This document shows, one piece after another, positions 1 to 64,000 of a stretch of 64,000 bases of DNA. The stretch lies in IMG/VR virus record IMGVR_UViG_3300045988_167643. One strand, given 5' to 3'. Below the pieces are notes generated by a model, which saw only the letters and a list, made by a program, of their open reading frames with translations, ran no database searches and had not been told where the DNA came from. The first letter of the stretch is position 1. Each line of letters begins with the position of its first letter. This stretch comes from a virus. The position numbers and the translations under genes are program-made.

Positions 1-10
1 CGTAAGGCAG

Positions 11-235
11 GTGGTGATAAATATGGCTATATTTTGTAGACATCCAAAAAGTGTAATTGTCGCAAAATCTAACGTAATTCAGTTTGATCAAAGTGGATTT
101 CCTATGAGACTGGAGACTATGGAGTGTTTGGTTTGCGGCAAAAGATATTATGCTTGGAATTATATTAAGAAAAGTGAACTTGATGAACTGAGCACAGGAA
201 AATCTGTGCTCTGTAAATGGGAGAACGTGGAATAA
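11..235 (+). CDS. hypothetical protein (CxxC-containing)
   Basis: ORF-track ORF, 74 aa, first ATG at 23; no domain recognised. Confidence 0.4.
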   Translation: MVINMAIFCRHPKSVIVAKSNVIQFDQSGFPMRLETMECLVCGKRYYAWNYIKKSELDELSTGKSVLCKWENVE

Positions 236-249
236 TTTGAGGTGATTTT

Positions 250-660
250 ATGATTATTATATGTCTATTGATTATTATATTATGTACAACATTTACACTT
301 CTGGGAACTATAGATGATATAAGTAGTAAATGGATATTCTCTATTTGTGTTATTGGATTTGCCATATCAATTGTAGGAATGATTATTTGTGTACCTGATA
401 TGATAATTACACATTGTAATACAAATAAAAAAATTTATACAAAACAACTTGAATATGAATCACTTGTAAAACAATGTCAGACTGTTTCAAGTAATTATGA
501 GGACGTTTCAAAGGCAAACGTAATCCAAAAAGTATACGAATGGAACGTAGAAGTATATGATGAAAAATATTGGGGAAATAACATTTGGACAAATTGGTTT
601 TTTAACAAAAAGGTCGTAGATTCATTAGAATATATTAATTTGGAAGATTATGGATTATAA
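250..660 (+). CDS. hypothetical membrane protein
   Basis: 136 aa; two N-terminal hydrophobic segments (IIICLLIIILC, FSICVIGFAISIVGMIICV). Confidence 0.55.
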   Translation: MIIICLLIIILCTTFTLLGTIDDISSKWIFSICVIGFAISIVGMIICVPDMIITHCNTNKKIYTKQLEYESLVKQCQTVSSNYEDVSKANVIQKVYEWNVEVYDEKYWGNNIWTNWFFNKKVVDSLEYINLEDYGL

Positions 661-677
661 GATAAAAGGAGAATTTT

Positions 678-1475
678 ATGGGTAAATTTAAAATTGGAGA
701 CAAAGTTATTGTAGCTGCACATAAAGACGAGATGGAATGTCCATACGTTTTGGGAATAAAAGATCCTTTTAATTTGACTGGAATAATATGTAGTATACAT
801 TCTACTTATGGGGACGGAAGTACATCTTATGGAGTTAAATTTGAAAAAAATATTGGTGGGCATGACTGTGCTGGAAATTGTAAATTTGGTTATGGACAGT
901 ATATAAATGAAAAATATTTAAAATTATACGATGAAAAGAAAAGTGAGGATAAAACTATGCAGAAAGAGAAACATGAAAAGAAACCACTGGAGCAGCAGAT
1001 TAAAGAGAAATACGAAAGTAAGAGAAATGTATTAAATGCAAGAATTGGATTTACATGTGGATGCGAACAAACTTTAGTTCCTAAAAAAGTTTATCACGAT
1101 CCAATAACAAGTACAATTGTAATTGATTTTGGAGATGTTGTTGGAAAAATTAAAGCAAAACCAATTGCTAATGATAAGTATGATCCAAGTGTAGCATTCA
1201 ATATTATTGCTGCCAAGGCAATTTATAAAAGATTTAGTTTTCCGTTTGAGTCTGATATGAGTTCTTTTGAAGCAAAAATAACTGCAAAATATTTATTACA
1301 TAAAAATGCCGGTATTGCACTTGATAAATACATTAAGTATCTTAAAAATATGGTGCAGACATTTTTACAGGAGGATGCAGAATTAGAAAAGGCAGAACAG
1401 ATTCGTAAAAATCAGAAAGCTAAAAACAAAATTCGAAAAGAAAGACAGAAACAGAAAAGACAGAATAGAAAATGA
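678..1475 (+). CDS. hypothetical protein, Lys-rich C-terminus
   Basis: 265-aa ORF with AAAGGAG upstream; followed by a terminator. Confidence 0.6.
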   Translation: MGKFKIGDKVIVAAHKDEMECPYVLGIKDPFNLTGIICSIHSTYGDGSTSYGVKFEKNIGGHDCAGNCKFGYGQYINEKYLKLYDEKKSEDKTMQKEKHEKKPLEQQIKEKYESKRNVLNARIGFTCGCEQTLVPKKVYHDPITSTIVIDFGDVVGKIKAKPIANDKYDPSVAFNIIAAKAIYKRFSFPFESDMSSFEAKITAKYLLHKNAGIALDKYIKYLKNMVQTFLQEDAELEKAEQIRKNQKAKNKIRKERQKQKRQNRK

Positions 1476-1503
1476 GATTAAATTAAATATTAAATAAGAA
1501 GAG

Positions 1504-1539
1504 TAGAGTGTCAGGTAATAAACTTGGCACTCTATTTTT
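1504..1539 (+). terminator. rho-independent terminator
   Basis: TAGAGTGTCAG / CTTGGCACTCTA stem (about 10 bp) followed by TTTTT, 29 nt after the stop at 1475. Confidence 0.7.
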
Positions 1540-1560
1540 ATATAAGGTAGGTGAGAATAT

Positions 1561-2301
1561 GTGAGTTGCTTAATTAGATGTGGTGAACAGTATGTTCATT
1601 TTGATAGAAAAAGCAAAATAAAACTTGGTCCTAAAATATGTGCAAAAACTTTTGAAGAACAAAAAGCAAAAAATCTCATTAAAAATCCTCCAAACAACCT
1701 AAAGAAATATAAGTTTGAAATTGAGCCATTATTTGAAGGAAAAACAGAATGTGAGATTAAGCAAGAGCAAATACTTCAAAGAGCTGCAGAACATGCAAAG
1801 AAAACTGGATGTTATACAGAGTTGAAAGAAAATCTGATCGTAGAAGCGAAACCTGAAGTAAAACAAGAGGAAAAAATTGAGAATAAGTCAACTATTAAAG
1901 AAGAAGATCATAACAACAACATAGATAATTGGCTTAAAAAGTTACATAGCTGTAATGAAATTAAAGAGGAAGCAAGAGAGCGAATGGAATATCTCTATAA
2001 GAAACTAAGCCTAATAGATCAGGCACAGGATGTTTTCTTGCATGTTATTGAAAGTAATGAGCATCCAAATGCATCTATGGCATATAAGGAGAGAATGAAA
2101 TTATCTGAGATAAGGAGAAAAAGAAGGCAAATTAAAAATGAGTTAGCCGTTGTACAAATGATCATATCTCATAATATATCCTCTAAATTATATGAACGAA
2201 TGGTTGCAGTGTCAGAAAGTATACAAAATCCTCAGAATATTAATATTAAATATACGAATGAGTTAACAGATGACTTATTGAATCAATTTGAAAGGATGTG
2301 A
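1561..2301 (+). CDS. hypothetical protein
   Basis: 246-aa ORF with GTG start after AGGTAGGTGAG; no domain recognised. Confidence 0.5.
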   Translation: MSCLIRCGEQYVHFDRKSKIKLGPKICAKTFEEQKAKNLIKNPPNNLKKYKFEIEPLFEGKTECEIKQEQILQRAAEHAKKTGCYTELKENLIVEAKPEVKQEEKIENKSTIKEEDHNNNIDNWLKKLHSCNEIKEEARERMEYLYKKLSLIDQAQDVFLHVIESNEHPNASMAYKERMKLSEIRRKRRQIKNELAVVQMIISHNISSKLYERMVAVSESIQNPQNINIKYTNELTDDLLNQFERM

Positions 2302-2956
2302 CGTATTGAGCAGGAAATTTAAAATTATCCGAAACTATTGGGAAGAAGATCAAATATTATACCGGAAGGCAAATATAGAAATTGATCCTGGATTAACAGT
2401 CCTGGTTGGATGTAATGGATCTGGTAAAACAACATTGATCAATCAATTAAAAAGGCTATTAGACAAGGAAAAAATTACATATACAAGTTTTGATAATCTT
2501 TTTGATGGTGGAGAAAACGCGCGAAGCTGGGCTGGTTATACAGGAGATTTTTCATTTTTAGCTGCTGCAGTAATGTCAAGTGAAGGTGAAAATATTCTAA
2601 TGAATATTGGAAACTATGCTGCAAAAATTGGTAAAGCGGTAACAAGTGTATTAACAAAAGAAAATAAAGAGTTATGGGCTTTCTTTGATGCAGCAGATAG
2701 TGGATTGAGCATTGATGGTATAAAAGAAATTAAGAATAAACTGTTTTCAATAATAGAAAAAGATTGTAAGACAAAGGGAATTGAACTTTATATTGTGGTT
2801 TCAACAAATGCTTATGAATTTACAAATGGAGAGCAGTGTTTTGATGTCTATAACTGCAAGTACAGAACATTTGAAAACTACGATGAATACTCAAAATTCA
2901 TTTGTAAATCAAGGGAAATTAAAGATAAAAGATATGGTGTAAAGAAAGGAGAATGA
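2288..2956 (+). CDS. P-loop ATPase (ABC/AAA_21-like)
   Basis: Walker A VLVGCNGSGKTTLINQLK; Walker B-like LWAFFDAADSGLS; start uncertain. Confidence 0.55.
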   Translation: MKGCDVLSRKFKIIRNYWEEDQILYRKANIEIDPGLTVLVGCNGSGKTTLINQLKRLLDKEKITYTSFDNLFDGGENARSWAGYTGDFSFLAAAVMSSEGENILMNIGNYAAKIGKAVTSVLTKENKELWAFFDAADSGLSIDGIKEIKNKLFSIIEKDCKTKGIELYIVVSTNAYEFTNGEQCFDVYNCKYRTFENYDEYSKFICKSREIKDKRYGVKKGE

Positions 2957-3255
2957 TTATGTTTGTTAGAACACAAGAGGGAGATAAAATTATCAACCTA
3001 AATAACGTAACAAATGTTCATTTTGGAAGAATAATTGATAACGGAAAACAGAAATATATATTGTACTTTGATAATTTTTCTGTGGGTGTATTCAAAAAGC
3101 AGGAAGATGTTGAAAAAATTCTCATGATTCTTGAAAGAAAAATTGGTGAAAGCTGCAGTGCACAAATTGTAGATGGCGATGGAGACGAACCACCTAAGAT
3201 TATTTACTATACAGATAGAGTATTCAAGATTCCAGGCGAGGATGAAATTGCATGA
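2953..3255 (+). CDS. hypothetical protein (distant paralogue of 30387-30734)
   Basis: 100 aa; ATGA overlap with upstream gene; N-terminal pattern shared with 30387 ORF. Confidence 0.55.
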   Translation: MIMFVRTQEGDKIINLNNVTNVHFGRIIDNGKQKYILYFDNFSVGVFKKQEDVEKILMILERKIGESCSAQIVDGDGDEPPKIIYYTDRVFKIPGEDEIA

Positions 3256-3416
3256 GAAAGAATAGAGCAATTGTATACATAATGATGTGGATCTGCTGCA
3301 GTATTGTTACCGCAATATCTATAGCAGCTACAAAGCAATATTGTTGTTTAAACACGATGGTAGTACCGTTGGCATTTATATTAATGGATTATATGTTTTT
3401 TGGAGGTGGAAAATGA
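3252..3416 (+). CDS. small membrane protein (54 aa)
   Basis: Below the track cutoff; ATG overlaps stop of 2953-3255 (ATGA). Hydrophobic (IVYIMMWICCSIVTAISIAA, MVVPLAFILMDYMFF). Own translation shows no internal stop. Confidence 0.35.
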   Translation: MRKNRAIVYIMMWICCSIVTAISIAATKQYCCLNTMVVPLAFILMDYMFFGGGK

Positions 3417-3565
3417 GATCTATAGCATGTGCAATTATTAGTTTTGTTATTTTCTATATGGAAAATAATGTAAAAAGTACAGAAATAAAACTTAGGGCGA
3501 TTTATTTAATTACATCTCATATATTTTTGATTGCTGCAATTATCTTAATGATGTTGGGGAGGTAG
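3413..3565 (+). CDS. small membrane protein (50 aa)
   Basis: Internal ATG of track ORF 3287-3565, preceded by GGAGGTGGA and overlapping the previous stop; hydrophobic. Confidence 0.4.
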   Translation: MRSIACAIISFVIFYMENNVKSTEIKLRAIYLITSHIFLIAAIILMMLGR

Positions 3566-3570
3566 AAAAG

Positions 3571-3783
3571 ATGAGATTGATTAGTTCTAAGGAAATTTGG
3601 TACGAAGAAGAATGTGTTGAATATGAAAATGAAGAAGAGTATAAGTCGGATCTTGATAAGCGAAAACATGAATATTGGATGCAGATGAAAATACCTGATT
3701 TTGAGAATGGAAAGATGAAACTACTTCAAAAAAAGACAAACAAAGGATTTTGTCAATTTTATAGAAAATATCATAGAATGTAA
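3571..3783 (+). CDS. hypothetical protein
   Basis: 70-aa ORF in the co-directional array. Confidence 0.5.
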   Translation: MRLISSKEIWYEEECVEYENEEEYKSDLDKRKHEYWMQMKIPDFENGKMKLLQKKTNKGFCQFYRKYHRM

Positions 3784-3797
3784 ATCGGAGATAGAAA

Positions 3798-4364
3798 ATG
3801 AGAGATCCAAAGAGAATTGATAAATTTTGTGATGAATTTAAAAGCATATGGAAAGGAAATGTTCCTGATTGGAGATTTGGACAGCTGATAGGTAATTTTG
3901 AATACTGGCTCAAAGGCAAAGGAATTGATATGTTCTTTCCGGAAGAAAAAGAAATGCTTAGATTATTTAAAGAATTTCTTGGCGTAAATGATACAGGAAA
4001 TGAAAAAAAGATATGGGACGAAATGATGTTTTGTTCGCCACTTGATTTCAAAGATCTTGATGGAAATAAATATGACCAATGGCCAGAGGGTGTCATTTAT
4101 ACTCCTGGAATAAAATTAACTGGAATATTAAAAAAGAAAGCGAGAACAGGTTATTGTGGAGTGACTACAAAAGATGCAAAAAAGATAATTGACAATATAT
4201 CTGATAAGCGAAAACAAAATGTAAAAGTTGTTATTGGAAATAGAGCAGAAGTCTGTGATGCAATTTTATATATTATCAAATCTAATTACGGATTAATTGT
4301 ATCTGTCGATGATGCTGAAGAAATTAAATTCTGTGAAGAACTTTTTGAAAAGGCAACAACTTAA
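3798..4364 (+). CDS. hypothetical protein
   Basis: 188-aa ORF; no domain recognised. Confidence 0.6.
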   Translation: MRDPKRIDKFCDEFKSIWKGNVPDWRFGQLIGNFEYWLKGKGIDMFFPEEKEMLRLFKEFLGVNDTGNEKKIWDEMMFCSPLDFKDLDGNKYDQWPEGVIYTPGIKLTGILKKKARTGYCGVTTKDAKKIIDNISDKRKQNVKVVIGNRAEVCDAILYIIKSNYGLIVSVDDAEEIKFCEELFEKATT

Positions 4365-4410
4365 AATTGGAGTTTTATCGGAAAATAATTTTATAAAAGG
4401 AGAATGGTAA

Positions 4411-4575
4411 ATGAGTAATTTAGTTGTTAAAAAATATGATTGCCAAAAATGTGTAAAAGATAATGGTTGTGTATATAAGAAACGTTATGACAAATTCAAA
4501 AGTAATGTAGAAGGGCGTGAATATGGAAAGACGATAATATTGAAAATAAGTTGTCCATTTTATAAAGAAGTATAA
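4411..4575 (+). CDS. small Cys-rich protein (54 aa)
   Basis: Below track cutoff; AAAGGAGAA RBS; CQKC...C...C pattern; lies just upstream of the CRISPR array. Confidence 0.45.
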   Translation: MSNLVVKKYDCQKCVKDNGCVYKKRYDKFKSNVEGREYGKTIILKISCPFYKEV

Positions 4576-4669
4576 GTTGAATTTCTGGAATAAGTGATAA
4601 TGAAAAATGGAAGTAGTAATTGTGAGGTGATGATAGATATGATTGATCGAGATTTAAATAAAAACGTTG

Positions 4670-4968
4670 TTTATTACAAAATGTAAATTAATAGGTATAC
4701 AAAACCAATTACCAGATTATCATAAATACCTACTGTTTTGTAACCATGTAAATTAAGAGGTATACAAAACCAGATCCCCTTACACGACTGACACGGCGTT
4801 GTTTTGTAGTCATGTAAATTAAGAGGTATACAAAAATATGGATGGACGATCACAAGTCCTACAGAAGTTTTGTAACCATGTAAATTAAGAGGTATACAAA
4901 ACCAAACGAAAAACTCAAAGTTGATACCAAATGTTTTGTAACCATATAAATTAAGAGGCATACAAAAC
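4670..4968. CRISPR. CRISPR mini-array, 5 repeats / 4 spacers
   Basis: 36-nt repeats at 4670-4705, 4735-4770, 4801-4836, 4867-4902 and 4933-4968. Consensus is GTTTTGTAACCATGTAAATTAAGAGGTATACAAAAC. Copies 2 and 4 are identical; copy 3 has 3 changes, copy 5 has 2, and copy 1 is degenerate in its first 11 nt. Unique spacers are 29, 30, 30 and 30 nt. Confidence 0.9.
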
Positions 4969-5212
4969 CTCAAAGTATAGTTTTATACCTCTTATTTTAA
5001 GGCACTTCTATGAAATAGACTAAGAGAAATCTACGTTATAAAAAGATAATATGTTATGGTGTCGCTCTAGCTGTAATTATATCGTTTGTACCTAAACATA
5101 CACTGTGCCGAACATGATTGGTGTAAGTGATACAAACATGTAACTTTTTATAACATTGTCGAAGAGCATGACCAATTTTAAATTGAGATTATATTATAAA
5201 GGAAATAAAAAT
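4969..5212 (+). ncRNA. putative tracrRNA / omega-RNA-like scaffold with anti-repeat
   Basis: ORF-free interval between the last repeat and the iscB-like start. 4980-5002 (GTTTTATACCTCTTATTTTAAGG) is complementary to the 3' two-thirds of the + strand repeat. Position and length match omega-RNA/tracrRNA loci. Ends and strand are not determined. Confidence 0.5.
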
Positions 5213-6952
5213 ATGAATTATATGGATTTTGTATTAATTGTGGATAAAAATAGTAAACCATGTATACCAATAAAAAATGGTAAAGCAGGTTATTTATTAA
5301 GAGAACATAAAGCAGAAATTATAAATCACGAGCCATTAGTTATCAAAAGAACTGATGATTATAATTCGGATTTAGAAAATAGAGATATATTTGAATTAAA
5401 AGTAGATAGTGGATATTTAAATATCGGATTTTCTGTAAGCGATAATGAGCATGAATATATTGCAGGTCAAGTTGAAATGCTAAACGGAATGAGTAATAGA
5501 TTGTTAGAAAGAAAATCTATGCGTAGTTTCAGAAGAAATCGTTTACGTTATAGAAAAAATAAGAACATTGATTATAAAACAGTACATAATCCTACTTATA
5601 AAAATGGAAATGAAGATGGATGGTTTGCACCGTCTATTGTACATAAAATGGAAACGCATATCAGAATCATTGAGCAATTAAAACAATGGGTTCCAATCGA
5701 TAAAGTTATTGTAGAGGTGGCAAATTTTGACATTGCTGCAATGGATGCATATTTAAAGGACGGAACTATTTTAAATGGAAAAGATTATCAAAATGGTGAA
5801 ATGAAAGGATATGAGAATGTTGTATCTTATGTAAGAGCCAGAGATAATTATTCTTGTTACTTTTGCAATAAGAAAAAGAAAAAAGATGGTACACTAAAAG
5901 AGAAACCAAAAAGAATAGAAGTGCACCATAAAATACCAAGATCCTGGGGTGGTACTAATAATCCAGGAAATTTGATTTGCGTATGTCAAGGATGTCATCA
6001 GAAAATACATTCGAATAATAATAACAACAAATATTTTAAAGAATTATTAGAACAAGCTTTACAAGAAAATACATTTAAAGATTCTACATATATGAATATT
6101 GTTAGATGGGAATTATTAAACAGACTTACTGAAAAATATCCAGAGCTTGATATTGAAGCTGAATATGGTTATAACACAAAAATTAATAGAAAAGAAGCAG
6201 GTTTGAGAAAATTCCATTATAATGATGCAGTTTGTATAAAAGAATTTAAGAATATAACTTTATCTAAAAAAGTATTTATTGTCGAACAAAAACGTTGTAA
6301 TGATAGAAAAATGGAAAGTTTTGCAGATGCAAAATATATAGATTCAAGAGATGGTAAAAAGAAAAAAGGAAATGATCTAAAAGTAATTAGGCATAGTACT
6401 AAATCAAAACGCTCTACAAATAAAGAACATATTGATAATGAAAGAATCTTTAGAAAAGAGAAAGTATCTAAGGGTAAAATACAATTTGAGTGTCATTCAT
6501 ATTGCGTAAAACCAGGAGATTTAATATACATAAAAGAAGGTAAACATAAAGGGAAAATTGCAGAAGTTTCTACAATACAGATTGTAGGCGAAAAAATTCC
6601 TAATCCGATAATTGATATTAATGAGATAAATAATAAAAAAATTGATTTCAACAGAGAGTTGAAAAAAAGAAAAACAACTTCTAATATGACTGATTATCAA
6701 AAACGTTTTGCAAAATATCAAATTAGATTTACATATAAAGAATCTGATGCAGATGGACCATCTATAACGCTTACGCAAAAAGAATATGAAAAGCTTAAAG
6801 AGAATAAATCAGATAGAGTAAAAATTATTCGTACCAGACGTGGATTAGTTTGGAGAGAGTACGACAGACTTACATATGAAGCCGAAAATATGGATCAGGA
6901 AGAAAAGAAATTAGAAGTAAAAAATAAGAAACAAGAATTAAAAGCTGCATAA
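5213..6952 (+). CDS. iscB: IscB-type RNA-guided nuclease (PLMP-RuvC-bridge helix-HNH-RuvC, no REC lobe), CRISPR-associated
   Basis: 579 aa from ATG 5213 (track ORF opens at TTG 5156). Motifs: PLMP-like DFVLIVDKNSKPCIPIKNGKAGYLL; RuvC-I LKVDSGYLNIGF; bridge helix RSFRRNRLRYRKNK; RuvC-II VIVEVANFD; HNH CYFCNKK...EVHHKIPRSWGGTNNPGNLICVCQGCHQKIH; RuvC-III KFHYNDAVCI. Confidence 0.8.
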   Translation: MNYMDFVLIVDKNSKPCIPIKNGKAGYLLREHKAEIINHEPLVIKRTDDYNSDLENRDIFELKVDSGYLNIGFSVSDNEHEYIAGQVEMLNGMSNRLLERKSMRSFRRNRLRYRKNKNIDYKTVHNPTYKNGNEDGWFAPSIVHKMETHIRIIEQLKQWVPIDKVIVEVANFDIAAMDAYLKDGTILNGKDYQNGEMKGYENVVSYVRARDNYSCYFCNKKKKKDGTLKEKPKRIEVHHKIPRSWGGTNNPGNLICVCQGCHQKIHSNNNNNKYFKELLEQALQENTFKDSTYMNIVRWELLNRLTEKYPELDIEAEYGYNTKINRKEAGLRKFHYNDAVCIKEFKNITLSKKVFIVEQKRCNDRKMESFADAKYIDSRDGKKKKGNDLKVIRHSTKSKRSTNKEHIDNERIFRKEKVSKGKIQFECHSYCVKPGDLIYIKEGKHKGKIAEVSTIQIVGEKIPNPIIDINEINNKKIDFNRELKKRKTTSNMTDYQKRFAKYQIRFTYKESDADGPSITLTQKEYEKLKENKSDRVKIIRTRRGLVWREYDRLTYEAENMDQEEKKLEVKNKKQELKAA

Positions 6953-6961
6953 AAAAAGGAG

Positions 6962-8785
6962 ATGATCATTATAGACTCAGAAGAGAAAAATACTCAACAG
7001 TCCATTCTGCGCAAGCATTTTGAGATGCTATATCCGGATAAACTAAAGGATGATGAATGGATAAGACTGGTACGGATAAATAAAATAAGCAATGAAACTT
7101 TTGTCGATTACATAAAAACTTATGATGAATATTACAATTATATTCAAACTTATAAATGGAATTTTGATTTATATAATCAACTTGCAACAAATATTGGACG
7201 TGATAAAGGAACAGAAAGTCAACAGAGAACAAGAAGAGTTTTGTTCCTGGATTTTGATCAGAAAGATTACGAACGATTATCTGGGGCAAAAGCATTTACA
7301 GGCTTCATAAAAAGTAAAATAAAAAAATTGTTTCTACATGCATGTATAAATTCAGGACATGGGTATCACTATTATATATGTATTGATGAAAAAGCTAATA
7401 ATGCAAAAGAAGTTGTAGAGCTTAATAAAACACTTGCAGATATCTTTAGAGCAGATCTTAAGGCAACATTATCAACGCAAATCGCGCGAATTCCATGCTC
7501 TTTTAATCACAAAACAGAAGATGGAGAATATGACTATCAAGATCCAGGTAAGTGGGAATATGTGAGAGTTGTCAATAATGCATATAAAAATGGACCACAG
7601 TATAGAGCATATCCATTATCTGAAATTAGAAGTTACATATCAGATTATTACAAAAATCTGGATAAAGAGGTAAATATTTTTGCCCTGAAAGAATGGAAAG
7701 AAGCGAAAAGCGGAAAAGAATTTAATTATTTCTGTATTGAGCGTGTTAAACATGAAGGAGCGGTTAAGGGACAGCGTAACTTCTGGCATGGTCGAATTGT
7801 TAAAAGTATGCAGAAACAGGGTTATAGTGAGCAAGAAATTTTTGCGGCATGTAAAGAATATAATGCAGCCTGTATTCCACCAAAATCTGATAGTGTAATT
7901 TTAGATGACACGGCAAGATTTTTGAAAAAGAAATATAACTTAACAGGATGTTATGGCGCTTTTCCAGAAAATGATGAAAGACATTGGTGGGTCGCTATGC
8001 AGTGTGATGAAGCAAAATGTAAGACTTTTAATTGTGGGCTTTGTATAACGGAAATGGATACCGATGAAAAACACAATCCACAAAGGGCTGCTGGAGCAAA
8101 AATAAATAAGAAGATTTTGAAGAATAGTACCATTAGAAAGATGACAGGAAACGATTATTTGGTCATAACTCTTATTGATGTTTATGAAGTATTATACGGA
8201 AGAAAAGGGTTTAGAGTAAGAGATTTAATTGACAAATTAAAATCAAAATATGCTAAGAGAAGATGTATTGGAGATAAAACGTTAAAGCCTCTTTTACTTA
8301 ATTTACAAGAAAAGAAATGGATTCAGATTGTCGAAGATAAAAAGAAACCAGGAGTATTTCTTGATTCCAGACTTGTACTGAACAGAAGATTAAAAGAAAT
8401 CCAGCAAGGCTATATTGAATTTTATTTTAATATAGCGAGAGCATTAATTGATGGTCGAATTGTTGCTAATGAATATTTAGTCTACATTACATTACTAAGA
8501 AATCTTGATAACGGAAGACCTGTTACATATGATGAACTAGCTTACGATTTAGATTTTTCGAGACAAAATGTTGCTAAGTATATTAAAAATTTGGAAGATG
8601 CAGGATGTATTTTTATCAGTAAAGGAACAACCGATAAAGGATTTGAATGTAATAAATATCGTGTAACTAATCCTCAATTATTTGACGAGATTGATAGAAA
8701 GAGAAGAAAAGAATTTGAGAAAGCATCAGTTACTCTTGCAGATGAACAGAGTAATGAGCTTAGTGAAGCAATATTAATAGCGTAG
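6962..8785 (+). CDS. AEP-superfamily primase-polymerase-like replication protein with C-terminal wHTH-like region
   Basis: VLFLDFDQKDY (DxD) and NSGHGYHYYICID (sGxGxH) blocks typical of Prim-Pol/plasmid primases; C-terminal RQNVAKYIKNLEDAGCI HTH-like segment. Confidence 0.5.
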   Translation: MIIIDSEEKNTQQSILRKHFEMLYPDKLKDDEWIRLVRINKISNETFVDYIKTYDEYYNYIQTYKWNFDLYNQLATNIGRDKGTESQQRTRRVLFLDFDQKDYERLSGAKAFTGFIKSKIKKLFLHACINSGHGYHYYICIDEKANNAKEVVELNKTLADIFRADLKATLSTQIARIPCSFNHKTEDGEYDYQDPGKWEYVRVVNNAYKNGPQYRAYPLSEIRSYISDYYKNLDKEVNIFALKEWKEAKSGKEFNYFCIERVKHEGAVKGQRNFWHGRIVKSMQKQGYSEQEIFAACKEYNAACIPPKSDSVILDDTARFLKKKYNLTGCYGAFPENDERHWWVAMQCDEAKCKTFNCGLCITEMDTDEKHNPQRAAGAKINKKILKNSTIRKMTGNDYLVITLIDVYEVLYGRKGFRVRDLIDKLKSKYAKRRCIGDKTLKPLLLNLQEKKWIQIVEDKKKPGVFLDSRLVLNRRLKEIQQGYIEFYFNIARALIDGRIVANEYLVYITLLRNLDNGRPVTYDELAYDLDFSRQNVAKYIKNLEDAGCIFISKGTTDKGFECNKYRVTNPQLFDEIDRKRRKEFEKASVTLADEQSNELSEAILIA

Positions 8786-9274
8786 TATCTAATCTATATG
8801 ACCTATAGGGAATATATATGGGGATTACCCTATATGCCCTGTAGTCATATATTATACATTCTATACAATGGTACTACTAACGGCAGGTAGAAAAATGAGC
8901 TACGTCTTATTTTCTATAGCATCTAAGCCAGTCGAAGTATGCAGTTTTTTGTACTACTAACGGCATGTACAAAAACGGCTTAAAGCCTTATTTTATAAGG
9001 GATCTAAGGCGATTTTTCGATTTATTTTATGAATGTTGTATAGGATTTGAGGGGTCAAAATTCCCGATGGCGATTTGCGATTAAGTCAATGTTTATAAGG
9101 GTTTAAAGCCATTTTTGACGTGCAGTAGAAAATCCGGTCAACCGATTTTTATCAGTCATAGTGACCAAATCGATTTCATACAAAACGCTTTTTAGCCTTA
9201 TAAAATAAGGGAAAGGTGCTTCGTATGACAGTATGTAGTACGGTACGACATTTGAACGACATACAGGAGTAGTT
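8786..9274. repeat. iteron/inverted-repeat-rich intergenic region (candidate replication origin)
   Basis: About 60-bp direct repeat units start with GTACTACTAACGGCA at 8871 and 8951. Inverted CCTTATTTTATAAGG (8988) / CCTTATAAAATAAGG (9196). Nested palindrome at 8795-8850. Several CGATTT motifs. Confidence 0.5.
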
Positions 9275-9622
9275 ATGGCAGATATATTTGATTGTGTAAA
9301 AGTATCGGACAATATACGTCCAAGATATACATCATATGAAATTATTTATATGATAAGAGAAAAACAAAAGCAGAGTGGATTATCACTTGAAGAATTTTGT
9401 GTAAAATACAATTTAACTTTAGAAGGATATGAAAAACTAATATCTTATAAAGGAGTATTTAATTGGAAAATATATTATAAGTGTGCAGAAATTTTAGAAG
9501 TGAATGTTGCTGAGTTATTAGAAGAACTTGCTGATGATATTCCTGCTTCTGACGATAGGACATTTCTTTTAGCAAATAAATTGTTTAATGAAATTATTAT
9601 GCAGGAAAAAATAGCTAAGTAA
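9275..9622 (+). CDS. possible HTH (XRE-like) protein
   Basis: SGLSLEEFCVKYNLTLEGYEKLISYKG resembles a helix-turn-helix; weak. Confidence 0.35.
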   Translation: MADIFDCVKVSDNIRPRYTSYEIIYMIREKQKQSGLSLEEFCVKYNLTLEGYEKLISYKGVFNWKIYYKCAEILEVNVAELLEELADDIPASDDRTFLLANKLFNEIIMQEKIAK

Positions 9623-9732
9623 TTAGCAACGATAAAACAACAGTTTTATGGGGAAATGACCCTCGTGAATCCCTTATTTTTAAAGGGATTGCGAAAATGG
9701 AATTTTGAGAAAATTCATAAAAAGGAGAAAAA

Positions 9733-10233
9733 ATGTTAGTTGCTATTATATTAACAATTATTTTTACAGTATCATTTAGGTTTTGCTTAAATGAAACAGA
9801 AATATCAGATCGAATTGTAATATTTAGCTTTAGCTATTTTGTATTATTTATTATAGGTATTTCTATTTTTATGATTATAGGAAATTCTGTCTTTTCTGGA
9901 ACTGCTAATCAAGAAATGATTACAAAAGAAGAATCTATTGTGTCGTTTATAGACAATAAGGATAACCCAGTTTACGTTAAATATTCATTTAAGTGGAATG
10001 GTGGAAGTACATATAGATATGTAGAACAGAACGGAAAATATCTTGAGTATAAAGAAATCCCAATTAGTGCAGACGTAAATATAGTAGAAGGAAATTATGA
10101 ACCGGTGTTAATTACTCATAGTTATAAAGCAAATAAAAATTGTGATCTATTATTTGGTCAAACTGCAAATAAGTTTACACATGATACTTGGTATGAATTT
10201 TATATACCGGAGGGGACTTTTATTACATATTAA
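9733..10233 (+). CDS. hypothetical membrane protein
   Basis: 166 aa; two N-terminal TM segments. Confidence 0.55.
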   Translation: MLVAIILTIIFTVSFRFCLNETEISDRIVIFSFSYFVLFIIGISIFMIIGNSVFSGTANQEMITKEESIVSFIDNKDNPVYVKYSFKWNGGSTYRYVEQNGKYLEYKEIPISADVNIVEGNYEPVLITHSYKANKNCDLLFGQTANKFTHDTWYEFYIPEGTFITY

Positions 10234-10715
10234 TGGAGGATAAGAAAATGTTATATGGGCTTAAACATCGTGATTATAGAACGATTAATTATACAGAAGA
10301 TTTGGATGAAGCATATAAATTTTGTGCAACGCATCCTGGATATGAGATTATAGCAGCTGAAAAGTTAAAAAAAGACATTGATTATAATGAAACTGAGTTT
10401 ATTTATAGATATATTGTTTCTTTTAATTTATCAATGGATGAAAAGTCTTATGTCATGATAAAACACTTAGAGAATGAACCAGAATTTAATTATTGTAATT
10501 GTTATACTAAAAATTTTGAATTCCATGATTCAGTAGGTGCTTATAGAGAAGGACGGCGTGTCTACTTCAATATTTTTATTGGAGAAAGAAATTATAGCAT
10601 TGCTTGTAAAATTGCTGAAGAGTATTTAAATAAATTAATTAATATGGGCAATGGAAAAGTTACAAAAGAAAACATTGAGTTGATGAATGAAGAATTACGA
10701 ATTGCTAAAAAATAA
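10233..10715 (+). CDS. hypothetical protein
   Basis: 160 aa; ATG overlaps previous stop (TAATG). Confidence 0.55.
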   Translation: MEDKKMLYGLKHRDYRTINYTEDLDEAYKFCATHPGYEIIAAEKLKKDIDYNETEFIYRYIVSFNLSMDEKSYVMIKHLENEPEFNYCNCYTKNFEFHDSVGAYREGRRVYFNIFIGERNYSIACKIAEEYLNKLINMGNGKVTKENIELMNEELRIAKK

Positions 10716-10894
10716 AGTATTTATATAAGGTTAGATATTTTGAAGATGCAATTCGCAAATCGAAAGTTTATATAAAAAATAAAGAAAACGATTTACAGAA
10801 ATTAAAAGAAGAATATGAAAAAGAAATTGGAAGTAAATAATAGCTGAAAAGCATTATAAAAAATATATAAATAAAAAAAGGAGAAAAGATAATT

Positions 10895-11500
10895 ATGATG
10901 AACAATTTTTTAAACGGTATGTTTGGTAAAGTAGGTAACGGAATGTGCAGACTTTCTATGAGTGGCGGTATTGCAGTAAAAACATCTAATGGTTATAAAA
11001 GTTATAATGTGAAGACTGGTAGACTTACAAATTGTGACAATTTTGCATTTGATATTGGACAGGATTTCTTCTTTATTATTCCAACAAACAAAGTTAGTGC
11101 AGGTGATATTATATTTGCAAATGGAAAGCCTAAATGTGTTATTAAAGTAGAGAAGAATATGATTACTGCAATCAATTATGAAGATTCTACTGTAGAGAAT
11201 ATTATTCCAGAGCGACACGTATTCATGGGAAATACATATTTTTATGGAAAGATTGTTTCTTTACTTGGAAGTAATATTACTAAGGGAAAAAACGGAATGA
11301 ACAATATTTTCAAATATATGATGCTATCTCAGATGATGAATGGAAATGGTTCTACCGGAACAGCGAACAATATAAACTCAATGCTTCCGTTTATGATGAT
11401 GGGCGGTAATATGGGTGATATGTTTGATGGTATGTTTGATTTTGATGAAGTAGACGATACTAATGAATTTAATGAAGTAGATACAGAGGAGGAAGAATAA
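10895..11500 (+). CDS. hypothetical protein, Met/Gly-rich, acidic C-terminus
   Basis: 201 aa; AAAGGAGAAAAG RBS; same frame as the downstream vWA ORF. Confidence 0.55.
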   Translation: MMNNFLNGMFGKVGNGMCRLSMSGGIAVKTSNGYKSYNVKTGRLTNCDNFAFDIGQDFFFIIPTNKVSAGDIIFANGKPKCVIKVEKNMITAINYEDSTVENIIPERHVFMGNTYFYGKIVSLLGSNITKGKNGMNNIFKYMMLSQMMNGNGSTGTANNINSMLPFMMMGGNMGDMFDGMFDFDEVDDTNEFNEVDTEEEE

Positions 11501-11611
11501 TTATGGGATGGGGGAGAATGGAATGCAAATAGTTTTATAAGATATTCAACATCAAAGGGATTAGCGACAGATTCATTAGGGTTTGTTACTTCAAGTGTTT
11601 CTAATCAGGAA

Positions 11612-12406
11612 ATGTTTAAGGCAAGATCTCTTGATCCAGTACTTGATCCAAAGAATGTTATTAGAGAATGTTGCGATTCAGAAGATCATCCAAACACATT
11701 ACCAGTTGTGATTGCACTTGATGTAACTGGATCTATGGGGCAAGCTGCAGTTGAGGTAGCAAAAAAACTTAATGGAATTATGACAAAACTTTATGAAAAA
11801 ATTGCAGATGTTGAATTTATGATTATGGGCATTGGAGATTTATCATATGATTATAATCCAATTCAAGCATCTCAATTTGAATCAGATATAAGGATTGCAG
11901 AGCAACTTGATAAAATTTACTTTGAATTTGGCGGTGGTGGAAATGGATTTGAGTCATATAGTGCTGCATGGTATTTTGGAACTCATCATAGTAAACTTGA
12001 TTGCTGGAATCGTGGTAAACGAGGAATTATTATTACAATCGGTGACGAGAGATTGAATCCTTATCTTCCAATCCGAAGTAGATGTTCTGGTTTAATTGCA
12101 ACACTTGGAGATAATTTAGAAAAAGATGTGGAAACTCCAGAGCTATTTGAAGAAGCTTCTAAGAAATTCGACATTTATCATATTCATGTAAATCATGGTA
12201 GTAACTATGACAAAGAAGGTATTGAAAAATCCTTTAAGTCTATTATTGAAGAAAATCATTTCAAAGAAGCGACTTTAGACAATATTGCAGAGACTATTGT
12301 AAATATTATTGTTGATGCAGCTGAGAACGATGTTAATACAATTATAACACCTGCGACAACACCTACTCAGGTAAGTACAAATGAGAATGGTGAAATTGTT
12401 TGGTAA
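11612..12406 (+). CDS. von Willebrand factor A (vWA) domain protein
   Basis: MIDAS-like VVIALDVTGSMG. Coordinates start at the first in-frame ATG; the true start may be ATG 11503 via a frameshift in a G5 run (see findings). Confidence 0.65.
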   Translation: MFKARSLDPVLDPKNVIRECCDSEDHPNTLPVVIALDVTGSMGQAAVEVAKKLNGIMTKLYEKIADVEFMIMGIGDLSYDYNPIQASQFESDIRIAEQLDKIYFEFGGGGNGFESYSAAWYFGTHHSKLDCWNRGKRGIIITIGDERLNPYLPIRSRCSGLIATLGDNLEKDVETPELFEEASKKFDIYHIHVNHGSNYDKEGIEKSFKSIIEENHFKEATLDNIAETIVNIIVDAAENDVNTIITPATTPTQVSTNENGEIVW

Positions 12407-12428
12407 AATAAAATAGGAGATAAAAACG

Positions 12429-13526
12429 ATGAAAGACATTAAGATTGTGGCTGGAGCAAACTGGGGAGACGAAGGAAAAGGACTAATGACTGATTACTTT
12501 TCACAGAAACCTAATAGTATTGTAGTATGTTCTAATGGTGGAAGTCAAAGAGGACATACTGTGGTAACACCGGACGGAATCAGACATGTCTTTCATCATT
12601 TTGGTTCTGGAACTTTTAATGGTGCTGCTACATATTTACCAAAAGAATTTATTGTAAATCCACTTATTTTTGCTCAAGAATATAAAGAACTGATAAATAA
12701 GAGAATTATTCCTAATATTTATGTTCATGGAGATTGTATGGTTTCGACTCCGTATGATATGATGGCAAACCAGGTCATCGAAGAGAGTCGTGGAAAACAA
12801 AAGCATGGTAGTTGTGGATTTGGAATTTTTGAAACCATTAAGAGATATAAAAATGGTATAACCGATTTTGATAAAGCAAAGGACTATTATCTTGAAAAAT
12901 TTGAACGAGATAAAATTCTACTATCAGACGACTGGAAAAGAATATTTAATGATCCAGGAATAAATGATCATTTTATAGAAGATTTGGATTTTATGAATGA
13001 TCACATTAAATCAATTAGAGATGAAAGCTTTCTAAATATGTTTGACCATATTATTTTTGAAGCTGCTCAAGGACTACTACTCGATCAGAATAATCTAAAA
13101 TATTTCCCATATCTTACACCATCTAATACAGGTCTGAAAAATCCTAAAAAAATTATTGAAAGAATTGATTGGTATGATGAATTAAATATAGAAGTATGTT
13201 ATGTGACACGTACATATTTAACGAGACATGGTGTCGGTCCGTTTCCAACAGAGTGTGATAAAGACGAAATTAATTCTGAAATGCACGATAATACAAATGT
13301 ACCTAATCCTCATCAGGATACTTTACGTTACGGAAAGTTAGATTTAAATGAGTTATATCAAAGAGTGATGGAAGATGTTGGAAATTTTAAATGTAAAAAA
13401 TCTATTGCCATTACACACTGTAATGAATTTAGAATGGATGAAGATAAGTTTGAGAAGTTATTTTTAGGATGGAATATTTATAAATCAGATGGTGAAACAC
13501 ATAATAGCATAAAGGAGACAAAATAA
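12429..13526 (+). CDS. adenylosuccinate synthetase (PurA)-family enzyme, divergent, PurZ-like candidate
   Basis: Blocks AGANWGDEGKGLMTDY, NGGSQRGHTV, FEAAQGLLLDQ, YLTPSNT and TRHGVGPFPTE align with PurA signature blocks. 365 aa, shorter than bacterial PurA. The TTGRxRR Asp-binding loop is not recognisable. Confidence 0.65.
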   Translation: MKDIKIVAGANWGDEGKGLMTDYFSQKPNSIVVCSNGGSQRGHTVVTPDGIRHVFHHFGSGTFNGAATYLPKEFIVNPLIFAQEYKELINKRIIPNIYVHGDCMVSTPYDMMANQVIEESRGKQKHGSCGFGIFETIKRYKNGITDFDKAKDYYLEKFERDKILLSDDWKRIFNDPGINDHFIEDLDFMNDHIKSIRDESFLNMFDHIIFEAAQGLLLDQNNLKYFPYLTPSNTGLKNPKKIIERIDWYDELNIEVCYVTRTYLTRHGVGPFPTECDKDEINSEMHDNTNVPNPHQDTLRYGKLDLNELYQRVMEDVGNFKCKKSIAITHCNEFRMDEDKFEKLFLGWNIYKSDGETHNSIKETK

Positions 13527-13528
13527 AA

Positions 13529-14092
13529 ATGAAAACCAAAAATTCAACCTGGAAAGTAGTATTAATCGTAATTGCAATTATTATTGCTGTCGCTCTTATG
13601 GCTGTATTTGGAGTCCAGAGTTACATGAATAGGGCAATCAGTATGGAAGAACAGGTATCAACCGCTAAGTCGGATGTAAATGTCCAGGAAAAAAGACGAG
13701 TGGATCTACTTGGAAATTTGGTTGATTGCGTAAAGAACTATGACAAACATGAATATGACACATTAAATGAAATTGTAGACGGTCGCTCATCTAATGATGA
13801 TAAGGCTGCAGAAATCAAAACTTCTATTAAGGCAGTATCTGAAGCATATCCGGAATTAAAATCCAACGAGAATTATAAACAGCTTATGAATGATCTGGCA
13901 ACAACCGAAAATCTGATTGCAAACTATAGGGAAAATTATAATAAACAGGTGAAAATTTATAATGCGTATGTGAGAAAATTTCCGCAGAGACTATTTCTTA
14001 ATTTCTTAGGTTACGAAGAACAGGATTATAAATTGTTAGACTTTGGTGACGACCTTCAGGACGCACCACAGGATTTGTTTGGAGAGGATTAA
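13529..14092 (+). CDS. lemA: LemA family protein
   Basis: N-terminal TM, then EKRRVDLLGNLVDCVKNYDKHE, SEAYPELKSNENYKQL, TENLIANYRENYN and FPQRLF blocks typical of LemA. Confidence 0.75.
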   Translation: MKTKNSTWKVVLIVIAIIIAVALMAVFGVQSYMNRAISMEEQVSTAKSDVNVQEKRRVDLLGNLVDCVKNYDKHEYDTLNEIVDGRSSNDDKAAEIKTSIKAVSEAYPELKSNENYKQLMNDLATTENLIANYRENYNKQVKIYNAYVRKFPQRLFLNFLGYEEQDYKLLDFGDDLQDAPQDLFGED

Positions 14093-14095
14093 TTT

Positions 14096-14410
14096 ATGAA
14101 AAAGAAGCAAAAATGTGATAGGCATTTTTATGTGGCACTTGGTTGTGGTAAATATTATGCAGTAATAGAAGAAAATGATTGTCATAAAATTTACATAATT
14201 TTACCTTGCATATGTGAAAAATGTAAAGATTTTGAATTTGGATCTTTGAATCCAAGCATATTTCCTCACACACAAGAAGGCTACGAAAATTACAAAAATG
14301 CGATTCAAGTTCTTAAGGATTGTAAGTATAAACCATTTGAAGAATTTGAAAAGGAATGCCCTGAATATTACGAAAAAATTGTAGATAAATTGAGGATTGA
14401 AAATGAATAA
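14096..14410 (+). CDS. hypothetical Cys-rich protein
   Basis: 104-aa ORF. Confidence 0.5.
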   Translation: MKKKQKCDRHFYVALGCGKYYAVIEENDCHKIYIILPCICEKCKDFEFGSLNPSIFPHTQEGYENYKNAIQVLKDCKYKPFEEFEKECPEYYEKIVDKLRIENE

Positions 14411-15143
14411 CATAAAGTTTCGGAACTTTACGATTACTAAAAGAGAAATTCTTGTAAGTATTGTAATCGCAGCCTTAATGATTATGTTTGGCTTTCTGAT
14501 CAGCACAAAATGGTCAGAGAGCCAACAGGAATCTGATATTAAATATAACAAGGCAATTCAAATAGATAATGATACAGATCTGTTCCAATATGGAATGGAT
14601 ACAAATGTTGGTAATGCATTTGTTTATGGGGAGCTGAAAGCAGTAGATTCAGTTACATATCCGGAAATTGGTGGAGAATACATGTATGTTCGAAAAGTAG
14701 AAGAACATTATAATATGCATACTCGAACTGTTACGACTACTGACTCAAAAGGGAAAAAACATACAAGAACAGAAACATATTGGACCTGGGATTATGCCGG
14801 AGAAGAAGATAAAAGTTGTAAAACAATTAATTTTTGTGGAATTGATTTTGATAGCAGTAAAATTCCATTTCCTGGTAAAGACTACATTGATACATTGAGT
14901 GGCGGTTATCATATCAGATTTGAATATTACGGTGTTCCTGCAGTTAATAAAGGGACTATATTTACGGATCTAAGGGGAAAAACCATAAATAATACAAAGT
15001 ACTATAACAATATGGATTTAGAAGAAGCTTTTAGATATGCTACAACTCATTTTCCAATGTGGTTATTTTGGGTACTATGGATTATGTTGATAGGAGCTGC
15101 CGTGTTCGGGTTTTGTTATTTAGAAAATAAATGGTTGGAGTAA
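14403..15143 (+). CDS. membrane protein (N- and C-terminal TM) downstream of LemA
   Basis: ATG 14403 inside track ORF 14397-15143; TM segments ILVSIVIAALMIMFGFLI and MWLFWVLWIMLIGAAVFGF. Confidence 0.55.
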   Translation: MNNIKFRNFTITKREILVSIVIAALMIMFGFLISTKWSESQQESDIKYNKAIQIDNDTDLFQYGMDTNVGNAFVYGELKAVDSVTYPEIGGEYMYVRKVEEHYNMHTRTVTTTDSKGKKHTRTETYWTWDYAGEEDKSCKTINFCGIDFDSSKIPFPGKDYIDTLSGGYHIRFEYYGVPAVNKGTIFTDLRGKTINNTKYYNNMDLEEAFRYATTHFPMWLFWVLWIMLIGAAVFGFCYLENKWLE

Positions 15144-15148
15144 AAAAT

Positions 15149-15499
15149 ATGGATAAAATTAATAACTTAGAATATAGAGGATTCCATGCAAAGCTTAATC
15201 ACGATTTAAATCAAGAAAAGATAACAGGATGTATTGCTGACATTGAGGATCTAGTAACATTTGAAGCCGAGCATAGCAGTGATATTGAGTTCGAATTTCA
15301 CAAAGCAGTAGATGATTACATGGCATTTTGTAAAGAAATTGGCAAAAAGAGAATTAAAAATTGTCCTGGTATTGCAATACAGTGTCGTGGAAAAATTGTA
15401 ATGGCAGAACCACATCCGAGGTTTAAAGGAGCTTGGAGATTTGAACTAAATGGTGAAACTTGGGTTTGTAGTAGTTGGGCGTTTGAAGAGGGTTATTGA
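15149..15499 (+). CDS. HicB-like antitoxin-fold domain protein
   Basis: YRGFHAKLNHD...ITGCIADIEDLVTFEAEHSSDIEFEFHKAVDDYMAFCKEIGKK matches the HicB N-terminal pattern (from memory); no HicA seen. Confidence 0.45.
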   Translation: MDKINNLEYRGFHAKLNHDLNQEKITGCIADIEDLVTFEAEHSSDIEFEFHKAVDDYMAFCKEIGKKRIKNCPGIAIQCRGKIVMAEPHPRFKGAWRFELNGETWVCSSWAFEEGY

Positions 15500-15780
15500 T
15501 GGATATTTTTAATGATAAGAATGTATATGTTTACACAGAAAATGACACAGTGTTTATTCTTCCTAAAGGTCAAGATAAGCCAGTGAAAATTTGTTATGAA
15601 GATCCTAATAGACGAATTATTGCAAACAATGATGGCTCTATAACAATTGAAGATACAGTATCATTGGAATGGCTTACAAATCATATTGTCGATAAGGAAG
15701 ATTATGAAAAAATAGAAAATGCTTTAAAAGAAGCTATAAGTAAAACAAAGTTTACTGTGTATGAAGTACAAGTACGATAA
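15499..15780 (+). CDS. hypothetical protein
   Basis: 93 aa; ATG overlaps previous stop. Confidence 0.5.
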   Translation: MDIFNDKNVYVYTENDTVFILPKGQDKPVKICYEDPNRRIIANNDGSITIEDTVSLEWLTNHIVDKEDYEKIENALKEAISKTKFTVYEVQVR

Positions 15781-15840
15781 AAGATATGTTTTACGAAAGT
15801 GTATATACTTATGGTTAAATTACAAAATATGGGGGTAAAA

Positions 15841-16131
15841 ATGGGCTGTACAGATATCAGTTATAAAATTATGTGCCAACGCTTTGATAAGCTGATTTAT
15901 AGTCGAAAGGATATTGATTTATCGGCTGATATAAAAGAGTTGGAAAACAGAATTCAAAGTAAAGAACATACGCCGGAATATTATTTTAATGCCGGAGTGA
16001 TTGCCAGAGGATATTTAGACGAAATACATGAGAATGGTGATGCTGTTAATGCTTACATTGGTGGATTAAATCAATTCTGTTGGCTAATTGGTTTAGATAA
16101 TGAAGAGGATGATAATGATGAGAATAACTAA
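15841..16131 (+). CDS. hypothetical protein
   Basis: Internal ATG of track ORF 15799-16131, preceded by a GGGGGT RBS-like run. Confidence 0.45.
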   Translation: MGCTDISYKIMCQRFDKLIYSRKDIDLSADIKELENRIQSKEHTPEYYFNAGVIARGYLDEIHENGDAVNAYIGGLNQFCWLIGLDNEEDDNDENN

Positions 16132-16450
16132 ATTTCCAGATAAATGTGATCCAAATAAAATAATGATGGATACAATTATAAAAAGAAATAGTGTGTGTCC
16201 ATGCTGTGGAGAGAATAGACTTTGTACATTTAAAGACGAATTAAATGCAATAAAGGAAGGTAAAAAAGCATCTGGTGTCAGACAAATTTGTGGTGTTTCC
16301 CATAGAAGATTAGGATTTCAAAAGCCTTGGTATAAACATATTTTCCAAGGAGAGAAGTGGTGGAATTCATTAAGTTTTAAATGTGAAACTTGCGGAGCAG
16401 AATGGGAATCGGAAGAGTTTCCGGATATTGAATGTTGTATTGAGGAATAA
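16100..16450 (+). CDS. zinc-ribbon protein
   Basis: CPCCGE...CETCG motifs; start could be 16115/16118. Confidence 0.5.
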   Translation: MKRMIMMRITKFPDKCDPNKIMMDTIIKRNSVCPCCGENRLCTFKDELNAIKEGKKASGVRQICGVSHRRLGFQKPWYKHIFQGEKWWNSLSFKCETCGAEWESEEFPDIECCIEE

Positions 16451-16451
16451 G

Positions 16452-16814
16452 ATGGATAAGATTATATATTTTGAACTAAATAATTGGATTCCTGGAATAT
16501 TCTATCCAGACGATGAACCGTTTAGATTATGGATGAAAAATGATTTACAAATCAAATTTGATGATGAGACTTGGGTAAAGAAAAGCAGATTATGTGTAGT
16601 TAGAGAATTAATTGATATGTCTTCAAATTATTGTATTACTGCTACACGAGAATGGGTCGTGAATAATTGTCCAAAACTGCTTACTGATTATGCAGAGTTT
16701 ATTAGATATAAAGAAGATGATGGTAAGGTATATGGACGGTTTGGGACGGAATTTAAAGAATACAGAGAAGAAAATATTGGTATATGGGATTTGGAGGAAA
16801 ACTATGAGCGATAA
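16452..16814 (+). CDS. hypothetical protein
   Basis: ATG 16452 after TGAGGAATAAG; internal start of track ORF 16383-16814. Confidence 0.5.
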   Translation: MDKIIYFELNNWIPGIFYPDDEPFRLWMKNDLQIKFDDETWVKKSRLCVVRELIDMSSNYCITATREWVVNNCPKLLTDYAEFIRYKEDDGKVYGRFGTEFKEYREENIGIWDLEENYER

Positions 16815-17181
16815 AAATTTTTTGGTTGGAGATACTGTTTGGTTTTATATTAGAAAACACGATTTTATGTCTAAGGGAATTATAAAAGAAATATTTATTT
16901 TAGATGAAATTCCTTTTGCACTTATTAGAAATGGACATATGGAAACTAAAATGCCTATTTCTCAAATATTTCATGACGATCTTGAACTTATTGCTTGGAT
17001 TGAAAAAGAAGAGAAAGCAAATGTAAAACGCATAAAAGATAATATTCATGATGCGAAAGAGCTGGTTGAACTTATGTATTCTGTAATTGAAGACTGTGAA
17101 TTCATGCCAGTAGCAGATTTAAATGATAAGAAGATTGCTATTAAAGAAAGAGCAAAAGAAATTTTTGATGTAAAAATTTAA
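16804..17181 (+). CDS. hypothetical protein (KNFxVGDxVWF family)
   Basis: ATG 16804 after GGAGGAAAAC; N-terminus paralogous to the next gene. Confidence 0.5.
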   Translation: MSDKNFLVGDTVWFYIRKHDFMSKGIIKEIFILDEIPFALIRNGHMETKMPISQIFHDDLELIAWIEKEEKANVKRIKDNIHDAKELVELMYSVIEDCEFMPVADLNDKKIAIKERAKEIFDVKI

Positions 17182-17193
17182 AGGACATTGATT

Positions 17194-17406
17194 ATGGATA
17201 GTAAAAATTTTAAAGTTGGCGATAAAGTTTGGTTTTGGGAGCGATGGCCAGAAAGACCTGTATTTGGTACTATTGAAAAAATTTATATTACTGGATCAAA
17301 ATTATGGGCCGAGTTAAATTATGATAATGGAAGACCTGCTGGACGATTTTTTGATTATTTATTTGAAACGAAAGAAGATTTATTGGAGTTTAAAAAAAAA
17401 GAATAA
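17194..17406 (+). CDS. hypothetical protein (KNFxVGDxVWF family)
   Basis: 70 aa; MDSKNFKVGDKVWFW is similar to MSDKNFLVGDTVWFY of the upstream gene. Confidence 0.5.
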   Translation: MDSKNFKVGDKVWFWERWPERPVFGTIEKIYITGSKLWAELNYDNGRPAGRFFDYLFETKEDLLEFKKKE

Positions 17407-17437
17407 AAGAAAAATTTGATTGGAGTGATTTCAAAGA

Positions 17438-17767
17438 ATGAAGAAGAAAATTTTAGCTGCGATTGTGGCCGGATTAATTTGTGTTTCTGCAGTTGGTTGT
17501 GATGATGGTAATACAACATATCAAGAAGCTACAAATACATTTGAAGATGATAATGAACTAGCACACATTGAAGGACATATTGAAGGTGATCTTTGTAATG
17601 GTTATTTTTCAAGATTGACTAAATGGAAAGACGAAGGCGCAACTTATTATATTGTTTATGCTAATGATACAAAAGTAAAATATTTTATGTATTTCGGTAT
17701 TAAGAGATTCGGTATCACTCCGCTTTACAACGCAGACGGAACATTGCAAATTTATGATGGAGAATAA
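17438..17767 (+). CDS. lipoprotein
   Basis: Signal peptide with lipobox MKKKILAAIVAGLICVSAVGC. Confidence 0.65.
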   Translation: MKKKILAAIVAGLICVSAVGCDDGNTTYQEATNTFEDDNELAHIEGHIEGDLCNGYFSRLTKWKDEGATYYIVYANDTKVKYFMYFGIKRFGITPLYNADGTLQIYDGE

Positions 17768-17770
17768 ATT

Positions 17771-18094
17771 ATGGAACTAAAGAGAAGAAAAATACATGGT
17801 GAAGTGCGCAAAGCATGGACCTGTGAAATTACATGGTTCTTGGATCAAGTTGCTGGACTGGATGAACGTCTTCACTATATTGTAATAAACGACCTAATAT
17901 TGTTCGATGACGAAGACGAGGGTCCTGCAACATATTATATTAGAGTTCCTGGTGGAATAGTCGGAAGCATCTTTTTGGATGATGATCATAATATTAAAGA
18001 GATTTTTATTGATCCGAATGATGTGGTAGAAAGTTATCCGGCGAACATTAATAAGCAGGTGAAAAAATTTATTGGTGAAAGGATGATTGAATAA
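17771..18094 (+). CDS. hypothetical protein
   Basis: 107-aa ORF. Confidence 0.5.
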   Translation: MELKRRKIHGEVRKAWTCEITWFLDQVAGLDERLHYIVINDLILFDDEDEGPATYYIRVPGGIVGSIFLDDDHNIKEIFIDPNDVVESYPANINKQVKKFIGERMIE

Positions 18095-18676
18095 ATGGAA
18101 TTTAAACCAGGTAATATTGTAAAAATGATTGATACATATTGGCATGGATCGTTAAACGAATCAAGAGAAGATATTGGTAAGTTATTTGTAATAGAATATT
18201 CTTATGGAGAAAGATTCGGTAACGGAAAATGTTACGGAGGATATTCAATTCTTAGTATGGAAAACGGATCTAGTTCTTCGTGGTGGGATGATAGTCAATT
18301 AGAGTTTGTAGAAGATGGAAGTGTCAATCTTATATACGAATTAAAAAGGAAATATGAAGAGATTACTAACCAAACAAAAGACATTAAATGGATAAAAGAA
18401 CATTTTTCAGAAAGTTTACCTACAAATTCTATATTGACATTATTTCATAAAATTGGATACGAGTCAGCATTTGAACGGAATGGCGAATTCTGTTGTTTAA
18501 CCCTGGATTGGTTATCTTTTTATTCTGTATTTTTTTTATTATTTAACAAAGAATTTGATTTAATGATAAAAATTCTTAAAACTGGAACAAATGAGAAATA
18601 TATAGATAAATATTTAAGAAATTTTACTGCCTTATATAATGAAATTCATGGCACAGATAAAAAGGTTGATGAGTAA
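18095..18676 (+). CDS. hypothetical protein
   Basis: 193-aa ORF abutting neighbours. Confidence 0.55.
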   Translation: MEFKPGNIVKMIDTYWHGSLNESREDIGKLFVIEYSYGERFGNGKCYGGYSILSMENGSSSSWWDDSQLEFVEDGSVNLIYELKRKYEEITNQTKDIKWIKEHFSESLPTNSILTLFHKIGYESAFERNGEFCCLTLDWLSFYSVFFLLFNKEFDLMIKILKTGTNEKYIDKYLRNFTALYNEIHGTDKKVDE

Positions 18677-18908
18677 ATGGAGCTGTTAAAATGTCCCTTT
18701 TGTGGGAGCGATAAACTAAAAGTTGGACACAAAACAAAATTCAAAGATCCATGGAAGAAAATTGTAAGGATGATTTTTTATGTAATGTGTAATAGATGCC
18801 ACAAAAGGAAGTACGATTACAAAAGATATTTCGTATAGTGATGAGACTATAGAAATTTCCAAAGCAAAGAATGAAGCTATTGAAAAATGGAATATGAGGG
18901 CAGAATAA
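18677..18908 (+). pseudogene. Lar-like zinc-ribbon (restriction alleviation-like) gene interrupted by a 1-nt frameshift
   Basis: Frame 1 (18677-18838) encodes MELLKCPFCGSDKL...CNRCH. A second frame continues GSTITKD...KNEAIEKWNMRAE to 18908. Total length is 232 nt (3n+1), and the shift sits at an A4 run (18803-18806). Confidence 0.45.
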
Positions 18909-18931
18909 AAACGATATTTTAAGGAGATCTT

Positions 18932-19141
18932 ATGAAAGAAATTAGAAGTTTTTTATGTGATAAGAGACCGGATTTGTTTGACTATATTGCATCCAGGGAT
19001 ATTGCACAAAAAGACAATTGTGTTATATGTCTTCAATGGATTGTCCCATATTCTGGTACATATAGTGAAGTGATTTATGGTAATGAAAGTGATGAAGACT
19101 TAGAAGCAATGGACAAGAAACACTATGTATATCCAGTGTAA
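18932..19141 (+). CDS. hypothetical protein
   Basis: 69 aa; AAGGAG RBS. Confidence 0.5.
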   Translation: MKEIRSFLCDKRPDLFDYIASRDIAQKDNCVICLQWIVPYSGTYSEVIYGNESDEDLEAMDKKHYVYPV

Positions 19142-19157
19142 GAAGGGAGAAAATAAT

Positions 19158-19460
19158 ATGCCAGTAAGCAGTGATAAATATTATAAACCTGAAGAAGCTC
19201 TACAGGATCTACAGGTACAGGAAACGATTTTAAATGTGGCAATAGACGTACAGGTGTTACTTAGAATTTTAGTTGATAAAGAAATTATCACTAGAGATGA
19301 AGTAGCAGAATATAGAGAAGAAGTTAGAAATTCACCCAAGTACAAAGTGGTAGCAGATGATATTCAAAGACAAAAAACTGGGTTTCAGGCTGCTAAAGAT
19401 AATCCACAGGAATATCTGAAAGCAATACTTAAAGCTAAAATGGATGGAAAAATTAATTAA
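19158..19460 (+). CDS. hypothetical protein
   Basis: ATG 19158 after AGAAGGGAGAA; internal start of track ORF 19125-19460. Confidence 0.5.
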   Translation: MPVSSDKYYKPEEALQDLQVQETILNVAIDVQVLLRILVDKEIITRDEVAEYREEVRNSPKYKVVADDIQRQKTGFQAAKDNPQEYLKAILKAKMDGKIN

Positions 19461-19522
19461 GAAAGGATAAGTTCGAGTCCCATGGGTTAAAATGCGCGCA
19501 GCTCTTACGATGGTAAGATAGG

Positions 19523-21721
19523 ATGAGAACTTTATTATTATTTCGTGGTGCACCAGGAGTTGGTAAGAGCACTTATATTGAGAAAAATGGTTTAAAGCCA
19601 TATACATTATGTGCAGATGATATTCGTTTACTTTGTCAGAGTCCGGTATTATCTGTAAATGGTAGTACAGAAATTACACAGAATAATGATGGCACTGTTT
19701 GGAAAACGTTATTTACTCTACTAGAGGTTAGAATGCAGCGTGGAGAATTTACAGTTATAGATGCAACTAATTCCAAGACTTCTGAAATGAACAAATATAA
19801 GAAATTATGTCAGGAATATAGGTACAGAATTTTTCTTGTTGATTTTACAGATGTTTCAATCGAGGAATGTAAGAAAAGAAATAGTCTTCGTGCCGCAATG
19901 AAACAGGTTCCTGAAGCTGTTATTGATAAGATGTACAGTAGATTTAAAACACAGGGGATTCCATCCGGTATTACAGTAATTAAGCCGGAAGAACTTGATA
20001 AAGTGTTTATGAAAAAAATTGATTTGTCCGAATATAAAGCGATTCATCACGTAGGAGATATACATGGTTGTAATACAGCTTTACAGAAATATTTGAACGC
20101 AATTAGCGGAATCAAGGACGATCACTTCTTTATATTTTGCGGAGACTATATTGATAGAGGAATTGAAAATGCGGAAGTGGTTCAGTTTCTCTTAAGCATT
20201 AAGGACAAACCAAACGTACTTTTGCTTGAGGGCAATCACGAAATTCATCTAAGAAAATATAGTGAAGATAAGAAGTCATTCTCAAAAGAATTTGAATTAT
20301 TTACAAAACCTGCATTAGATAAAGCCGGTTTTAGTAAGAAAGATCTGCGGCAGCTGTGTAGAAAATTTGCTCAGTGTGCCTATTATACATATCATGGAAA
20401 TACATATCTTGTTACTCACGGTGGTCTGAATACAATCCCACAAAATCTTACTTTTGTTGCAACCGATCAAATGATTCATGGAGTTGGTAGATATAATGAT
20501 GTAGAGCAAGTTGCTGATACATTTTTCACCACTACCGATGATCATACTTATCAGATTTTTGGTCATAGAAATACTAAAGGATTTGACATTAATGTTAATC
20601 CAAGAGTATACGATCTTGAAGGACAGGTTGAGTTTGGTGGCTGTCTGAGATGTATTGATATCGTTCCTGGTGGAAGTATAACCTATGAGGTTAAGAACAA
20701 TGTATTCAGAGAGCCAGAAAAATCAGCAAGAACTATGAGTAATAATGTATCTGATGCACTTATTGAACTGAGACATAATAAATATGTCACTGAAAAACAA
20801 TTTGGAAATATTTCTTCTTTCAACTTTAGTCCAACAGCTTTTCAAAAAAATATATGGGACGAGCAGACAACTAAGGCAAGAGGTTTGTTCTTAGATACTG
20901 AAAAATTTAAAGTTGTGGCAAGGTCCTACGACAAATTTTTCAATATAAATCAGCGTGAAGAAACTAAACTTGATGCTCTGCAGCGTACATTAGAGTTTCC
21001 AGTAGCTGCCTATGTTAAAGAAAATGGATTTCTTGGAATTGTTTCCTGGAATGAGTATACAGATGATTTGTTTATTACAAGTAAATCTGATCCTGAAGGA
21101 CCATTTTCCGAATGGCTAAGAGATATGGTTTATACGAAAATTTCTAAAGAGAATCTTGAGAAGATGAAGAAGTATATTGAAGAGAACGATGTTTCTTTTG
21201 TATTTGAGTGCTGCGACATGGAGCATGATCCACATATTATTGATTATCCAGAAAGTAAGTTGGTTTTGCTTGATATTGTATACAATACTTTGGATTTCCA
21301 GAAATATAACTATGAGGATATGGCTCATGTTGGTCGTGATCTTGGGCTAACAATCAAGAAACAGGCTTATGAGTTATCTACATGGCAGGAATTTTATGAT
21401 TGGTATTTTGAAGTTTTAGAAGAAGATTATGAATACAGAGGTGATAAGATCGAAGGATTTGTAATCGAAGATGCTAATGGATATATGGTTAAGCTGAAAC
21501 TTACATATTATAACTTCTGGAAGTTTATGCGTGGTATTGCTCATGAGACTTTAAAGAAAGGTTGTACAAACAGGACATCATTGTTGACTACGCCGGTAGC
21601 GAATGAATTTTACGCTTGGTGCAAGAAACAGTTTGAAAATGGTAAAGCTGATGAGCTGCCAAGAGATATTGTTACTTTAAGAAAAATGTTTTATGAGGAG
21701 AAAGAGAATAATGTGGATTAG
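19523..21721 (+). CDS. trifunctional RNA repair enzyme: polynucleotide kinase / metallophosphatase / RNA ligase-like (bacterial Pnkp architecture)
   Basis: P-loop LFRGAPGVGKST. Calcineurin-type blocks HHVGDIHGC, GDYIDRG, EGNHE, THGG and GHRN. Ligase motif I VKENGFLG (KxNG) and motifs IV/V EGFVIED...VKLK. Confidence 0.7.
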   Translation: MRTLLLFRGAPGVGKSTYIEKNGLKPYTLCADDIRLLCQSPVLSVNGSTEITQNNDGTVWKTLFTLLEVRMQRGEFTVIDATNSKTSEMNKYKKLCQEYRYRIFLVDFTDVSIEECKKRNSLRAAMKQVPEAVIDKMYSRFKTQGIPSGITVIKPEELDKVFMKKIDLSEYKAIHHVGDIHGCNTALQKYLNAISGIKDDHFFIFCGDYIDRGIENAEVVQFLLSIKDKPNVLLLEGNHEIHLRKYSEDKKSFSKEFELFTKPALDKAGFSKKDLRQLCRKFAQCAYYTYHGNTYLVTHGGLNTIPQNLTFVATDQMIHGVGRYNDVEQVADTFFTTTDDHTYQIFGHRNTKGFDINVNPRVYDLEGQVEFGGCLRCIDIVPGGSITYEVKNNVFREPEKSARTMSNNVSDALIELRHNKYVTEKQFGNISSFNFSPTAFQKNIWDEQTTKARGLFLDTEKFKVVARSYDKFFNINQREETKLDALQRTLEFPVAAYVKENGFLGIVSWNEYTDDLFITSKSDPEGPFSEWLRDMVYTKISKENLEKMKKYIEENDVSFVFECCDMEHDPHIIDYPESKLVLLDIVYNTLDFQKYNYEDMAHVGRDLGLTIKKQAYELSTWQEFYDWYFEVLEEDYEYRGDKIEGFVIEDANGYMVKLKLTYYNFWKFMRGIAHETLKKGCTNRTSLLTTPVANEFYAWCKKQFENGKADELPRDIVTLRKMFYEEKENNVD

Positions 21722-22145
21722 TAAGAAGAAATATGAAGAATTAATAAAAAGAATTAATACTATCGAGGAAAAAACTTCTAAGTTTACTCCTTATGGTCCA
21801 AAATGGTTCGACCACTGTCGTGATGATATAAATAATATTCAACGAGTTATGAAAAATAGTAAACTTGGAGAAATCGCATTCAAATCAATCTTCGATAAAA
21901 CATTGTTTATACCGTATGAAGAATACGATAAATCTAAAAGCTATACACTAATTTATAAAGATTTTAAAGAATATAAAATTGATGGACTATATTTATATAA
22001 GCCTATTTTTACAGTAGACGAAAATAATAATAATTTGATTTATGTAAAAGATAAATGCTATGTATATGATGGCGAGGTTAAAAAAGAAGCAAATATTGAA
22101 TTTATTGTAGACCTACAAAATCAGACTTTTATCAGAACAAAATAA
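21711..22145 (+). CDS. hypothetical protein
   Basis: ATG 21711 overlaps the end of the upstream gene. Confidence 0.5.
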   Translation: MWISKKKYEELIKRINTIEEKTSKFTPYGPKWFDHCRDDINNIQRVMKNSKLGEIAFKSIFDKTLFIPYEEYDKSKSYTLIYKDFKEYKIDGLYLYKPIFTVDENNNNLIYVKDKCYVYDGEVKKEANIEFIVDLQNQTFIRTK

Positions 22146-22204
22146 TAGATAAATGAAGAAGTAAATTGTGTGGTATGATGCCGCAGCTGGCGAAATCACC
22201 TATA

Positions 22205-22288
22205 TTATAGTAGTTTGGCGATAATACCAAATACTATACCTATAAAACTGAAGACTAAGCTCCAGCTGTTAAATAATTCCTTTAACAT
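22205..22288 (-). CDS. 27-aa hydrophobic peptide, type I toxin-like
   Basis: Minus-strand MLKELFNSWSLVFSFIGIVFGIIAKLL with GAAAGGAG 6 nt upstream of the ATG; sits in a 337-nt ORF-free island between + strand genes. Confidence 0.45.
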   Translation of the reverse strand: MLKELFNSWSLVFSFIGIVFGIIAKLL

Positions 22289-22482
22289 AGGCGACTCCTT
22301 TCAAACATAGCAAATTAACAAGTTACTAGCTAATATTTTACGCAGGAGCTGATCCGCCTTAACATCTAGCGGTTCCAATAGGTGATTTTAGATTTTGCCA
22401 GTCCCTTGGGTATGTATTGGATACCCAAACACCTTAGCAGGTATTGTACCACATATTTACCATATATTTCAAGGAGAAACTA

Positions 22483-23040
22483 ATGTCAAAGGATAGTACG
22501 TTTTCAAATACTAATAAAAAAATTTTCTTTTTAGGAGATGATATAGACAACGATTCTATAGGAAAACTAACTTGGAATCTTTTACATCAGATACTAGATG
22601 ATGATGAGAAAGATAAAAAGGAAAAGGATTATAAAAGAGACCCTATTAAACTTTATATAAATTCTTATGGCGGAAGTGTATATGATATGTGGGGCTTAAT
22701 TGATGTTATCCAAAATAGTAAAACACCAATTTATACATATTGTACCGGTTATGCTATGAGTGCGGCGTTTCAAATATTTCTTACTGGACATAAAAGATAT
22801 TGTTATAAACATTCCACATTTATGTACCATCAGCTAAGTCATGCTTTTGAAGGAAAATTTCAGGACCTTGTTGAAGATATGGAAGAGGTTAGTAGACAAA
22901 ATAAGATGATTGAAGATTATGTTTTAAGCAAAACAAAATTAACAAAAGATGATCTTAGGAACATTAAAGAAAAGAAAATTGATTTCTTTATTTCATCAGA
23001 TAAGGCAATTGAATATGAAATTGTAGACGAAATTTTATAA
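22483..23040 (+). CDS. clpP: ClpP-family serine protease
   Basis: INSYGGSVYDMWGLIDVI, CTGYAMSAAFQIFLTG (Ser), FMYHQ (His) and C-terminal IDFFISSDKAIEYEIVDEI blocks. Confidence 0.7.
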   Translation: MSKDSTFSNTNKKIFFLGDDIDNDSIGKLTWNLLHQILDDDEKDKKEKDYKRDPIKLYINSYGGSVYDMWGLIDVIQNSKTPIYTYCTGYAMSAAFQIFLTGHKRYCYKHSTFMYHQLSHAFEGKFQDLVEDMEEVSRQNKMIEDYVLSKTKLTKDDLRNIKEKKIDFFISSDKAIEYEIVDEIL

Positions 23041-23071
23041 CTGTAAAAACACTGTTTTACGGAGGAATAGT

Positions 23072-23293
23072 ATGAGTGAATTAGAAGAAGATAATACAGA
23101 CGAATATGATGTAGATGAAGACTACGATTATGATTTTGAAGAATATGATGAATATCAAGACGATTTAGATTATTGCGAAGAGTGTTGCATTTATGGAGAT
23201 GATTATTATATTGACGATGATGGCGAACATGTTTGCCGATGTCCTAAATGCAACATGAATCCTGACAGATTGGATGATGATTATATTGACTAA
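23072..23293 (+). CDS. hyper-acidic zinc-ribbon protein (possible DNA mimic)
   Basis: 73 aa, roughly half Asp/Glu plus many Tyr; CEECC...CRCPKC. Confidence 0.5.
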   Translation: MSELEEDNTDEYDVDEDYDYDFEEYDEYQDDLDYCEECCIYGDDYYIDDDGEHVCRCPKCNMNPDRLDDDYID

Positions 23294-23366
23294 TAAGTAT
23301 TTTCAATATCTTCGTCCAGGAGATAATTTATTGTATTGTCCTATTAAAAGTGAAGAGGTGGAAAAT

Positions 23367-23912
23367 ATGATTGATTTAAAAGAGAAGAATGTATTGTGTA
23401 CAACAAAAGATGAGGCTGCTGCTATTTTAAAAGAGGCAGAAAAACAAGGATTTAGATGGTACGATGGGAATTTAGCGACTGCATACAATCCATTAATTGA
23501 ACATGATGGACCTATTGTATTAACTTTTAAATATAATTGCATTAATTGGATTGGCGCAAGTGCTACAGATACTGCTAGAGATTTATTAGATACGGATCGA
23601 GAAATGACTGCCCATGAATTTCTTAACAAATTTTTAGATATGGCATATCATTGTTCTAACTGTGAAGAATGTAAAACTATTAAAGTGGATGGATGTGATT
23701 ACAGATGGTGTGATAGTGATTTATGGACCAAAGATAATATTGATCAGGTTTATGAAATTGTAAAAACAGGGAATAAATTAAAAGAAAAACCTGAGCAAAA
23801 AGCTATAAACAATATAACCAATTACTTAGATGGTAAAGAGCAATTGAATATTAATGCACTGAAATTAGCAATTAAAGTATTAGAGGAAAAAGTAAATGAA
23901 AAACAGAACTAA
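23367..23912 (+). CDS. hypothetical protein
   Basis: ATG 23367 after GAGGTGGAAAAT; internal start of track ORF 23274-23912. Confidence 0.5.
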   Translation: MIDLKEKNVLCTTKDEAAAILKEAEKQGFRWYDGNLATAYNPLIEHDGPIVLTFKYNCINWIGASATDTARDLLDTDREMTAHEFLNKFLDMAYHCSNCEECKTIKVDGCDYRWCDSDLWTKDNIDQVYEIVKTGNKLKEKPEQKAINNITNYLDGKEQLNINALKLAIKVLEEKVNEKQN

Positions 23913-24024
23913 ATTAAATTTTATACTTGCAACTGTCACTTATGTATGTACAGTGTTAGCCTATGTAATTGAAAAAAGAAGAACTCGTGAGTTCGAAGAG
24001 TGGGATTACGAAGATGAAGAATAA
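23896..24024 (+). CDS. small TM protein (42 aa)
   Basis: Below track cutoff; LNFILATVTYVCTVLAYVI TM; overlaps neighbours at both ends. Confidence 0.35.
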   Translation: MKNRTKLNFILATVTYVCTVLAYVIEKRRTREFEEWDYEDEE

Positions 24025-24181
24025 AGATGCTGCAGTTATATTGTTATCATTTTTATTTATGATATTGTTTACATTCCTACCTATATTTGTAAAAGCCCCT
24101 GGGCTTCAATGGGATTTTGGACTTCTGACAGGTTTGAGTTTTAGTATATTTGTTAAATACGGAGATAAGATAGATGAATAA
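24014..24181 (+). CDS. small membrane protein (55 aa)
   Basis: ATG 24014 within track ORF 23969-24181; AAVILLSFLFMILFTFLPIFV TM. Confidence 0.4.
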   Translation: MKNKDAAVILLSFLFMILFTFLPIFVKAPGLQWDFGLLTGLSFSIFVKYGDKIDE

Positions 24182-24449
24182 ACGACAGAAGAAAAAAGTT
24201 GAGGACAAATTATTAATTAGGCTTAGAAAATTACATCCTGGTAAAGGTGATTTTATTTTTGTTGAGTTTGATCCTGATAAAATCGATATCGATATAGTAT
24301 TAAAATATTTTGATGCAATATCGAACGCATTTAATAATATTGCAAACTTTGCTATGGTACCTGATGGAATTACTATAAAGAACATGAACAGAGATCGTAT
24401 ATTAAAATATATTGAAAAATTAAAGGAGTTAATTGAAAATGAGCGATAA
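24174..24449 (+). CDS. hypothetical protein
   Basis: 91-aa ORF. Confidence 0.5.
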   Translation: MNKRQKKKVEDKLLIRLRKLHPGKGDFIFVEFDPDKIDIDIVLKYFDAISNAFNNIANFAMVPDGITIKNMNRDRILKYIEKLKELIENER

Positions 24450-24702
24450 AACGGTAGTAAAAGAAAAAAGTTGGAAAGAGTTCCAGGAAAGCGGAATGTT
24501 ATGGATGGCAAATACAATTTTACAGGTGTTTGGATGGTCTATTGCTATTGACCAGGATGCAGATGGAAATATTATTAGCGTGTGTCCTGCTAGAGTAAAA
24601 TATAGAGGATTTACACACGAGACCAATACCAAGGGGTACATTAAGACTGCCAATTACATGAAAGAGAATGCAGAAGAGATTCTGAAAGAGGCAATGCAGT
24701 AA
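24439..24702 (+). CDS. hypothetical protein
   Basis: ATG 24439 after AAAGGAG; track ORF opens at TTG 24433. Confidence 0.5.
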   Translation: MSDKTVVKEKSWKEFQESGMLWMANTILQVFGWSIAIDQDADGNIISVCPARVKYRGFTHETNTKGYIKTANYMKENAEEILKEAMQ

Positions 24703-24735
24703 TACATAAAATATGTTTTTTATTGGAGAGAATAA

Positions 24736-25110
24736 ATGAAAATTTTAACTAAAAAAGAATTGCTTGAGGCTCCATCCGGTACTGTTTATGTAAGATATAC
24801 ACCTGAAATAACAGATGGAGAAATTAAGATTAAAGTTGAAAATAATTGTAATTTAGATTTGATTCCAGGTTTTGATTGGGTTAATAAAACCAATAAAGAA
24901 ACTAATTGGGCAACTGATGATCTAAATATTCAAGTAGATTATGACGAAGGTGATTTATTTGCAGCGTTCAGTAAAGCCGAAGTTATGAAAATGATTAATT
25001 GTCTATCATGGGCATTAGCAGATTGTGAACCAGATTTCAATATGGATGAAGTATATTATCCAAGTGGAATTATTGGGTATGATCCGCACTGGACTCCAGA
25101 TGAGGAATGA
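24736..25110 (+). CDS. hypothetical protein
   Basis: 124-aa ORF. Confidence 0.55.
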   Translation: MKILTKKELLEAPSGTVYVRYTPEITDGEIKIKVENNCNLDLIPGFDWVNKTNKETNWATDDLNIQVDYDEGDLFAAFSKAEVMKMINCLSWALADCEPDFNMDEVYYPSGIIGYDPHWTPDEE

Positions 25111-25409
25111 TAATGAAAGAATATTATAAAGATGAATTTAAGAAATTAATGCAGGAGTATCCTGAAGGTGGAATTGTATTTACAGCAGTTGATGAAAGAA
25201 ATCTTATGGTCACAGATGGTCCGTTTGGTGCAACAGAAGTAATTCCATACGAAGGAGAAGTATTCGATTTTGATTGGAATATTGATGAATACAGAGATGA
25301 TGATTGGTTCACTGTGTATGATAACAATGATGTACTTCAGATGATTCAAACATTAACTAAAGGATTAAAAATTCCGTTAAAAGATGAAGGTTTACATTTT
25401 CTAATCTGA
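25107..25409 (+). CDS. hypothetical protein
   Basis: 100 aa; ATGA overlap. A 7-bp hairpin CTGACAA/TTGTCAG (25406-25423) spans the stop. Confidence 0.5.
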   Translation: MIMKEYYKDEFKKLMQEYPEGGIVFTAVDERNLMVTDGPFGATEVIPYEGEVFDFDWNIDEYRDDDWFTVYDNNDVLQMIQTLTKGLKIPLKDEGLHFLI

Positions 25410-25472
25410 CAAATTCTTGTCAGAAAATCCACGTTTTATTTGAAAATTGAATAGAGAAAAGAGGTAAGTGCA

Positions 25473-25715
25473 ATGAAAATTAAAAACATTAAAGATGTAG
25501 AAACATTTCTTAAAGTAGTAGATGAGTGTAAGGGTGACGTTACTTTAACATCCGTTTACGGAGATAAGTTTAATCTTAAATCTAAATTAACACAGTATAT
25601 AGCAGTTTCTGCTCTAATCGGTGATCATGGCGAAGATCTGGAGCTGTGGTGTACTAGCAAAGAAGATGAAATGAAGTTTTTACAGATGTTTAAAGAAAAT
25701 CCGGAAATGGTGTAA
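25473..25715 (+). CDS. hypothetical protein
   Basis: 80 aa; AAGAGGTAAG RBS. Confidence 0.5.
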   Translation: MKIKNIKDVETFLKVVDECKGDVTLTSVYGDKFNLKSKLTQYIAVSALIGDHGEDLELWCTSKEDEMKFLQMFKENPEMV

Positions 25716-25789
25716 GAGTATTTTAGAAATATATAAAAAATAAGGAGTAGTGAGATTTGCTGCAGCGATAAAATCATGGTTTGCTCCGT

Positions 25790-26572
25790 ATGAAAATGTT
25801 AGAAATAAATAAAATTTATAATGAAGATTGCCTTATTGGATTAAAAAAACTTGACTCAGACATAGTTGATCTTACAGTAACAAGCCCGCCATATGATGAT
25901 TTGAGAAAATATAATGGATATTCATTTGATTTTGATGCAATTTCTTATGAGTTATTCCGTGTAACTAAACCAGGTGGTGTTTTGGTTTGGGTTGTTGGAG
26001 ATAAGACTAAGAATGGATCTGAAACAGGGACCTCGTTTAAACAGGCGTTACAGTTTATGAAAGTTGGATTTAAGTTGCATGATACTATGATTTTTGAAAA
26101 AACCAATCCAATTCCGCAAAATCATAATCGTTACGAGCAATGTTTTGAGTATATGTTTGTATTTAGTAAGGGTAAGCCAAGTACATTTAATCCAATAAAG
26201 GTTCCAACTAAAAATGCCGGAAAAGTGTTTAATTGGGGAGATAGAAAAACTGTTATGGATGATAATCAATGTCGTAGGGACAGGACGACAGATTTATACA
26301 CAGTAAAGTCAGAAAAGATACATAATAATATATTTACGTATAGTATTGGTGGTGGAAAATCAGGGCATCCTGCTGTATTTCCAGAACAATTGGCGAAAGA
26401 TCATATTTTATCATGGTCAAATCCTGGTGATTTAATTCTTGATCCGTTTATTGGAAGCGGAACTACTGCAAAAGCTGCCATTGAGCTTGATAGAAATTAT
26501 ATTGGATTCGAGATTAGTAAAGAATATTGTGATATTGCAGAAGAAAGATTAAGAGGAAGTGAAAAGGTATGA
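25790..26572 (+). CDS. DNA methyltransferase, N6-adenine/N4-cytosine (beta class)
   Basis: Motif IV DLTVTSPPYDD precedes motif I DPFIGSGTTAKAA; no cognate endonuclease recognised. Confidence 0.8.
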   Translation: MKMLEINKIYNEDCLIGLKKLDSDIVDLTVTSPPYDDLRKYNGYSFDFDAISYELFRVTKPGGVLVWVVGDKTKNGSETGTSFKQALQFMKVGFKLHDTMIFEKTNPIPQNHNRYEQCFEYMFVFSKGKPSTFNPIKVPTKNAGKVFNWGDRKTVMDDNQCRRDRTTDLYTVKSEKIHNNIFTYSIGGGKSGHPAVFPEQLAKDHILSWSNPGDLILDPFIGSGTTAKAAIELDRNYIGFEISKEYCDIAEERLRGSEKV

Positions 26573-26853
26573 CAATTAAATCAATGAATCATTTTCAGAA
26601 TGTATGTAAGAACAAATTTGTAGAATGGTATAACAAAAGCAGTTATGCCAATAAAGGACCAAATGACATCCAGGAAATTGGTGTCGATGACGTATTTGTA
26701 AGTTGGTTGTGTAAGACTCCGCAGAACTATAAATGTATTATAGGTACTAGTGCTGCAGCCATCTTAGCAGAATATACGTACAATGGTAATGATGGAGTCT
26801 TATACGAAGGTATTTATAAGAAGATTGTGAATACAAGTCATTCAGTAGAGTAA
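26569..26853 (+). CDS. hypothetical protein
   Basis: 94 aa; ATGA overlap with the methyltransferase. Confidence 0.5.
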   Translation: MTIKSMNHFQNVCKNKFVEWYNKSSYANKGPNDIQEIGVDDVFVSWLCKTPQNYKCIIGTSAAAILAEYTYNGNDGVLYEGIYKKIVNTSHSVE

Positions 26854-26925
26854 CAATAGAATCTGGATTTTATCTGGATTAAAAGATCTGGAAAATTAGA
26901 AGTAAGCAATATCAAACAATAAAGG

Positions 26926-27810
26926 ATGGAAAATAAAATGCAGATTACAGCGAAAAGCTATTTTAGTGGTGCAGGTGGAATGGATCTTGGAATTGAAGAA
27001 GCAGGGATCAATATTCTTGAATCATACGAAATTGATAAGAAATGTTGTGATACGTTAAGAAAAAATTTTAAGCACAAGGTTAACGAAGCTGATATTACTA
27101 AAATTACAGTTCTTGATCAGCAAGATGCAGATGTGTATATTGGAACTTTTCCATGTACAAAATACTCGATTGCTGCAGATATTAATGGTACAAGAACCGG
27201 TGATGATTTATTTCTTCATTTCTTTAGGCATATTGCATTGGCACAACCAGAAATGTATATAGTTGAGAATGTTCCTGGGATGATTAAGTTTAAAGTAGTT
27301 ATGGAGGCGTTGACTAAATTGCCAGATTATTATGTAAGAATTGAATGTCCTGTGAACGCAAATATGTGGCTTCCACAAGAACGTAAGAGATTAATTCTTA
27401 TTGGTAGTAAAAAGCCGTTAACTAATCTTGATTATCCAGATGAAACTCCATTACGACTGAAAGATATTATTCAAACAGATAGTGAAATAAATATTCCGCA
27501 GTATGTGTTAAATCGTATTAATGGTAATTACAGAGATAAACCAATTGTTTCTGATCCTGAATGTGATGATCTTGCACCAACATGTGTAGCACACTATTCA
27601 AAAGATAGAGGAACTAGATTAATTAAAGACGGTAATAGAATCCGACCATATACAGTCAGAGAGTATGCAAGACTACAGGGTTTTCCAGATTGGTTTGAAT
27701 TTTGTGGAAGTGATAGTGATGCTTATAGACAGATTGGTAATGCTGTTGCCGTTCCAATGGGACGCTGGGTTGGAAGTCAGATTGTAAAATATTTTAATGG
27801 AGCGAGGTAA
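26926..27810 (+). CDS. dcm: DNA (cytosine-5)-methyltransferase
   Basis: Motif I FSGAGGMDLG, motif IV GTFPCTKYS, motif VI VENVPG, QERKR, motif X RQIGNAVAVPM. Confidence 0.85.
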   Translation: MENKMQITAKSYFSGAGGMDLGIEEAGINILESYEIDKKCCDTLRKNFKHKVNEADITKITVLDQQDADVYIGTFPCTKYSIAADINGTRTGDDLFLHFFRHIALAQPEMYIVENVPGMIKFKVVMEALTKLPDYYVRIECPVNANMWLPQERKRLILIGSKKPLTNLDYPDETPLRLKDIIQTDSEINIPQYVLNRINGNYRDKPIVSDPECDDLAPTCVAHYSKDRGTRLIKDGNRIRPYTVREYARLQGFPDWFEFCGSDSDAYRQIGNAVAVPMGRWVGSQIVKYFNGAR

Positions 27811-27815
27811 ATAAA

Positions 27816-28064
27816 ATGGAAATTGTACAGATAAAAAATAACCATCTTTATAAAGAGGGTGGAGAAAAAGAATATGGATGTAGATGTAAAAATTGTGGAA
27901 CAAAATTTATTTTTCAGGAGCATGAAGGAAGTGTGCCGAGATGTATAAATCCAAAACCAGAACAATGTAGTATTTACTGCCCAAATTGCAAACAGATTAT
28001 CAGATATAGTGAGTGTACTGAGTTAAAAGGAATATTTGAAAAAGCAGATTTTAAAAGGATATGA
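27816..28064 (+). CDS. zinc-ribbon protein
   Basis: CRCKNCG...CPNC; 82 aa. Confidence 0.5.
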   Translation: MEIVQIKNNHLYKEGGEKEYGCRCKNCGTKFIFQEHEGSVPRCINPKPEQCSIYCPNCKQIIRYSECTELKGIFEKADFKRI

Positions 28065-28072
28065 TGTAATTT

Positions 28073-28456
28073 ATGGGTTGGTTAAAATGTAAGATAAAAA
28101 ATTGGCTTCGAGAAGAAGTATTTAAGGAAGAACTTGAAAATTTCAGATTTATGAAATTACAGTGTATGAACGCATCAGCTCACAGTGATCGCGCATTACA
28201 TGAAGTCGATGAAATGAAATTATTATATCAGTCAATCACTAATGTTGGTGTTGATGTCGATTATAATAGGCATTCTTGGGCTGTTATATGTATTGATGGT
28301 AGACCTGAATATGTAAAATTTGTTGATTTAACTGGAGCTGAAGCACGAGATATAAAAAGTTTTATAAACCGATTTAATAAGAAGAAAGTTATGGTGGATA
28401 GTCCATTTGGAACTGCTTTTAGAGACTATATAGATGGATATGAAATGAGGATTTAA
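28073..28456 (+). CDS. hypothetical protein
   Basis: 127-aa ORF. Confidence 0.55.
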   Translation: MGWLKCKIKNWLREEVFKEELENFRFMKLQCMNASAHSDRALHEVDEMKLLYQSITNVGVDVDYNRHSWAVICIDGRPEYVKFVDLTGAEARDIKSFINRFNKKKVMVDSPFGTAFRDYIDGYEMRI

Positions 28457-28457
28457 T

Positions 28458-28637
28458 GTGAATGCTATTTATGTAATTGATACAGTTGTAAATATCGCAG
28501 GACCGATTGGCTGCGTAGTCTGTGCTGTTAAAGCTCATAAGAGACATAATACATATGCTAGAAATGGTTGGTTTGCAAGTGCAGCTCTTTGGGCAGAAAT
28601 ATTTTTCTTGATGCTTAAATTAGATTTTTGTAGATGA
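28458..28637 (+). CDS. small membrane protein (59 aa, GTG start)
   Basis: Own translation, below track cutoff; hydrophobic IAGPIGCVVCAV and FASAALWAEIFFLML. Confidence 0.3.
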   Translation: MNAIYVIDTVVNIAGPIGCVVCAVKAHKRHNTYARNGWFASAALWAEIFFLMLKLDFCR

Positions 28638-28647
28638 GGTGTGAAAT

Positions 28648-28755
28648 ATGAATAAAGAAAAAAGACCATATATAATTGGGTATGCACCTGATATGGATAT
28701 ATTTTTTATTACTAAAAGAAATACAACATATCTAGTATTCGGAGAAAAAAGATGA
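28648..28755 (+). CDS. small protein (35 aa)
   Basis: GAGGTG RBS; own translation. Confidence 0.3.
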   Translation: MNKEKRPYIIGYAPDMDIFFITKRNTTYLVFGEKR

Positions 28756-28916
28756 TTATTCTTATAATCATTATGGTAATATTATTTATAATTTCATTAG
28801 TTATTTCACATTATGATTCTTATGATAATCCAGAGTCAATTATTTGGCCATCATTAACTATAGTCTGTTTTAGCACCATGATTTTTATTATTATTTTATC
28901 TTTAGTTGTATTATAA
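28752..28916 (+). CDS. small membrane protein (54 aa)
   Basis: ATGA overlap with previous; two TM segments (IILIIIMVILFIISLVI, LTIVCFSTMIFIIILSLVV). Confidence 0.35.
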   Translation: MIILIIIMVILFIISLVISHYDSYDNPESIIWPSLTIVCFSTMIFIIILSLVVL

Positions 28917-28948
28917 ATTGTTTTTTATATAAGGAAAGGATGTAAAAT

Positions 28949-29080
28949 ATGCTATTACTTATAATTAAAATATTGGGATTAATTTGCTCAATAGTTTGCG
29001 CAGTGTATAATTTTAAGTCTAAAGATAAAAAAGACGGTTTTGGAGCTTATGTTACACTTTTTTATGGCTATATACGATAG
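28949..29080 (+). CDS. small membrane protein (43 aa)
   Basis: AAGGAAAGGA RBS; LLLIIKILGLICSIVCAV TM. Confidence 0.35.
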   Translation: MLLLIIKILGLICSIVCAVYNFKSKDKKDGFGAYVTLFYGYIR

Positions 29081-29126
29081 TTTCTTTAAATTGGATAAAA
29101 GAAACATTTTATGGGAGAAAATTGGA

Positions 29127-29492
29127 ATGAAAATAGAAGAATGTAAAGAAATAGTACATAAGTGTAAAAAATTTAGTGGAAACGAATATACTTTGGAAGA
29201 CAAAGATATTTTATTAAATTCAATTAAGATATTAGCCCATATAGATTACTTTAAATGTAGTAGAGATGATCTTATATTTAAAAATAATATCTATTTTAAT
29301 ATAAGTAAAATATCTGAAAATAAATATAGAGTTTATATTTCTACTGTTGTCGATTGTAATGAATTCTTTATTAATTATGACGTATTAAGAGATGTCAAAA
29401 AAATAACCTTAGATAAAGATGAACGTTCAGATATAACTAAAAAAGAAGATGGAAGCTTAGAAATTGTTTTTCAAAAAAATGTAGGTGAATAA
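29127..29492 (+). CDS. hypothetical protein
   Basis: ATG 29127 within track ORF 29040-29492. Confidence 0.5.
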   Translation: MKIEECKEIVHKCKKFSGNEYTLEDKDILLNSIKILAHIDYFKCSRDDLIFKNNIYFNISKISENKYRVYISTVVDCNEFFINYDVLRDVKKITLDKDERSDITKKEDGSLEIVFQKNVGE

Positions 29493-29495
29493 AAA

Positions 29496-29849
29496 TTGAT
29501 AATTAAAAAGGATGTGTCAAAAACATACGAAAGATTATTTGTGCAATCATCAATATTTCTTGGTAACCATATTGGTATTTATGAAAGACCATATATAACA
29601 TTAAGTGCATATAAAGATGCCATTTCAGAATGGTATGGTCCATACGAAATCTATATGCATGTTTGTGGATATGATAACTTTGGTTATGCATATGTTTATA
29701 GAATGCAAAATGAAGAAGATTTTTTTAATATACTGCATGAGCTTATAAATTGGATGAGAGATCATGAGCAAGGAATTACATACTGGGATGATATTATTAG
29801 TGATAATTTATTTCCGGAATTTAGAAATGCTGAGAAGGTGATGTGGTAG
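29496..29849 (+). CDS. hypothetical protein
   Basis: 117 aa; TTG start per track. Confidence 0.5.
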   Translation: MIIKKDVSKTYERLFVQSSIFLGNHIGIYERPYITLSAYKDAISEWYGPYEIYMHVCGYDNFGYAYVYRMQNEEDFFNILHELINWMRDHEQGITYWDDIISDNLFPEFRNAEKVMW

Positions 29850-29851
29850 AT

Positions 29852-30106
29852 ATGAATTTTGGAGTAACAGGTGTTAATCAAAAAGAAGAGTTACTTAAAC
29901 AATTAAAGACTATTTCAGAAGCACTTGATAAGCAAACTGAGAAGAAAGTATCAAAGATGCGTCCTGTTATAGATTTTAATGGAAATGAAGTATATAAACG
30001 TGGAGAATGTCCTGTATGTGGATTTGAATTTAGCTGCTCTAATAATATGAAATACTGCTTTTATTGTGGACAGAAACTTGATTGGAGTGAGAATACAAAA
30101 TGTTAA
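29852..30106 (+). CDS. zinc-ribbon protein
   Basis: CPVCG...CFYCG; ATG 29852 within track ORF. Confidence 0.5.
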   Translation: MNFGVTGVNQKEELLKQLKTISEALDKQTEKKVSKMRPVIDFNGNEVYKRGECPVCGFEFSCSNNMKYCFYCGQKLDWSENTKC

Positions 30107-30393
30107 TACCAACAGTACCGGCTAAAGAATTTAAAAAATTTGGTTTCAAAAAATGTGTAGGAGAGTATGGAAAATCAGAATGTTATTACCTTTGTGTCGC
30201 CAGAGGAACCAAAATGCTTTTCGTGAGTAATAAATATTTTGATGTAAATGCTTGGAGAGACGATGATCCGAGGATTCATAAAAAACCAAATTGCAGATAC
30301 AGAGATAAAAGAACATATCTAGATATTATTTATGAATTGATTAAAGCTGGAATGTTAAAGAGTAAGTTTGATAAGGAGAGCACAAAATGTTAA
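30100..30393 (+). CDS. hypothetical protein
   Basis: 97-aa ORF overlapping neighbours. Confidence 0.5.
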   Translation: MLIPTVPAKEFKKFGFKKCVGEYGKSECYYLCVARGTKMLFVSNKYFDVNAWRDDDPRIHKKPNCRYRDKRTYLDIIYELIKAGMLKSKFDKESTKC

Positions 30394-30734
30394 TTAGAAG
30401 TCAAGATAAAGCATTTTTATTAAATTTTAATAATTTAACTGCAATTTACGTGGAAAAAATTAATAAAGATTTTGCTATTGTATATAACGATTTTGAAGAC
30501 GCGTATACACTTGGAAAATATTCTACAGAAGCAAAAGCCATAAAAGCGCTTGATATGATACAGAAAAGATATGTCGATTATAAAACAACACATACTGTTA
30601 CAAACTGTCTTGCAACAATGTCACTTTTCATTAATGAATCAAACGATATAGATAAAATATATACGAAAGCACAAAATGTTTTAAAAGAAACTGTAGTATT
30701 CCAGATGCCAAATGATAATGAGGTAAAGGTATGA
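30387..30734 (+). CDS. hypothetical protein (paralogue of 2953-3255)
   Basis: 115 aa. Confidence 0.5.
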   Translation: MLIRSQDKAFLLNFNNLTAIYVEKINKDFAIVYNDFEDAYTLGKYSTEAKAIKALDMIQKRYVDYKTTHTVTNCLATMSLFINESNDIDKIYTKAQNVLKETVVFQMPNDNEVKV

Positions 30735-31042
30735 GACTGATAGATGCAGACTTATTAATCGAAGAAATGTCAAAATGGTACTGGGATAAAGAAAGGCAGA
30801 AAGCTACGGAAGAAGATATAAGTCCAATGGACTTGTTTACACATCTTGCAATTACAACTGTTCAGAAACAGCCTACAGCCTATGATGTTAATAGAATTGT
30901 TGAGCAGCTAGAAGAAACAAAGGGTATATATTCCGAACTGTCACTTATATTTAGAGATAATACTGAGATAAAAAAATACATAGGTATGGAACAGGCAATT
31001 GCATTAGCACTTGAAATCGTGAAAGGCGGTGGAGTTGAATGA
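30731..31042 (+). CDS. hypothetical protein
   Basis: 103 aa; ATGA overlap. Confidence 0.5.
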   Translation: MRLIDADLLIEEMSKWYWDKERQKATEEDISPMDLFTHLAITTVQKQPTAYDVNRIVEQLEETKGIYSELSLIFRDNTEIKKYIGMEQAIALALEIVKGGGVE

Positions 31043-31467
31043 GAGAAATTCTTTTCAAGGCAAAGCGGAAAGATGACGGCAAATGGATTGAGGGATATTA
31101 TCAGAAAAGATATGACCTTTTAGGCAATGAAGAACATTTAATCTTCCATGCTGATAGTTATAAAGTGTGGGAATATGCGGAAATTGTTCCAGAAACCCTC
31201 TGCCAGTTCACAGGTCTGACTGGCAAAAACGGAAACAAGATTTGGGAAAATGATATTATCAAATATCATTTCGGAGAAATCTATGCTCCAATCAAATATG
31301 GATATTATCAAAATTGTTTTGATTCTCAGAAAACAGAACATGTCGGATTCTATGTAGATTGGATGGGCAGCAAATGCCTTAGAAAAGATTTAGGATATTG
31401 GATTGACATGGTATACGCTATGCCAGTTGGGAACATTTTTGATAATCCAGAATTTTTTGAACCTTAA
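31039..31467 (+). CDS. YopX-family protein
   Basis: FKAKRKDDGKWIEGY, LCQFTGLTGKNGNKIWENDII and terminal VGNIFDNPE match the YopX pattern. Confidence 0.65.
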   Translation: MREILFKAKRKDDGKWIEGYYQKRYDLLGNEEHLIFHADSYKVWEYAEIVPETLCQFTGLTGKNGNKIWENDIIKYHFGEIYAPIKYGYYQNCFDSQKTEHVGFYVDWMGSKCLRKDLGYWIDMVYAMPVGNIFDNPEFFEP

Positions 31468-31561
31468 AAATGCGATTGCAGAGTATGAAAAAGAAAATTT
31501 TGTGGAAGTAGACGAATCATGGAAAGCTCATTTTATGAGAAGATTTCAAGAGGTGAAGTAG

Positions 31562-31987
31562 ATGGAGAGATTAACACTTGATGAAGCTATTAAACACGCA
31601 AAAGAAGTAGCAGATATGAATTATAATGACGCAGAAAAATTTGACTCAAATGATTCTGTAGAAAATTATATGAAGGCTAATTGTATAAAATGTGCAGAAG
31701 AACATGAGCAACTTGCGGAGTGGCTTGAAGAATTAAAATCTTACAAAGACTTGGAAGAACAGGGCTTGCTTGTGAGATTGCCGTGTAAGGTTGGAGATAC
31801 AATGTATGATATTGTAGGAAAACCTCTTAGAATTGTAGAACACAAAGTGGATGCTTTTCATATTGATAAAAAAGGCTTTCATTTACAAATTATTAACGGA
31901 GTTTTAGAAAAGAAGCAAGAAGCAAAGGTTTATTTTTCTCGTGAAGAAGCTGAGAAGAAATTGGAGAAGATGAAGAATGAAATTTAA
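31562..31987 (+). CDS. hypothetical protein (paralogue of 32192-32482)
   Basis: N-terminal LTLDEAIKHAKE...CAEEHEQLAEWLEELKSYKDLEEQGL is shared with the 32192 ORF. Confidence 0.55.
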   Translation: MERLTLDEAIKHAKEVADMNYNDAEKFDSNDSVENYMKANCIKCAEEHEQLAEWLEELKSYKDLEEQGLLVRLPCKVGDTMYDIVGKPLRIVEHKVDAFHIDKKGFHLQIINGVLEKKQEAKVYFSREEAEKKLEKMKNEI

Positions 31988-32198
31988 AGAATTTGTAAAC
32001 TGGTGCAATGAAAGAGCATGTGACGGATGCTGGGGAACACTGACAGCTATGGCGTGTATTGATTTAATAGGTGAAGTTAAAAAAGTTCCGTTTTGGAAAA
32101 GAGAGAAATTTTGGAAAGAAAATTACGAGCAGCAGGTATTGGAAGAGATTATTAATCCGATAGAGAAGAAGTTAGAGGAGATGAAGAAAAAATGTTAA
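31977..32198 (+). CDS. hypothetical protein
   Basis: 73-aa ORF. Confidence 0.5.
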   Translation: MKFKEFVNWCNERACDGCWGTLTAMACIDLIGEVKKVPFWKREKFWKENYEQQVLEEIINPIEKKLEEMKKKC

Positions 32199-32482
32199 GA
32201 ATAACGCTAGATGAAGCAATTGCTTATGAAGAAGAAATAGTGGAAAGAGCACGTAGCGCTATGAATTTTGAGTCAGTTGATTCTATTGATAATGATATAA
32301 AATCAAATTGCAAAATAATAGAGATACAACATTGGCAACTCATTAAATGGCTGAAAGAACTAAAGTTATATAGAGAGGCAGAAGAAAAAGGGTTAATTAA
32401 GCTAACTTCAAATATTGATAATTTTATATACTGTCCGTATTGTGGAAGAAAATTAGAAAGAAATGAGAAAAATAATGAATAA
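32192..32482 (+). CDS. hypothetical protein (paralogue of 31562-31987)
   Basis: ITLDEAIAYEEE...HWQLIKWLKELKLYREAEEKGL; C-terminal CPYCG. Confidence 0.55.
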   Translation: MLRITLDEAIAYEEEIVERARSAMNFESVDSIDNDIKSNCKIIEIQHWQLIKWLKELKLYREAEEKGLIKLTSNIDNFIYCPYCGRKLERNEKNNE

Positions 32483-32609
32483 TAATACAGTAAGTAAGGT
32501 AGCAGCATGGGTTGGCACTGCAATAGCAATATCTGTAGCGTTATATTTTACAAAAAATCCAATTTGTTTATGGGCATTTGCATTTCCAATGATTGCTATG
32601 GGAGTATAG
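32475..32609 (+). CDS. small membrane protein (44 aa)
   Basis: Own translation; AAWVGTAIAISVALYF and LWAFAFPMIAMGV. Confidence 0.35.
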   Translation: MNNNTVSKVAAWVGTAIAISVALYFTKNPICLWAFAFPMIAMGV

Positions 32610-32635
32610 AATAAACTTTTTATCGGAGATAAATA

Positions 32636-33451
32636 ATGGAAGAATTAAAGAATGAAAAAAAACGTTTTGTTGATAAAATTTATATAATAACTGATGAAAT
32701 GGACTCGTATAGTGGAAACACTGATGTCATTGGATGGTACGACTCTAATGGAAGAAAATATTACAGTCCTGATGAAATTAAGGAACTATACGAAAATGGA
32801 GAGACAGAAAATGTATTTATAGATCCTAGTGGTAAACTAAATATGAGACAAACTTGGTTAGTTTTTAGAGTTGCTTTTACAGTTCAATGCGGCATTCCAT
32901 TTGGGAACTATGATAAATATCCTAATCTATTAGAATACGCTAAGAAAGTTGGAATTGTTGCTAATAATCCAAGACCAATTAAAATGCTTGCAGGTATTAA
33001 AACTGTAAATGAGTATTATGGGGAATATGGTGAAGGTCCAACAGGCACATATAAAATTACATACAAAATAAATGATGATGTTGTTTCTTCATTCAACCAG
33101 GAATATCTGACTAAGATTGCAAATGGATTTATTAATAGAATCACTCAAGATAATAGCTTAATTTCTATATGCAATAAATGCAAATATTATGAGTGGACTC
33201 ATACAATATGTATCTATTTGGTGTCTGAAAAAGACATGGAAAAATCAGAACTAATTAGAGAGTTCAAAGTTTTTGATATGGAATTGTTGATGTTAAAATC
33301 AAATAATTTTACAACTATTATGAATGCTTGTAAAATGGCTTGTCGTGATCAAGGGCAGTATCATTGGATAAAAGAAAAAGGTACTGAGAATGACGAGAAG
33401 AAATCTAATTATTATTGGTATGATAAAACTGGAAAGAAAGAAGAAAAATGA
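32636..33451 (+). CDS. hypothetical protein
   Basis: 271-aa ORF. Confidence 0.6.
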   Translation: MEELKNEKKRFVDKIYIITDEMDSYSGNTDVIGWYDSNGRKYYSPDEIKELYENGETENVFIDPSGKLNMRQTWLVFRVAFTVQCGIPFGNYDKYPNLLEYAKKVGIVANNPRPIKMLAGIKTVNEYYGEYGEGPTGTYKITYKINDDVVSSFNQEYLTKIANGFINRITQDNSLISICNKCKYYEWTHTICIYLVSEKDMEKSELIREFKVFDMELLMLKSNNFTTIMNACKMACRDQGQYHWIKEKGTENDEKKSNYYWYDKTGKKEEK

Positions 33452-33801
33452 AGAATAAGGATAGAATCAAATATACATCAGATCATAGAAAAGCTTTTAG
33501 AAAAATTGAGAAACAGTTATTGGGATATAATACTTTTAGAAGCTTATTTCATGATTTAGATAAAATGTTCTTATATATGTTTTTTGATTATAAGAAAGTA
33601 CGCTATTGGCACAGACTCCATATGCCTCATCATAATGTTAAAGCAAAAACACATTCTGATTTTATACAAATGGTAATTGACTGGGAGTGTGCAAGATATA
33701 CAAAACCAGACAAGCCATTAAATGCTAGAGAGACGTTAGCAAAATTTTATCCAGAATTAACAGATAAGGTATTGCCGGTAATTGAAGAACTTGGATTGTA
33801 A
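33448..33801 (+). CDS. hypothetical protein
   Basis: 117 aa; ATGA overlap; His-rich (HDLDK, HRLHMPHHN), function unclear. Confidence 0.5.
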   Translation: MKNKDRIKYTSDHRKAFRKIEKQLLGYNTFRSLFHDLDKMFLYMFFDYKKVRYWHRLHMPHHNVKAKTHSDFIQMVIDWECARYTKPDKPLNARETLAKFYPELTDKVLPVIEELGL

Positions 33802-33811
33802 AGGAGAATAT

Positions 33812-34156
33812 ATGAGTACAAATTTGATTATCAAAGATCGAGGTACCGGAAAGAGTGCACAGTTACTTTATACAAGCGCAACAACTCAATATCCTATATT
33901 AACCAAAACAAAAGATAGGGCTGTTAATTTGCTAAAAATGGCTGAAGACTTAGACTTGTGTATTCCGGTACCGTTAACTGAGAATGACATTAAATCAAGG
34001 GGAATCAGATTGCCTGAGAATATCCTTGTAGATGAGGGATATGATCTAATCGGTACTGCCCTTAATTATTACCTTGGAACACATGTTGTGGCAGTAACAC
34101 TAACAGATAAACTTAAGGAGAGATACGGTAAAAATGATTATAGCAGCTGCAGTTAA
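33812..34156 (+). CDS. hypothetical protein
   Basis: ATG 33812 after AAAGGAGAATAT; DRGTGKS P-loop-like. Confidence 0.5.
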   Translation: MSTNLIIKDRGTGKSAQLLYTSATTQYPILTKTKDRAVNLLKMAEDLDLCIPVPLTENDIKSRGIRLPENILVDEGYDLIGTALNYYLGTHVVAVTLTDKLKERYGKNDYSSCS

Positions 34157-34400
34157 ATTTTATATTGAGAAAACTGATCAAGAGGTTATCCTATGTGGAT
34201 TGAGACACGATGCTCCATTTAGGCAATTGGCAGCACTTGGTTTTGAACCAAAAGTAGGATACAAAGAACTTGAGCAAGGATTTATAACAACTGATGGAGA
34301 ATTTCTGAATAGAGAACAGGCTTATTATCATGCTGTGAGTTGTAGGCAGATCAAACCTGATGATGGACCGGCTTGGCTCATTTCAGAAATGTTGTGGTAA
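34134..34400 (+). CDS. hypothetical protein
   Basis: 88-aa ORF. Confidence 0.5.
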   Translation: MIIAAAVKFYIEKTDQEVILCGLRHDAPFRQLAALGFEPKVGYKELEQGFITTDGEFLNREQAYYHAVSCRQIKPDDGPAWLISEMLW

Positions 34401-34412
34401 AATTTAGTTTTT

Positions 34413-34679
34413 ATGGAGATTAAAATGTGGAATAGATTTGATTTAAAACAATGGAATAAATATCTTACATATAATCAAAATTTGAATAATGGTATAAATC
34501 TTCCGGAAAAGGATATCCCTGTCCTTATCCACAATTTTGATAACTGCAAATACTATGTAGGAAGATTTTCAAAAGGCATAAATGGTGAACTTAGATTGCA
34601 TTCTTGTGAGACAGGAAATGAGTTTTATTGTTTCTATATAGAATGGCAATATTTTGATATAGGAGACACTTATGAGTAA
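34413..34679 (+). CDS. hypothetical protein
   Basis: 88-aa ORF. Confidence 0.5.
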   Translation: MEIKMWNRFDLKQWNKYLTYNQNLNNGINLPEKDIPVLIHNFDNCKYYVGRFSKGINGELRLHSCETGNEFYCFYIEWQYFDIGDTYE

Positions 34680-34872
34680 AAGAAAATTGACTATTAGCAG
34701 CAAGTACAGAAGTGTTATAAAGAGTGCTTTAATGATTACAACGAAGAAGAGTTTATGAGTTTCTTTAGCAAGGTTATGAAGAAATGCGATGAAGGATATT
34801 CGTTGAATAATGCATTTCGTTATTGCCAGATTGATAAAATCAAAGAAGATATGGGTAAGGAGTTTTTGAAAA

Positions 34873-35697
34873 ATGAGTAAAAATAATTCTGTTGTAAGGT
34901 ATAATGATGAACTATATACTCTGTTAAATAAAATATCAGTGAGTTTATCATCATGTTTTAATAAGAAAAGTATAGCGTCTTGTTGTTGGCGTTCAAATAT
35001 ATATGCAGAGAAATTATTAGAATACTGTTATGGAGATGAACCACTTTCATTACCTATTGATCTTGATAAAATAGAAAACAAATTAAAAATATTTACTGGG
35101 CAAGTAGATATGAAAGATTTCTCAAATGATAATATTAAAAGACCAAATCGTAAAGTTTCTCAGTTATTGATAGAGAAGAACCCTATTACACAGGAAAACG
35201 AAGTGATTATTTATGTTGACAAGAACATACCAACTTTACAAAAAAGATATGCAGTAACAAATGAAATAGCAAAATATATACTACATATAGATGATAAAAA
35301 GATATATGAAAATTATTTTGTAATGCCCATACTTCCAGCAAATTCTTACGATTTGATTGCAGATATTTTTTCAATCTTTTTATTAGTTCCTATGAAACTT
35401 TTTCTTGATGAGTTTTATGAATATGTAAAATATAGGAGTGATACTCAGAAAATTCCAATAAGTACAGAAGAGTGGATAAAATATCTTGCAGAAAGGGCTG
35501 GCGTACCAGAATACTATGTTGCTTATGGGTATCAATATTTAAGGAGCTGCGCATTTTTGATTTATCAGGCTTGGACTGCAGATTCGGAAAAAATAAAAGA
35601 AATTAAAATGACAAAGACTGAATTAAAAGAAATTAAAAATTGTATTTCAGAAGAAAAATTTAATAAATTAAAGTATTTGCTATATCAAATTGAATAA
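34873..35697 (+). CDS. hypothetical protein
   Basis: 274-aa ORF; no clear catalytic motif. Confidence 0.55.
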   Translation: MSKNNSVVRYNDELYTLLNKISVSLSSCFNKKSIASCCWRSNIYAEKLLEYCYGDEPLSLPIDLDKIENKLKIFTGQVDMKDFSNDNIKRPNRKVSQLLIEKNPITQENEVIIYVDKNIPTLQKRYAVTNEIAKYILHIDDKKIYENYFVMPILPANSYDLIADIFSIFLLVPMKLFLDEFYEYVKYRSDTQKIPISTEEWIKYLAERAGVPEYYVAYGYQYLRSCAFLIYQAWTADSEKIKEIKMTKTELKEIKNCISEEKFNKLKYLLYQIE

Positions 35698-35723
35698 CAT
35701 AGAAAGCTTAAGAGGTAATTATT

Positions 35724-36098
35724 ATGTTACATTATAAAGTTGATAAATATACTATTGGCGGTACGCTTCAATATTATACTCATAAAATTTTTGAAGAGAC
35801 AGGATTGCAATATAGAGAAGATGAAATTAAAGATGGAGATGTTTTTGCATTTGCTTACTTAGAAGATGAAAGGGCGACCAATTTTTTCTGTAAACCAGTA
35901 AAAGGTAGAATAGATGGTTATATGTTTTTTGAGTATAAAAAGAATGGTGAATTAAAGAAAAATGGTGTAGGTATTGGAGCCAGAATATATGCAGATACAT
36001 ATGAGGAAGCGGTAGAAGGCTTTAATATCCTTATTCAGAATAGAATTAAACGATTAAAAGAAGAGATTAATAGAGTAGAGAATTTTTTAATCGAATAA
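35724..36098 (+). CDS. hypothetical protein
   Basis: 124-aa ORF. Confidence 0.55.
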   Translation: MLHYKVDKYTIGGTLQYYTHKIFEETGLQYREDEIKDGDVFAFAYLEDERATNFFCKPVKGRIDGYMFFEYKKNGELKKNGVGIGARIYADTYEEAVEGFNILIQNRIKRLKEEINRVENFLIE

Positions 36099-36123
36099 AA
36101 ATTTAGTTTGATTGGAGAAATTT

Positions 36124-36501
36124 ATGTTCAGTACAATTATAGCTATTATTGGTATTATGGTTTTTACCATTTTAATAATTTTTCTTATATGTTTAATGCT
36201 GCAAGAAAAAATTGAAAAAAGTATATATAAAATTCCTTTTATTACTAAAAAAGTAGAATGTTACAAAATTAATAAACGTATAAAAGATGTATTTAATAGT
36301 GCTGTTTATGACCAAAATAGAAGAATATCTATGGCAATGATGGAAGGTAAAAAACATACAATATTTATATTTGCAAACGATGAATATTATTTTAATCCAT
36401 GGAATACGTATAAGAAGCAATATAGACAAATTTTGTTTGACATGGGAATGAAATATTACAAAAGATACAAAATAGATGGAGATAAAATCTCCTGGGATTA
36501 A
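36124..36501 (+). CDS. membrane-anchored hypothetical protein
   Basis: ATG 36124; N-terminal TM FSTIIAIIGIMVFTILIIFLICLML. Confidence 0.5.
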   Translation: MFSTIIAIIGIMVFTILIIFLICLMLQEKIEKSIYKIPFITKKVECYKINKRIKDVFNSAVYDQNRRISMAMMEGKKHTIFIFANDEYYFNPWNTYKKQYRQILFDMGMKYYKRYKIDGDKISWD

Positions 36502-36572
36502 TTCTTATAGCTGCGATTCCGCAGTTAATTTCCAGAATAAATAAAAATTGAATAGGGAAGAAGGTATTGTAG

Positions 36573-36950
36573 ATGAAATATTTCATTATTTTAATCACTA
36601 TGATTTTTTGCCATATAGTGGATGACTATTATCTTCAAGGATGGTTAGCGTCTGCGAAACAAAAATCGTGGTGGAAGAAAAATGCTCCAGATGATTTATA
36701 TAAGCATGATTATCTGATGGCGTTATTTATGCATAGTTTTAGCTGGACATTTATGATGATGCTTGCACCAACATTGTATGTAATTATATTTGGTGGACAT
36801 TATTATCCGTTAGTGTTTGTGCTTAATGTAATAATTCACATGATCACTGATAATATGAAAGCCAATAAGAAAGAGATTAATTTGATTCAGGATCAGTTAA
36901 TTCATTTAGCACAAATTGCTGCAACATTTTTAGTTTTATTTTGGAAGTAG
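36573..36950 (+). CDS. integral membrane protein (DUF3307-like)
   Basis: FCHIVDDYYLQGW motif plus multiple TM segments. Confidence 0.45.
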   Translation: MKYFIILITMIFCHIVDDYYLQGWLASAKQKSWWKKNAPDDLYKHDYLMALFMHSFSWTFMMMLAPTLYVIIFGGHYYPLVFVLNVIIHMITDNMKANKKEINLIQDQLIHLAQIAATFLVLFWK

Positions 36951-36957
36951 GTAATGA

Positions 36958-37248
36958 ATGGATAGAGCAGAAAGACGTAAGGAAACTTTTAGAGTAATTA
37001 GGCAGAGAAAAAGGAAGTTAAAAGCATACCAACATAATTCAGATGATTCTCTATGTGATGGGAAATTAAAAAACAATAATGAGATGAATGCATTTCGTTA
37101 TACAAAGAAAAAAACCAATTGGAAAAAGCGACATGCAAATTGGAGAACAAATTTTGGATATGGTGTTGGTATGGATTGGAAAAAGCATGACAAACAACAA
37201 TTAGAGGACATGGATCACCAAGAGGAGGAATGGAAAAATGAACAATAA
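36958..37248 (+). CDS. basic hypothetical protein
   Basis: 96 aa, Arg/Lys-rich. Confidence 0.5.
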   Translation: MDRAERRKETFRVIRQRKRKLKAYQHNSDDSLCDGKLKNNNEMNAFRYTKKKTNWKKRHANWRTNFGYGVGMDWKKHDKQQLEDMDHQEEEWKNEQ

Positions 37249-37447
37249 AAGAAATAGTAGCAGTTCAAGTGGTATGGGAATTTTAGGTGTTTTGCAGATT
37301 GTGTTTCTGGTACTTAAGCTTACCGGACTGATCACATGGTCGTGGCCAGTTGTTCTAATTCCGTTATGGATTAGTCTTGGAATATTTGTGATTTTCCTTA
37401 TTTTTGTGATTATTGCAGTAACAGGTCATTACAAATGGAAACGATAA
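37238..37447 (+). CDS. small membrane protein
   Basis: 69 aa, two TM segments. Confidence 0.5.
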   Translation: MNNKRNSSSSSGMGILGVLQIVFLVLKLTGLITWSWPVVLIPLWISLGIFVIFLIFVIIAVTGHYKWKR

Positions 37448-37479
37448 AGGTTTGGTTTTATGAGCAAGCACCATTTGCT

Positions 37480-37518
37480 ATTAAAAATAAAAGAGGACTG
37501 TCGTGATGACCAGCCCTC
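37480..37518 (-). terminator. rho-independent terminator for the minus-strand gene
   Basis: GAGGGCTG/CAGTCCTC stem (one mismatch) at 37493-37518, followed on the minus strand by a TTTTATTTTT tract. Confidence 0.55.
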
Positions 37519-37553
37519 ATAAAAGGAGAAACATATGTTCAATCAAGACAGCG

Positions 37554-37763
37554 TTATTTTGGGATATTAATATTTATATCTTTGGACATCATTTTGGCTA
37601 TTGACTTCACTTGTTCATCAGACAAGTTGGATTCAGTGACTTTGTGCACCAAATAGCACTTTCCGACTACAGAAGTAATATGACAAATAGCATAAATGAT
37701 AGCAATTCCAAAACTACCATATAATAATATCGTCATTATAACGTTCTGTCCTTTCTTATTCAT
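37554..37763 (-). CDS. minus-strand small membrane protein (69 aa)
   Basis: One of only three credible minus-strand genes. N-terminal TM VIMTILLYGSFGIAIIYAICHI; own terminator downstream. Confidence 0.55.
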   Translation of the reverse strand: MNKKGQNVIMTILLYGSFGIAIIYAICHITSVVGKCYLVHKVTESNLSDEQVKSIAKMMSKDININIPK

Positions 37764-37913
37764 ATGTTAAAACGTGCTTTTAGCACTCCCACAGGTTCCT
37801 CACCAGGATACAGTAGCGTGCAACGTTCCTGGTGTGGTATCCATGGAACTACTAATATCTTAATTGATAACTGTAATACAATTCTCTTGAAAAATCAATA
37901 AAGGAGTATACAA

Positions 37914-38081
37914 ATGACGGTAAAAACTGTAAAAGAATTAATTGATGTTCTGAAAGATTATCCTCAGAACATGCGTGTTGCATCTGCGTGTCTTCCATTT
38001 GATGATTTAGAAGTTAATTTGCGTCATTATGAGAGCGATAATTATAAAGTAGAAGAATTTGATTTTATAGCAATTGATTAG
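37914..38081 (+). CDS. small hypothetical protein (55 aa)
   Basis: Below track cutoff; AAAGGAG RBS 8 nt upstream. Confidence 0.45.
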   Translation: MTVKTVKELIDVLKDYPQNMRVASACLPFDDLEVNLRHYESDNYKVEEFDFIAID

Positions 38082-38101
38082 TTTTAAAAAGGAGAATATA
38101 T

Positions 38102-38536
38102 ATGACAAAAGCAGAATTAATTTTCTATGAAATGACAGATAGAGAAATTTTCAGTAGAGCTAAAACAGTTTATGAGAAGTTAGGAATGAGTGAAAAAGGA
38201 CTTCTCTCAGTTATGCGTCCAACGATGGGTGCTGTAACAATTCTTTCAGTGGATCTCACAAATAAGATCAGAGATGCTGTAAGTATGCAGTATGACGATT
38301 TTCTTGCAGATGACTATATTGAAAGAGCAAAGAAAATTCAGAATGAAATGAAAGAAAAGAGAGAAGAAAGTATTAAGGGGCAGAAAGTAAGTAATTCATA
38401 TATTGATAAATTCAATAAAGAGGTACAGGACTCAGACAATGATTTTGAGAGAGAATGTACTAAAGAAATTATCAGACTTATAAAATTACTTCCTGATAAA
38501 TCTGCCAAGAAACTCATTAAAAAATATTTTGAATAA
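38102..38536 (+). CDS. hypothetical protein
   Basis: 144 aa; AAAGGAG RBS. Confidence 0.55.
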   Translation: MTKAELIFYEMTDREIFSRAKTVYEKLGMSEKGLLSVMRPTMGAVTILSVDLTNKIRDAVSMQYDDFLADDYIERAKKIQNEMKEKREESIKGQKVSNSYIDKFNKEVQDSDNDFERECTKEIIRLIKLLPDKSAKKLIKKYFE

Positions 38537-38555
38537 AAAATAAGGAGAAAAAATT

Positions 38556-40604
38556 ATGAAGATGTATGATCCGGAAATCTGGAAAAATGAGAACAATGGA
38601 TATGAGGAACTTATTGAAAACATTAAGAAAACTTTTGCATCAAAATTGAAAGACAATGTAAAAACACCATTATTCAGAACAAGCGTATCTGACTTATTTG
38701 ACACATTTCTTTACTATCTTCCAGATGCTTGCAAACAGGAATATACATGTAGAGCTTGTAAACACTTTGTAGATCGATTTGGTGGACTTGTATTTATTAA
38801 AGAAGATGGAACAACTGAGTCTGCTATTTGGAATGTTGAAAATATTCCTGGAATGTTTATTGAGCCAATTACACAGATGAAAGAGATTGTTGAATCTGCA
38901 CAGGTCCAGGATATATTCGTATCAGACTATGTGGATCTTGGAACATATGATACTAATGGATTCCATCATTTTTCTGTAAAACTTCCAAGAGTAATGATCA
39001 ATACATCAAGAGTAAAAAATGCATCACAGGTATCTGCTGAGAAAGCTGAAGATTATGGAATGCTGAAAAGAGCACTTGAGAAGTATTCCATGCCACAGAT
39101 TGATCAGGCACTTAATTTATTAGAATCCGGAAGTTTATATAGAGGTAGCAGCTATGTAGCAATGTGCAAATGGTTTAAGGAAACAAAAGAGAAGATTGCT
39201 TCTATCAATGATCAGCCACAGCACACTAATATGATTTGGAAATATGCTGCTACAGCTCCAAATGGATTTACTCACATTTCCGGAAGTATGTTAGGTACAT
39301 TACTTGACTATATTGTAGATGGTGATGACTTTGATACTATCAAGCGTAAATTTGAGACTAATATGAGTGCCGAGAATTATAGACGTTCACAGTCTGCACC
39401 TACTCAGAGAGCTGTTGAAAGTGCTGAAAAACTTATTGAAAAACTTGGTCTTGCAGATTCACTTAGAAGAAGATATGCAAAACTGGATGAGCTTCCTGAG
39501 AATGAATTTATTTGGAAGAGTAAAACTGAAAAGAAAGATGAAGTAAAGACTGGAGTATTTGCAGGAGTTCAGACTAAAGCTGTAGATAGTAATGAAACAA
39601 AATCTGTAATTCCACAGGTAACTATGACATGGGATAAATTCGGAAAAACAATTCTTCCTACCGCAGATAAATTGGAAGTAAAGGTTGATGGAACAACTCA
39701 TCTTATGGGAATGGTAACAGCTGCGGTTCCGGAATCTGAAAATATTATGAACTGGGATAATCCATTTTCTTGGTATTATCAGAGTGGTATTGATTCTGTG
39801 ATTCGTGAGCGACTTGAAGCAAAAGGTGCAAAATATGAAGGTTGTGAGATCAGATGCTCTCTAATCTGGAATACACGAACAGATTTAGATTTGCATTGTA
39901 TTTGTCCTGATGGAGTAGAAATTTATTTTGGACATAAGAATCACGGATATGGTTCATTGGATGTTGATGCAAATGTTCATGGTGAGACAGTAACACCTGT
40001 TGAGAACATTCGTTGGCCACTTGGTAAAGTTCCAGAAGGACGTTATAAATTCTTTGTTAATAACTATACAAATAGAGCAACCCAGAATCCATATAAATTA
40101 GAGCTTGAAGTAAATGGAAAAATTTATACTTATGATGGAAATCTTATAAGTGATAGTTGTAGAAAAAATACAGACGTAGTATTTGAATTTGATTATTGTC
40201 ATGGCGAAGATCCTAAGTTTACTGCAAATTCTAAAAAGACAGAAACTAAAGAAACTTGGGGAATTAGCAACGGATTCTCAGAAGTTGTTGCAATTATTCC
40301 GTCTCCAAACATGTGGGGAGAAAATCCATATAAACGATCTGGTGAACATACTTTCTTCTTATTGAAAGACTGCAAAGATATGACAGGCGGAGTTGGACGT
40401 GGTTTCTTTACTGAAATGCTTAAGGGTGATTTACAGGAAATTAGAAAAACACTTGAGGCATATACAGCTTCAACACCTATTGAAGGTGAAGATGAAGCAA
40501 GTGCTTGTGGTGTTGGCTACAGTAAAGATAAAGAGTGGAATCTGATTGTAAAAGTGACTACCGGCAACATTGTAAAAATGATTAAGATTGATAGGTTTGA
40601 CTGA
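38556..40604 (+). CDS. large hypothetical protein (682 aa)
   Basis: AAGGAG RBS; N-terminal CxxC; beta-rich segment LIWNTRTDLDLHCICPDGVEIYF...LDVDANV; family not recognised. Confidence 0.65.
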   Translation: MKMYDPEIWKNENNGYEELIENIKKTFASKLKDNVKTPLFRTSVSDLFDTFLYYLPDACKQEYTCRACKHFVDRFGGLVFIKEDGTTESAIWNVENIPGMFIEPITQMKEIVESAQVQDIFVSDYVDLGTYDTNGFHHFSVKLPRVMINTSRVKNASQVSAEKAEDYGMLKRALEKYSMPQIDQALNLLESGSLYRGSSYVAMCKWFKETKEKIASINDQPQHTNMIWKYAATAPNGFTHISGSMLGTLLDYIVDGDDFDTIKRKFETNMSAENYRRSQSAPTQRAVESAEKLIEKLGLADSLRRRYAKLDELPENEFIWKSKTEKKDEVKTGVFAGVQTKAVDSNETKSVIPQVTMTWDKFGKTILPTADKLEVKVDGTTHLMGMVTAAVPESENIMNWDNPFSWYYQSGIDSVIRERLEAKGAKYEGCEIRCSLIWNTRTDLDLHCICPDGVEIYFGHKNHGYGSLDVDANVHGETVTPVENIRWPLGKVPEGRYKFFVNNYTNRATQNPYKLELEVNGKIYTYDGNLISDSCRKNTDVVFEFDYCHGEDPKFTANSKKTETKETWGISNGFSEVVAIIPSPNMWGENPYKRSGEHTFFLLKDCKDMTGGVGRGFFTEMLKGDLQEIRKTLEAYTASTPIEGEDEASACGVGYSKDKEWNLIVKVTTGNIVKMIKIDRFD

Positions 40605-40605
40605 T

Positions 40606-41640
40606 ATGAACATTGAAGAGATTAAGAAAAAAGTAGCTGGTCCGGACTATGATTTTCTGAGAAACAATGAACACCTTGGCTCCAACATTATTTTGTTGGG
40701 GTTAGGTGGAAGCTATAGCTATGGTACTCAAAAATCTGACGGAACGAGCGATTTGGATTTGAGGGGAATTTGCTTAAATAAAAAGCATGAAATTCTTACT
40801 AACCAGAATTTTGAACAATTTATCAACGAAGATACAGATACAACTATTTATGCGTTTAATAAGATTATTTATCTTATGGCAGCTTGCAACCCTAATGTTA
40901 TTGAGCTAGGAGGGCTTAAACCAGAACATTATTTATATATTCATCCAATTGGACAAGAAATATTAGATAATGCACATATGTTTTTATCTAAAAGGGCAAT
41001 TCATTCATTTGGTGGTTATGCCTCGCAACAATTAAGAAGAACAAATAACAAGGCAGCTCGTTTAGTAGGACAAACAGAGCGTGAACAACATATTTTAAAT
41101 TCGATAAACAATGCATTTTATACTTTTCCTACAAAATATTTTACATTTCCGGATGATTCTATAAAACTATATGTAGATAAGGCGGTTCAAGAAGACTATG
41201 ATACCGAAGTATTTATGGATATTAATCTAAAGCATTATCCGTTACGTGACTATAAATCTATGTGGTCCGAAATGAATAATATTGTTAAAGATTACTCGAA
41301 AATTGGTAAGCGTAATAAACATGCGGTAGAGCATGGAAAATTAGGTAAGCACATGATGCATTTGGTTCGCCTGTACTATATGTGTTTTGATATTTTGGAA
41401 AATGAGAAGATTATTACATACAGAGAAAAAGAACATTATTTGTTGATGGACATTAGAAATGGTAAATATTTAGATGAAAACAAACAGCCAATTCCAGAAT
41501 TCTTTGAGATGGTAAATGAGTTGGAAAAGAGACTGGAATATGATGCAGAAAACACATCACTTCCAGACAGTCCGGATTATAAAAGAATCAATGAGTTTGT
41601 TATGTCTGTAAACGAAAGAATTGTGAAAGGAGAAATTTAA
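40606..41640 (+). CDS. Pol-beta-superfamily nucleotidyltransferase (RlaP-like)
   Basis: LGLGGSYSYGTQKSDGTSDLDLRGI matches the GS...G...SD.D.RG nucleotidyltransferase motif of the RNA-repair-associated RlaP family (from memory). Confidence 0.5.
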   Translation: MNIEEIKKKVAGPDYDFLRNNEHLGSNIILLGLGGSYSYGTQKSDGTSDLDLRGICLNKKHEILTNQNFEQFINEDTDTTIYAFNKIIYLMAACNPNVIELGGLKPEHYLYIHPIGQEILDNAHMFLSKRAIHSFGGYASQQLRRTNNKAARLVGQTEREQHILNSINNAFYTFPTKYFTFPDDSIKLYVDKAVQEDYDTEVFMDINLKHYPLRDYKSMWSEMNNIVKDYSKIGKRNKHAVEHGKLGKHMMHLVRLYYMCFDILENEKIITYREKEHYLLMDIRNGKYLDENKQPIPEFFEMVNELEKRLEYDAENTSLPDSPDYKRINEFVMSVNERIVKGEI

Positions 41641-41642
41641 TT

Positions 41643-44270
41643 TTGTACGGTTTAAAAAGTAGTGAAGTAGAAAAGCAGAGAGAAAAGTATGGTAGTAATA
41701 AACTGCCAGAGAAAAAGCTGAAAACATGGTTTCAGTTCTTTATGGAAACATTTAAAGATCACATAAATCAGATTCTATTAGCAATGATGATTGTATTTAC
41801 AGTTATTGCAGTGTTTGGACAGGGATCTTATTCAGAACCGATTGGTGTAGCAGTAGTATTATTGGCAATCGCATTGTTAGGAATGAACACCGGACTGAAA
41901 AGCCAGAAAAGTACAAAAGAGTTGAAGGATAGGACATCAGTTCATTATTGTAATGTAATCAGAAATGGAAAAATCGAGCATATCAATACAAATGATTTGG
42001 TTGTCGGTGATCTGGTTATCATTCAGTCCGGAGAAGCCATTCATGCAGATGGTTATCTGGTAGAAGGAAATATAAAAGTTGACAACTCTGTATTGAATGG
42101 AGAGTCAGAGCCTTGCAAAAAAACAGCATGGGATAAAGAAGATTCACCTATCGCATTTGGTGGTCAGAGAAAAGCGGATTCAAGTGATTATACAAATTCT
42201 TACGCACTGTTTTCCGGAACAACGGTAACAGACGGTGAAGGAAAGATGATCGTAACTAATGTTGGTGTTGACACAGTAAACGGTCAGACAATTTCGACCA
42301 TTGATGAAATCGAAGAAACAAAGACTTCCCTGGAAATCCAGTTGGAGGATCTTGCTGGACAGATTAGTAAATTCGGGTATATCGGAGCTTTAATCATTGT
42401 TGTAGCATTGATTATCACAAACATTATCCAGTACGGCGGTATCGCTGAATACTTTGGAATGGGTTGGATTGGTATTTTGAAAAATATTCTTACCATTGCA
42501 GTAACTGCGCTTACCATTATTGTCGCAGCAGTACCAGAAGGACTTCCGTTGATTATTAACCTTATTACCGCGCAGAATGCAAAAGTAATGATTAAACACA
42601 ATGTCCTAGCTAAACACACTAACAAGATTCCAGAAGCAGGTAATATTCAGTTACTTTGTACCGACAAAACAGGAACGCTTACAGTTGGGAAACTTGTTCC
42701 AGTAGAGAATGTAATGGGTGATGGAAAATCTATTATAGAAGATGAAAATACATATAATTTGTTTAAATATAATGTCATCTTAAATAGTAGTGCAATGTTT
42801 GATGAAAATAATAAAATTGTTGGTGGAAATGCCACAGAGAGAGCATTACTTTCTTTAGTTAATGCAGATGAGTATAAGAAAATCACTGGATCTACAACTA
42901 TTGTAAACAAGAAGAGTTTTAATAGTGCAAATAAATTTAGTGCTGTTGAAACAGAATATAACGGTGAGACATTTACATATTATAAAGGTGCTCCAGAGAG
43001 ATTGATTGATGCAGCAACAAAATGCGTGACTCTAAACGGTCTTGAGCCTATTGATAAAGATAAACTTAAAATGATTGTAAGATCATATACCGTTAAAGCA
43101 ATGAGAGTAATTGCTACTGGTTATAGTTCTTCTAAGCTTCCAGAAGATGGATTCCCAAATGATCTTATTATTACATCTTTGGTTGCAATTCGTGATGATG
43201 TTCGTCCGGAAGTACCAGAAGCAGTGGCAAAAATGCACGATGCAGGAGTCCAAGTAATGATGGTAACTGGCGACGTTATCGACACAGCGAAAGCTATCGC
43301 AAAAGATGCTGGATTGATCACAAGTGAATCTGATATTGCAATGTCTGCTATTGACTTTGATGCATTGTCAGATGAAGAGGCAAAAGAAAAACTTCCTTAT
43401 ATTAAAGTTATTGCTAGAGCAACACCAAACACTAAACTTAGAATTGTACGTTTAGCTCAAGAACTTGGTCTTTGTGTAGGTATGACTGGCGATGGAACAA
43501 ATGATGCACCAGCACTGAAAGCTGCAGATGTTGGATTCTCAATGGGATCTGGAACAGACGTATGTAAAGAAGCTGGAGATATTATTATCACAGATGACAA
43601 CTTTGTATCTATCACAGATGCGGTTCTTCTTGGAAGAACATTCATGCACAACGTTATGAAGTTCCTGAAATTCCAATTGCCTATCAATGTAGGTCTGGTA
43701 ATTCTAAGTATTTTATATCCGATCATCATGGCTGTAGAAGCAGTCGCAGCAGTACAGATTCTTGTAATTAACATTGTTATGGATTCTCTTAATTCACTTT
43801 CCTTTGGTGGAGAACCGGCGAAAGATGAATATATGAAAGAAAAGCCTATTCCGAAAGGATCAAAACTTCTTTCAAAAGAAACTATCGGTCAGATTGCAGT
43901 ATCAGTTGTGGCATTTATTGGAATCTTTGGTATTACTTTATTACCACCGGTACAGAAAATTTTCGGAAACAATGAGTCTGTTTATGCCACAGTCAGATTT
44001 GCACTACTCATTATGATGGCAACATTCAACGGATTTAATATTAGAACAGACGGATTCAATCTGTTTAAGGGTATCGGCAAAAATAAACTTTTCATCGAAA
44101 TTGCAGTTGTAATTTTCGCCTTAACATTTGCTCTGGCACAGTTCGGGGGAGATATTATGGGATGTACAGCAATGACGCTTATGCAGTGGGGTGTAACAGT
44201 TGTTTTGGCATTTATGATTATCCCAATTGATTTAGTACGAAAAGCTGTTATAAAAATTAAAAGAAAGTAG
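41643..44270 (+). CDS. P-type cation-transporting ATPase (P2, Ca2+-ATPase-like)
   Basis: CTDKTGTLT phosphorylation site, AVPEGLP (TM4), MVTGDVIDTA, GMTGDGTNDAPALK; 875 aa; TTG start. Confidence 0.85.
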   Translation: MYGLKSSEVEKQREKYGSNKLPEKKLKTWFQFFMETFKDHINQILLAMMIVFTVIAVFGQGSYSEPIGVAVVLLAIALLGMNTGLKSQKSTKELKDRTSVHYCNVIRNGKIEHINTNDLVVGDLVIIQSGEAIHADGYLVEGNIKVDNSVLNGESEPCKKTAWDKEDSPIAFGGQRKADSSDYTNSYALFSGTTVTDGEGKMIVTNVGVDTVNGQTISTIDEIEETKTSLEIQLEDLAGQISKFGYIGALIIVVALIITNIIQYGGIAEYFGMGWIGILKNILTIAVTALTIIVAAVPEGLPLIINLITAQNAKVMIKHNVLAKHTNKIPEAGNIQLLCTDKTGTLTVGKLVPVENVMGDGKSIIEDENTYNLFKYNVILNSSAMFDENNKIVGGNATERALLSLVNADEYKKITGSTTIVNKKSFNSANKFSAVETEYNGETFTYYKGAPERLIDAATKCVTLNGLEPIDKDKLKMIVRSYTVKAMRVIATGYSSSKLPEDGFPNDLIITSLVAIRDDVRPEVPEAVAKMHDAGVQVMMVTGDVIDTAKAIAKDAGLITSESDIAMSAIDFDALSDEEAKEKLPYIKVIARATPNTKLRIVRLAQELGLCVGMTGDGTNDAPALKAADVGFSMGSGTDVCKEAGDIIITDDNFVSITDAVLLGRTFMHNVMKFLKFQLPINVGLVILSILYPIIMAVEAVAAVQILVINIVMDSLNSLSFGGEPAKDEYMKEKPIPKGSKLLSKETIGQIAVSVVAFIGIFGITLLPPVQKIFGNNESVYATVRFALLIMMATFNGFNIRTDGFNLFKGIGKNKLFIEIAVVIFALTFALAQFGGDIMGCTAMTLMQWGVTVVLAFMIIPIDLVRKAVIKIKRK

Positions 44271-44278
44271 GAAAGTAT

Positions 44279-44467
44279 ATGGTTAAAAGAGATAAAGAGT
44301 ACAAGAAAATTGAAAATATAACCTTGTGTTGTTACGCCGTAGGGCTGGGGCTTGCATGTGCAACAAAGTTTCTGCCATTTATCCTTTTAACTGTTATGGC
44401 ATATCCTATTTCATTTCGAGTAGTAGATAATAAATGGAGTGGTAAAAATGCCACTCCTAGAAAATAA
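44279..44467 (+). CDS. small membrane protein
   Basis: 62 aa; [29 protein letters not shown]. Confidence 0.45.
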
Positions 44468-44481
44468 AAGGAGAAAATATT

Positions 44482-45048
44482 ATGGTAAGTTTAGTAAAAG
44501 GACAGAAAGTAGATCTTACAAAAGGAAACGCAGGATTAAAGCAGATTATCGTTGGTTTGGGATGGGATGCAAATAAGTACGATGGTGATAATTTTGATCT
44601 GGATTCGGCAGCATTTCTTCTTGGAACAAATGGAAAAGTAAGAAATTCAGATGATTTCGTATATTATAACAATCTCAAACATTCAAGTTGTGCAGTTCAG
44701 CATATGGGTGACAATCTTACTGGTTTAGGCAATGGAGACGATGAGCAGATTATCGTTGATTTGACAAAGATTCCGGCTGATGTTGAAAAAATTGCATTTA
44801 CAGTAACTATCTATATGGCAGAAGAGAGACTGCAGAACTTCGGTATGGTTTCCAATTCATACATTAGAATGGTAAACAAAGACAATGATGAAGAGATGAT
44901 CCGCTACGACCTGGGAGAAGATTATTCCACAGAAACAGCAATGGTTCTTGGCGAACTGTATCGCCACAACGGAGAATGGAAATTCAATGCTATTGGACAG
45001 GGATATTCCGGTGGTTTACAGGCACTTTGCAGTAGTTTTGGAGTTTAA
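44482..45048 (+). CDS. terD: TerD-domain protein
   Basis: [57 protein letters not shown]. Confidence 0.85.
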
Positions 45049-45066
45049 TGTAGGAGGAAATAAATA

Positions 45067-45720
45067 ATGGCAGTAAGTTTAACAAAAGGGCAAAAAGTAA
45101 ATCTTTCAAAAGCAGTAGAGAAACTGGCAAATGTAACTGTAGGACTTGGATGGGATATGGCACAGAGCGGAAGCAGAATTGATTGTGATTCTTCTGTATT
45201 TGTACTTCGTGAATCCACAAAACGAATTTCAAAGAAAGTGAAATCTGGACTGTTCGGACTTTTTTCAAAGGTAGAAACAGATGAAGTTACAGAATGTAGT
45301 CTGACAAGATCTGATGATATTATTTATTATGGAAATCTTACACATGATAGCGGTTGCGTTAAACATAGGGGTGACAATCTTGTTGGTGGAAAGGGCAAAA
45401 GAAATGATGACGAACAGATTGCGATTGATTTGAAGAAAATGCCGCCGGATATTAAGAAGTTGGTAGTGGTTGTGAATATCTACAACTGTAGAGTTAAGGG
45501 GCAGCATTTTGGAATGATCAAAAACTGTTATGCAAGAATTGTAGATGATGCAACCAAAGAAGAAATTTGTCGCTACAATCTTACAGATGGTTATGACAAA
45601 TGTACAGCACTTATCGTTGGAGAGCTGTATCGTGACGAAAATGATGAATGGCAGTTTAAAGCTATCGGTGAGGGAACACAGGATGGTAGTATTTCTGATA
45701 TGGCAAAAAGATACAAATAA
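45067..45720 (+). CDS. terD: TerD-domain protein with internal insertion
   Basis: VGLGWD, IDCDSSVFVL, HRGDNLVGGKGKRNDDEQI, DEWQFKAIGEG; about 30 extra residues after the first block. Confidence 0.8.
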   Translation: MAVSLTKGQKVNLSKAVEKLANVTVGLGWDMAQSGSRIDCDSSVFVLRESTKRISKKVKSGLFGLFSKVETDEVTECSLTRSDDIIYYGNLTHDSGCVKHRGDNLVGGKGKRNDDEQIAIDLKKMPPDIKKLVVVVNIYNCRVKGQHFGMIKNCYARIVDDATKEEICRYNLTDGYDKCTALIVGELYRDENDEWQFKAIGEGTQDGSISDMAKRYK

Positions 45721-45750
45721 CGAAGGAAATAATGAAGGAGATAAAGTGAT

Positions 45751-46329
45751 ATGTCAGTAAGTCTTAAAAAGGGAGATAAAGTTGCACTGTCAAAGGACAG
45801 TATTGTAAATAGAATTTCCGTTTGCCTTGGTTGGGACACAGCAAAGTATGATGATGATGGAGATTTTGATTTGGATGCTTCTGCATTTGTTGTTACCAAA
45901 GCTGGTATAACAAGATCTGATAATGATTTTGTATTTTACAATAACCTGAAACATCCGAGTGGTGGAGTAATCCATAGCGGAGATAATTTAACAGGCTTTG
46001 GAGAGGGTGATGATGAAGTCATCAAAGTGGATCTTGAAAAACTTCCAAAATATGCGGACAGAGTAGTATTTTGTGTGACCATTTTTGAGGCAGAACGCCG
46101 TATGCAGAATTTTGGCATGGTGGAAAACTCATATATCCGTATTGTAGATGATGTAACTGGAAACGAAATTATGAGATACGATCTCAAAGAGAAGTTCGGA
46201 AATTCTACAGCTATCATTGCTGGTGAAATTTATCGTGATGAATCAAAATGGAAGTTTCATGCAGTAGGAGAAGGACGGGATGGCGGTCTTTTAGAACTGT
46301 GCAAAGAATTTGAAGTAGAGGTAGAATAA
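45751..46329 (+). CDS. terD: TerD-domain protein
   Basis: VCLGWD, DFDLDASAFVV, HSGDNLTGFGEGDDEVI, NFGMVENSYIRI, SKWKFHAVGEG. Confidence 0.85.
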   Translation: MSVSLKKGDKVALSKDSIVNRISVCLGWDTAKYDDDGDFDLDASAFVVTKAGITRSDNDFVFYNNLKHPSGGVIHSGDNLTGFGEGDDEVIKVDLEKLPKYADRVVFCVTIFEAERRMQNFGMVENSYIRIVDDVTGNEIMRYDLKEKFGNSTAIIAGEIYRDESKWKFHAVGEGRDGGLLELCKEFEVEVE

Positions 46330-46330
46330 A

Positions 46331-47098
46331 ATGACAGTAGGAACAAGTAATGTAGTTATCTTTTGTCTCTCAATCTTGGGAGTAATTATTATTGCGGCAC
46401 TGATTTTAAACAAAACATTTTTCAAGCAACTCGTAATTAAGTTCAGAGGAAGAACGGAAGAAATCGCAAGACAGGACGCTTCTACGCCGGATGGTGCAAG
46501 AGATTATTTCAATAATGCGATCAGAGAAAAAGAGACTCTGTACAGCAAAGCAGAACAGTCTTATACAGAGATTGCCGGTAAACTGGATGAAGCAGAAAAA
46601 GAACAGTACGACCTCAAAAAAGAACTTATGAAGATTGATAAGTCTATCAATAATTGTCTGGATTCTGGTGATGATGATACTGCAAGACAGTATGCTATGA
46701 AGAAGATTACTATTCAGGGTAAGATTGAGACGTTGAAAGATACTATTGAAGAATACAAAAAAGCAAAAGAGCAGCAGAATGAAATCCGTAGTGCTATTAA
46801 GCAGGAACTCGATGAACTCAAAGAGGAAAAAGAAAGAACGGTTTATCAAATGGAAGCAGATCAGCAGATTATTTCTCTGCATGAGGGCATGAATGCAAGT
46901 GCAAGCACAAACGAAAGTGACCGTATGCTTGAAAGAGTGCGCGAGGGTGCGAAGAAAACAAGAGAACGTGCAGCAGGAGCGCAGATTGCTTATGACACAA
47001 GTACAGAGGCAATGGATCGCAGAATGGAAACACAGGAAAGAAATCGTGCGGCTGATGAAGTACTTGCTGAGATGAAACGAAGGAGAAACAACAAATAA
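46331..47098 (+). CDS. PspA/IM30-like coiled-coil protein with N-terminal TM
   Basis: TM VVIFCLSILGVIIIAALIL, then heptad-rich region with CLDSGDDDTARQYAMKKITIQGKIETLK resembling the PspA ALxxGdEdLAreAL block. Confidence 0.45.
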   Translation: MTVGTSNVVIFCLSILGVIIIAALILNKTFFKQLVIKFRGRTEEIARQDASTPDGARDYFNNAIREKETLYSKAEQSYTEIAGKLDEAEKEQYDLKKELMKIDKSINNCLDSGDDDTARQYAMKKITIQGKIETLKDTIEEYKKAKEQQNEIRSAIKQELDELKEEKERTVYQMEADQQIISLHEGMNASASTNESDRMLERVREGAKKTRERAAGAQIAYDTSTEAMDRRMETQERNRAADEVLAEMKRRRNNK

Positions 47099-47193
47099 TG
47101 ATTGTTATAAATATCGGGGCATTTATCATTTGTATTGCAACAGCTTTTATTGTAGGTTTCTGCACTGGAAAAGTAAAGAAGAAAAAGAATTAA
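47098..47193 (+). CDS. 31-aa TM peptide
   Basis: ATG overlaps previous stop (TAATG); MIVINIGAFIICIATAFIVGFCTGKVKKKKN. Confidence 0.35.
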   Translation: MIVINIGAFIICIATAFIVGFCTGKVKKKKN

Positions 47194-47573
47194 GAAGTTG
47201 AATAGTGGAATGTTGGCTTAGAAGCAGCCATCATCTAAGGAGTAGGGCTTTAAGTCTAAAGGTATGAAAAACTTCAATCGAAGATAAACGAGTAAGAGAA
47301 TAGGATGTAAAGAGTTATGATACGTCACCCCTTAACAGGTAAGGACAAGTCCCCTTTTGGCGTAATAGCACACCACTATTAATATTTTAGATGCATTTAA
47401 AAAATTAGGTCGTGCAGTGGCAGAATGGACATATGCGTATAATAATGCTTTATTTACAAAATTAGGCATATTATAATGGCGAATTTATGTCAGTAAACAA
47501 AATTGATAAAATTTGCTTATATAGGGTTCAAATCCCTATCTGCACATTAAATCTTAAAGAAAGGAGAATAAAA

Positions 47574-48953
47574 ATGATAGAGGGTATTGTATTACCAGAG
47601 TCCGTAAAATCTATATTTTACGTACTTAATCGTAATGGTTATGAAGCCTATCTTGTAGGTGGAGCTGTACGAAATTCTATTATAGGATTACCTGTACACG
47701 ACTGGGATATCTGCACAAATGCCTTGCCGGAAGACGTATGTAAATTATTCCGTAGTAAAGGATTTCGTGTAGTAGAAACAGGCTTGCAGCATGGCACTGT
47801 AACTGTCATGGTAAATTATCGTGGATACGAGATAACTACTTATAGAACTGATGGAAAATATACTGATAGTCGCCATCCAGATTCTGTAAAATTTATCGGA
47901 AGTATTCACGAAGATTTAGCAAGACGTGATTTTACAATGAATGCAATTGCTTATAATGACGATGATGGATTTATTGATCCGTTCAATGGACTAAAAGATA
48001 TTGAGAATAAAGTTATACGATGTGTAGGCACACCTGTTGATAGATTCACAGAAGATCCGTTACGTATTATGAGAGCTGTAAGGTTTGCCGCCCAATTAGG
48101 ATTCCATATTGAAAACTATACCAATATTGCAATGGTACAAACAAATGATGGTTTGTCAAAGATTTCTGCAGAAAGAATACAATCAGAGCTGTGTAAGATT
48201 CTTATTTCAGATCATCCTGAGTATGTACTTGATTATTATATTGATATTTCACCGGCAATTCCTGAGTTAAGTAAGATGATGGGATGCTCTCAAAATAACA
48301 TGTATCACATTTATGATGTATGGAATCACACCAGATTTTCATTAACAGCTTGTAGAATACATGAATTAGAGACCAGACTTGCTATCTTATTGCACGATAT
48401 TGGTAAACCAGAATCAAAAACTGTAGATCGAGGAATTGAGCACTTCTATGGACATGCTGTTAAAAGTGCAGAGATTACTGAATCACTACTTCGTAGACTA
48501 AAATTTTCCAACGAGATTAGGGAATCTGTAGTAGAACTTGTAGCAAGTCATGATATGGAAATTGTACCAAAACCAAATAAAATTAAAAAATATCTGAATA
48601 AACTTGGTGAAGCACAACTTAGAAGACTGTTAGATGTAAGATTCTGCGATATTATGGCACACAATCCGTATTATGCAAAAGATCGTCTATGGGAAATTTT
48701 TCGTGCAGAAGAAATATTAAATGAAGTTCTGGCAGAAGCGAAGTGTTTTTCTATAAAAGATTTGGCTATAAATGGGAAGGATATTATGGAACTTGGCGTA
48801 CCGGAAGGACCAGATGTCGGAAAATGGCTTAAATATGCATTAGAGGAAGTAATTAATGACAGGTTGGATAACGGCAAAGAAGATATTCTAAACGATATTG
48901 AGGCTAAATTATTTGCAGAAAGAGAAGAAGGTAATGACGAGGAAATGTCCTAA
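47574..48953 (+). CDS. cca: CCA-adding tRNA nucleotidyltransferase
   Basis: ATG 47574 after AAAGGAGAATAAAA. Blocks GGAVRNSIIGLPVHDWDICT, RDFTMNA, EDPLRIMRAVRFA and HD motif LLHDIGKP. Confidence 0.85.
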   Translation: MIEGIVLPESVKSIFYVLNRNGYEAYLVGGAVRNSIIGLPVHDWDICTNALPEDVCKLFRSKGFRVVETGLQHGTVTVMVNYRGYEITTYRTDGKYTDSRHPDSVKFIGSIHEDLARRDFTMNAIAYNDDDGFIDPFNGLKDIENKVIRCVGTPVDRFTEDPLRIMRAVRFAAQLGFHIENYTNIAMVQTNDGLSKISAERIQSELCKILISDHPEYVLDYYIDISPAIPELSKMMGCSQNNMYHIYDVWNHTRFSLTACRIHELETRLAILLHDIGKPESKTVDRGIEHFYGHAVKSAEITESLLRRLKFSNEIRESVVELVASHDMEIVPKPNKIKKYLNKLGEAQLRRLLDVRFCDIMAHNPYYAKDRLWEIFRAEEILNEVLAEAKCFSIKDLAINGKDIMELGVPEGPDVGKWLKYALEEVINDRLDNGKEDILNDIEAKLFAEREEGNDEEMS

Positions 48954-49122
48954 ATGTGGTCAATATATGAGTTCTGCAATTAAATACGATTATGGACACC
49001 CTATTGTTGTACATGAGTGTTCATGTGGCTATTCTGAATTGCAAGAGTGGATGAAATATAGCGACAAACTAAATTATGATAATGTTACAAAAACTTGTAA
49101 AGATTCAATTGGAGGAATTTAA
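48934..49122 (+). CDS. zinc-ribbon protein
   Basis: CPKCG...CSCG; internal ATG of track ORF 48898-49122. Confidence 0.45.
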   Translation: MTRKCPKCGQYMSSAIKYDYGHPIVVHECSCGYSELQEWMKYSDKLNYDNVTKTCKDSIGGI

Positions 49123-49790
49123 TGAGATTTTATATTGCAGACAATCATTTTCATCATGCAAAAATGAATACTGCTATGGATAAACGTGGTTTTGAATCAC
49201 TGGAAGCAATGCATGATTACATGATTAAGCAGTGGAATTCTGTTGTAAGAAAGAACGATGAAGTTGTAATCCTTGGAGATTTTTCACTTGGGAAGGGTGA
49301 GGAAACAAATGGAATACTTCGTCAGTTAAATGGGAAGAAGTTTTTAGTAAATGGTGGACATGACAAGTTTTTACAAGACAGGAAATTTGACCAGTCACTA
49401 TTTCAGTGGATTAAGCCTTATGCAGAAATGCATGATGATGGAAGAAAAGTAGTCTTATGTCACTATCCAATATTTTGCTATAATGGACAGTTTCGTACTG
49501 ATAAAGATGGTAAACCCATTACCTGGATGCTGCATGGACACACTCATCTTACGGAAGATCAGGAATTAGTGGAACAGTTCAAAGACATAACGAGAAGTAC
49601 ATTACGTAAATCAAAATATGATAATGAATCAAAAACAATTCCGGTACAGATGATTGATTGTTTTTGCATGTTATCTGATTATAAACCACTTACATTGGAC
49701 CAGTGGATTGAAATGGAACAAAGTGGTGTTATCAAGGATTTGATTGATCGAAAATGGTATTACAGTGACAATAAGAGGAGCAGTGAATGA
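49122..49790 (+). CDS. calcineurin-like metallophosphoesterase
   Basis: FYIADNHFHH, ILGDFS, NGGHD, LHGHTH. Confidence 0.7.
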   Translation: MRFYIADNHFHHAKMNTAMDKRGFESLEAMHDYMIKQWNSVVRKNDEVVILGDFSLGKGEETNGILRQLNGKKFLVNGGHDKFLQDRKFDQSLFQWIKPYAEMHDDGRKVVLCHYPIFCYNGQFRTDKDGKPITWMLHGHTHLTEDQELVEQFKDITRSTLRKSKYDNESKTIPVQMIDCFCMLSDYKPLTLDQWIEMEQSGVIKDLIDRKWYYSDNKRSSE

Positions 49791-50908
49791 GTATTTATAT
49801 TCCTAAGAAGATTAAAGTGGGGTATCAGGATCGTAGTGATACTTATACAGGAAAACTTGCGTATGTAATTTATTATGATGAGAAGAATAAATTGCGTAAG
49901 GAGAAGAGTTGGAATGGTTGGAGAGATAATACAATCGATCCAAATGATTTTGATAACGAACCAACCAGAGGTTTTGTATTAAATAAAAAGGTTGGCGACT
50001 ATGGTGGCAGTTGGGGCGAACACCGACATGCATATTGTAGAATTTACGATCCAAGAGGATTTGAGTTTGAGATTACAATTGAAAATTTGCTTTTCATTTT
50101 GGAACATGCGGATTGCTTAAAAGGTAAGGGACTTGACGGAGAATTTGTATATGGTTGGGATGGTAAAGATTTAGTGCTCATTCCTGTGGATTCTCCGGAT
50201 TATAGAGAAATAAAAGCTTATACAGAAAAGATTCAAAATGGGAAGAAATTTAAAGGTAAAGATCTTATTATTGGAGCAACGTATCTGACAAAGAACAATG
50301 GAAAATGGATATATATGGGTAGATTCGATAAATGGGATACTGAAATTAACAGATACCATACTTATTGGCGAGAAAGTGGTGGATATTGGATTGAATCATT
50401 AGATGATACATGGACCATACGAAACGATGATAAACATAGTGCATACAAACAAATAAATAAAGGGGAATATTATTGGTTCTGTACAGGTAAAAATAATGGA
50501 TGGTGTAGATATCAAAATTATACTTTTGAGAGTAGAAAAAGTATTGGAGACATATTGATTGATTGCATTGATGAAAAACCAAATCAAAAGTATTCTGAAA
50601 TGTTTTCTGATCTTGAGAATAATCACTTTAGCTATAACCCAATAGATTATAATTCTATGACATATGCTAATTTATCTTATGAAAAACTTTTGGAAATAAC
50701 AAATTTTGAAAATTTTTATAAAATGGATGCATACGATAAAGATTTAAATTACTTTGAAGCGTATAAAAATCGTGAAACTGGATTGTTTAAATACAATAAA
50801 AAAGACTATTTATTATCAGAATTATATAATTTATTAAAACCAAAATATAGAATATATAAGCATCTGGATGGTAAAGAATTCCATGATTATGCCAAAAATA
50901 TATATTAA
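49787..50908 (+). CDS. hypothetical protein
   Basis: 373 aa; ATGA overlap. Confidence 0.6.
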   Translation: MSIYIPKKIKVGYQDRSDTYTGKLAYVIYYDEKNKLRKEKSWNGWRDNTIDPNDFDNEPTRGFVLNKKVGDYGGSWGEHRHAYCRIYDPRGFEFEITIENLLFILEHADCLKGKGLDGEFVYGWDGKDLVLIPVDSPDYREIKAYTEKIQNGKKFKGKDLIIGATYLTKNNGKWIYMGRFDKWDTEINRYHTYWRESGGYWIESLDDTWTIRNDDKHSAYKQINKGEYYWFCTGKNNGWCRYQNYTFESRKSIGDILIDCIDEKPNQKYSEMFSDLENNHFSYNPIDYNSMTYANLSYEKLLEITNFENFYKMDAYDKDLNYFEAYKNRETGLFKYNKKDYLLSELYNLLKPKYRIYKHLDGKEFHDYAKNIY

Positions 50909-50928
50909 ATAAAAAAGGAGATAAAACT

Positions 50929-51345
50929 ATGGCAAACAAAAATGACGAAACAATCTTATTATTAAAAAAGAAGGTAGAATTACAGAGAGAAGAACTTGCG
51001 AAGCTTCCAAGATCACTGCAGTCTGAAACTTCTACTGTGTTTAGACCTGATACAGAAAATATGAATCTTCGTGTAATGAGTGTTGAACAGCTTAAATTAT
51101 TAAAGGTAAAATTACATACTTATAAGATGGCAGCACTTGATTTAAATATGGATCTTGATGAGTTTACAATTTCTGGATTTACTATTGACAAATGGATGCA
51201 TGATATTGATATGCAGATTTCTGTATTAACTAGAGCAGAAAAAGAGAAGAAATTAAAAGAGACAGAAAACACTTTGAATAAGCTTTTATCTGATGATAAG
51301 CGTACAGAGCTTGAACTTGAAGCTTTGGCAAAAATGCTTATGTAA
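50929..51345 (+). CDS. hypothetical coiled-coil protein
   Basis: 138 aa; AAAGGAG RBS. Confidence 0.55.
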   Translation: MANKNDETILLLKKKVELQREELAKLPRSLQSETSTVFRPDTENMNLRVMSVEQLKLLKVKLHTYKMAALDLNMDLDEFTISGFTIDKWMHDIDMQISVLTRAEKEKKLKETENTLNKLLSDDKRTELELEALAKMLM

Positions 51346-51406
51346 AAAAATTTATAGCTTTTGTGCTATATATCATAAAACAATTATATCAATATGAGGT
51401 GAAAAC

Positions 51407-51625
51407 ATGACAAAGAAAAATGCATGGAACAAAGTTTATGAAGAAACAGAAAAAACTTACAAGGTGAAAGGTGAAGATGGTAAATGGACAAAAGTTACTG
51501 AAAATGTGACTGTTCTTGCACAGTCTGGGATGAAACCTGGTAAGAAGGAGATTGCTTTTGGAAGAGCTATCCAGAAAATCAAGACAGAGAAGCCAAAAGC
51601 ATTTGCAGGCGATTGGACAAAATAA
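51407..51625 (+). CDS. hypothetical protein
   Basis: 72 aa; GAGGTGAAAAC RBS. Confidence 0.5.
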   Translation: MTKKNAWNKVYEETEKTYKVKGEDGKWTKVTENVTVLAQSGMKPGKKEIAFGRAIQKIKTEKPKAFAGDWTK

Positions 51626-51637
51626 GAGGGGATTAGT

Positions 51638-51811
51638 ATGATTTCGTTCTACATTTTAGTAATTATTGGAGCAATTTTATTATGGATTTTACTTGCAAAT
51701 ATCGGTACATTCAAGTTTATCGGATGGATTTCATCACATTTAAGTAATGGTGTTAAAGATGCAATGGAAGATAAAGAAAATGAAAACAAAGAGGATAAAA
51801 AAGATGAGTAA
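51638..51811 (+). CDS. small membrane protein (57 aa)
   Basis: Below track cutoff; AGAGGGG RBS; FYILVIIGAILLWILLANIG TM; overlaps the SPFH start. Confidence 0.4.
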   Translation: MISFYILVIIGAILLWILLANIGTFKFIGWISSHLSNGVKDAMEDKENENKEDKKDE

Positions 51812-52766
51812 AAAAAGAACTGGTGGAATTATTGCTGGAGCTGTTATTGTTGGTGGACTTGCATTGGGTGGTTTAAACACAGTTAAGATTGACCCTGGTT
51901 ATATTGGGATTATATACGATGCTACTCATGGTGGAGTTAATGGCGAAACTATGAAAGAGGGATGGAACTTTAAAACGCCTACACAGAAAGTAACGGAATA
52001 TTCAATCGCCCTCGAGCAGTCTTATCTTACTAAAGATGATAAGGGGGATTCTGATAAAGACGAAAGCTTTAATATTCCAACATCTGATGGAAAATCAATC
52101 AATGTAGATGTGGAATTCTCATATCGTTTTGATGAGGATAGAATTACAGAAATTTTCAAAACATTTAAAGGTAAGAGTGGTGAAAGTATTAAAAATACAT
52201 TCATTAAACCTAAGATTATTGCGTGGTCTCAGGAAGTATCTGCAAAATATCCTGTAACTGATGTATTTGGTGATAAAAGGCAGGAGCTTAATCAGGCACT
52301 TGATGATTATCTCAAAGCAAAATTCGACAAATACGGAATTATTATTGATACTGTAAACTTTACAAGAATTGAAACAGATGAAGAGACTACAGCTGCAATT
52401 CAGAAAAAGGTAACAGCACAGCAGGATCAGGAGCTTGCAACAATTGAAGCTAAGACTGCGAAGATTAATGCTGAAAAAGAGAAAGAAGTTGCTCTTATCA
52501 CAGCAGAGCAGAATAAAGAAACCGCACAGATTAATGCTGAACAGGCAAAAATCAAAGCAGAAGGTCAGGCAGAAGCTACTAAGATTGCTGCAGAAGCCGA
52601 AGCAGAAGCAAACAAGAAGATTGCAGAGAGCTTAACTCCAGAACTTATTGAGAAAATTAAGATGGAGCGTTGGAATGGCGAACTTCCAATGGTTAGTGGA
52701 TCTTCCGGAACAATTATTAATATGACAGACGATGCCAATGAAACAACTGTCGAAGAAGAGAAATAA
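51804..52766 (+). CDS. SPFH/band-7 (prohibitin-like) membrane protein
   Basis: ATG 51804; N-terminal TM GGIIAGAVIVGGLALGG; SPFH blocks IDPGYIGIIYD, INVDVEFSYRF, IIIDTVNFTRIE; Ala/Glu/Lys-rich coiled-coil tail. Confidence 0.7.
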   Translation: MSKKRTGGIIAGAVIVGGLALGGLNTVKIDPGYIGIIYDATHGGVNGETMKEGWNFKTPTQKVTEYSIALEQSYLTKDDKGDSDKDESFNIPTSDGKSINVDVEFSYRFDEDRITEIFKTFKGKSGESIKNTFIKPKIIAWSQEVSAKYPVTDVFGDKRQELNQALDDYLKAKFDKYGIIIDTVNFTRIETDEETTAAIQKKVTAQQDQELATIEAKTAKINAEKEKEVALITAEQNKETAQINAEQAKIKAEGQAEATKIAAEAEAEANKKIAESLTPELIEKIKMERWNGELPMVSGSSGTIINMTDDANETTVEEEK

Positions 52767-52767
52767 T

Positions 52768-52923
52768 ATGGATAAAAGAGAATTACATAATAATATTATT
52801 TACGCTTTAACCGAGGCTGATAGTGTAAATGAGTCTATTAATATCTTATGCGAATGTGGTATTTACATTGATAAAGCCGAATCGTTTAAAGATGTTTTAG
52901 AGAAAATTTATGAAGTTTGGTAA
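52768..52923 (+). CDS. small hypothetical protein
   Basis: ATG 52768 immediately after the SPFH stop. Confidence 0.4.
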   Translation: MDKRELHNNIIYALTEADSVNESINILCECGIYIDKAESFKDVLEKIYEVW

Positions 52924-52975
52924 TAAATAACAATCTGGTCTGCCTTAACCGGTGGACCAGAGAAATGGAGAAGAT

Positions 52976-53227
52976 ATGATAATAATTAAAACATTTATTA
53001 TGTTGATTTTATGTGTAGTATTTCCGATTTGCTTATTTACATGGATATTGGCAATGATCTGGATGTTTACACCATTTGATCCATTAAAAAGATTATGTCA
53101 TGACATTCTAGGTTGGCATAAGCCAAGTGGAGTATATCATCATTTTTCAAAAGGTGTTCGGAAGAAATGTAAAATTTGCGGATGCGATATTGTATCTGAT
53201 GGAGCCGGTGGTTGGAGAAAATGGTAA
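52976..53227 (+). CDS. membrane protein with C-terminal CxxC
   Basis: ATG 52976 after GGAGAAG; two TM segments. Confidence 0.45.
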   Translation: MIIIKTFIMLILCVVFPICLFTWILAMIWMFTPFDPLKRLCHDILGWHKPSGVYHHFSKGVRKKCKICGCDIVSDGAGGWRKW

Positions 53228-53240
53228 AAGGATGGATCTT

Positions 53241-53492
53241 ATGAGTAAAAATAATAAGGATTACGAGGTTTTATACGCATTAAGAGATAAAAAAACTAAA
53301 AAAATTGTCAGAGCAACAAAATGCAAGGGCGGATCATTTTATAAAAACCGATATATGTGCGAAAAACGTTGCACTCAGTTTAATGATGTACATAAATTAG
53401 CAAATTGTACAAATGATTTTGAATATGAAGTCGGTGAATATGCAGTTGTAGATATTGAAAAATATAAAGAATTAATTGGAGAAAAGCAGTGA
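53241..53492 (+). CDS. hypothetical protein
   Basis: Internal ATG (53232 or 53241) of track ORF 53127-53492. Confidence 0.45.
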   Translation: MSKNNKDYEVLYALRDKKTKKIVRATKCKGGSFYKNRYMCEKRCTQFNDVHKLANCTNDFEYEVGEYAVVDIEKYKELIGEKQ

Positions 53493-54247
53493 TTTATATA
53501 ACAGGTGACACGCATGGTGATGTAACAAGACTAAGTATGGATAATTTTCCAGAGCAGAAAACGTTTACCGATCAAAATGAAAATTATGTAATTATTTGTG
53601 GTGACTTCGGATTGGTTTGGAATTATCTAACTGAAACACATTCAGAAAAGTATTGGCTTAACTGGCTTGAGAATAAAAAGTTTACAACTCTTTTTGTTGA
53701 TGGTAATCACGATTGTCATCCTAGACTTGCAGACTATCCTGTAAAAGAATGGAATAGTGGACTGGTCCATGAGATTAGACCACATGTATTGCATCTGATG
53801 AGAGGACAAGTTTTTAATATTGATGGCTGCACAATATTTACTTTTGGTGGTGCAAGATCCCATGATATTGAGAATTTGCTTGATTTAGATGATCCAGACT
53901 TTACAGAGAAACAAAAACAACTTAGAAAAGATAATTTATTTTATAGAGTAAAAGGCATCTCATGGTGGGAAGAAGAAATGCCAACTCAAGAAGAGATGCA
54001 AATTGGATTAGATAATTTAGAAAATAACAACTGGAAAGTTGATTATATAATTACACATGACTGTACTTCAAGTACAAAAGCTTTGTATAGTCATGGGTCT
54101 TTTAAGACAGATGAACTAAATGCATATTTAGAAGAAATTAAATATAAGTGTGAATTTAAGAAATGGTTCTTCGGACACTTACATGATGATAAGCAGATAA
54201 ATGATAAAGAAATTTTACTATATCACCAGATTGTGAGGATTTGGTAA
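53489..54247 (+). CDS. calcineurin-like metallophosphoesterase
   Basis: IYITGDTHGD, ICGDFG, VDGNHD, ITHDC, GHLH; GTG start overlapping the upstream stop. Confidence 0.7.
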   Translation: MIYITGDTHGDVTRLSMDNFPEQKTFTDQNENYVIICGDFGLVWNYLTETHSEKYWLNWLENKKFTTLFVDGNHDCHPRLADYPVKEWNSGLVHEIRPHVLHLMRGQVFNIDGCTIFTFGGARSHDIENLLDLDDPDFTEKQKQLRKDNLFYRVKGISWWEEEMPTQEEMQIGLDNLENNNWKVDYIITHDCTSSTKALYSHGSFKTDELNAYLEEIKYKCEFKKWFFGHLHDDKQINDKEILLYHQIVRIW

Positions 54248-55023
54248 TGGGATATTGGAATAGGAAAACTGAATTAAAGAAAAAGGCGAATGTTCATACA
54301 AATAAAATGGAAGAGCTATATAGCTTGGAAATTACAGAATGTGTAAACAATACAAAAGTATATGACCAAGAGTTCTATTGTAAAAAAGAATGCGATAGTA
54401 AGCCGGATTTTCATCAGAAAATCACTGTAGAAGATATGGATAGTGTACAGGCAATATTTTCTTATGAAAACACAGGTAAAACAGCAGTTCTTAATTTTGC
54501 AAGCTATAAAAATCCAGGTGGCAAATTTTTAGATGGATCTTCTGCACAGGAAGAAATGCTTTGCCACAGTTCCTTCCTATATAATGTGTTATCTGAATTT
54601 GATGAAGATTATTATGAATTCAATAGAATGACTAAGAACTTCGCATTATATACAAATCGTGCATTATATAGTCATGATGTTTTATTCATAAGAGGCGATG
54701 AAGAGATTTGTGTAGATGTTATTACTTGTGCAGCACCAAACAAAACTGCAGCTCAGAAATATTGTGGTAAATCTGATTTTGATTGTAATTCTGCAATGGT
54801 TGATCGTATACATTTTATGCTTGATATTGCACAAGAAGAGGAAGTTAATACATTAATTCTTGGCGCATGGGGATGTGGTGTATTTGGTAATGATGCAGAA
54901 TTTGTTGCGAATAGTTTCAAAAAAGAATTAGAAGAATATTATACCGATACTTTTGAGAATATTATATTTGCGATTCCTGGCGGTACGAACTATATGGTAT
55001 TCAAGAGGGTGTTTGGTAAATAA
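54247..55023 (+). CDS. microbial PARG-like macrodomain protein (TIGR02452/DUF2263-like)
   Basis: VLNFASYKNPGGKFLDGSSAQEEMLCHSS, ITCAAPN, LILGAWGCGVFGNDAEFVA. Confidence 0.7.
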   Translation: MGYWNRKTELKKKANVHTNKMEELYSLEITECVNNTKVYDQEFYCKKECDSKPDFHQKITVEDMDSVQAIFSYENTGKTAVLNFASYKNPGGKFLDGSSAQEEMLCHSSFLYNVLSEFDEDYYEFNRMTKNFALYTNRALYSHDVLFIRGDEEICVDVITCAAPNKTAAQKYCGKSDFDCNSAMVDRIHFMLDIAQEEEVNTLILGAWGCGVFGNDAEFVANSFKKELEEYYTDTFENIIFAIPGGTNYMVFKRVFGK

Positions 55024-55041
55024 ATAGATTGGAGATATTAA

Positions 55042-56274
55042 ATGTTAAATTATACACGATATTTTAATGCCGGTGCTTTGCTACATAATTTCCAAGATGC
55101 AGCAAATTTAACAAAACAGCTTGGAATTAAAAATGCCATTGAATACAACGTGAATGATTTTTTATTTACGATTGGAAAAAATTATTTTGTTGATAAGATT
55201 AATAGGCTTCAAGACAAATTAATTGTTGGATTTTTTACATCATATTCTGATGATATTAAAAATATTTGCTGGTATTTAAATAAACTCGATCCAAAACTAT
55301 ACAAAAAATATATTGGTGATATAGAGGAATATAAACAGTGCTTTGTGAGAAACGATAGAGTTTATTATATGCTTCCATATGAACGAAAATTTGTATTTAC
55401 TTGCAAAGATAAAACTAAAGTGGTTGCCAAATTAAGTAAGGGTAGTTTTTTAGATTATGCAAATATTTATTTTATCGGTCCTCATAGAAAAGAACATGCA
55501 GATTTTTTTAGAAAATTTTGCGATAAATATAATAGTAAATATATGACAATAGATACTCTGCAAATTGATAAAACAGATAAGATGACAAATGAACTTGACG
55601 ATGAAATTGATGGTATTTCAGAAAACGCAATTATATTCCCAGAAAAAAATGAAATATTTAGCTATTTGGACGCATGGTTGAATTCTGAAACGTATTTTAC
55701 ATCATGTGGAATTAATCACAAAATTGGCATCCTTCTTTATGGTGAACCTGGTACTGGTAAAACCACTTTTGCCAAGGTCTTGGCAACAAAGTACGACTTA
55801 ACTCTTGTTAAGTTCACATTGAATGATTTATCAAAATTAATTTCAAAGAATGAATTTTGGAAAAAATTAGAAGATTCTGTTGTAGTGTTAGAAGATATCG
55901 ATGTTCTGGTAAGCAAACGTGATAATAGTGTTACCTCTGCAGACAAAGAAAATTTTCAAGCATTATTGCAACTCTTAGATGGAATTAACTCATGTAAGAA
56001 AACAATATTTTTAGCAACAACAAATTATATTGATAGACTAGATCCTGCTCTTATTCGAGATGGACGATTTGACATTAAGATTGAAATGAAAAATTTTGAT
56101 CACGATGAAGCGGTAAAAATGTGTAATAAATTTGAAGCAGATTCGGAAGTAATTCTTAGAGATGAACAGTTTCCAATTAATCCTGCTTACTTGCAGAACA
56201 AAATCATTACGCTGCAGATGAAAGAGATTAATGAAAAACTAAAACAAAAAGCTCAAAGAATTGGAAATAAATAA
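55042..56274 (+). CDS. AAA+ ATPase (BCS1-like C-terminal module)
   Basis: Walker A GILLYGEPGTGKTTFAKVLA, Walker B VVVLEDIDVL, ATTNYIDRLDPALIRDGRFD. Confidence 0.75.
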   Translation: MLNYTRYFNAGALLHNFQDAANLTKQLGIKNAIEYNVNDFLFTIGKNYFVDKINRLQDKLIVGFFTSYSDDIKNICWYLNKLDPKLYKKYIGDIEEYKQCFVRNDRVYYMLPYERKFVFTCKDKTKVVAKLSKGSFLDYANIYFIGPHRKEHADFFRKFCDKYNSKYMTIDTLQIDKTDKMTNELDDEIDGISENAIIFPEKNEIFSYLDAWLNSETYFTSCGINHKIGILLYGEPGTGKTTFAKVLATKYDLTLVKFTLNDLSKLISKNEFWKKLEDSVVVLEDIDVLVSKRDNSVTSADKENFQALLQLLDGINSCKKTIFLATTNYIDRLDPALIRDGRFDIKIEMKNFDHDEAVKMCNKFEADSEVILRDEQFPINPAYLQNKIITLQMKEINEKLKQKAQRIGNK

Positions 56275-56289
56275 TAGAGGTGATAATAA

Positions 56290-56811
56290 ATGATAAAAGT
56301 TACATCTGATGCAGCCAATAAACTGATTAAGAAGTTAGAGCAAGAAAAAGGTATTCTCACAGATAAGATTTCTAAAATGTCAACATTCATTGTGGCAATA
56401 ACTGAGAATTACGACCAGATCAAAGCAGAGCAGGAAGCAGAATTCAATCTGAATGAGACTATCTCACAGATTGATGAGATTGATAAGAAAATTATTACAA
56501 TCAGACATGCAAAATCTGTGTTTAATAACTCAGTAGTTATGAAGAATGGATTGACTGTCGGTGACAACATTATTAGATTAGCTATACTCGAAAGAGAGAA
56601 GAGTATTTATAGCAAACTTGCTACCAGACAGAAAAAGATAAGAAACACTTCAATAAACAAAGATATTGAATACACTTATTTGAATTATGATCTTGAGGAC
56701 GCAAAGAAAAAATATGACAGTGTGTATACCGAAATTTCAGAAATTCAGGAAGAACTTAATATTGTAAACAGTTCAGCAGAGTACAAATTTGAGATTGATA
56801 TTGACCTCTAA
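56290..56811 (+). CDS. hypothetical coiled-coil protein
   Basis: 173-aa ORF. Confidence 0.55.
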   Translation: MIKVTSDAANKLIKKLEQEKGILTDKISKMSTFIVAITENYDQIKAEQEAEFNLNETISQIDEIDKKIITIRHAKSVFNNSVVMKNGLTVGDNIIRLAILEREKSIYSKLATRQKKIRNTSINKDIEYTYLNYDLEDAKKKYDSVYTEISEIQEELNIVNSSAEYKFEIDIDL

Positions 56812-57145
56812 TGGGAAGTAGTTAATGTAATCAATCTTCCGTATTACAGTTACTTTTACATATAGATTATTTATATAAAAGTAAATATACATTTAATACA
56901 AGTATGGTAGGTTATTGATTGAGTTTATAGATAGAGTTAAAGTTCAGTAAGGTATTTATTCAATAGTAATGCAGCAAGGTTAATTGATAGGTCTGCATAT
57001 TTAATTCTTAAATCCAGATTATAAAGGCTCAAATTAATTAGTAACTGTAATTAAAAACTTTTCGGTATCAAGTTCGGTTAGAGATACTTTTTAAGAATAG
57101 ATGAAGAAACAATTGAGAAGTAAATAATAGAGAGTCCAGATAAGA

Positions 57146-57313
57146 ATGACGATAAACTTAACTTACGACCCTCATATAAATGAGGCGAAGCCTAACTTGG
57201 AAAATAGAGAGTACATACAAGTGATTGGTATGGAACAAGGGCGATACTGCCAGGTAACTGTAGCAGCAGTTCATAAGAGAACGGTTCAGAAAGTAGCGAA
57301 TCTGAGTGAATAA
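57146..57313 (+). CDS. possible small protein (55 aa)
   Basis: Own translation, below track cutoff; weak RBS; lies in an otherwise ORF-free stretch. Confidence 0.25.
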   Translation: MTINLTYDPHINEAKPNLENREYIQVIGMEQGRYCQVTVAAVHKRTVQKVANLSE

Positions 57314-57363
57314 AAATTTGTCTGACGAAGACATATATGGCGGTGTAGCAACCGTCAATATAA

Positions 57364-57435
57364 AGCATCTTAGTGTAATGGTTATCACGGATGACCTTGG
57401 ATCATCAGATGTTGGTTCGATTCCAACAGGTGCCG
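57364..57435 (+). tRNA. tRNA-like gene, anticodon position UUG (Gln) but non-canonical
   Basis: Cloverleaf: acceptor AGCATCT/AGGTGCC (A1:C72 mismatch), D arm GTGT..TCAC, anticodon stem GATGA/TCATC, loop CCTTGGA (C at position 33), T arm GTTGG-TTCGATT-CCAAC; no encoded CCA. Confidence 0.5.
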
Positions 57436-57506
57436 TTAACTCAGAAATGAGTATTTCAAAGTTAAAAATTTAAAGAATAAAATTCAATTTAAAGGAGAAG
57501 AAAATT

Positions 57507-58157
57507 ATGACAAAAGAAACTATGACAGTACATAAAGCGTTAGCAGAAATTAAAATCCTTAAAGACAGAATCCAGAGTGAGATTTACAATTCAATTTTTG
57601 TATCTTGCAAAAAAAATTCTCAGTCAAAAATTTCTGGAATGGATGTTGATGAATATGAGAAGATTATTACAGGATGTTACGACAAAGATGTAGATCTTAT
57701 GAGTAGACTTGAAGCTCTGCAGAGAGCAGTAATGCTTTCAAATGCAGTAACAAAAGTTAAGATTAAAATTGGAGAAAATGAAGAAGAACGTACTGTAGCA
57801 GAAGCAATCAACATGAAAAATAACAGTATGATGTTCAAGAGACAGATGCTTGACAGAATGCAGCAACAGCTTTCTCAGGCACAGGCAAAAACAAACAAAG
57901 AGAATGAGATTCTTGAAAGTAAGTCAGAAAATTATGTAACTGGTCTTTTTGGACAGAAAGAGGGTAAAACTTCTACCGATGAAGTTACAAAAGCCAAACA
58001 GCAGTACATTGATCTTAACACATGGGAGTTGATTGATCCGATAAATGTGCAAAATAAAATCCGTGTTTTATCTGACGAAATTTCATCATTTGAAGCAGAA
58101 GTAGACTCTGTTTTAAGCACAAGTAACGCATTAACAACAGTTACAATTGAGTATTAA
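57507..58157 (+). CDS. hypothetical coiled-coil protein
   Basis: 216 aa; AAAGGAGAAG RBS. Confidence 0.6.
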   Translation: MTKETMTVHKALAEIKILKDRIQSEIYNSIFVSCKKNSQSKISGMDVDEYEKIITGCYDKDVDLMSRLEALQRAVMLSNAVTKVKIKIGENEEERTVAEAINMKNNSMMFKRQMLDRMQQQLSQAQAKTNKENEILESKSENYVTGLFGQKEGKTSTDEVTKAKQQYIDLNTWELIDPINVQNKIRVLSDEISSFEAEVDSVLSTSNALTTVTIEY

Positions 58158-58435
58158 AGAATGGTTAGTGAATTATTTGCTGAAAATTGTATAAACGATT
58201 TTTGACCAATATGATAGCTAAATAGCCATTGCTATACGAACAGTTGTATAAAAGATTTCCTTCATTGCTTATCGAAAATCACTGAACTATAATCCTTTAG
58301 TCTTTCAGTCAGCATAGAGTAAAGTAAAAAATTAAACAAGCTGGCCTTAAAAATTAAATGGTTTAGACTCATACTCTAAATAATTTTACTAAGTTAGATA
58401 AAATTGTGCAGAAGTGCATTATTACTAATGCATGT

Positions 58436-58554
58436 AAAGTTTAAAGATAGAAAGTTCAAACCTTAAAGTTCAAAATTCAAAGCTTATTTTTGATATAAAG
58501 TTCACGTAGTAAAGTTGATAAGTTCCAAAGTTTGATAAAAACCTTGAGAAAGTT
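58436..58554. repeat. cluster of seven AAAGTT motifs
   Basis: AAAGTT at 58436, 58451, 58465, 58497, 58511, 58527 and 58549, in the extended form (T/G)AAAGTT(C/G/T)A; preceded by the TGCATTA/TAATGCA inverted repeat. Confidence 0.6.
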
Positions 58555-58683
58555 TTGGTAGCATGATTATATCGGCTCTGTGGTTTGTACAAGGCTGATA
58601 AGTGGTGAAGTTCATCTTATAAATAAATCAATGCGGTTATTAAAACCTTGTTTCTTAGTTCTAACAAAGCCGCAGTTGGAACG

Positions 58684-58752
58684 TCCTGGATAGTTAAATG
58701 GTTATAACACATGAAACCCATGTATTTGCCGGTTCGAATCCGCATTCAGGAT
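58684..58752 (+). pseudogene. tRNA-like element with truncated anticodon arm
   Basis: Acceptor TCCTGGA/TTCAGGA, D arm GTTA-AATGGTTA-TAAC, and a T arm with canonical TTCGAAT loop but a bulged C. The anticodon arm is reduced to CATG-AAACC-CATG. Confidence 0.45.
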
Positions 58753-58813
58753 TTGGGTTAGTTACCCAAAAAAGATTTCTTATTTCTTATACCTCCTAAA
58801 GTGTTGATGAGGT

Positions 58814-58880
58814 GGGGCATGACTTCGATGGCGAAGAGACTTTAAATAGTCTGTACTGGGTTCGACTCCCAGATGTCCTA
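58814..58880 (+). pseudogene. tRNA-like element with 6-nt anticodon loop
   Basis: Acceptor GGGGCAT/ATGTCCT, D arm CTTC-GATGGC-GAAG, stem AGACT/AGTCT closing the loop TTAAAT, perfect T arm CTGGG-TTCGACT-CCCAG; 67 nt. Confidence 0.45.
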
Positions 58881-59227
58881 TTAGAGATTTCAGATATGTG
58901 GTGCCACAAAAACGCTTCTCAATATCCGAGTTGCCGTACCGTTTGACTACACAATATCGTGTATGATCCACCTACAGAGCGCAGTAGTTCTGGAATCTCG
59001 AAGCTATACGAAAGATTTGTTTACTGCTAGAGCAATCGAATAGTACGGTTAAACTTTTACATATTTAGTAACAGCAGAGTAGCAGCTGTGCGTGAAAAAG
59101 TGTATATATCTTCGGAAGTTCAATCAAACTTACAGTATGTGGTTATGGTTCTTGTGGCGATGAGCCTTATAAGAAGATCAGAGTACTCTAAAAAGGTTTG
59201 GTTTACAAAGTTGTTTCAATTTTAGCA

Positions 59228-59284
59228 GACACATTCCAGATGGGGAGCCTTAATTGGTTCTGAGTTCAACCCTCAGATGTGTCT
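59228..59284 (+). other. 57-nt tRNA-like minimal element (acceptor + T arm only)
   Basis: Acceptor GACACAT/ATGTGTC (7 bp) and T arm CTGAG-TTCAACC-CTCAG. Only 25 nt lie between them, which cannot form both D and anticodon arms. Confidence 0.4.
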
Positions 59285-59815
59285 CTTAGGAAGAGTTTCT
59301 TCCTATTATAAATTGAATAGCATAGTTGCGAATATAGGCGGTGCAAAACAATCATCGACATAATAAATCCCAAAGTCATCGTTAGGGAACTCCGTGGAGT
59401 CTGCTCCTATGGCTGATGGACTCTTATGCTATCCATTTTGAATAAGGCGTAGTTAACCTGTGGATGTGGTGAAACGATATATCCCTCCAAAGTTCTGACA
59501 CTTATCAGATATTCAAATGGCGTTATAGCTCTACACATACGTTAAATGTGGGAATTGTAATTAAGGAGCATTATATATTTTATGTATATGGATATAATAA
59601 AATTCTTTTGATGAACTTCTAATGTAGATTACACTATGTTGTTACCATATAGACTTAATAGAAGGAATTTGAAAGAGAAATAATTTCATATTGGAAGTAG
59701 CTATTGTAGATACATATCATCTGAGGTGTGGATGTGAAGATGGCTACGCAGATCTCTCGAAGAAAGTCTAGGCGTAAAGTAAGATGAGTAGATACTGAAG
59801 ATATGAAATTGTTTT

Positions 59816-59888
59816 TGGGTTGTGATGAAGCGGTCAACATCCGGAGCTTTGACCTCCGTATTCGTAGGTTCAAATCCTACCAGCCCAG
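59816..59888 (+). tRNA. tRNA-Gln (anticodon UUG)
   Basis: Canonical cloverleaf: U1:A72, G73, anticodon stem CGGAG/CTCCG, loop CTTTGAC, T arm GTAGG-TTCAAAT-CCTAC; no encoded CCA. Confidence 0.85.
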
Positions 59889-60055
59889 CTAGTGTTATAA
59901 GTATGCAACGGTAATTGAATATAAATAATAGTAATATGTCACCTTCAAGATAATCCTAGGACTTGAAGTAAAATAAATTACACCTGTGATTAAAGTATTA
60001 TAAAATATATTTATTTATTGGAGGTCGTGCATGGCTTCGCTTATAACACAACCAA

Positions 60056-60129
60056 GGACCATTAGCCAAACGGTTAAGGCAGTCGCCTCATAAGCGAAAG
60101 ATTTCTGTGTTCGAATCACAGATGGTCCA
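60056..60129 (+). tRNA. tRNA with CAU anticodon (elongator Met or lysidine Ile2)
   Basis: Acceptor GGACCAT/ATGGTCC, anticodon loop CTCATAA, T arm CTGTG-TTCGAAT-CACAG; lacks initiator features; no encoded CCA. Confidence 0.85.
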
Positions 60130-60487
60130 TATCCACTACGTAACGTATTCCTCATAAATACGTTAGCGATAAAAACTTGACTACTTGATATGAGCAAGCA
60201 GAAGAGATATGCTAAGTTCTTGGTTATAGGCATATCAAAAACGCACAAAAATACAAAATACAATTTAATAACATGCAAAAACCGTTGTCAAAAATATCTC
60301 ATATAAATCCTGTGTGGATTTTACGATAGTCCGAAACTGAGAGGGATTGGTTCAGCGTAAGAGATATACGAGACCTTTAAGTATCAGAAAGTAGGCGGTA
60401 GGTTTTCACAATGGTCACCTACAAAATAGTATGTAAGCCTATACTGATGATGTGCGCAGTTGTCAGTATAGCAGTACTTAAAAAATA

Positions 60488-60571
60488 AACGGATGTGGCG
60501 AAATCAGGAAAACGCACCAGACTTAGGAACTGGTGGCTAACAGCCTTGTGGGTTCGAGTCCCATCATCCGT
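60488..60571 (+). tRNA. tRNA-Leu (anticodon UAG), long variable arm
   Basis: Acceptor ACGGATG/CATCCGT, anticodon loop CTTAGGA, variable arm GGCT-AAC-AGCC, T arm GTGGG-TTCGAGT-CCCAT; no encoded CCA. Confidence 0.85.
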
Positions 60572-60645
60572 ATTTGCTCAGAGATGAGCAGATTAAACAG
60601 AAGTATGATATGGTATTTCCCTCACCAAAGAGAATACTTTAAGAA

Positions 60646-60729
60646 TTAGGCGTGTCTCACATGATCGTAGATCATAAATCCGACCATGATAACACTACAG
60701 ATAAAAGTACCTATATTGAATATGTCCAT
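60646..60729 (-). CDS. 27-aa hydrophobic peptide, type I toxin-like
   Basis: Minus-strand MDIFNIGTFICSVIMVGFMIYDHVRHA with AAGGAGG 8 nt upstream of the ATG; internal start of track ORF 60646-60876. Confidence 0.45.
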   Translation of the reverse strand: MDIFNIGTFICSVIMVGFMIYDHVRHA

Positions 60730-60950
60730 ATCTATTGCCTCCTTTGTAAGCTTATCTATACGATAAAAGCCTATGCGGAAAGGTAAGGTATACAGACTGA
60801 AACATGCCCGATTTACGGTGGCCGTAATAAAGTATTCTCTCTGGTTCCCTGATCGATTCCTTTTGGGAATCACCACCTCAACGAGGAACTATATCATATT
60901 TCTACAATAAATTCAAGATAAAATTAAACTAAAATAAGGAAGTATAAGTT

Positions 60951-61631
60951 ATGAAGAAACCATTAGATTATACTATTTTAAAAGAACAATATGATTGGCT
61001 TGATCAATATAATACTGTAAATGATTTTATAATGGCAAAAATAAATTTGTTTTCGTATTTATTGATGAAGAAAGTAAATGAAAAATTTCCTTATGTAGAA
61101 GAGAATAATAAGGCTTTAGTTGTGGATATAAGAAATTGTTTATTAGAGAATATAAATAATACAAATCCAGAAATAAAGAATTTTTATAAAAGTTTATTAC
61201 AAATTGGAGACCATGATGATTGTGGCTATTATGATGGAATTGTAATTGATATAAATACATCATGTGGACTTGATTGTATTAACTGTGACGATATTCAGGA
61301 TTCAATAGATATTATTTGTTCTTTTACTGATGGATTTGGAAATATTTACAGTTCATTTGATATAATTATTTATTTGAGTTCATTTGACCAATGTGATTAT
61401 ACTACTGCAGAAAAAGAGTTAAAGATACCAGTAACTGAAGATGTTAATATATATTATTCGAAAGAAGATGGACTTGAAACTGAATTTTCAATGTATATTA
61501 CAGAAAATAAAAAAAATTGTATTTGGACATTTACCACTGTTGATTATGTAGATTCAGTAAGCGAATTGGATAATATATTAAAAGAAACGAAAGGTGTTAG
61601 AGATGCGAATATTAACAAATATCGAAATTAA
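60951..61631 (+). CDS. hypothetical protein
   Basis: 226 aa; AAGGAAG RBS. Confidence 0.55.
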   Translation: MKKPLDYTILKEQYDWLDQYNTVNDFIMAKINLFSYLLMKKVNEKFPYVEENNKALVVDIRNCLLENINNTNPEIKNFYKSLLQIGDHDDCGYYDGIVIDINTSCGLDCINCDDIQDSIDIICSFTDGFGNIYSSFDIIIYLSSFDQCDYTTAEKELKIPVTEDVNIYYSKEDGLETEFSMYITENKKNCIWTFTTVDYVDSVSELDNILKETKGVRDANINKYRN

Positions 61632-62118
61632 AAAACGTATGAGTCAGATCGTACAAAAGTGCATTGATCTTCATGGTGGTGGAGAAGAATATTTCAACGA
61701 ACTAGATGATTTAATTAAACATGATGAAGATTTTCTAATATCGTATCTAATACACATCTCGCAATCAAGTGTAAAAAATATCATTGTTTCCGGTGAAATT
61801 GGTTCCAGAATTGCAGAATTAAAAAAAGAACACCCATGGTTTTTAGAAGGATGTAATATAGAATATGTGAATGGTAGCTTAAGAAAAGGTGTACCAATTC
61901 AATATTCTAACTGGAAATTGGATTCTTATAAGAATCAGCCATTTATTTTCGTAGATGACAGCTATTATTCTGGTAAAACTTTAAGAATAGTAAGGGTATA
62001 CATTGAAGAAGTACTTGGTGGTTATTTGCAAAACTCATATGTTTTCTATGACGGGTCAGAAGATAATCTTGACAATGTAGTAAGTCTTTATCGGTATTAT
62101 GATCATTTTGATTATTAA
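61603..62118 (+). CDS. possible phosphoribosyltransferase-fold protein
   Basis: PFIFVDDSYYSGKTLRIV resembles the PRPP-binding loop of type I PRTases; otherwise unassigned. Confidence 0.35.
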   Translation: MRILTNIEIKKRMSQIVQKCIDLHGGGEEYFNELDDLIKHDEDFLISYLIHISQSSVKNIIVSGEIGSRIAELKKEHPWFLEGCNIEYVNGSLRKGVPIQYSNWKLDSYKNQPFIFVDDSYYSGKTLRIVRVYIEEVLGGYLQNSYVFYDGSEDNLDNVVSLYRYYDHFDY

Positions 62119-62229
62119 AAATTCTAATTGGTGATTTTCTTCACCAACATTTCCAAAAAAAAATTTCAATTTTATATAGTTCGATTTCAGCCACTGGGCT
62201 GTTTATCTTATAAATTTCCCTTTTATTAT

Positions 62230-62246
62230 CCTAGTAACTTACTAGG
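62230..62246. promoter_or_regulatory. perfect 17-nt palindrome (candidate operator)
   Basis: CCTAGTAACTTACTAGG, 8+8 bp around a central C, 57 nt upstream of the TTG start at 62303. Confidence 0.4.
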
Positions 62247-62302
62247 TTTATATACAGGTTACAATTAAAAAATTTATATATATTCAAAGGAGGTCTCTAA
62301 AT

Positions 62303-63400
62303 TTGGAGAACAATACTAAAAAACAGAGATTATTTAATCTCCCAGAAACAAAAGGTAATTTTATGATCAAAGGTGTAGTTAAGGGAACTAAGAAAGATAA
62401 CTTCTACACAGAAAAACAGACACGTACTGGTAAAGAAATGCGAATTGTAAACTTCGGTCTTGAATATGATGAGGGTCGAGATTTGTACATCGGATTTACA
62501 GGAATTGAGCAGGAGAAAGTTTATTTCTATAAAAAGCCAGAAGAAAAAGGTAAGAAAGGAACATCACAGCCGGTATCCTGGGCAAACAGATTTAAATTTG
62601 CGGAAGACCCAAAGAACGAAGGATTTAGACTTATTGGTAAAAATCTTGGACTTACTAAAGTAACCAATGAAAAAGGCGAACAGGTAAACGATAAAAAAGT
62701 ACTTACCGACTATGATGCTTGTGCCGAGATTCGTAATAATCTTAAAGACGGAGAAAGCGTTTTTGTAAAAGGTAGCATTTCTTATCGCAGTAATCGCGAT
62801 GATAAAGGTAACATCAAACGATACAAATCTATGGAACCATCTCAGATTTCTCTTTGTGCCCCATGTGAATTTGACAGTGAAAAATTTAAAGCTCAGAACA
62901 ACTTCAACCAGGTAATTGTCTTTATGGGAATTGAAAAAGAAGTTGAAAACGACAAAGAAACTGGAAGATATATTATTTCAGGAAAGGTTGTAACTTATTC
63001 AAACATTGAAGATGTTGAATTTATCCTCGACCCTGTTGATGAAAAGCAGAAAAAACTTGCAATGACGTTTAGGAAGAAAGTGAAACCATACTGGGCACTT
63101 AAAGTATCAGGTCATGTACAGGCTTCTGTTCAGGTAGAAGAAGTTGTTGAAGATGATGGTTGGGGAGAAGAGGACGAAATTGAAAAGGTTCCTACTCCTG
63201 TTAAGCGTGAATATATTGTGACTGGTGCCGATCCGACTACTATTGAAAAAGACCTGTATTCTAAGGATGCTATCGAAGAAGCAATGCAGAAGATTAGAAA
63301 TGCTAATAAAGCTGAGGAAAGTTATGGTAGCGATTCTGACGATAGCGGATGGGGAGATAGTAGCCTCGGAGAAGCTGACGAAGAGGATGAAGAGTGGTAA
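62303..63400 (+). CDS. possible single-stranded DNA-binding protein
   Basis: 365 aa; AAGGAGG RBS; TTG start. The strongly acidic C-terminal tail ends in an aromatic residue (GEADEEDEEW), as in phage SSBs; the OB fold was not verified. Confidence 0.4.
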   Translation: MENNTKKQRLFNLPETKGNFMIKGVVKGTKKDNFYTEKQTRTGKEMRIVNFGLEYDEGRDLYIGFTGIEQEKVYFYKKPEEKGKKGTSQPVSWANRFKFAEDPKNEGFRLIGKNLGLTKVTNEKGEQVNDKKVLTDYDACAEIRNNLKDGESVFVKGSISYRSNRDDKGNIKRYKSMEPSQISLCAPCEFDSEKFKAQNNFNQVIVFMGIEKEVENDKETGRYIISGKVVTYSNIEDVEFILDPVDEKQKKLAMTFRKKVKPYWALKVSGHVQASVQVEEVVEDDGWGEEDEIEKVPTPVKREYIVTGADPTTIEKDLYSKDAIEEAMQKIRNANKAEESYGSDSDDSGWGDSSLGEADEEDEEW

Positions 63401-63412
63401 GAGTTGATGTAA

Positions 63413-64000
63413 ATGAGTGATTTTCAGAATAGAGTTGGCGAGGTGTCATATACAAAAAATGGCACCAAAGCCACGATTATTGAATATGTGAATACTCATA
63501 AAATTTTAGTGGAATTTGATGATAAGTATAAGTATCGGTATTGGACAAGTTATGGAAATTTTCAAAGAGGTCAACTTACCAATCCATATGAGTGTAGAAG
63601 TAAAGATGGACTTGGCTTTATAGGTATAGGTGATTACAGCTCTAAAGACCATAAAGTCGCTTATGCAAAATGGAGGGCTATGTTGCAAAGGTGCACAAAT
63701 CCGATGGCAGATAAAAGCACTGAATCATACGTTGAATGCGAAGTCTGTAATGAATGGATGAACTTTCAAAATTTTGCAAAATGGTATTGCGAGAATGAAT
63801 ATTCTTGCAATAATGAACCGCTATGCGTTGATAAAGATATTTTGATTCATGGAAATAAAATATACTCATCAGACACATGCATATTAGTTCCGCAACGAAT
63901 AAATTTGTTGTTTATCAAAGAATACGCAAGACGCGGAGATCTGCCTATTGGAGTTCAAAAGCATACAAGCGATGGAAAATATGCATCAGTTTTATCTACA
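63413..64000 (+). CDS. putative free-standing homing endonuclease (HNH/AP2-type), 3' partial
   Basis: Open from ATG 63413 to the window end (196 codons, absent from the track because there is no stop). Blocks YAKWRAMLQRC, VCNEWMNFQNFAKWY and CVDKDIL..GNKIYSSDTCILVPQRIN resemble phage homing endonucleases (from memory). Confidence 0.4.
   Translation, partial: MSDFQNRVGEVSYTKNGTKATIIEYVNTHKILVEFDDKYKYRYWTSYGNFQRGQLTNPYECRSKDGLGFIGIGDYSSKDHKVAYAKWRAMLQRCTNPMADKSTESYVECEVCNEWMNFQNFAKWYCENEYSCNNEPLCVDKDILIHGNKIYSSDTCILVPQRINLLFIKEYARRGDLPIGVQKHTSDGKYASVLST

Follow-up and report, generated by a model that had tools for sequence, protein, structure and literature searches.

We found an operon, conserved among uncultured gut phages of one large family, in which a P-type Ca2+ pump is linked to TerD-domain and PspA-like proteins. 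The operon lies in a 64,000-nucleotide stretch of viral DNA (the window; IMG/VR record IMGVR_UViG_3300045988_167643) that belongs to a large gut phage; an earlier note made from the sequence had already taken it for a phage. We infer, with moderate confidence, that the block serves as a minimal Ter-type module, adapted to phages, by which cytoplasmic Ca2+ and membrane damage are controlled during infection. The module has long been inherited and reshuffled among big gut phages of a large clade, whose hosts are probably Bacillota, and Bacillota are the probable hosts of the window phage, as its backbone and Shine-Dalgarno (SD) usage point there. The genes surrounding the block are RNA repair and nucleotide metabolism genes, and the phage is large and probably lytic.

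The block spans positions 41643-47193 on the plus strand and consists of seven genes, encoding the pump, a small protein (s62), three TerD paralogues, the PspA-like protein and a micro-protein (s31), which agrees exactly with the earlier note. The spacing is tight, as that note had claimed, with intergenic gaps of 2, 8, 14, 18, 30, 1 and -1 nt along the block, but the 30-nt gap contradicts its statement that all gaps are 18 nt or less. A strong SD site precedes every gene, and a search for an internal terminator gave no convincing candidate within the block. The block genes are under purifying selection, with dN/dS values of 0.04-0.2 overall.

The first gene (41643..44270, plus strand), which starts with TTG, encodes an 875-aa protein assigned by its Pfam, TIGR01517 and PDB matches to the PMCA-type (P2B-like), single-site Ca2+ P-type ATPases. 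The domains that Pfam names Cation_ATPase_N, E1-E2, Hydrolase and Cation_ATPase_C were detected, and all catalytic motifs are kept; DKTGT, PEGLP and TGDGTNDAPALK are present as previously described. The score against NCBIfam TIGR01517 (PMCA-type Ca2+) was 514.9 bits, barely above the cut-off of 507.05, and the top PDB matches, ACA8, LMCA1 and PMCA1/2, are all Ca2+ pumps. The ion site retains the Glu of M4 PEGLP and the N..D of M6, with Leu at the position of the SERCA site-I Glu; this pattern (M4 E, M5 QLxxN without an acidic residue, M6 NxxMD) is that of ACA8 and PMCA. No calmodulin or autoinhibitory extension was found in the pump. The A-domain motif is NGES rather than TGES, which is true of the entire subfamily, and the dN/dS was 0.05-0.11. 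These residues and profiles support a pump of the Ca2+ type, not one of the heavy-metal or K+ type, the grouping that the earlier note had named as fatal to its reading. P2 relatives of the pump can carry Mn2+, and the TIGR01517 margin is small. Phylogenetic placement, proposed in that note as a check, showed that the phage pumps are monophyletic (200/200) and group with a cellular tier that contains TerD-linked pumps, with other P2 pumps falling outside this grouping (200/200); the TerD-linked pumps of gut bacteria fall within the sister group of the phage clade. Eight nt past the ATPase stop, s62 (44279..44467, plus strand), an ORF with an SD site, encodes a small hydrophobic protein of 62 aa with one or two transmembrane (TM) segments. 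It moves together with the pump gene's 3' end, and its homologues occur in both cassette variants described below and in clades with pumps of ~50% identity, while some lineages lack it; selection on s62 was weakly resolved by dN/dS. It is possibly a pump subunit or regulator: other TM micropeptides regulate P-type ATPases, and s62 would probably act on the pump in an analogous way.

TerD binds Ca2+, and ter operons give resistance to pore-forming colicins and phages. The three tandem TerD genes recognized in the earlier note were all matched by Pfam TerD. TerD1 (44482..45048, plus strand; E = 7e-85) has a canonical TerD domain, in which the Ca2+-loop motif is intact, and matches 2KXT, the NMR structure of Klebsiella TerD, at E = 1e-71. 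TerD2 (45067..45720, plus strand) is an 'IDCD'-type paralogue, whose Pfam match (E = 1e-61) falls into two stretches; its loop insertion of ~27-30 aa agrees with the previous estimate of about 30 aa, its Ca2+ loop is degenerate (GDNLVGGKGKRNDDE), and it clusters with the bacterial paralogues L002_T3 and L001_T1 in a paralogue tree. TerD3 (45751..46329, plus strand; E = 1e-71) is a third paralogue type, belonging to a clade (T3) conserved over phage lineages, and its Ca2+-loop motif is intact (GDNLTGFGEGDDE). Thus, two of the three TerDs, which are cytosolic proteins, have intact loops, both matching the Ca2+-binding motif of 2KXT. The dN/dS values were ~0.1, 0.09-0.21 and ~0.09-0.13 for TerD1, TerD2 and TerD3, respectively.

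PspA and Vipp1 are membrane stabilizers of the ESCRT-III family. The sixth gene (46331..47098, plus strand) encodes a 255-aa protein in which a TM helix (residues 8-26) leads into a long helical hairpin, and which PDB profile and Foldseek searches assign to the PspA/Vipp1 fold (ESCRT-III superfamily). Among the profile searches proposed earlier, TIGR01517 and Pfam TerD gave matches, and Pfam PspA_IM30 scored 22.4 bits, under its cut-off of 33.9; many homologues of the protein carry PF04012. The family profile matched PspA/Vipp1 in the PDB (E = 2e-5), and the top 14 Foldseek matches of an AF2 model (pLDDT 80.5) were all Vipp1/PspA. The predicted identity as a PspA/IM30-like protein with an N-terminal TM is thus upheld by profile and fold searches despite the sub-cut-off Pfam score. 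The protein belongs to phrog_33389, a family specific to phages of which Bacillus phage G gp247 is also a member; the dN/dS was 0.04-0.05. The last gene, s31 (47098..47193, plus strand), is a conserved ORF for a single-pass TM micro-protein of 31 aa (MIVLNIGxF...GF..G+KKK). It is translationally coupled to the PspA-like gene, the two overlapping by 1-4 nt where the PspA-like frame stops and s31 starts. It is kept behind both cassette types, down to ~51-58% PspA identity, with a dN/dS of 0.19-0.32.

The coupling of pump, TerD and PspA-like genes, and the survey of related phages proposed for it, were borne out by recurrence of the block order on ~124 IMG/VR contigs, even at pump identities of 46-50%. 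A pump-based search gave 39 viral loci, with TerD and PspA-like genes downstream in each that had enough sequence. A PspA-like profile search gave 80 loci; TerD lies upstream in 80/80 and, L116 excepted, so does the pump in every locus whose flank is long enough. When the variant-B PspA was searched, the pump was present in 38 of 41 loci, the other three being cut by contig ends. The order pump, TerD(s), PspA-like survives rearrangement of all flanking genes, and its recurrence is far above chance, supporting an evolutionarily conserved rather than accidental link. Some relatives can dispense with the module, which has been interrupted by an IS insertion (L041), deleted (L048) or is absent (L116). 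A tyrosine recombinase lies near the block on a related contig (L009), hinting at temperate relatives.

We found two post-pump cassettes, consisting of either three TerDs and PspA or vWA/TerF, TerD and PspA; TerD and the PspA-like gene are thus common to both. The closest relatives of the window carry the latter, in which the vWA/TerF-like domain is copine-related. In a blastn comparison with one such relative (L010), identity was 96.4% up to position 44439 and 92.7% from position 47182 onward; the stretch between had no homology at the nucleotide level. The exchangeable cassette (44440..47181) therefore comprises the 3' end of s62, in which the breakpoint lies, the three TerD genes, the PspA-like gene and s31. 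The cassettes have been swapped between near-identical backbones at sharp, recombination-bounded breakpoints, and the dS values are mosaic over the block, fitting such exchange.

Recent acquisition of host DNA, which the earlier note had listed as a refutation, and mis-assembly or contamination are scarcely credible explanations of the block. The GC content of the block (37%) is somewhat above the window mean (32%), and bacterial fragments account for several GenBank 'phage' entries that contain P-type ATPases. However, the GC3 of the block (0.26-0.35) is similar to that of backbone genes, as compared with an overall GC of 42-60% in bacterial counterparts. A search of 185,579 species genomes yielded a single close relative, a 173-kb contig that also carries this phage module; among 1.84 billion representatives searched, pump identity did not exceed ~41% beyond the phage-type clade; and dozens of independent contigs share these junctions. 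Recent host origin is effectively refuted by identity, GC3 and recurrent junctions. The pump–TerD link is also present in bacteria: in gut bacterial chromosomes, a pump followed by three TerDs lies inside full Ter clusters. The order is pump, TerD x3 and AIM24, adjoining the S10 operon, in L131/L132; pump, TerD x3, rhomboid, YceG, TelA, C-C lyase, PRTase/TRSP and StiP in L133; and TelA, TerD x3 and pump in L002. The phage operon is a trimmed, phage-adapted version of the bacterial Ter stress cluster. In agreement with the earlier note, tblastn probes found neither TerC nor TelA. The suggestion that classical Ter partners are supplied elsewhere in the window mostly did not hold in profile searches: the putative vWA (11612), PRTase (~61603) and phosphoesterase (53489) had no Pfam match. 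The protein at 55042 is a true AAA protein, though of a generic, IetA-like kind, and the proposed phosphoesterase at 49122 showed only a weak Metallophos_2 match, together with a match to a PHROG phosphoesterase family.

The roles suggested in the earlier note, Ca2+ and membrane homeostasis or the blunting of membrane-targeting abortive infection, are plausible and fit the parts. We propose that, when the infected cell's membrane is breached by the entering genome, by superinfecting phages, by bacteriocins or by pore-forming suicide effectors of the host, Ca2+, abundant in the gut lumen, would leak in. The TerD proteins may then bind or buffer the leaked Ca2+ or relay the signal, and a polymer of the PspA-like protein, tethered to the membrane through s31 and its own TM helix, may stabilize or reseal the bilayer and save the proton-motive force. 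The unregulated pump would export Ca2+, probably in exchange for H+, and reset the system, so that the host cell would stay energized up to lysis. The degenerate TerD2 loop, the NGES motif, the marginal TIGR01517 score, the dispensability of the module in some relatives and the separate operons of Jug phages count against this reading. The conserved operon points to what TerD proteins do.

Plasmid ter operons confer phage inhibition (Phi) and resistance to pore-forming colicins (PacB). These classical phenotypes suggest that the block may instead serve superinfection exclusion, keeping competing phages and bacteriocins from entering or replicating instead of serving the phage's own replication physiology, a reading that we consider possible but rather unlikely. 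Its accessory-cargo behavior (an exchangeable cassette and loss in some relatives), fast cassette swapping typical for conflict genes and the recombinase on L009 would fit such a defense. However, no block protein matches any PADLOC defense model, strong purifying selection and very deep conservation resemble phage housekeeping rather than an arms race, and the context is that of RNA repair and nucleotide metabolism in a large, probably lytic phage.

TerC belongs to a Mn2+ exporter family in Bacillus, and P2A/SPCA relatives of the pump transport Mn2+. It is therefore conceivable, though less likely still, that the pump takes over from TerC as an exporter of Mn2+ or some other divalent cation, with the TerDs as metal chaperones or buffers; the block would then be a phage version of 'tellurite/metal resistance'. 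In the Herelleviridae LysYB1 and YungSlug, TerC follows the TerD genes without a pump, so that pump and TerC occupy equivalent positions, and the small TIGR01517 margin agrees with this. Against it stand the PMCA pattern of the ion site, the nearest structural relatives and the TerD1 and TerD3 loops. We give even less credence to functionally uncoupled auxiliary genes, a Ca2+ pump beside independent TerD stress genes. TerD alone is common in phages (239 GenBank records), and Jug phages have their ATPase and terD regions in different places, as separate transcription units (PMC12880540), but adjacency and order hold on the ~124 contigs, down to pump identities of 46-50%, persist through two cassettes and rearranged flanks, and occur independently in bacterial chromosomes. 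Taken together, we prefer a Ter-type module for Ca2+ and membrane-damage control.

Bacterial Ter stress-response clusters include terZABCDEF and yceCDEFGH of Bacillus, and were reportedly compared by Anantharaman, Iyer and Aravind in 2012. Like the phage block, they have TerD paralogues in tandem, one type being the 'IDCD' paralogue with an insertion in a loop, an optional vWA/TerF-like partner, and an associated membrane transporter and helical membrane-associated protein; those of gut Bacillota share the Ca-ATPase subfamily and the order of a pump followed by three TerDs. In contrast, the phage version is without TerC, TelA and YceG and without the PRTase, C-C lyase and StiP genes for a 'nucleoside-like metabolite', and has a TM-anchored PspA-fold protein and s31, neither of which was seen in the bacterial clusters examined. 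The nearest cultured TerD homologues (57-59% identity) are those of Lysinibacillus phage LysYB1 and Bacillus phage YungSlug, likewise Bacillota phages in which TerD paralogues adjoin a membrane ion-transport protein, but there the transporter is TerC, the TerDs number two rather than three, and a PspA-like gene is lacking. The PspA-like protein has the fold of PspA/Vipp1 (IM30) and matches these in sequence, weakly but specifically, from helix alpha1 to helix alpha5. It differs in that a true TM helix replaces or precedes amphipathic alpha0, in its pairing with a 31-aa TM micro-protein, and in being a phage-specific family below the Pfam gathering threshold.

A functional virus-encoded Ca2+ P-type pump is known from the Chlorella virus ATPases M535L/C785L (Bonza et al. 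2010, cited in PMC12880540); these come from a eukaryotic giant virus and are not known to have TerD or PspA partners. The earlier note regarded P-type ATPases as very unusual phage cargo, which is true for cultured phages, but Ca-ATPases of Jug phages and 85 other gut phages were published in 2025-26 (PMC12880540); the phage pump itself is therefore already known. Jug phages are also large gut phages encoding a PMCA/LMCA1-like Ca2+ pump with an associated small membrane ORF, terD and a 'pspA-like' gene in the same genomes, and a proposed role in manipulating host Ca2+. Unlike the present clade, their genomes are 360-402 kb, the predicted hosts are Bacteroides/Phocaeicola and the pumps are nearest to those of Bacteroidaceae, whereas here the backbone and the use of SD sites point towards phages of Bacillota. 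The Jug pump is co-transcribed with an upstream 77-91-aa gene, and the terD regions form separate operons (PMC12880540), so that the linkage is not universal. The pump–TerD–PspA linkage and the cassette exchange are not described in that report. In the present clade, the small ORF lies downstream, and pump, TerD and PspA-like genes follow directly in one string; this clade may be among the '81 other huge phages' of that study.

The seven open reading frames reported in the earlier note were all found on the + strand at exactly the coordinates claimed, encoding a P-type ATPase pump (41643-44270; 875 aa, TTG start), a hydrophobic 62-aa protein, s62 (44279-44467), TerD1 (44482-45048), TerD2 (45067-45720), TerD3 (45751-46329), a 255-aa PspA-like protein (46331-47098) and a 31-aa protein, s31 (47098-47193). 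The upstream neighbor of the pump is the gene for a 350-aa RlaP nucleotidyltransferase, which ends 2 nt before it, and from that gene onward the spacing is 2, 8, 14, 18, 30, 1 and -1 nt; the gaps of 18 nt or less described earlier therefore hold with one exception, of 30 nt. A strong GGAG/AGGAG Shine-Dalgarno site precedes each gene of the block. Consensus scans of the block for promoters and terminators scored no better than shuffled sequence, the 293-nt intergenic region 3' of the block showed no unusual structure (z = -0.04), and Rfam gave no match inside the block or adjoining it. The dN/dS values obtained were as follows: pump, 0.05-0.11; TerD genes, 0.09-0.21; PspA-like gene, 0.04-0.05; s31, 0.19-0.32. 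RlaP (40588-41640) and a CCA-adding enzyme with an HD domain (47487-48953), which directly flank the Ca2+/TerD block, form an RNA-repair set in the window together with a Pnkp/RNA-ligase fusion (19523-21721).

All four Pfam cation-ATPase domains are present in the pump. Its assignment to the Ca2+ type was borne out by TIGR01517 (PMCA-type Ca2+), whose cut-off of 507.05 it passed marginally with 514.9 bits, and by ion-site residues of the PMCA pattern; this was the sole NCBIfam subfamily cut-off passed, the other subfamily models scoring far below theirs. Among solved structures, the pump is closest to Arabidopsis ACA8, Listeria LMCA1 and human PMCA1/2, the comparison with LMCA1 being drawn from these structure matches and not from the pump tree described below. 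The DKTGT phosphorylation site and the TGDGTNDAP hinge are kept across all phage clades. In the alignment with ACA8, the ion-site stretches VPEGLPL, LVINIVMDSL and QLPINVGLV of the pump correspond to VPEGLPL, WVNLIMDTL and QLTVNVAALV. Since the Glu of PEGLP in M4 and the Asn/Asp of M6 are kept and the M5 position of the SERCA site-I Glu (Glu771) is Leu, a single, PMCA-like Ca2+ site is predicted, and the protein is predicted to be a single-site Ca2+ transporter with Ca2+-dependent ATPase and transport activity. A calmodulin-binding or autoinhibitory extension is absent from the pump. The A-domain motif is NGES and not TGES (Glu kept, Thr replaced by Asn), and NGES or NGET stands in place of the canonical TGES in all the phage-type pumps and in the related bacterial pumps linked to TerD, suggesting that this dephosphorylation motif is possibly a subfamily signature.

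The TerD proteins scored 283.6 (TerD1), 208.2 (TerD2) and 240.7 bits (TerD3) against PF02342 (gathering threshold 25.3), and TerD1 matched 2KXT, the structure of the Ca2+-binding Klebsiella TerD, with E = 1e-71. The loop GDN(R/L)TGxGDGDDE together with DxD, which we take from the work on 2KXT to be the Ca2+-binding motif of TerD, is retained as GDNxTGxGxGDDE with DLD in TerD1 and, in the form GDNLTGFGEGDDE, also with DLD, in TerD3. In TerD2 of the window the Ca2+ loop is degenerate (GDNLVGGKGKRNDDE, with DCD); this protein also has the loop insertion noticed earlier in the middle gene, here put at ~27-30 aa. Each of the three proteins belongs to a different conserved paralogue type that has orthologues in bacterial clusters, TerD2 being of the 'IDCD' type. 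TerD by itself is common in phages, being found in 239 GenBank records.

The PspA/IM30-like protein did not reach the Pfam gathering threshold (PF04012, 22.4 bits against 33.9), and its assignment nevertheless stands on three other grounds. Many homologues at 55-90% identity carry PF04012 in precomputed annotation; the family profile found no PDB match other than PspA/Vipp1 (E = 2e-5), with homology starting at about residue 56; and the AlphaFold2 model (mean pLDDT 80.5, with hairpin residues 53-223 mostly >90) shows the alpha1-alpha2/3 helical hairpin and following helices of solved PspA/Vipp1. Vipp1/PspA accounted for each of the top 14 Foldseek matches of this model (probability 1.0, TM-scores 0.46-0.66). 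In contrast to the N-terminal amphipathic alpha0 of canonical PspA/IM30, the window's protein has a true N-terminal TM helix, a strongly hydrophobic segment at residues 8-26 (Kyte-Doolittle 3.29). The family is the phage-specific phrog_33389, whose members include gp247 of Bacillus phage G; the adjoining gp246, considered as a TerD, was rejected because it has no Pfam TerD match. One 359-aa gene call (P0182) fuses a TerD domain to a PspA-like protein and is either real or the product of a frameshift or of merged gene calls; a real fusion would be further evidence that the two act together. As for the small proteins, s31, a single-pass micro-protein, is well conserved, and its start overlaps the PspA-like stop; s62 is kept in many lineages, not all, and stays with the pump.

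We searched IMG/VR by three routes, using the pump, the PspA-like family profile and the PspA-like protein of a variant cassette (variant B, see below), and the three locus sets, pooled by contig name, amounted to ~124 distinct contigs. The pump search gave 39 loci, in which TerD and then the PspA-like gene follow wherever downstream sequence suffices. In all 80 loci found with the profile, TerD immediately precedes the PspA-like gene, and the pump lies upstream of these wherever the flank is long enough, with one exception (L116); among these loci are clades in which the pump is 48-50% and the PspA-like protein 51-58% identical. The variant-B search gave 41 loci, with the pump in 38 and contig ends cutting off the other 3; in distant clades of this set the pump is 46-50% identical. 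Flanking genes (RlaP, the CCA enzyme, a 682-aa protein and LemA) reorder around the module, and its internal order is fixed. The block and the coupling of pump, TerD and PspA-like genes are real and robust. A LemA-family gene and its ~250-aa partner lie 27 kb from the block in the window (13529-14092 and 14397-15143), directly upstream of the pump in L007/L008 (6.6-7.9 kb) and, in L143 (8.9-10.1 kb), immediately downstream of the module. From this changing closeness, the pair may be a looser part of the same membrane toolkit.

We found that the segment 3' of the pump and s62 occurs in two forms. Variant A, that of the window, consists of three TerD genes, the PspA-like gene and s31, sometimes with a vWA/TerF-like gene ahead; variant B consists of a vWA/TerF-like gene, one TerD with a C-terminal extension and a PspA-like gene, and s31 follows both. 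The window's closest relatives have pumps 96-99% and flanks 93-99% identical, yet carry variant B, with TerD and PspA-like proteins only ~33% identical to the window's. Against one of the compared contigs (L010), nucleotide homology runs up to 44439, at the 3' end of s62, and resumes from 47182, in the last codons of s31. Against another (L011), dS is mosaic, at 0.23 in the pump and near 0 in TerD1, TerD2 and the PspA-like gene. Both cassette types occur within each of two deep pump subclades. These breakpoints, the mosaic dS and the distribution over the subclades indicate that the cassettes have been exchanged repeatedly, and retention of a TerD and PspA-fold pair in both of them argues that the pump needs that pair beside it. 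In one close relative, L041 (IMGVR_UViG_3300045988_166876, 4410-6000), an ISNCY-family element splits the pump at about window position 42300, its transposase being 56% identical to Clostridium plasmid copies, and L048/L140 have a deletion of window 42382-47182, which in L048 takes out the greater part of the pump and TerD. The phages can therefore do without the module.

The window itself comes from a large phage, as its genes all lie on one strand, its GC content is ~32%, tRNA genes are present, and PHROG matches include an RNA ligase/Pnkp, a PurZ-like enzyme, HNH endonucleases, the CCA-adding enzyme and several phage-only families. Relatives were found in human gut samples, on metagenomic contigs reaching 222-282 kb. 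Among cultured phages, the backbone proteins best match phages of Bacillota, namely Brevibacillus Sundance, Bacillus SP-15, SPbeta-like and Twort-like phages, and the TerD genes are closest to Bacillota and their phages. Together with the strong Shine-Dalgarno usage and the ISNCY element in a relative, which is closest to Clostridium and Enterococcus copies, these affinities suggest a Bacillota host, probably of the Clostridia.

Several other genes of the window bear on the phage or on the earlier annotation. A short adenylosuccinate-synthetase homologue (12429-13526) matches the PHROG PurZ family phrog_1211 (E = 2e-69; PF00709), and 2-aminoadenine (Z) DNA is a possible product of the phage. 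A RAGATH-27 RNA (58261-58346, +; 85.4 bits, Rfam gathering threshold 76.1) lies inside the tRNA cluster (57364-60572), and a tRNA at 58684-58752 was detected by Rfam and missed by ARAGORN. An SPFH/Band-7 membrane-scaffold protein is encoded at 51747-52766. A microbial-type poly(ADP-ribose) glycohydrolase (54241-55023) adjoins an IetA-like AAA ATPase (55042-56274), and both may be counter-defence genes. The latter had been listed among Ter-associated genes; it is indeed an AAA ATPase, of a generic, IetA-like kind. The phosphoesterase at 49122 is backed by its PHROG family and only weakly by Pfam, and Pfam gave no support to the vWA gene at 11612, the second phosphoesterase at 53489 or the PRTase near 61603. 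A true vWA/TerF-like gene is part of the module in relatives; none is present in the window.

A precedent for the module was found in bacteria. On the chromosome of an abundant gut bacterium, beside the S10 ribosomal operon (L131/L132), the pump is followed by three TerD genes and AIM24. A second locus (L133) reads pump, three TerD genes, rhomboid, YceG, TelA, C-C lyase, PRTase/TRSP and StiP, and the bacterial record MT836648.1 (L002) reads PRTase/TRSP, StiP, C-C lyase, YceG, TelA, three TerD genes and then a P-type ATPase. At L131/L132 (12808-17048), the AIM24-domain protein and a 370-aa protein without a Pfam match continue the string, and the third TerD is longer by ~110 aa at its N terminus. 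The window pump is 37% identical to, and end-to-end collinear with, the TerD-linked pumps of these four loci. In a neighbor-joining tree with bootstrap, as distinct from maximum likelihood, the phage pumps are monophyletic (200/200) and form the sister clade of the TerD-linked bacterial pumps, and the phage pumps with the cellular tier containing TerD-linked pumps stand apart from a Listeria P2 pump, a Bacteroidota pump and MgtA (200/200). The Listeria outgroup, considered as LMCA1, was rejected by its motifs and is a P2-type pump. From the bacterial gene order and the tree, we read the phage module, as the best interpretation of these sequences, as a probable old capture of the pump and three-TerD core of a Bacillota Ter cluster.

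GenBank phages gave no megablast match to the block, and their tblastn matches to the pump were only <=39% identical and mostly bacterial fragments deposited as phage. MT840059.1 (L001), MT836648.1 and OR848199.1 (L175), which bear the labels 'Bacteriophage sp.' or 'Listeria phage LM 4-x', are pieces of bacterial chromosomes, as judged by the presence of MetRS, TatD and a full Ter cluster, or by near-identity to the S10-adjacent locus; the pump of MT840059.1 is that of the abundant gut bacterium. Such mislabelled records inflate the apparent counts of phage P-type ATPases.

From the observed identities of the parts, their packing, conserved linkage, selection and bacterial precedent, we infer a mechanism in which the module controls Ca2+ and membrane damage in the infected cell, an account that we hold somewhat likelier to be right than wrong. 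Infection would breach the cell membrane and let Ca2+ leak in; the TerD proteins would bind, buffer or signal this Ca2+; the TM-anchored PspA-fold polymer and s31 would stabilize the membrane and proton-motive force; and the unregulated pump would export Ca2+, perhaps modulated by s62. A more specific reading, by analogy with Ca2+-triggered ESCRT-III repair in eukaryotes (ALG-2 or annexin, then ESCRT-III), of which it would be a counterpart in prokaryotes and phage, is speculative and rather unlikely. It proposes that TerD proteins are Ca2+ sensors recruiting or activating the ESCRT-III-type PspA-fold polymer at membrane damage, with the pump resetting the Ca2+ signal and the optional vWA/TerF-like, copine-related protein serving as a further Ca2+-dependent membrane adaptor. 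If true, the phage operon would be the Ter system, enigmatic for so long, in its minimal form, and Ter resistance to pore-forming colicins, phages and tellurite would be explained.

Other explanations of the module seem less likely. That it serves to exclude competitors is possible, if on balance doubtful; PADLOC defence models matched none of the block proteins. Transport of another metal, to which the narrow margin over the TIGR01517 cut-off might be thought to leave room, is improbable for a pump with PMCA-pattern ion-site residues. Mere co-location of the genes would agree with the separate pump and terD operons of Jug phages (see below), and is very improbable for a set whose internal order is fixed. 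Host DNA or an artefact is scarcely credible. The block is not recent host DNA, an origin named in the earlier note as a possible refutation; its GC3 is phage-like (0.26-0.35 in block genes, 0.19-0.28 in backbone genes; bacterial counterparts of the block have an overall GC of 42-60%). A pattern scan of 185,579 species genomes, which detects close relatives only, gave two loci, a Mariniphaga pump 30% identical and, as the sole close one, a 173-kb contig (L049) with the same module, binned in a 'Treponema' MAG; Treponema as host was rejected, as the contig carries the phage module and phage neighbors. An exhaustive search of 1.84 billion representatives gave a top group of eight full-length proteins at 45-66% identity, the rest being <=41%. 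Of the eight, P0365 shares 97% identity with one of the sampled phage pumps, and the remaining seven form a single clade with sampled phage pumps in the tree.

The function of TerD and the Ter system has, to our knowledge, been obscure for decades. The present data offer a hypothesis that can be tested, namely that TerD links Ca2+ to the integrity of the membrane, and a small gene set for expression. The phage Ca-ATPase itself is already published, and what is new here is that pump, TerD and PspA-like genes form a conserved operon with exchangeable cassettes, probably derived from a Ter cluster that included a pump. Jug phages, which are huge gut phages, have three terD genes, one beside a 'pspA-like' gene; their pump shares a transcript with a small gene of 77-91 aa immediately upstream, and the terD regions are separate operons (PMC12880540). 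In the window, by contrast, the upstream gene is the 350-aa RlaP, and TerD lies directly 3' of the pump region. No pump-TerD link is mentioned in the text or preprint supplements of that article, or in the other literature searched, which stops short of the 2012 Ter comparative-genomics survey. The present data extend that article's account of phage Ca2+ pumps, in that a second abundant gut-phage group has its pump within a larger module and not as a lone auxiliary gene. In cultured Herelleviridae, TerD is paired with TerC; an 856-aa 'ATPase domain protein' encoded ahead of TerD in YungSlug and LysYB1, considered as a P-type ATPase, was rejected for want of a Pfam match.

The window block shares tandem TerD paralogues with the Ter system (terZABCDEF / yceCDEFGH). 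As the earlier note had it, TerC and TelA are missing: tblastn of the window with two phage TerC proteins, and with the TelA, YceG, PRTase, C-C lyase and StiP proteins of MT836648.1, gave no match, and the seven block proteins have no Pfam match to TerC or TerB. In the gut Bacillota clusters, as in the window, a Ca-ATPase adjoins three TerD genes and is a regular Ter-cluster component. Compared with these clusters, the phage module is without biosynthetic genes, TelA and TerC, and has gained a phage-specific, TM-anchored PspA-fold protein. It is a Ter system cut down to a Ca2+ pump, TerD and this membrane-anchored protein, a trio kept together over very deep divergence in two interchangeable cassettes, in both phages and bacteria.
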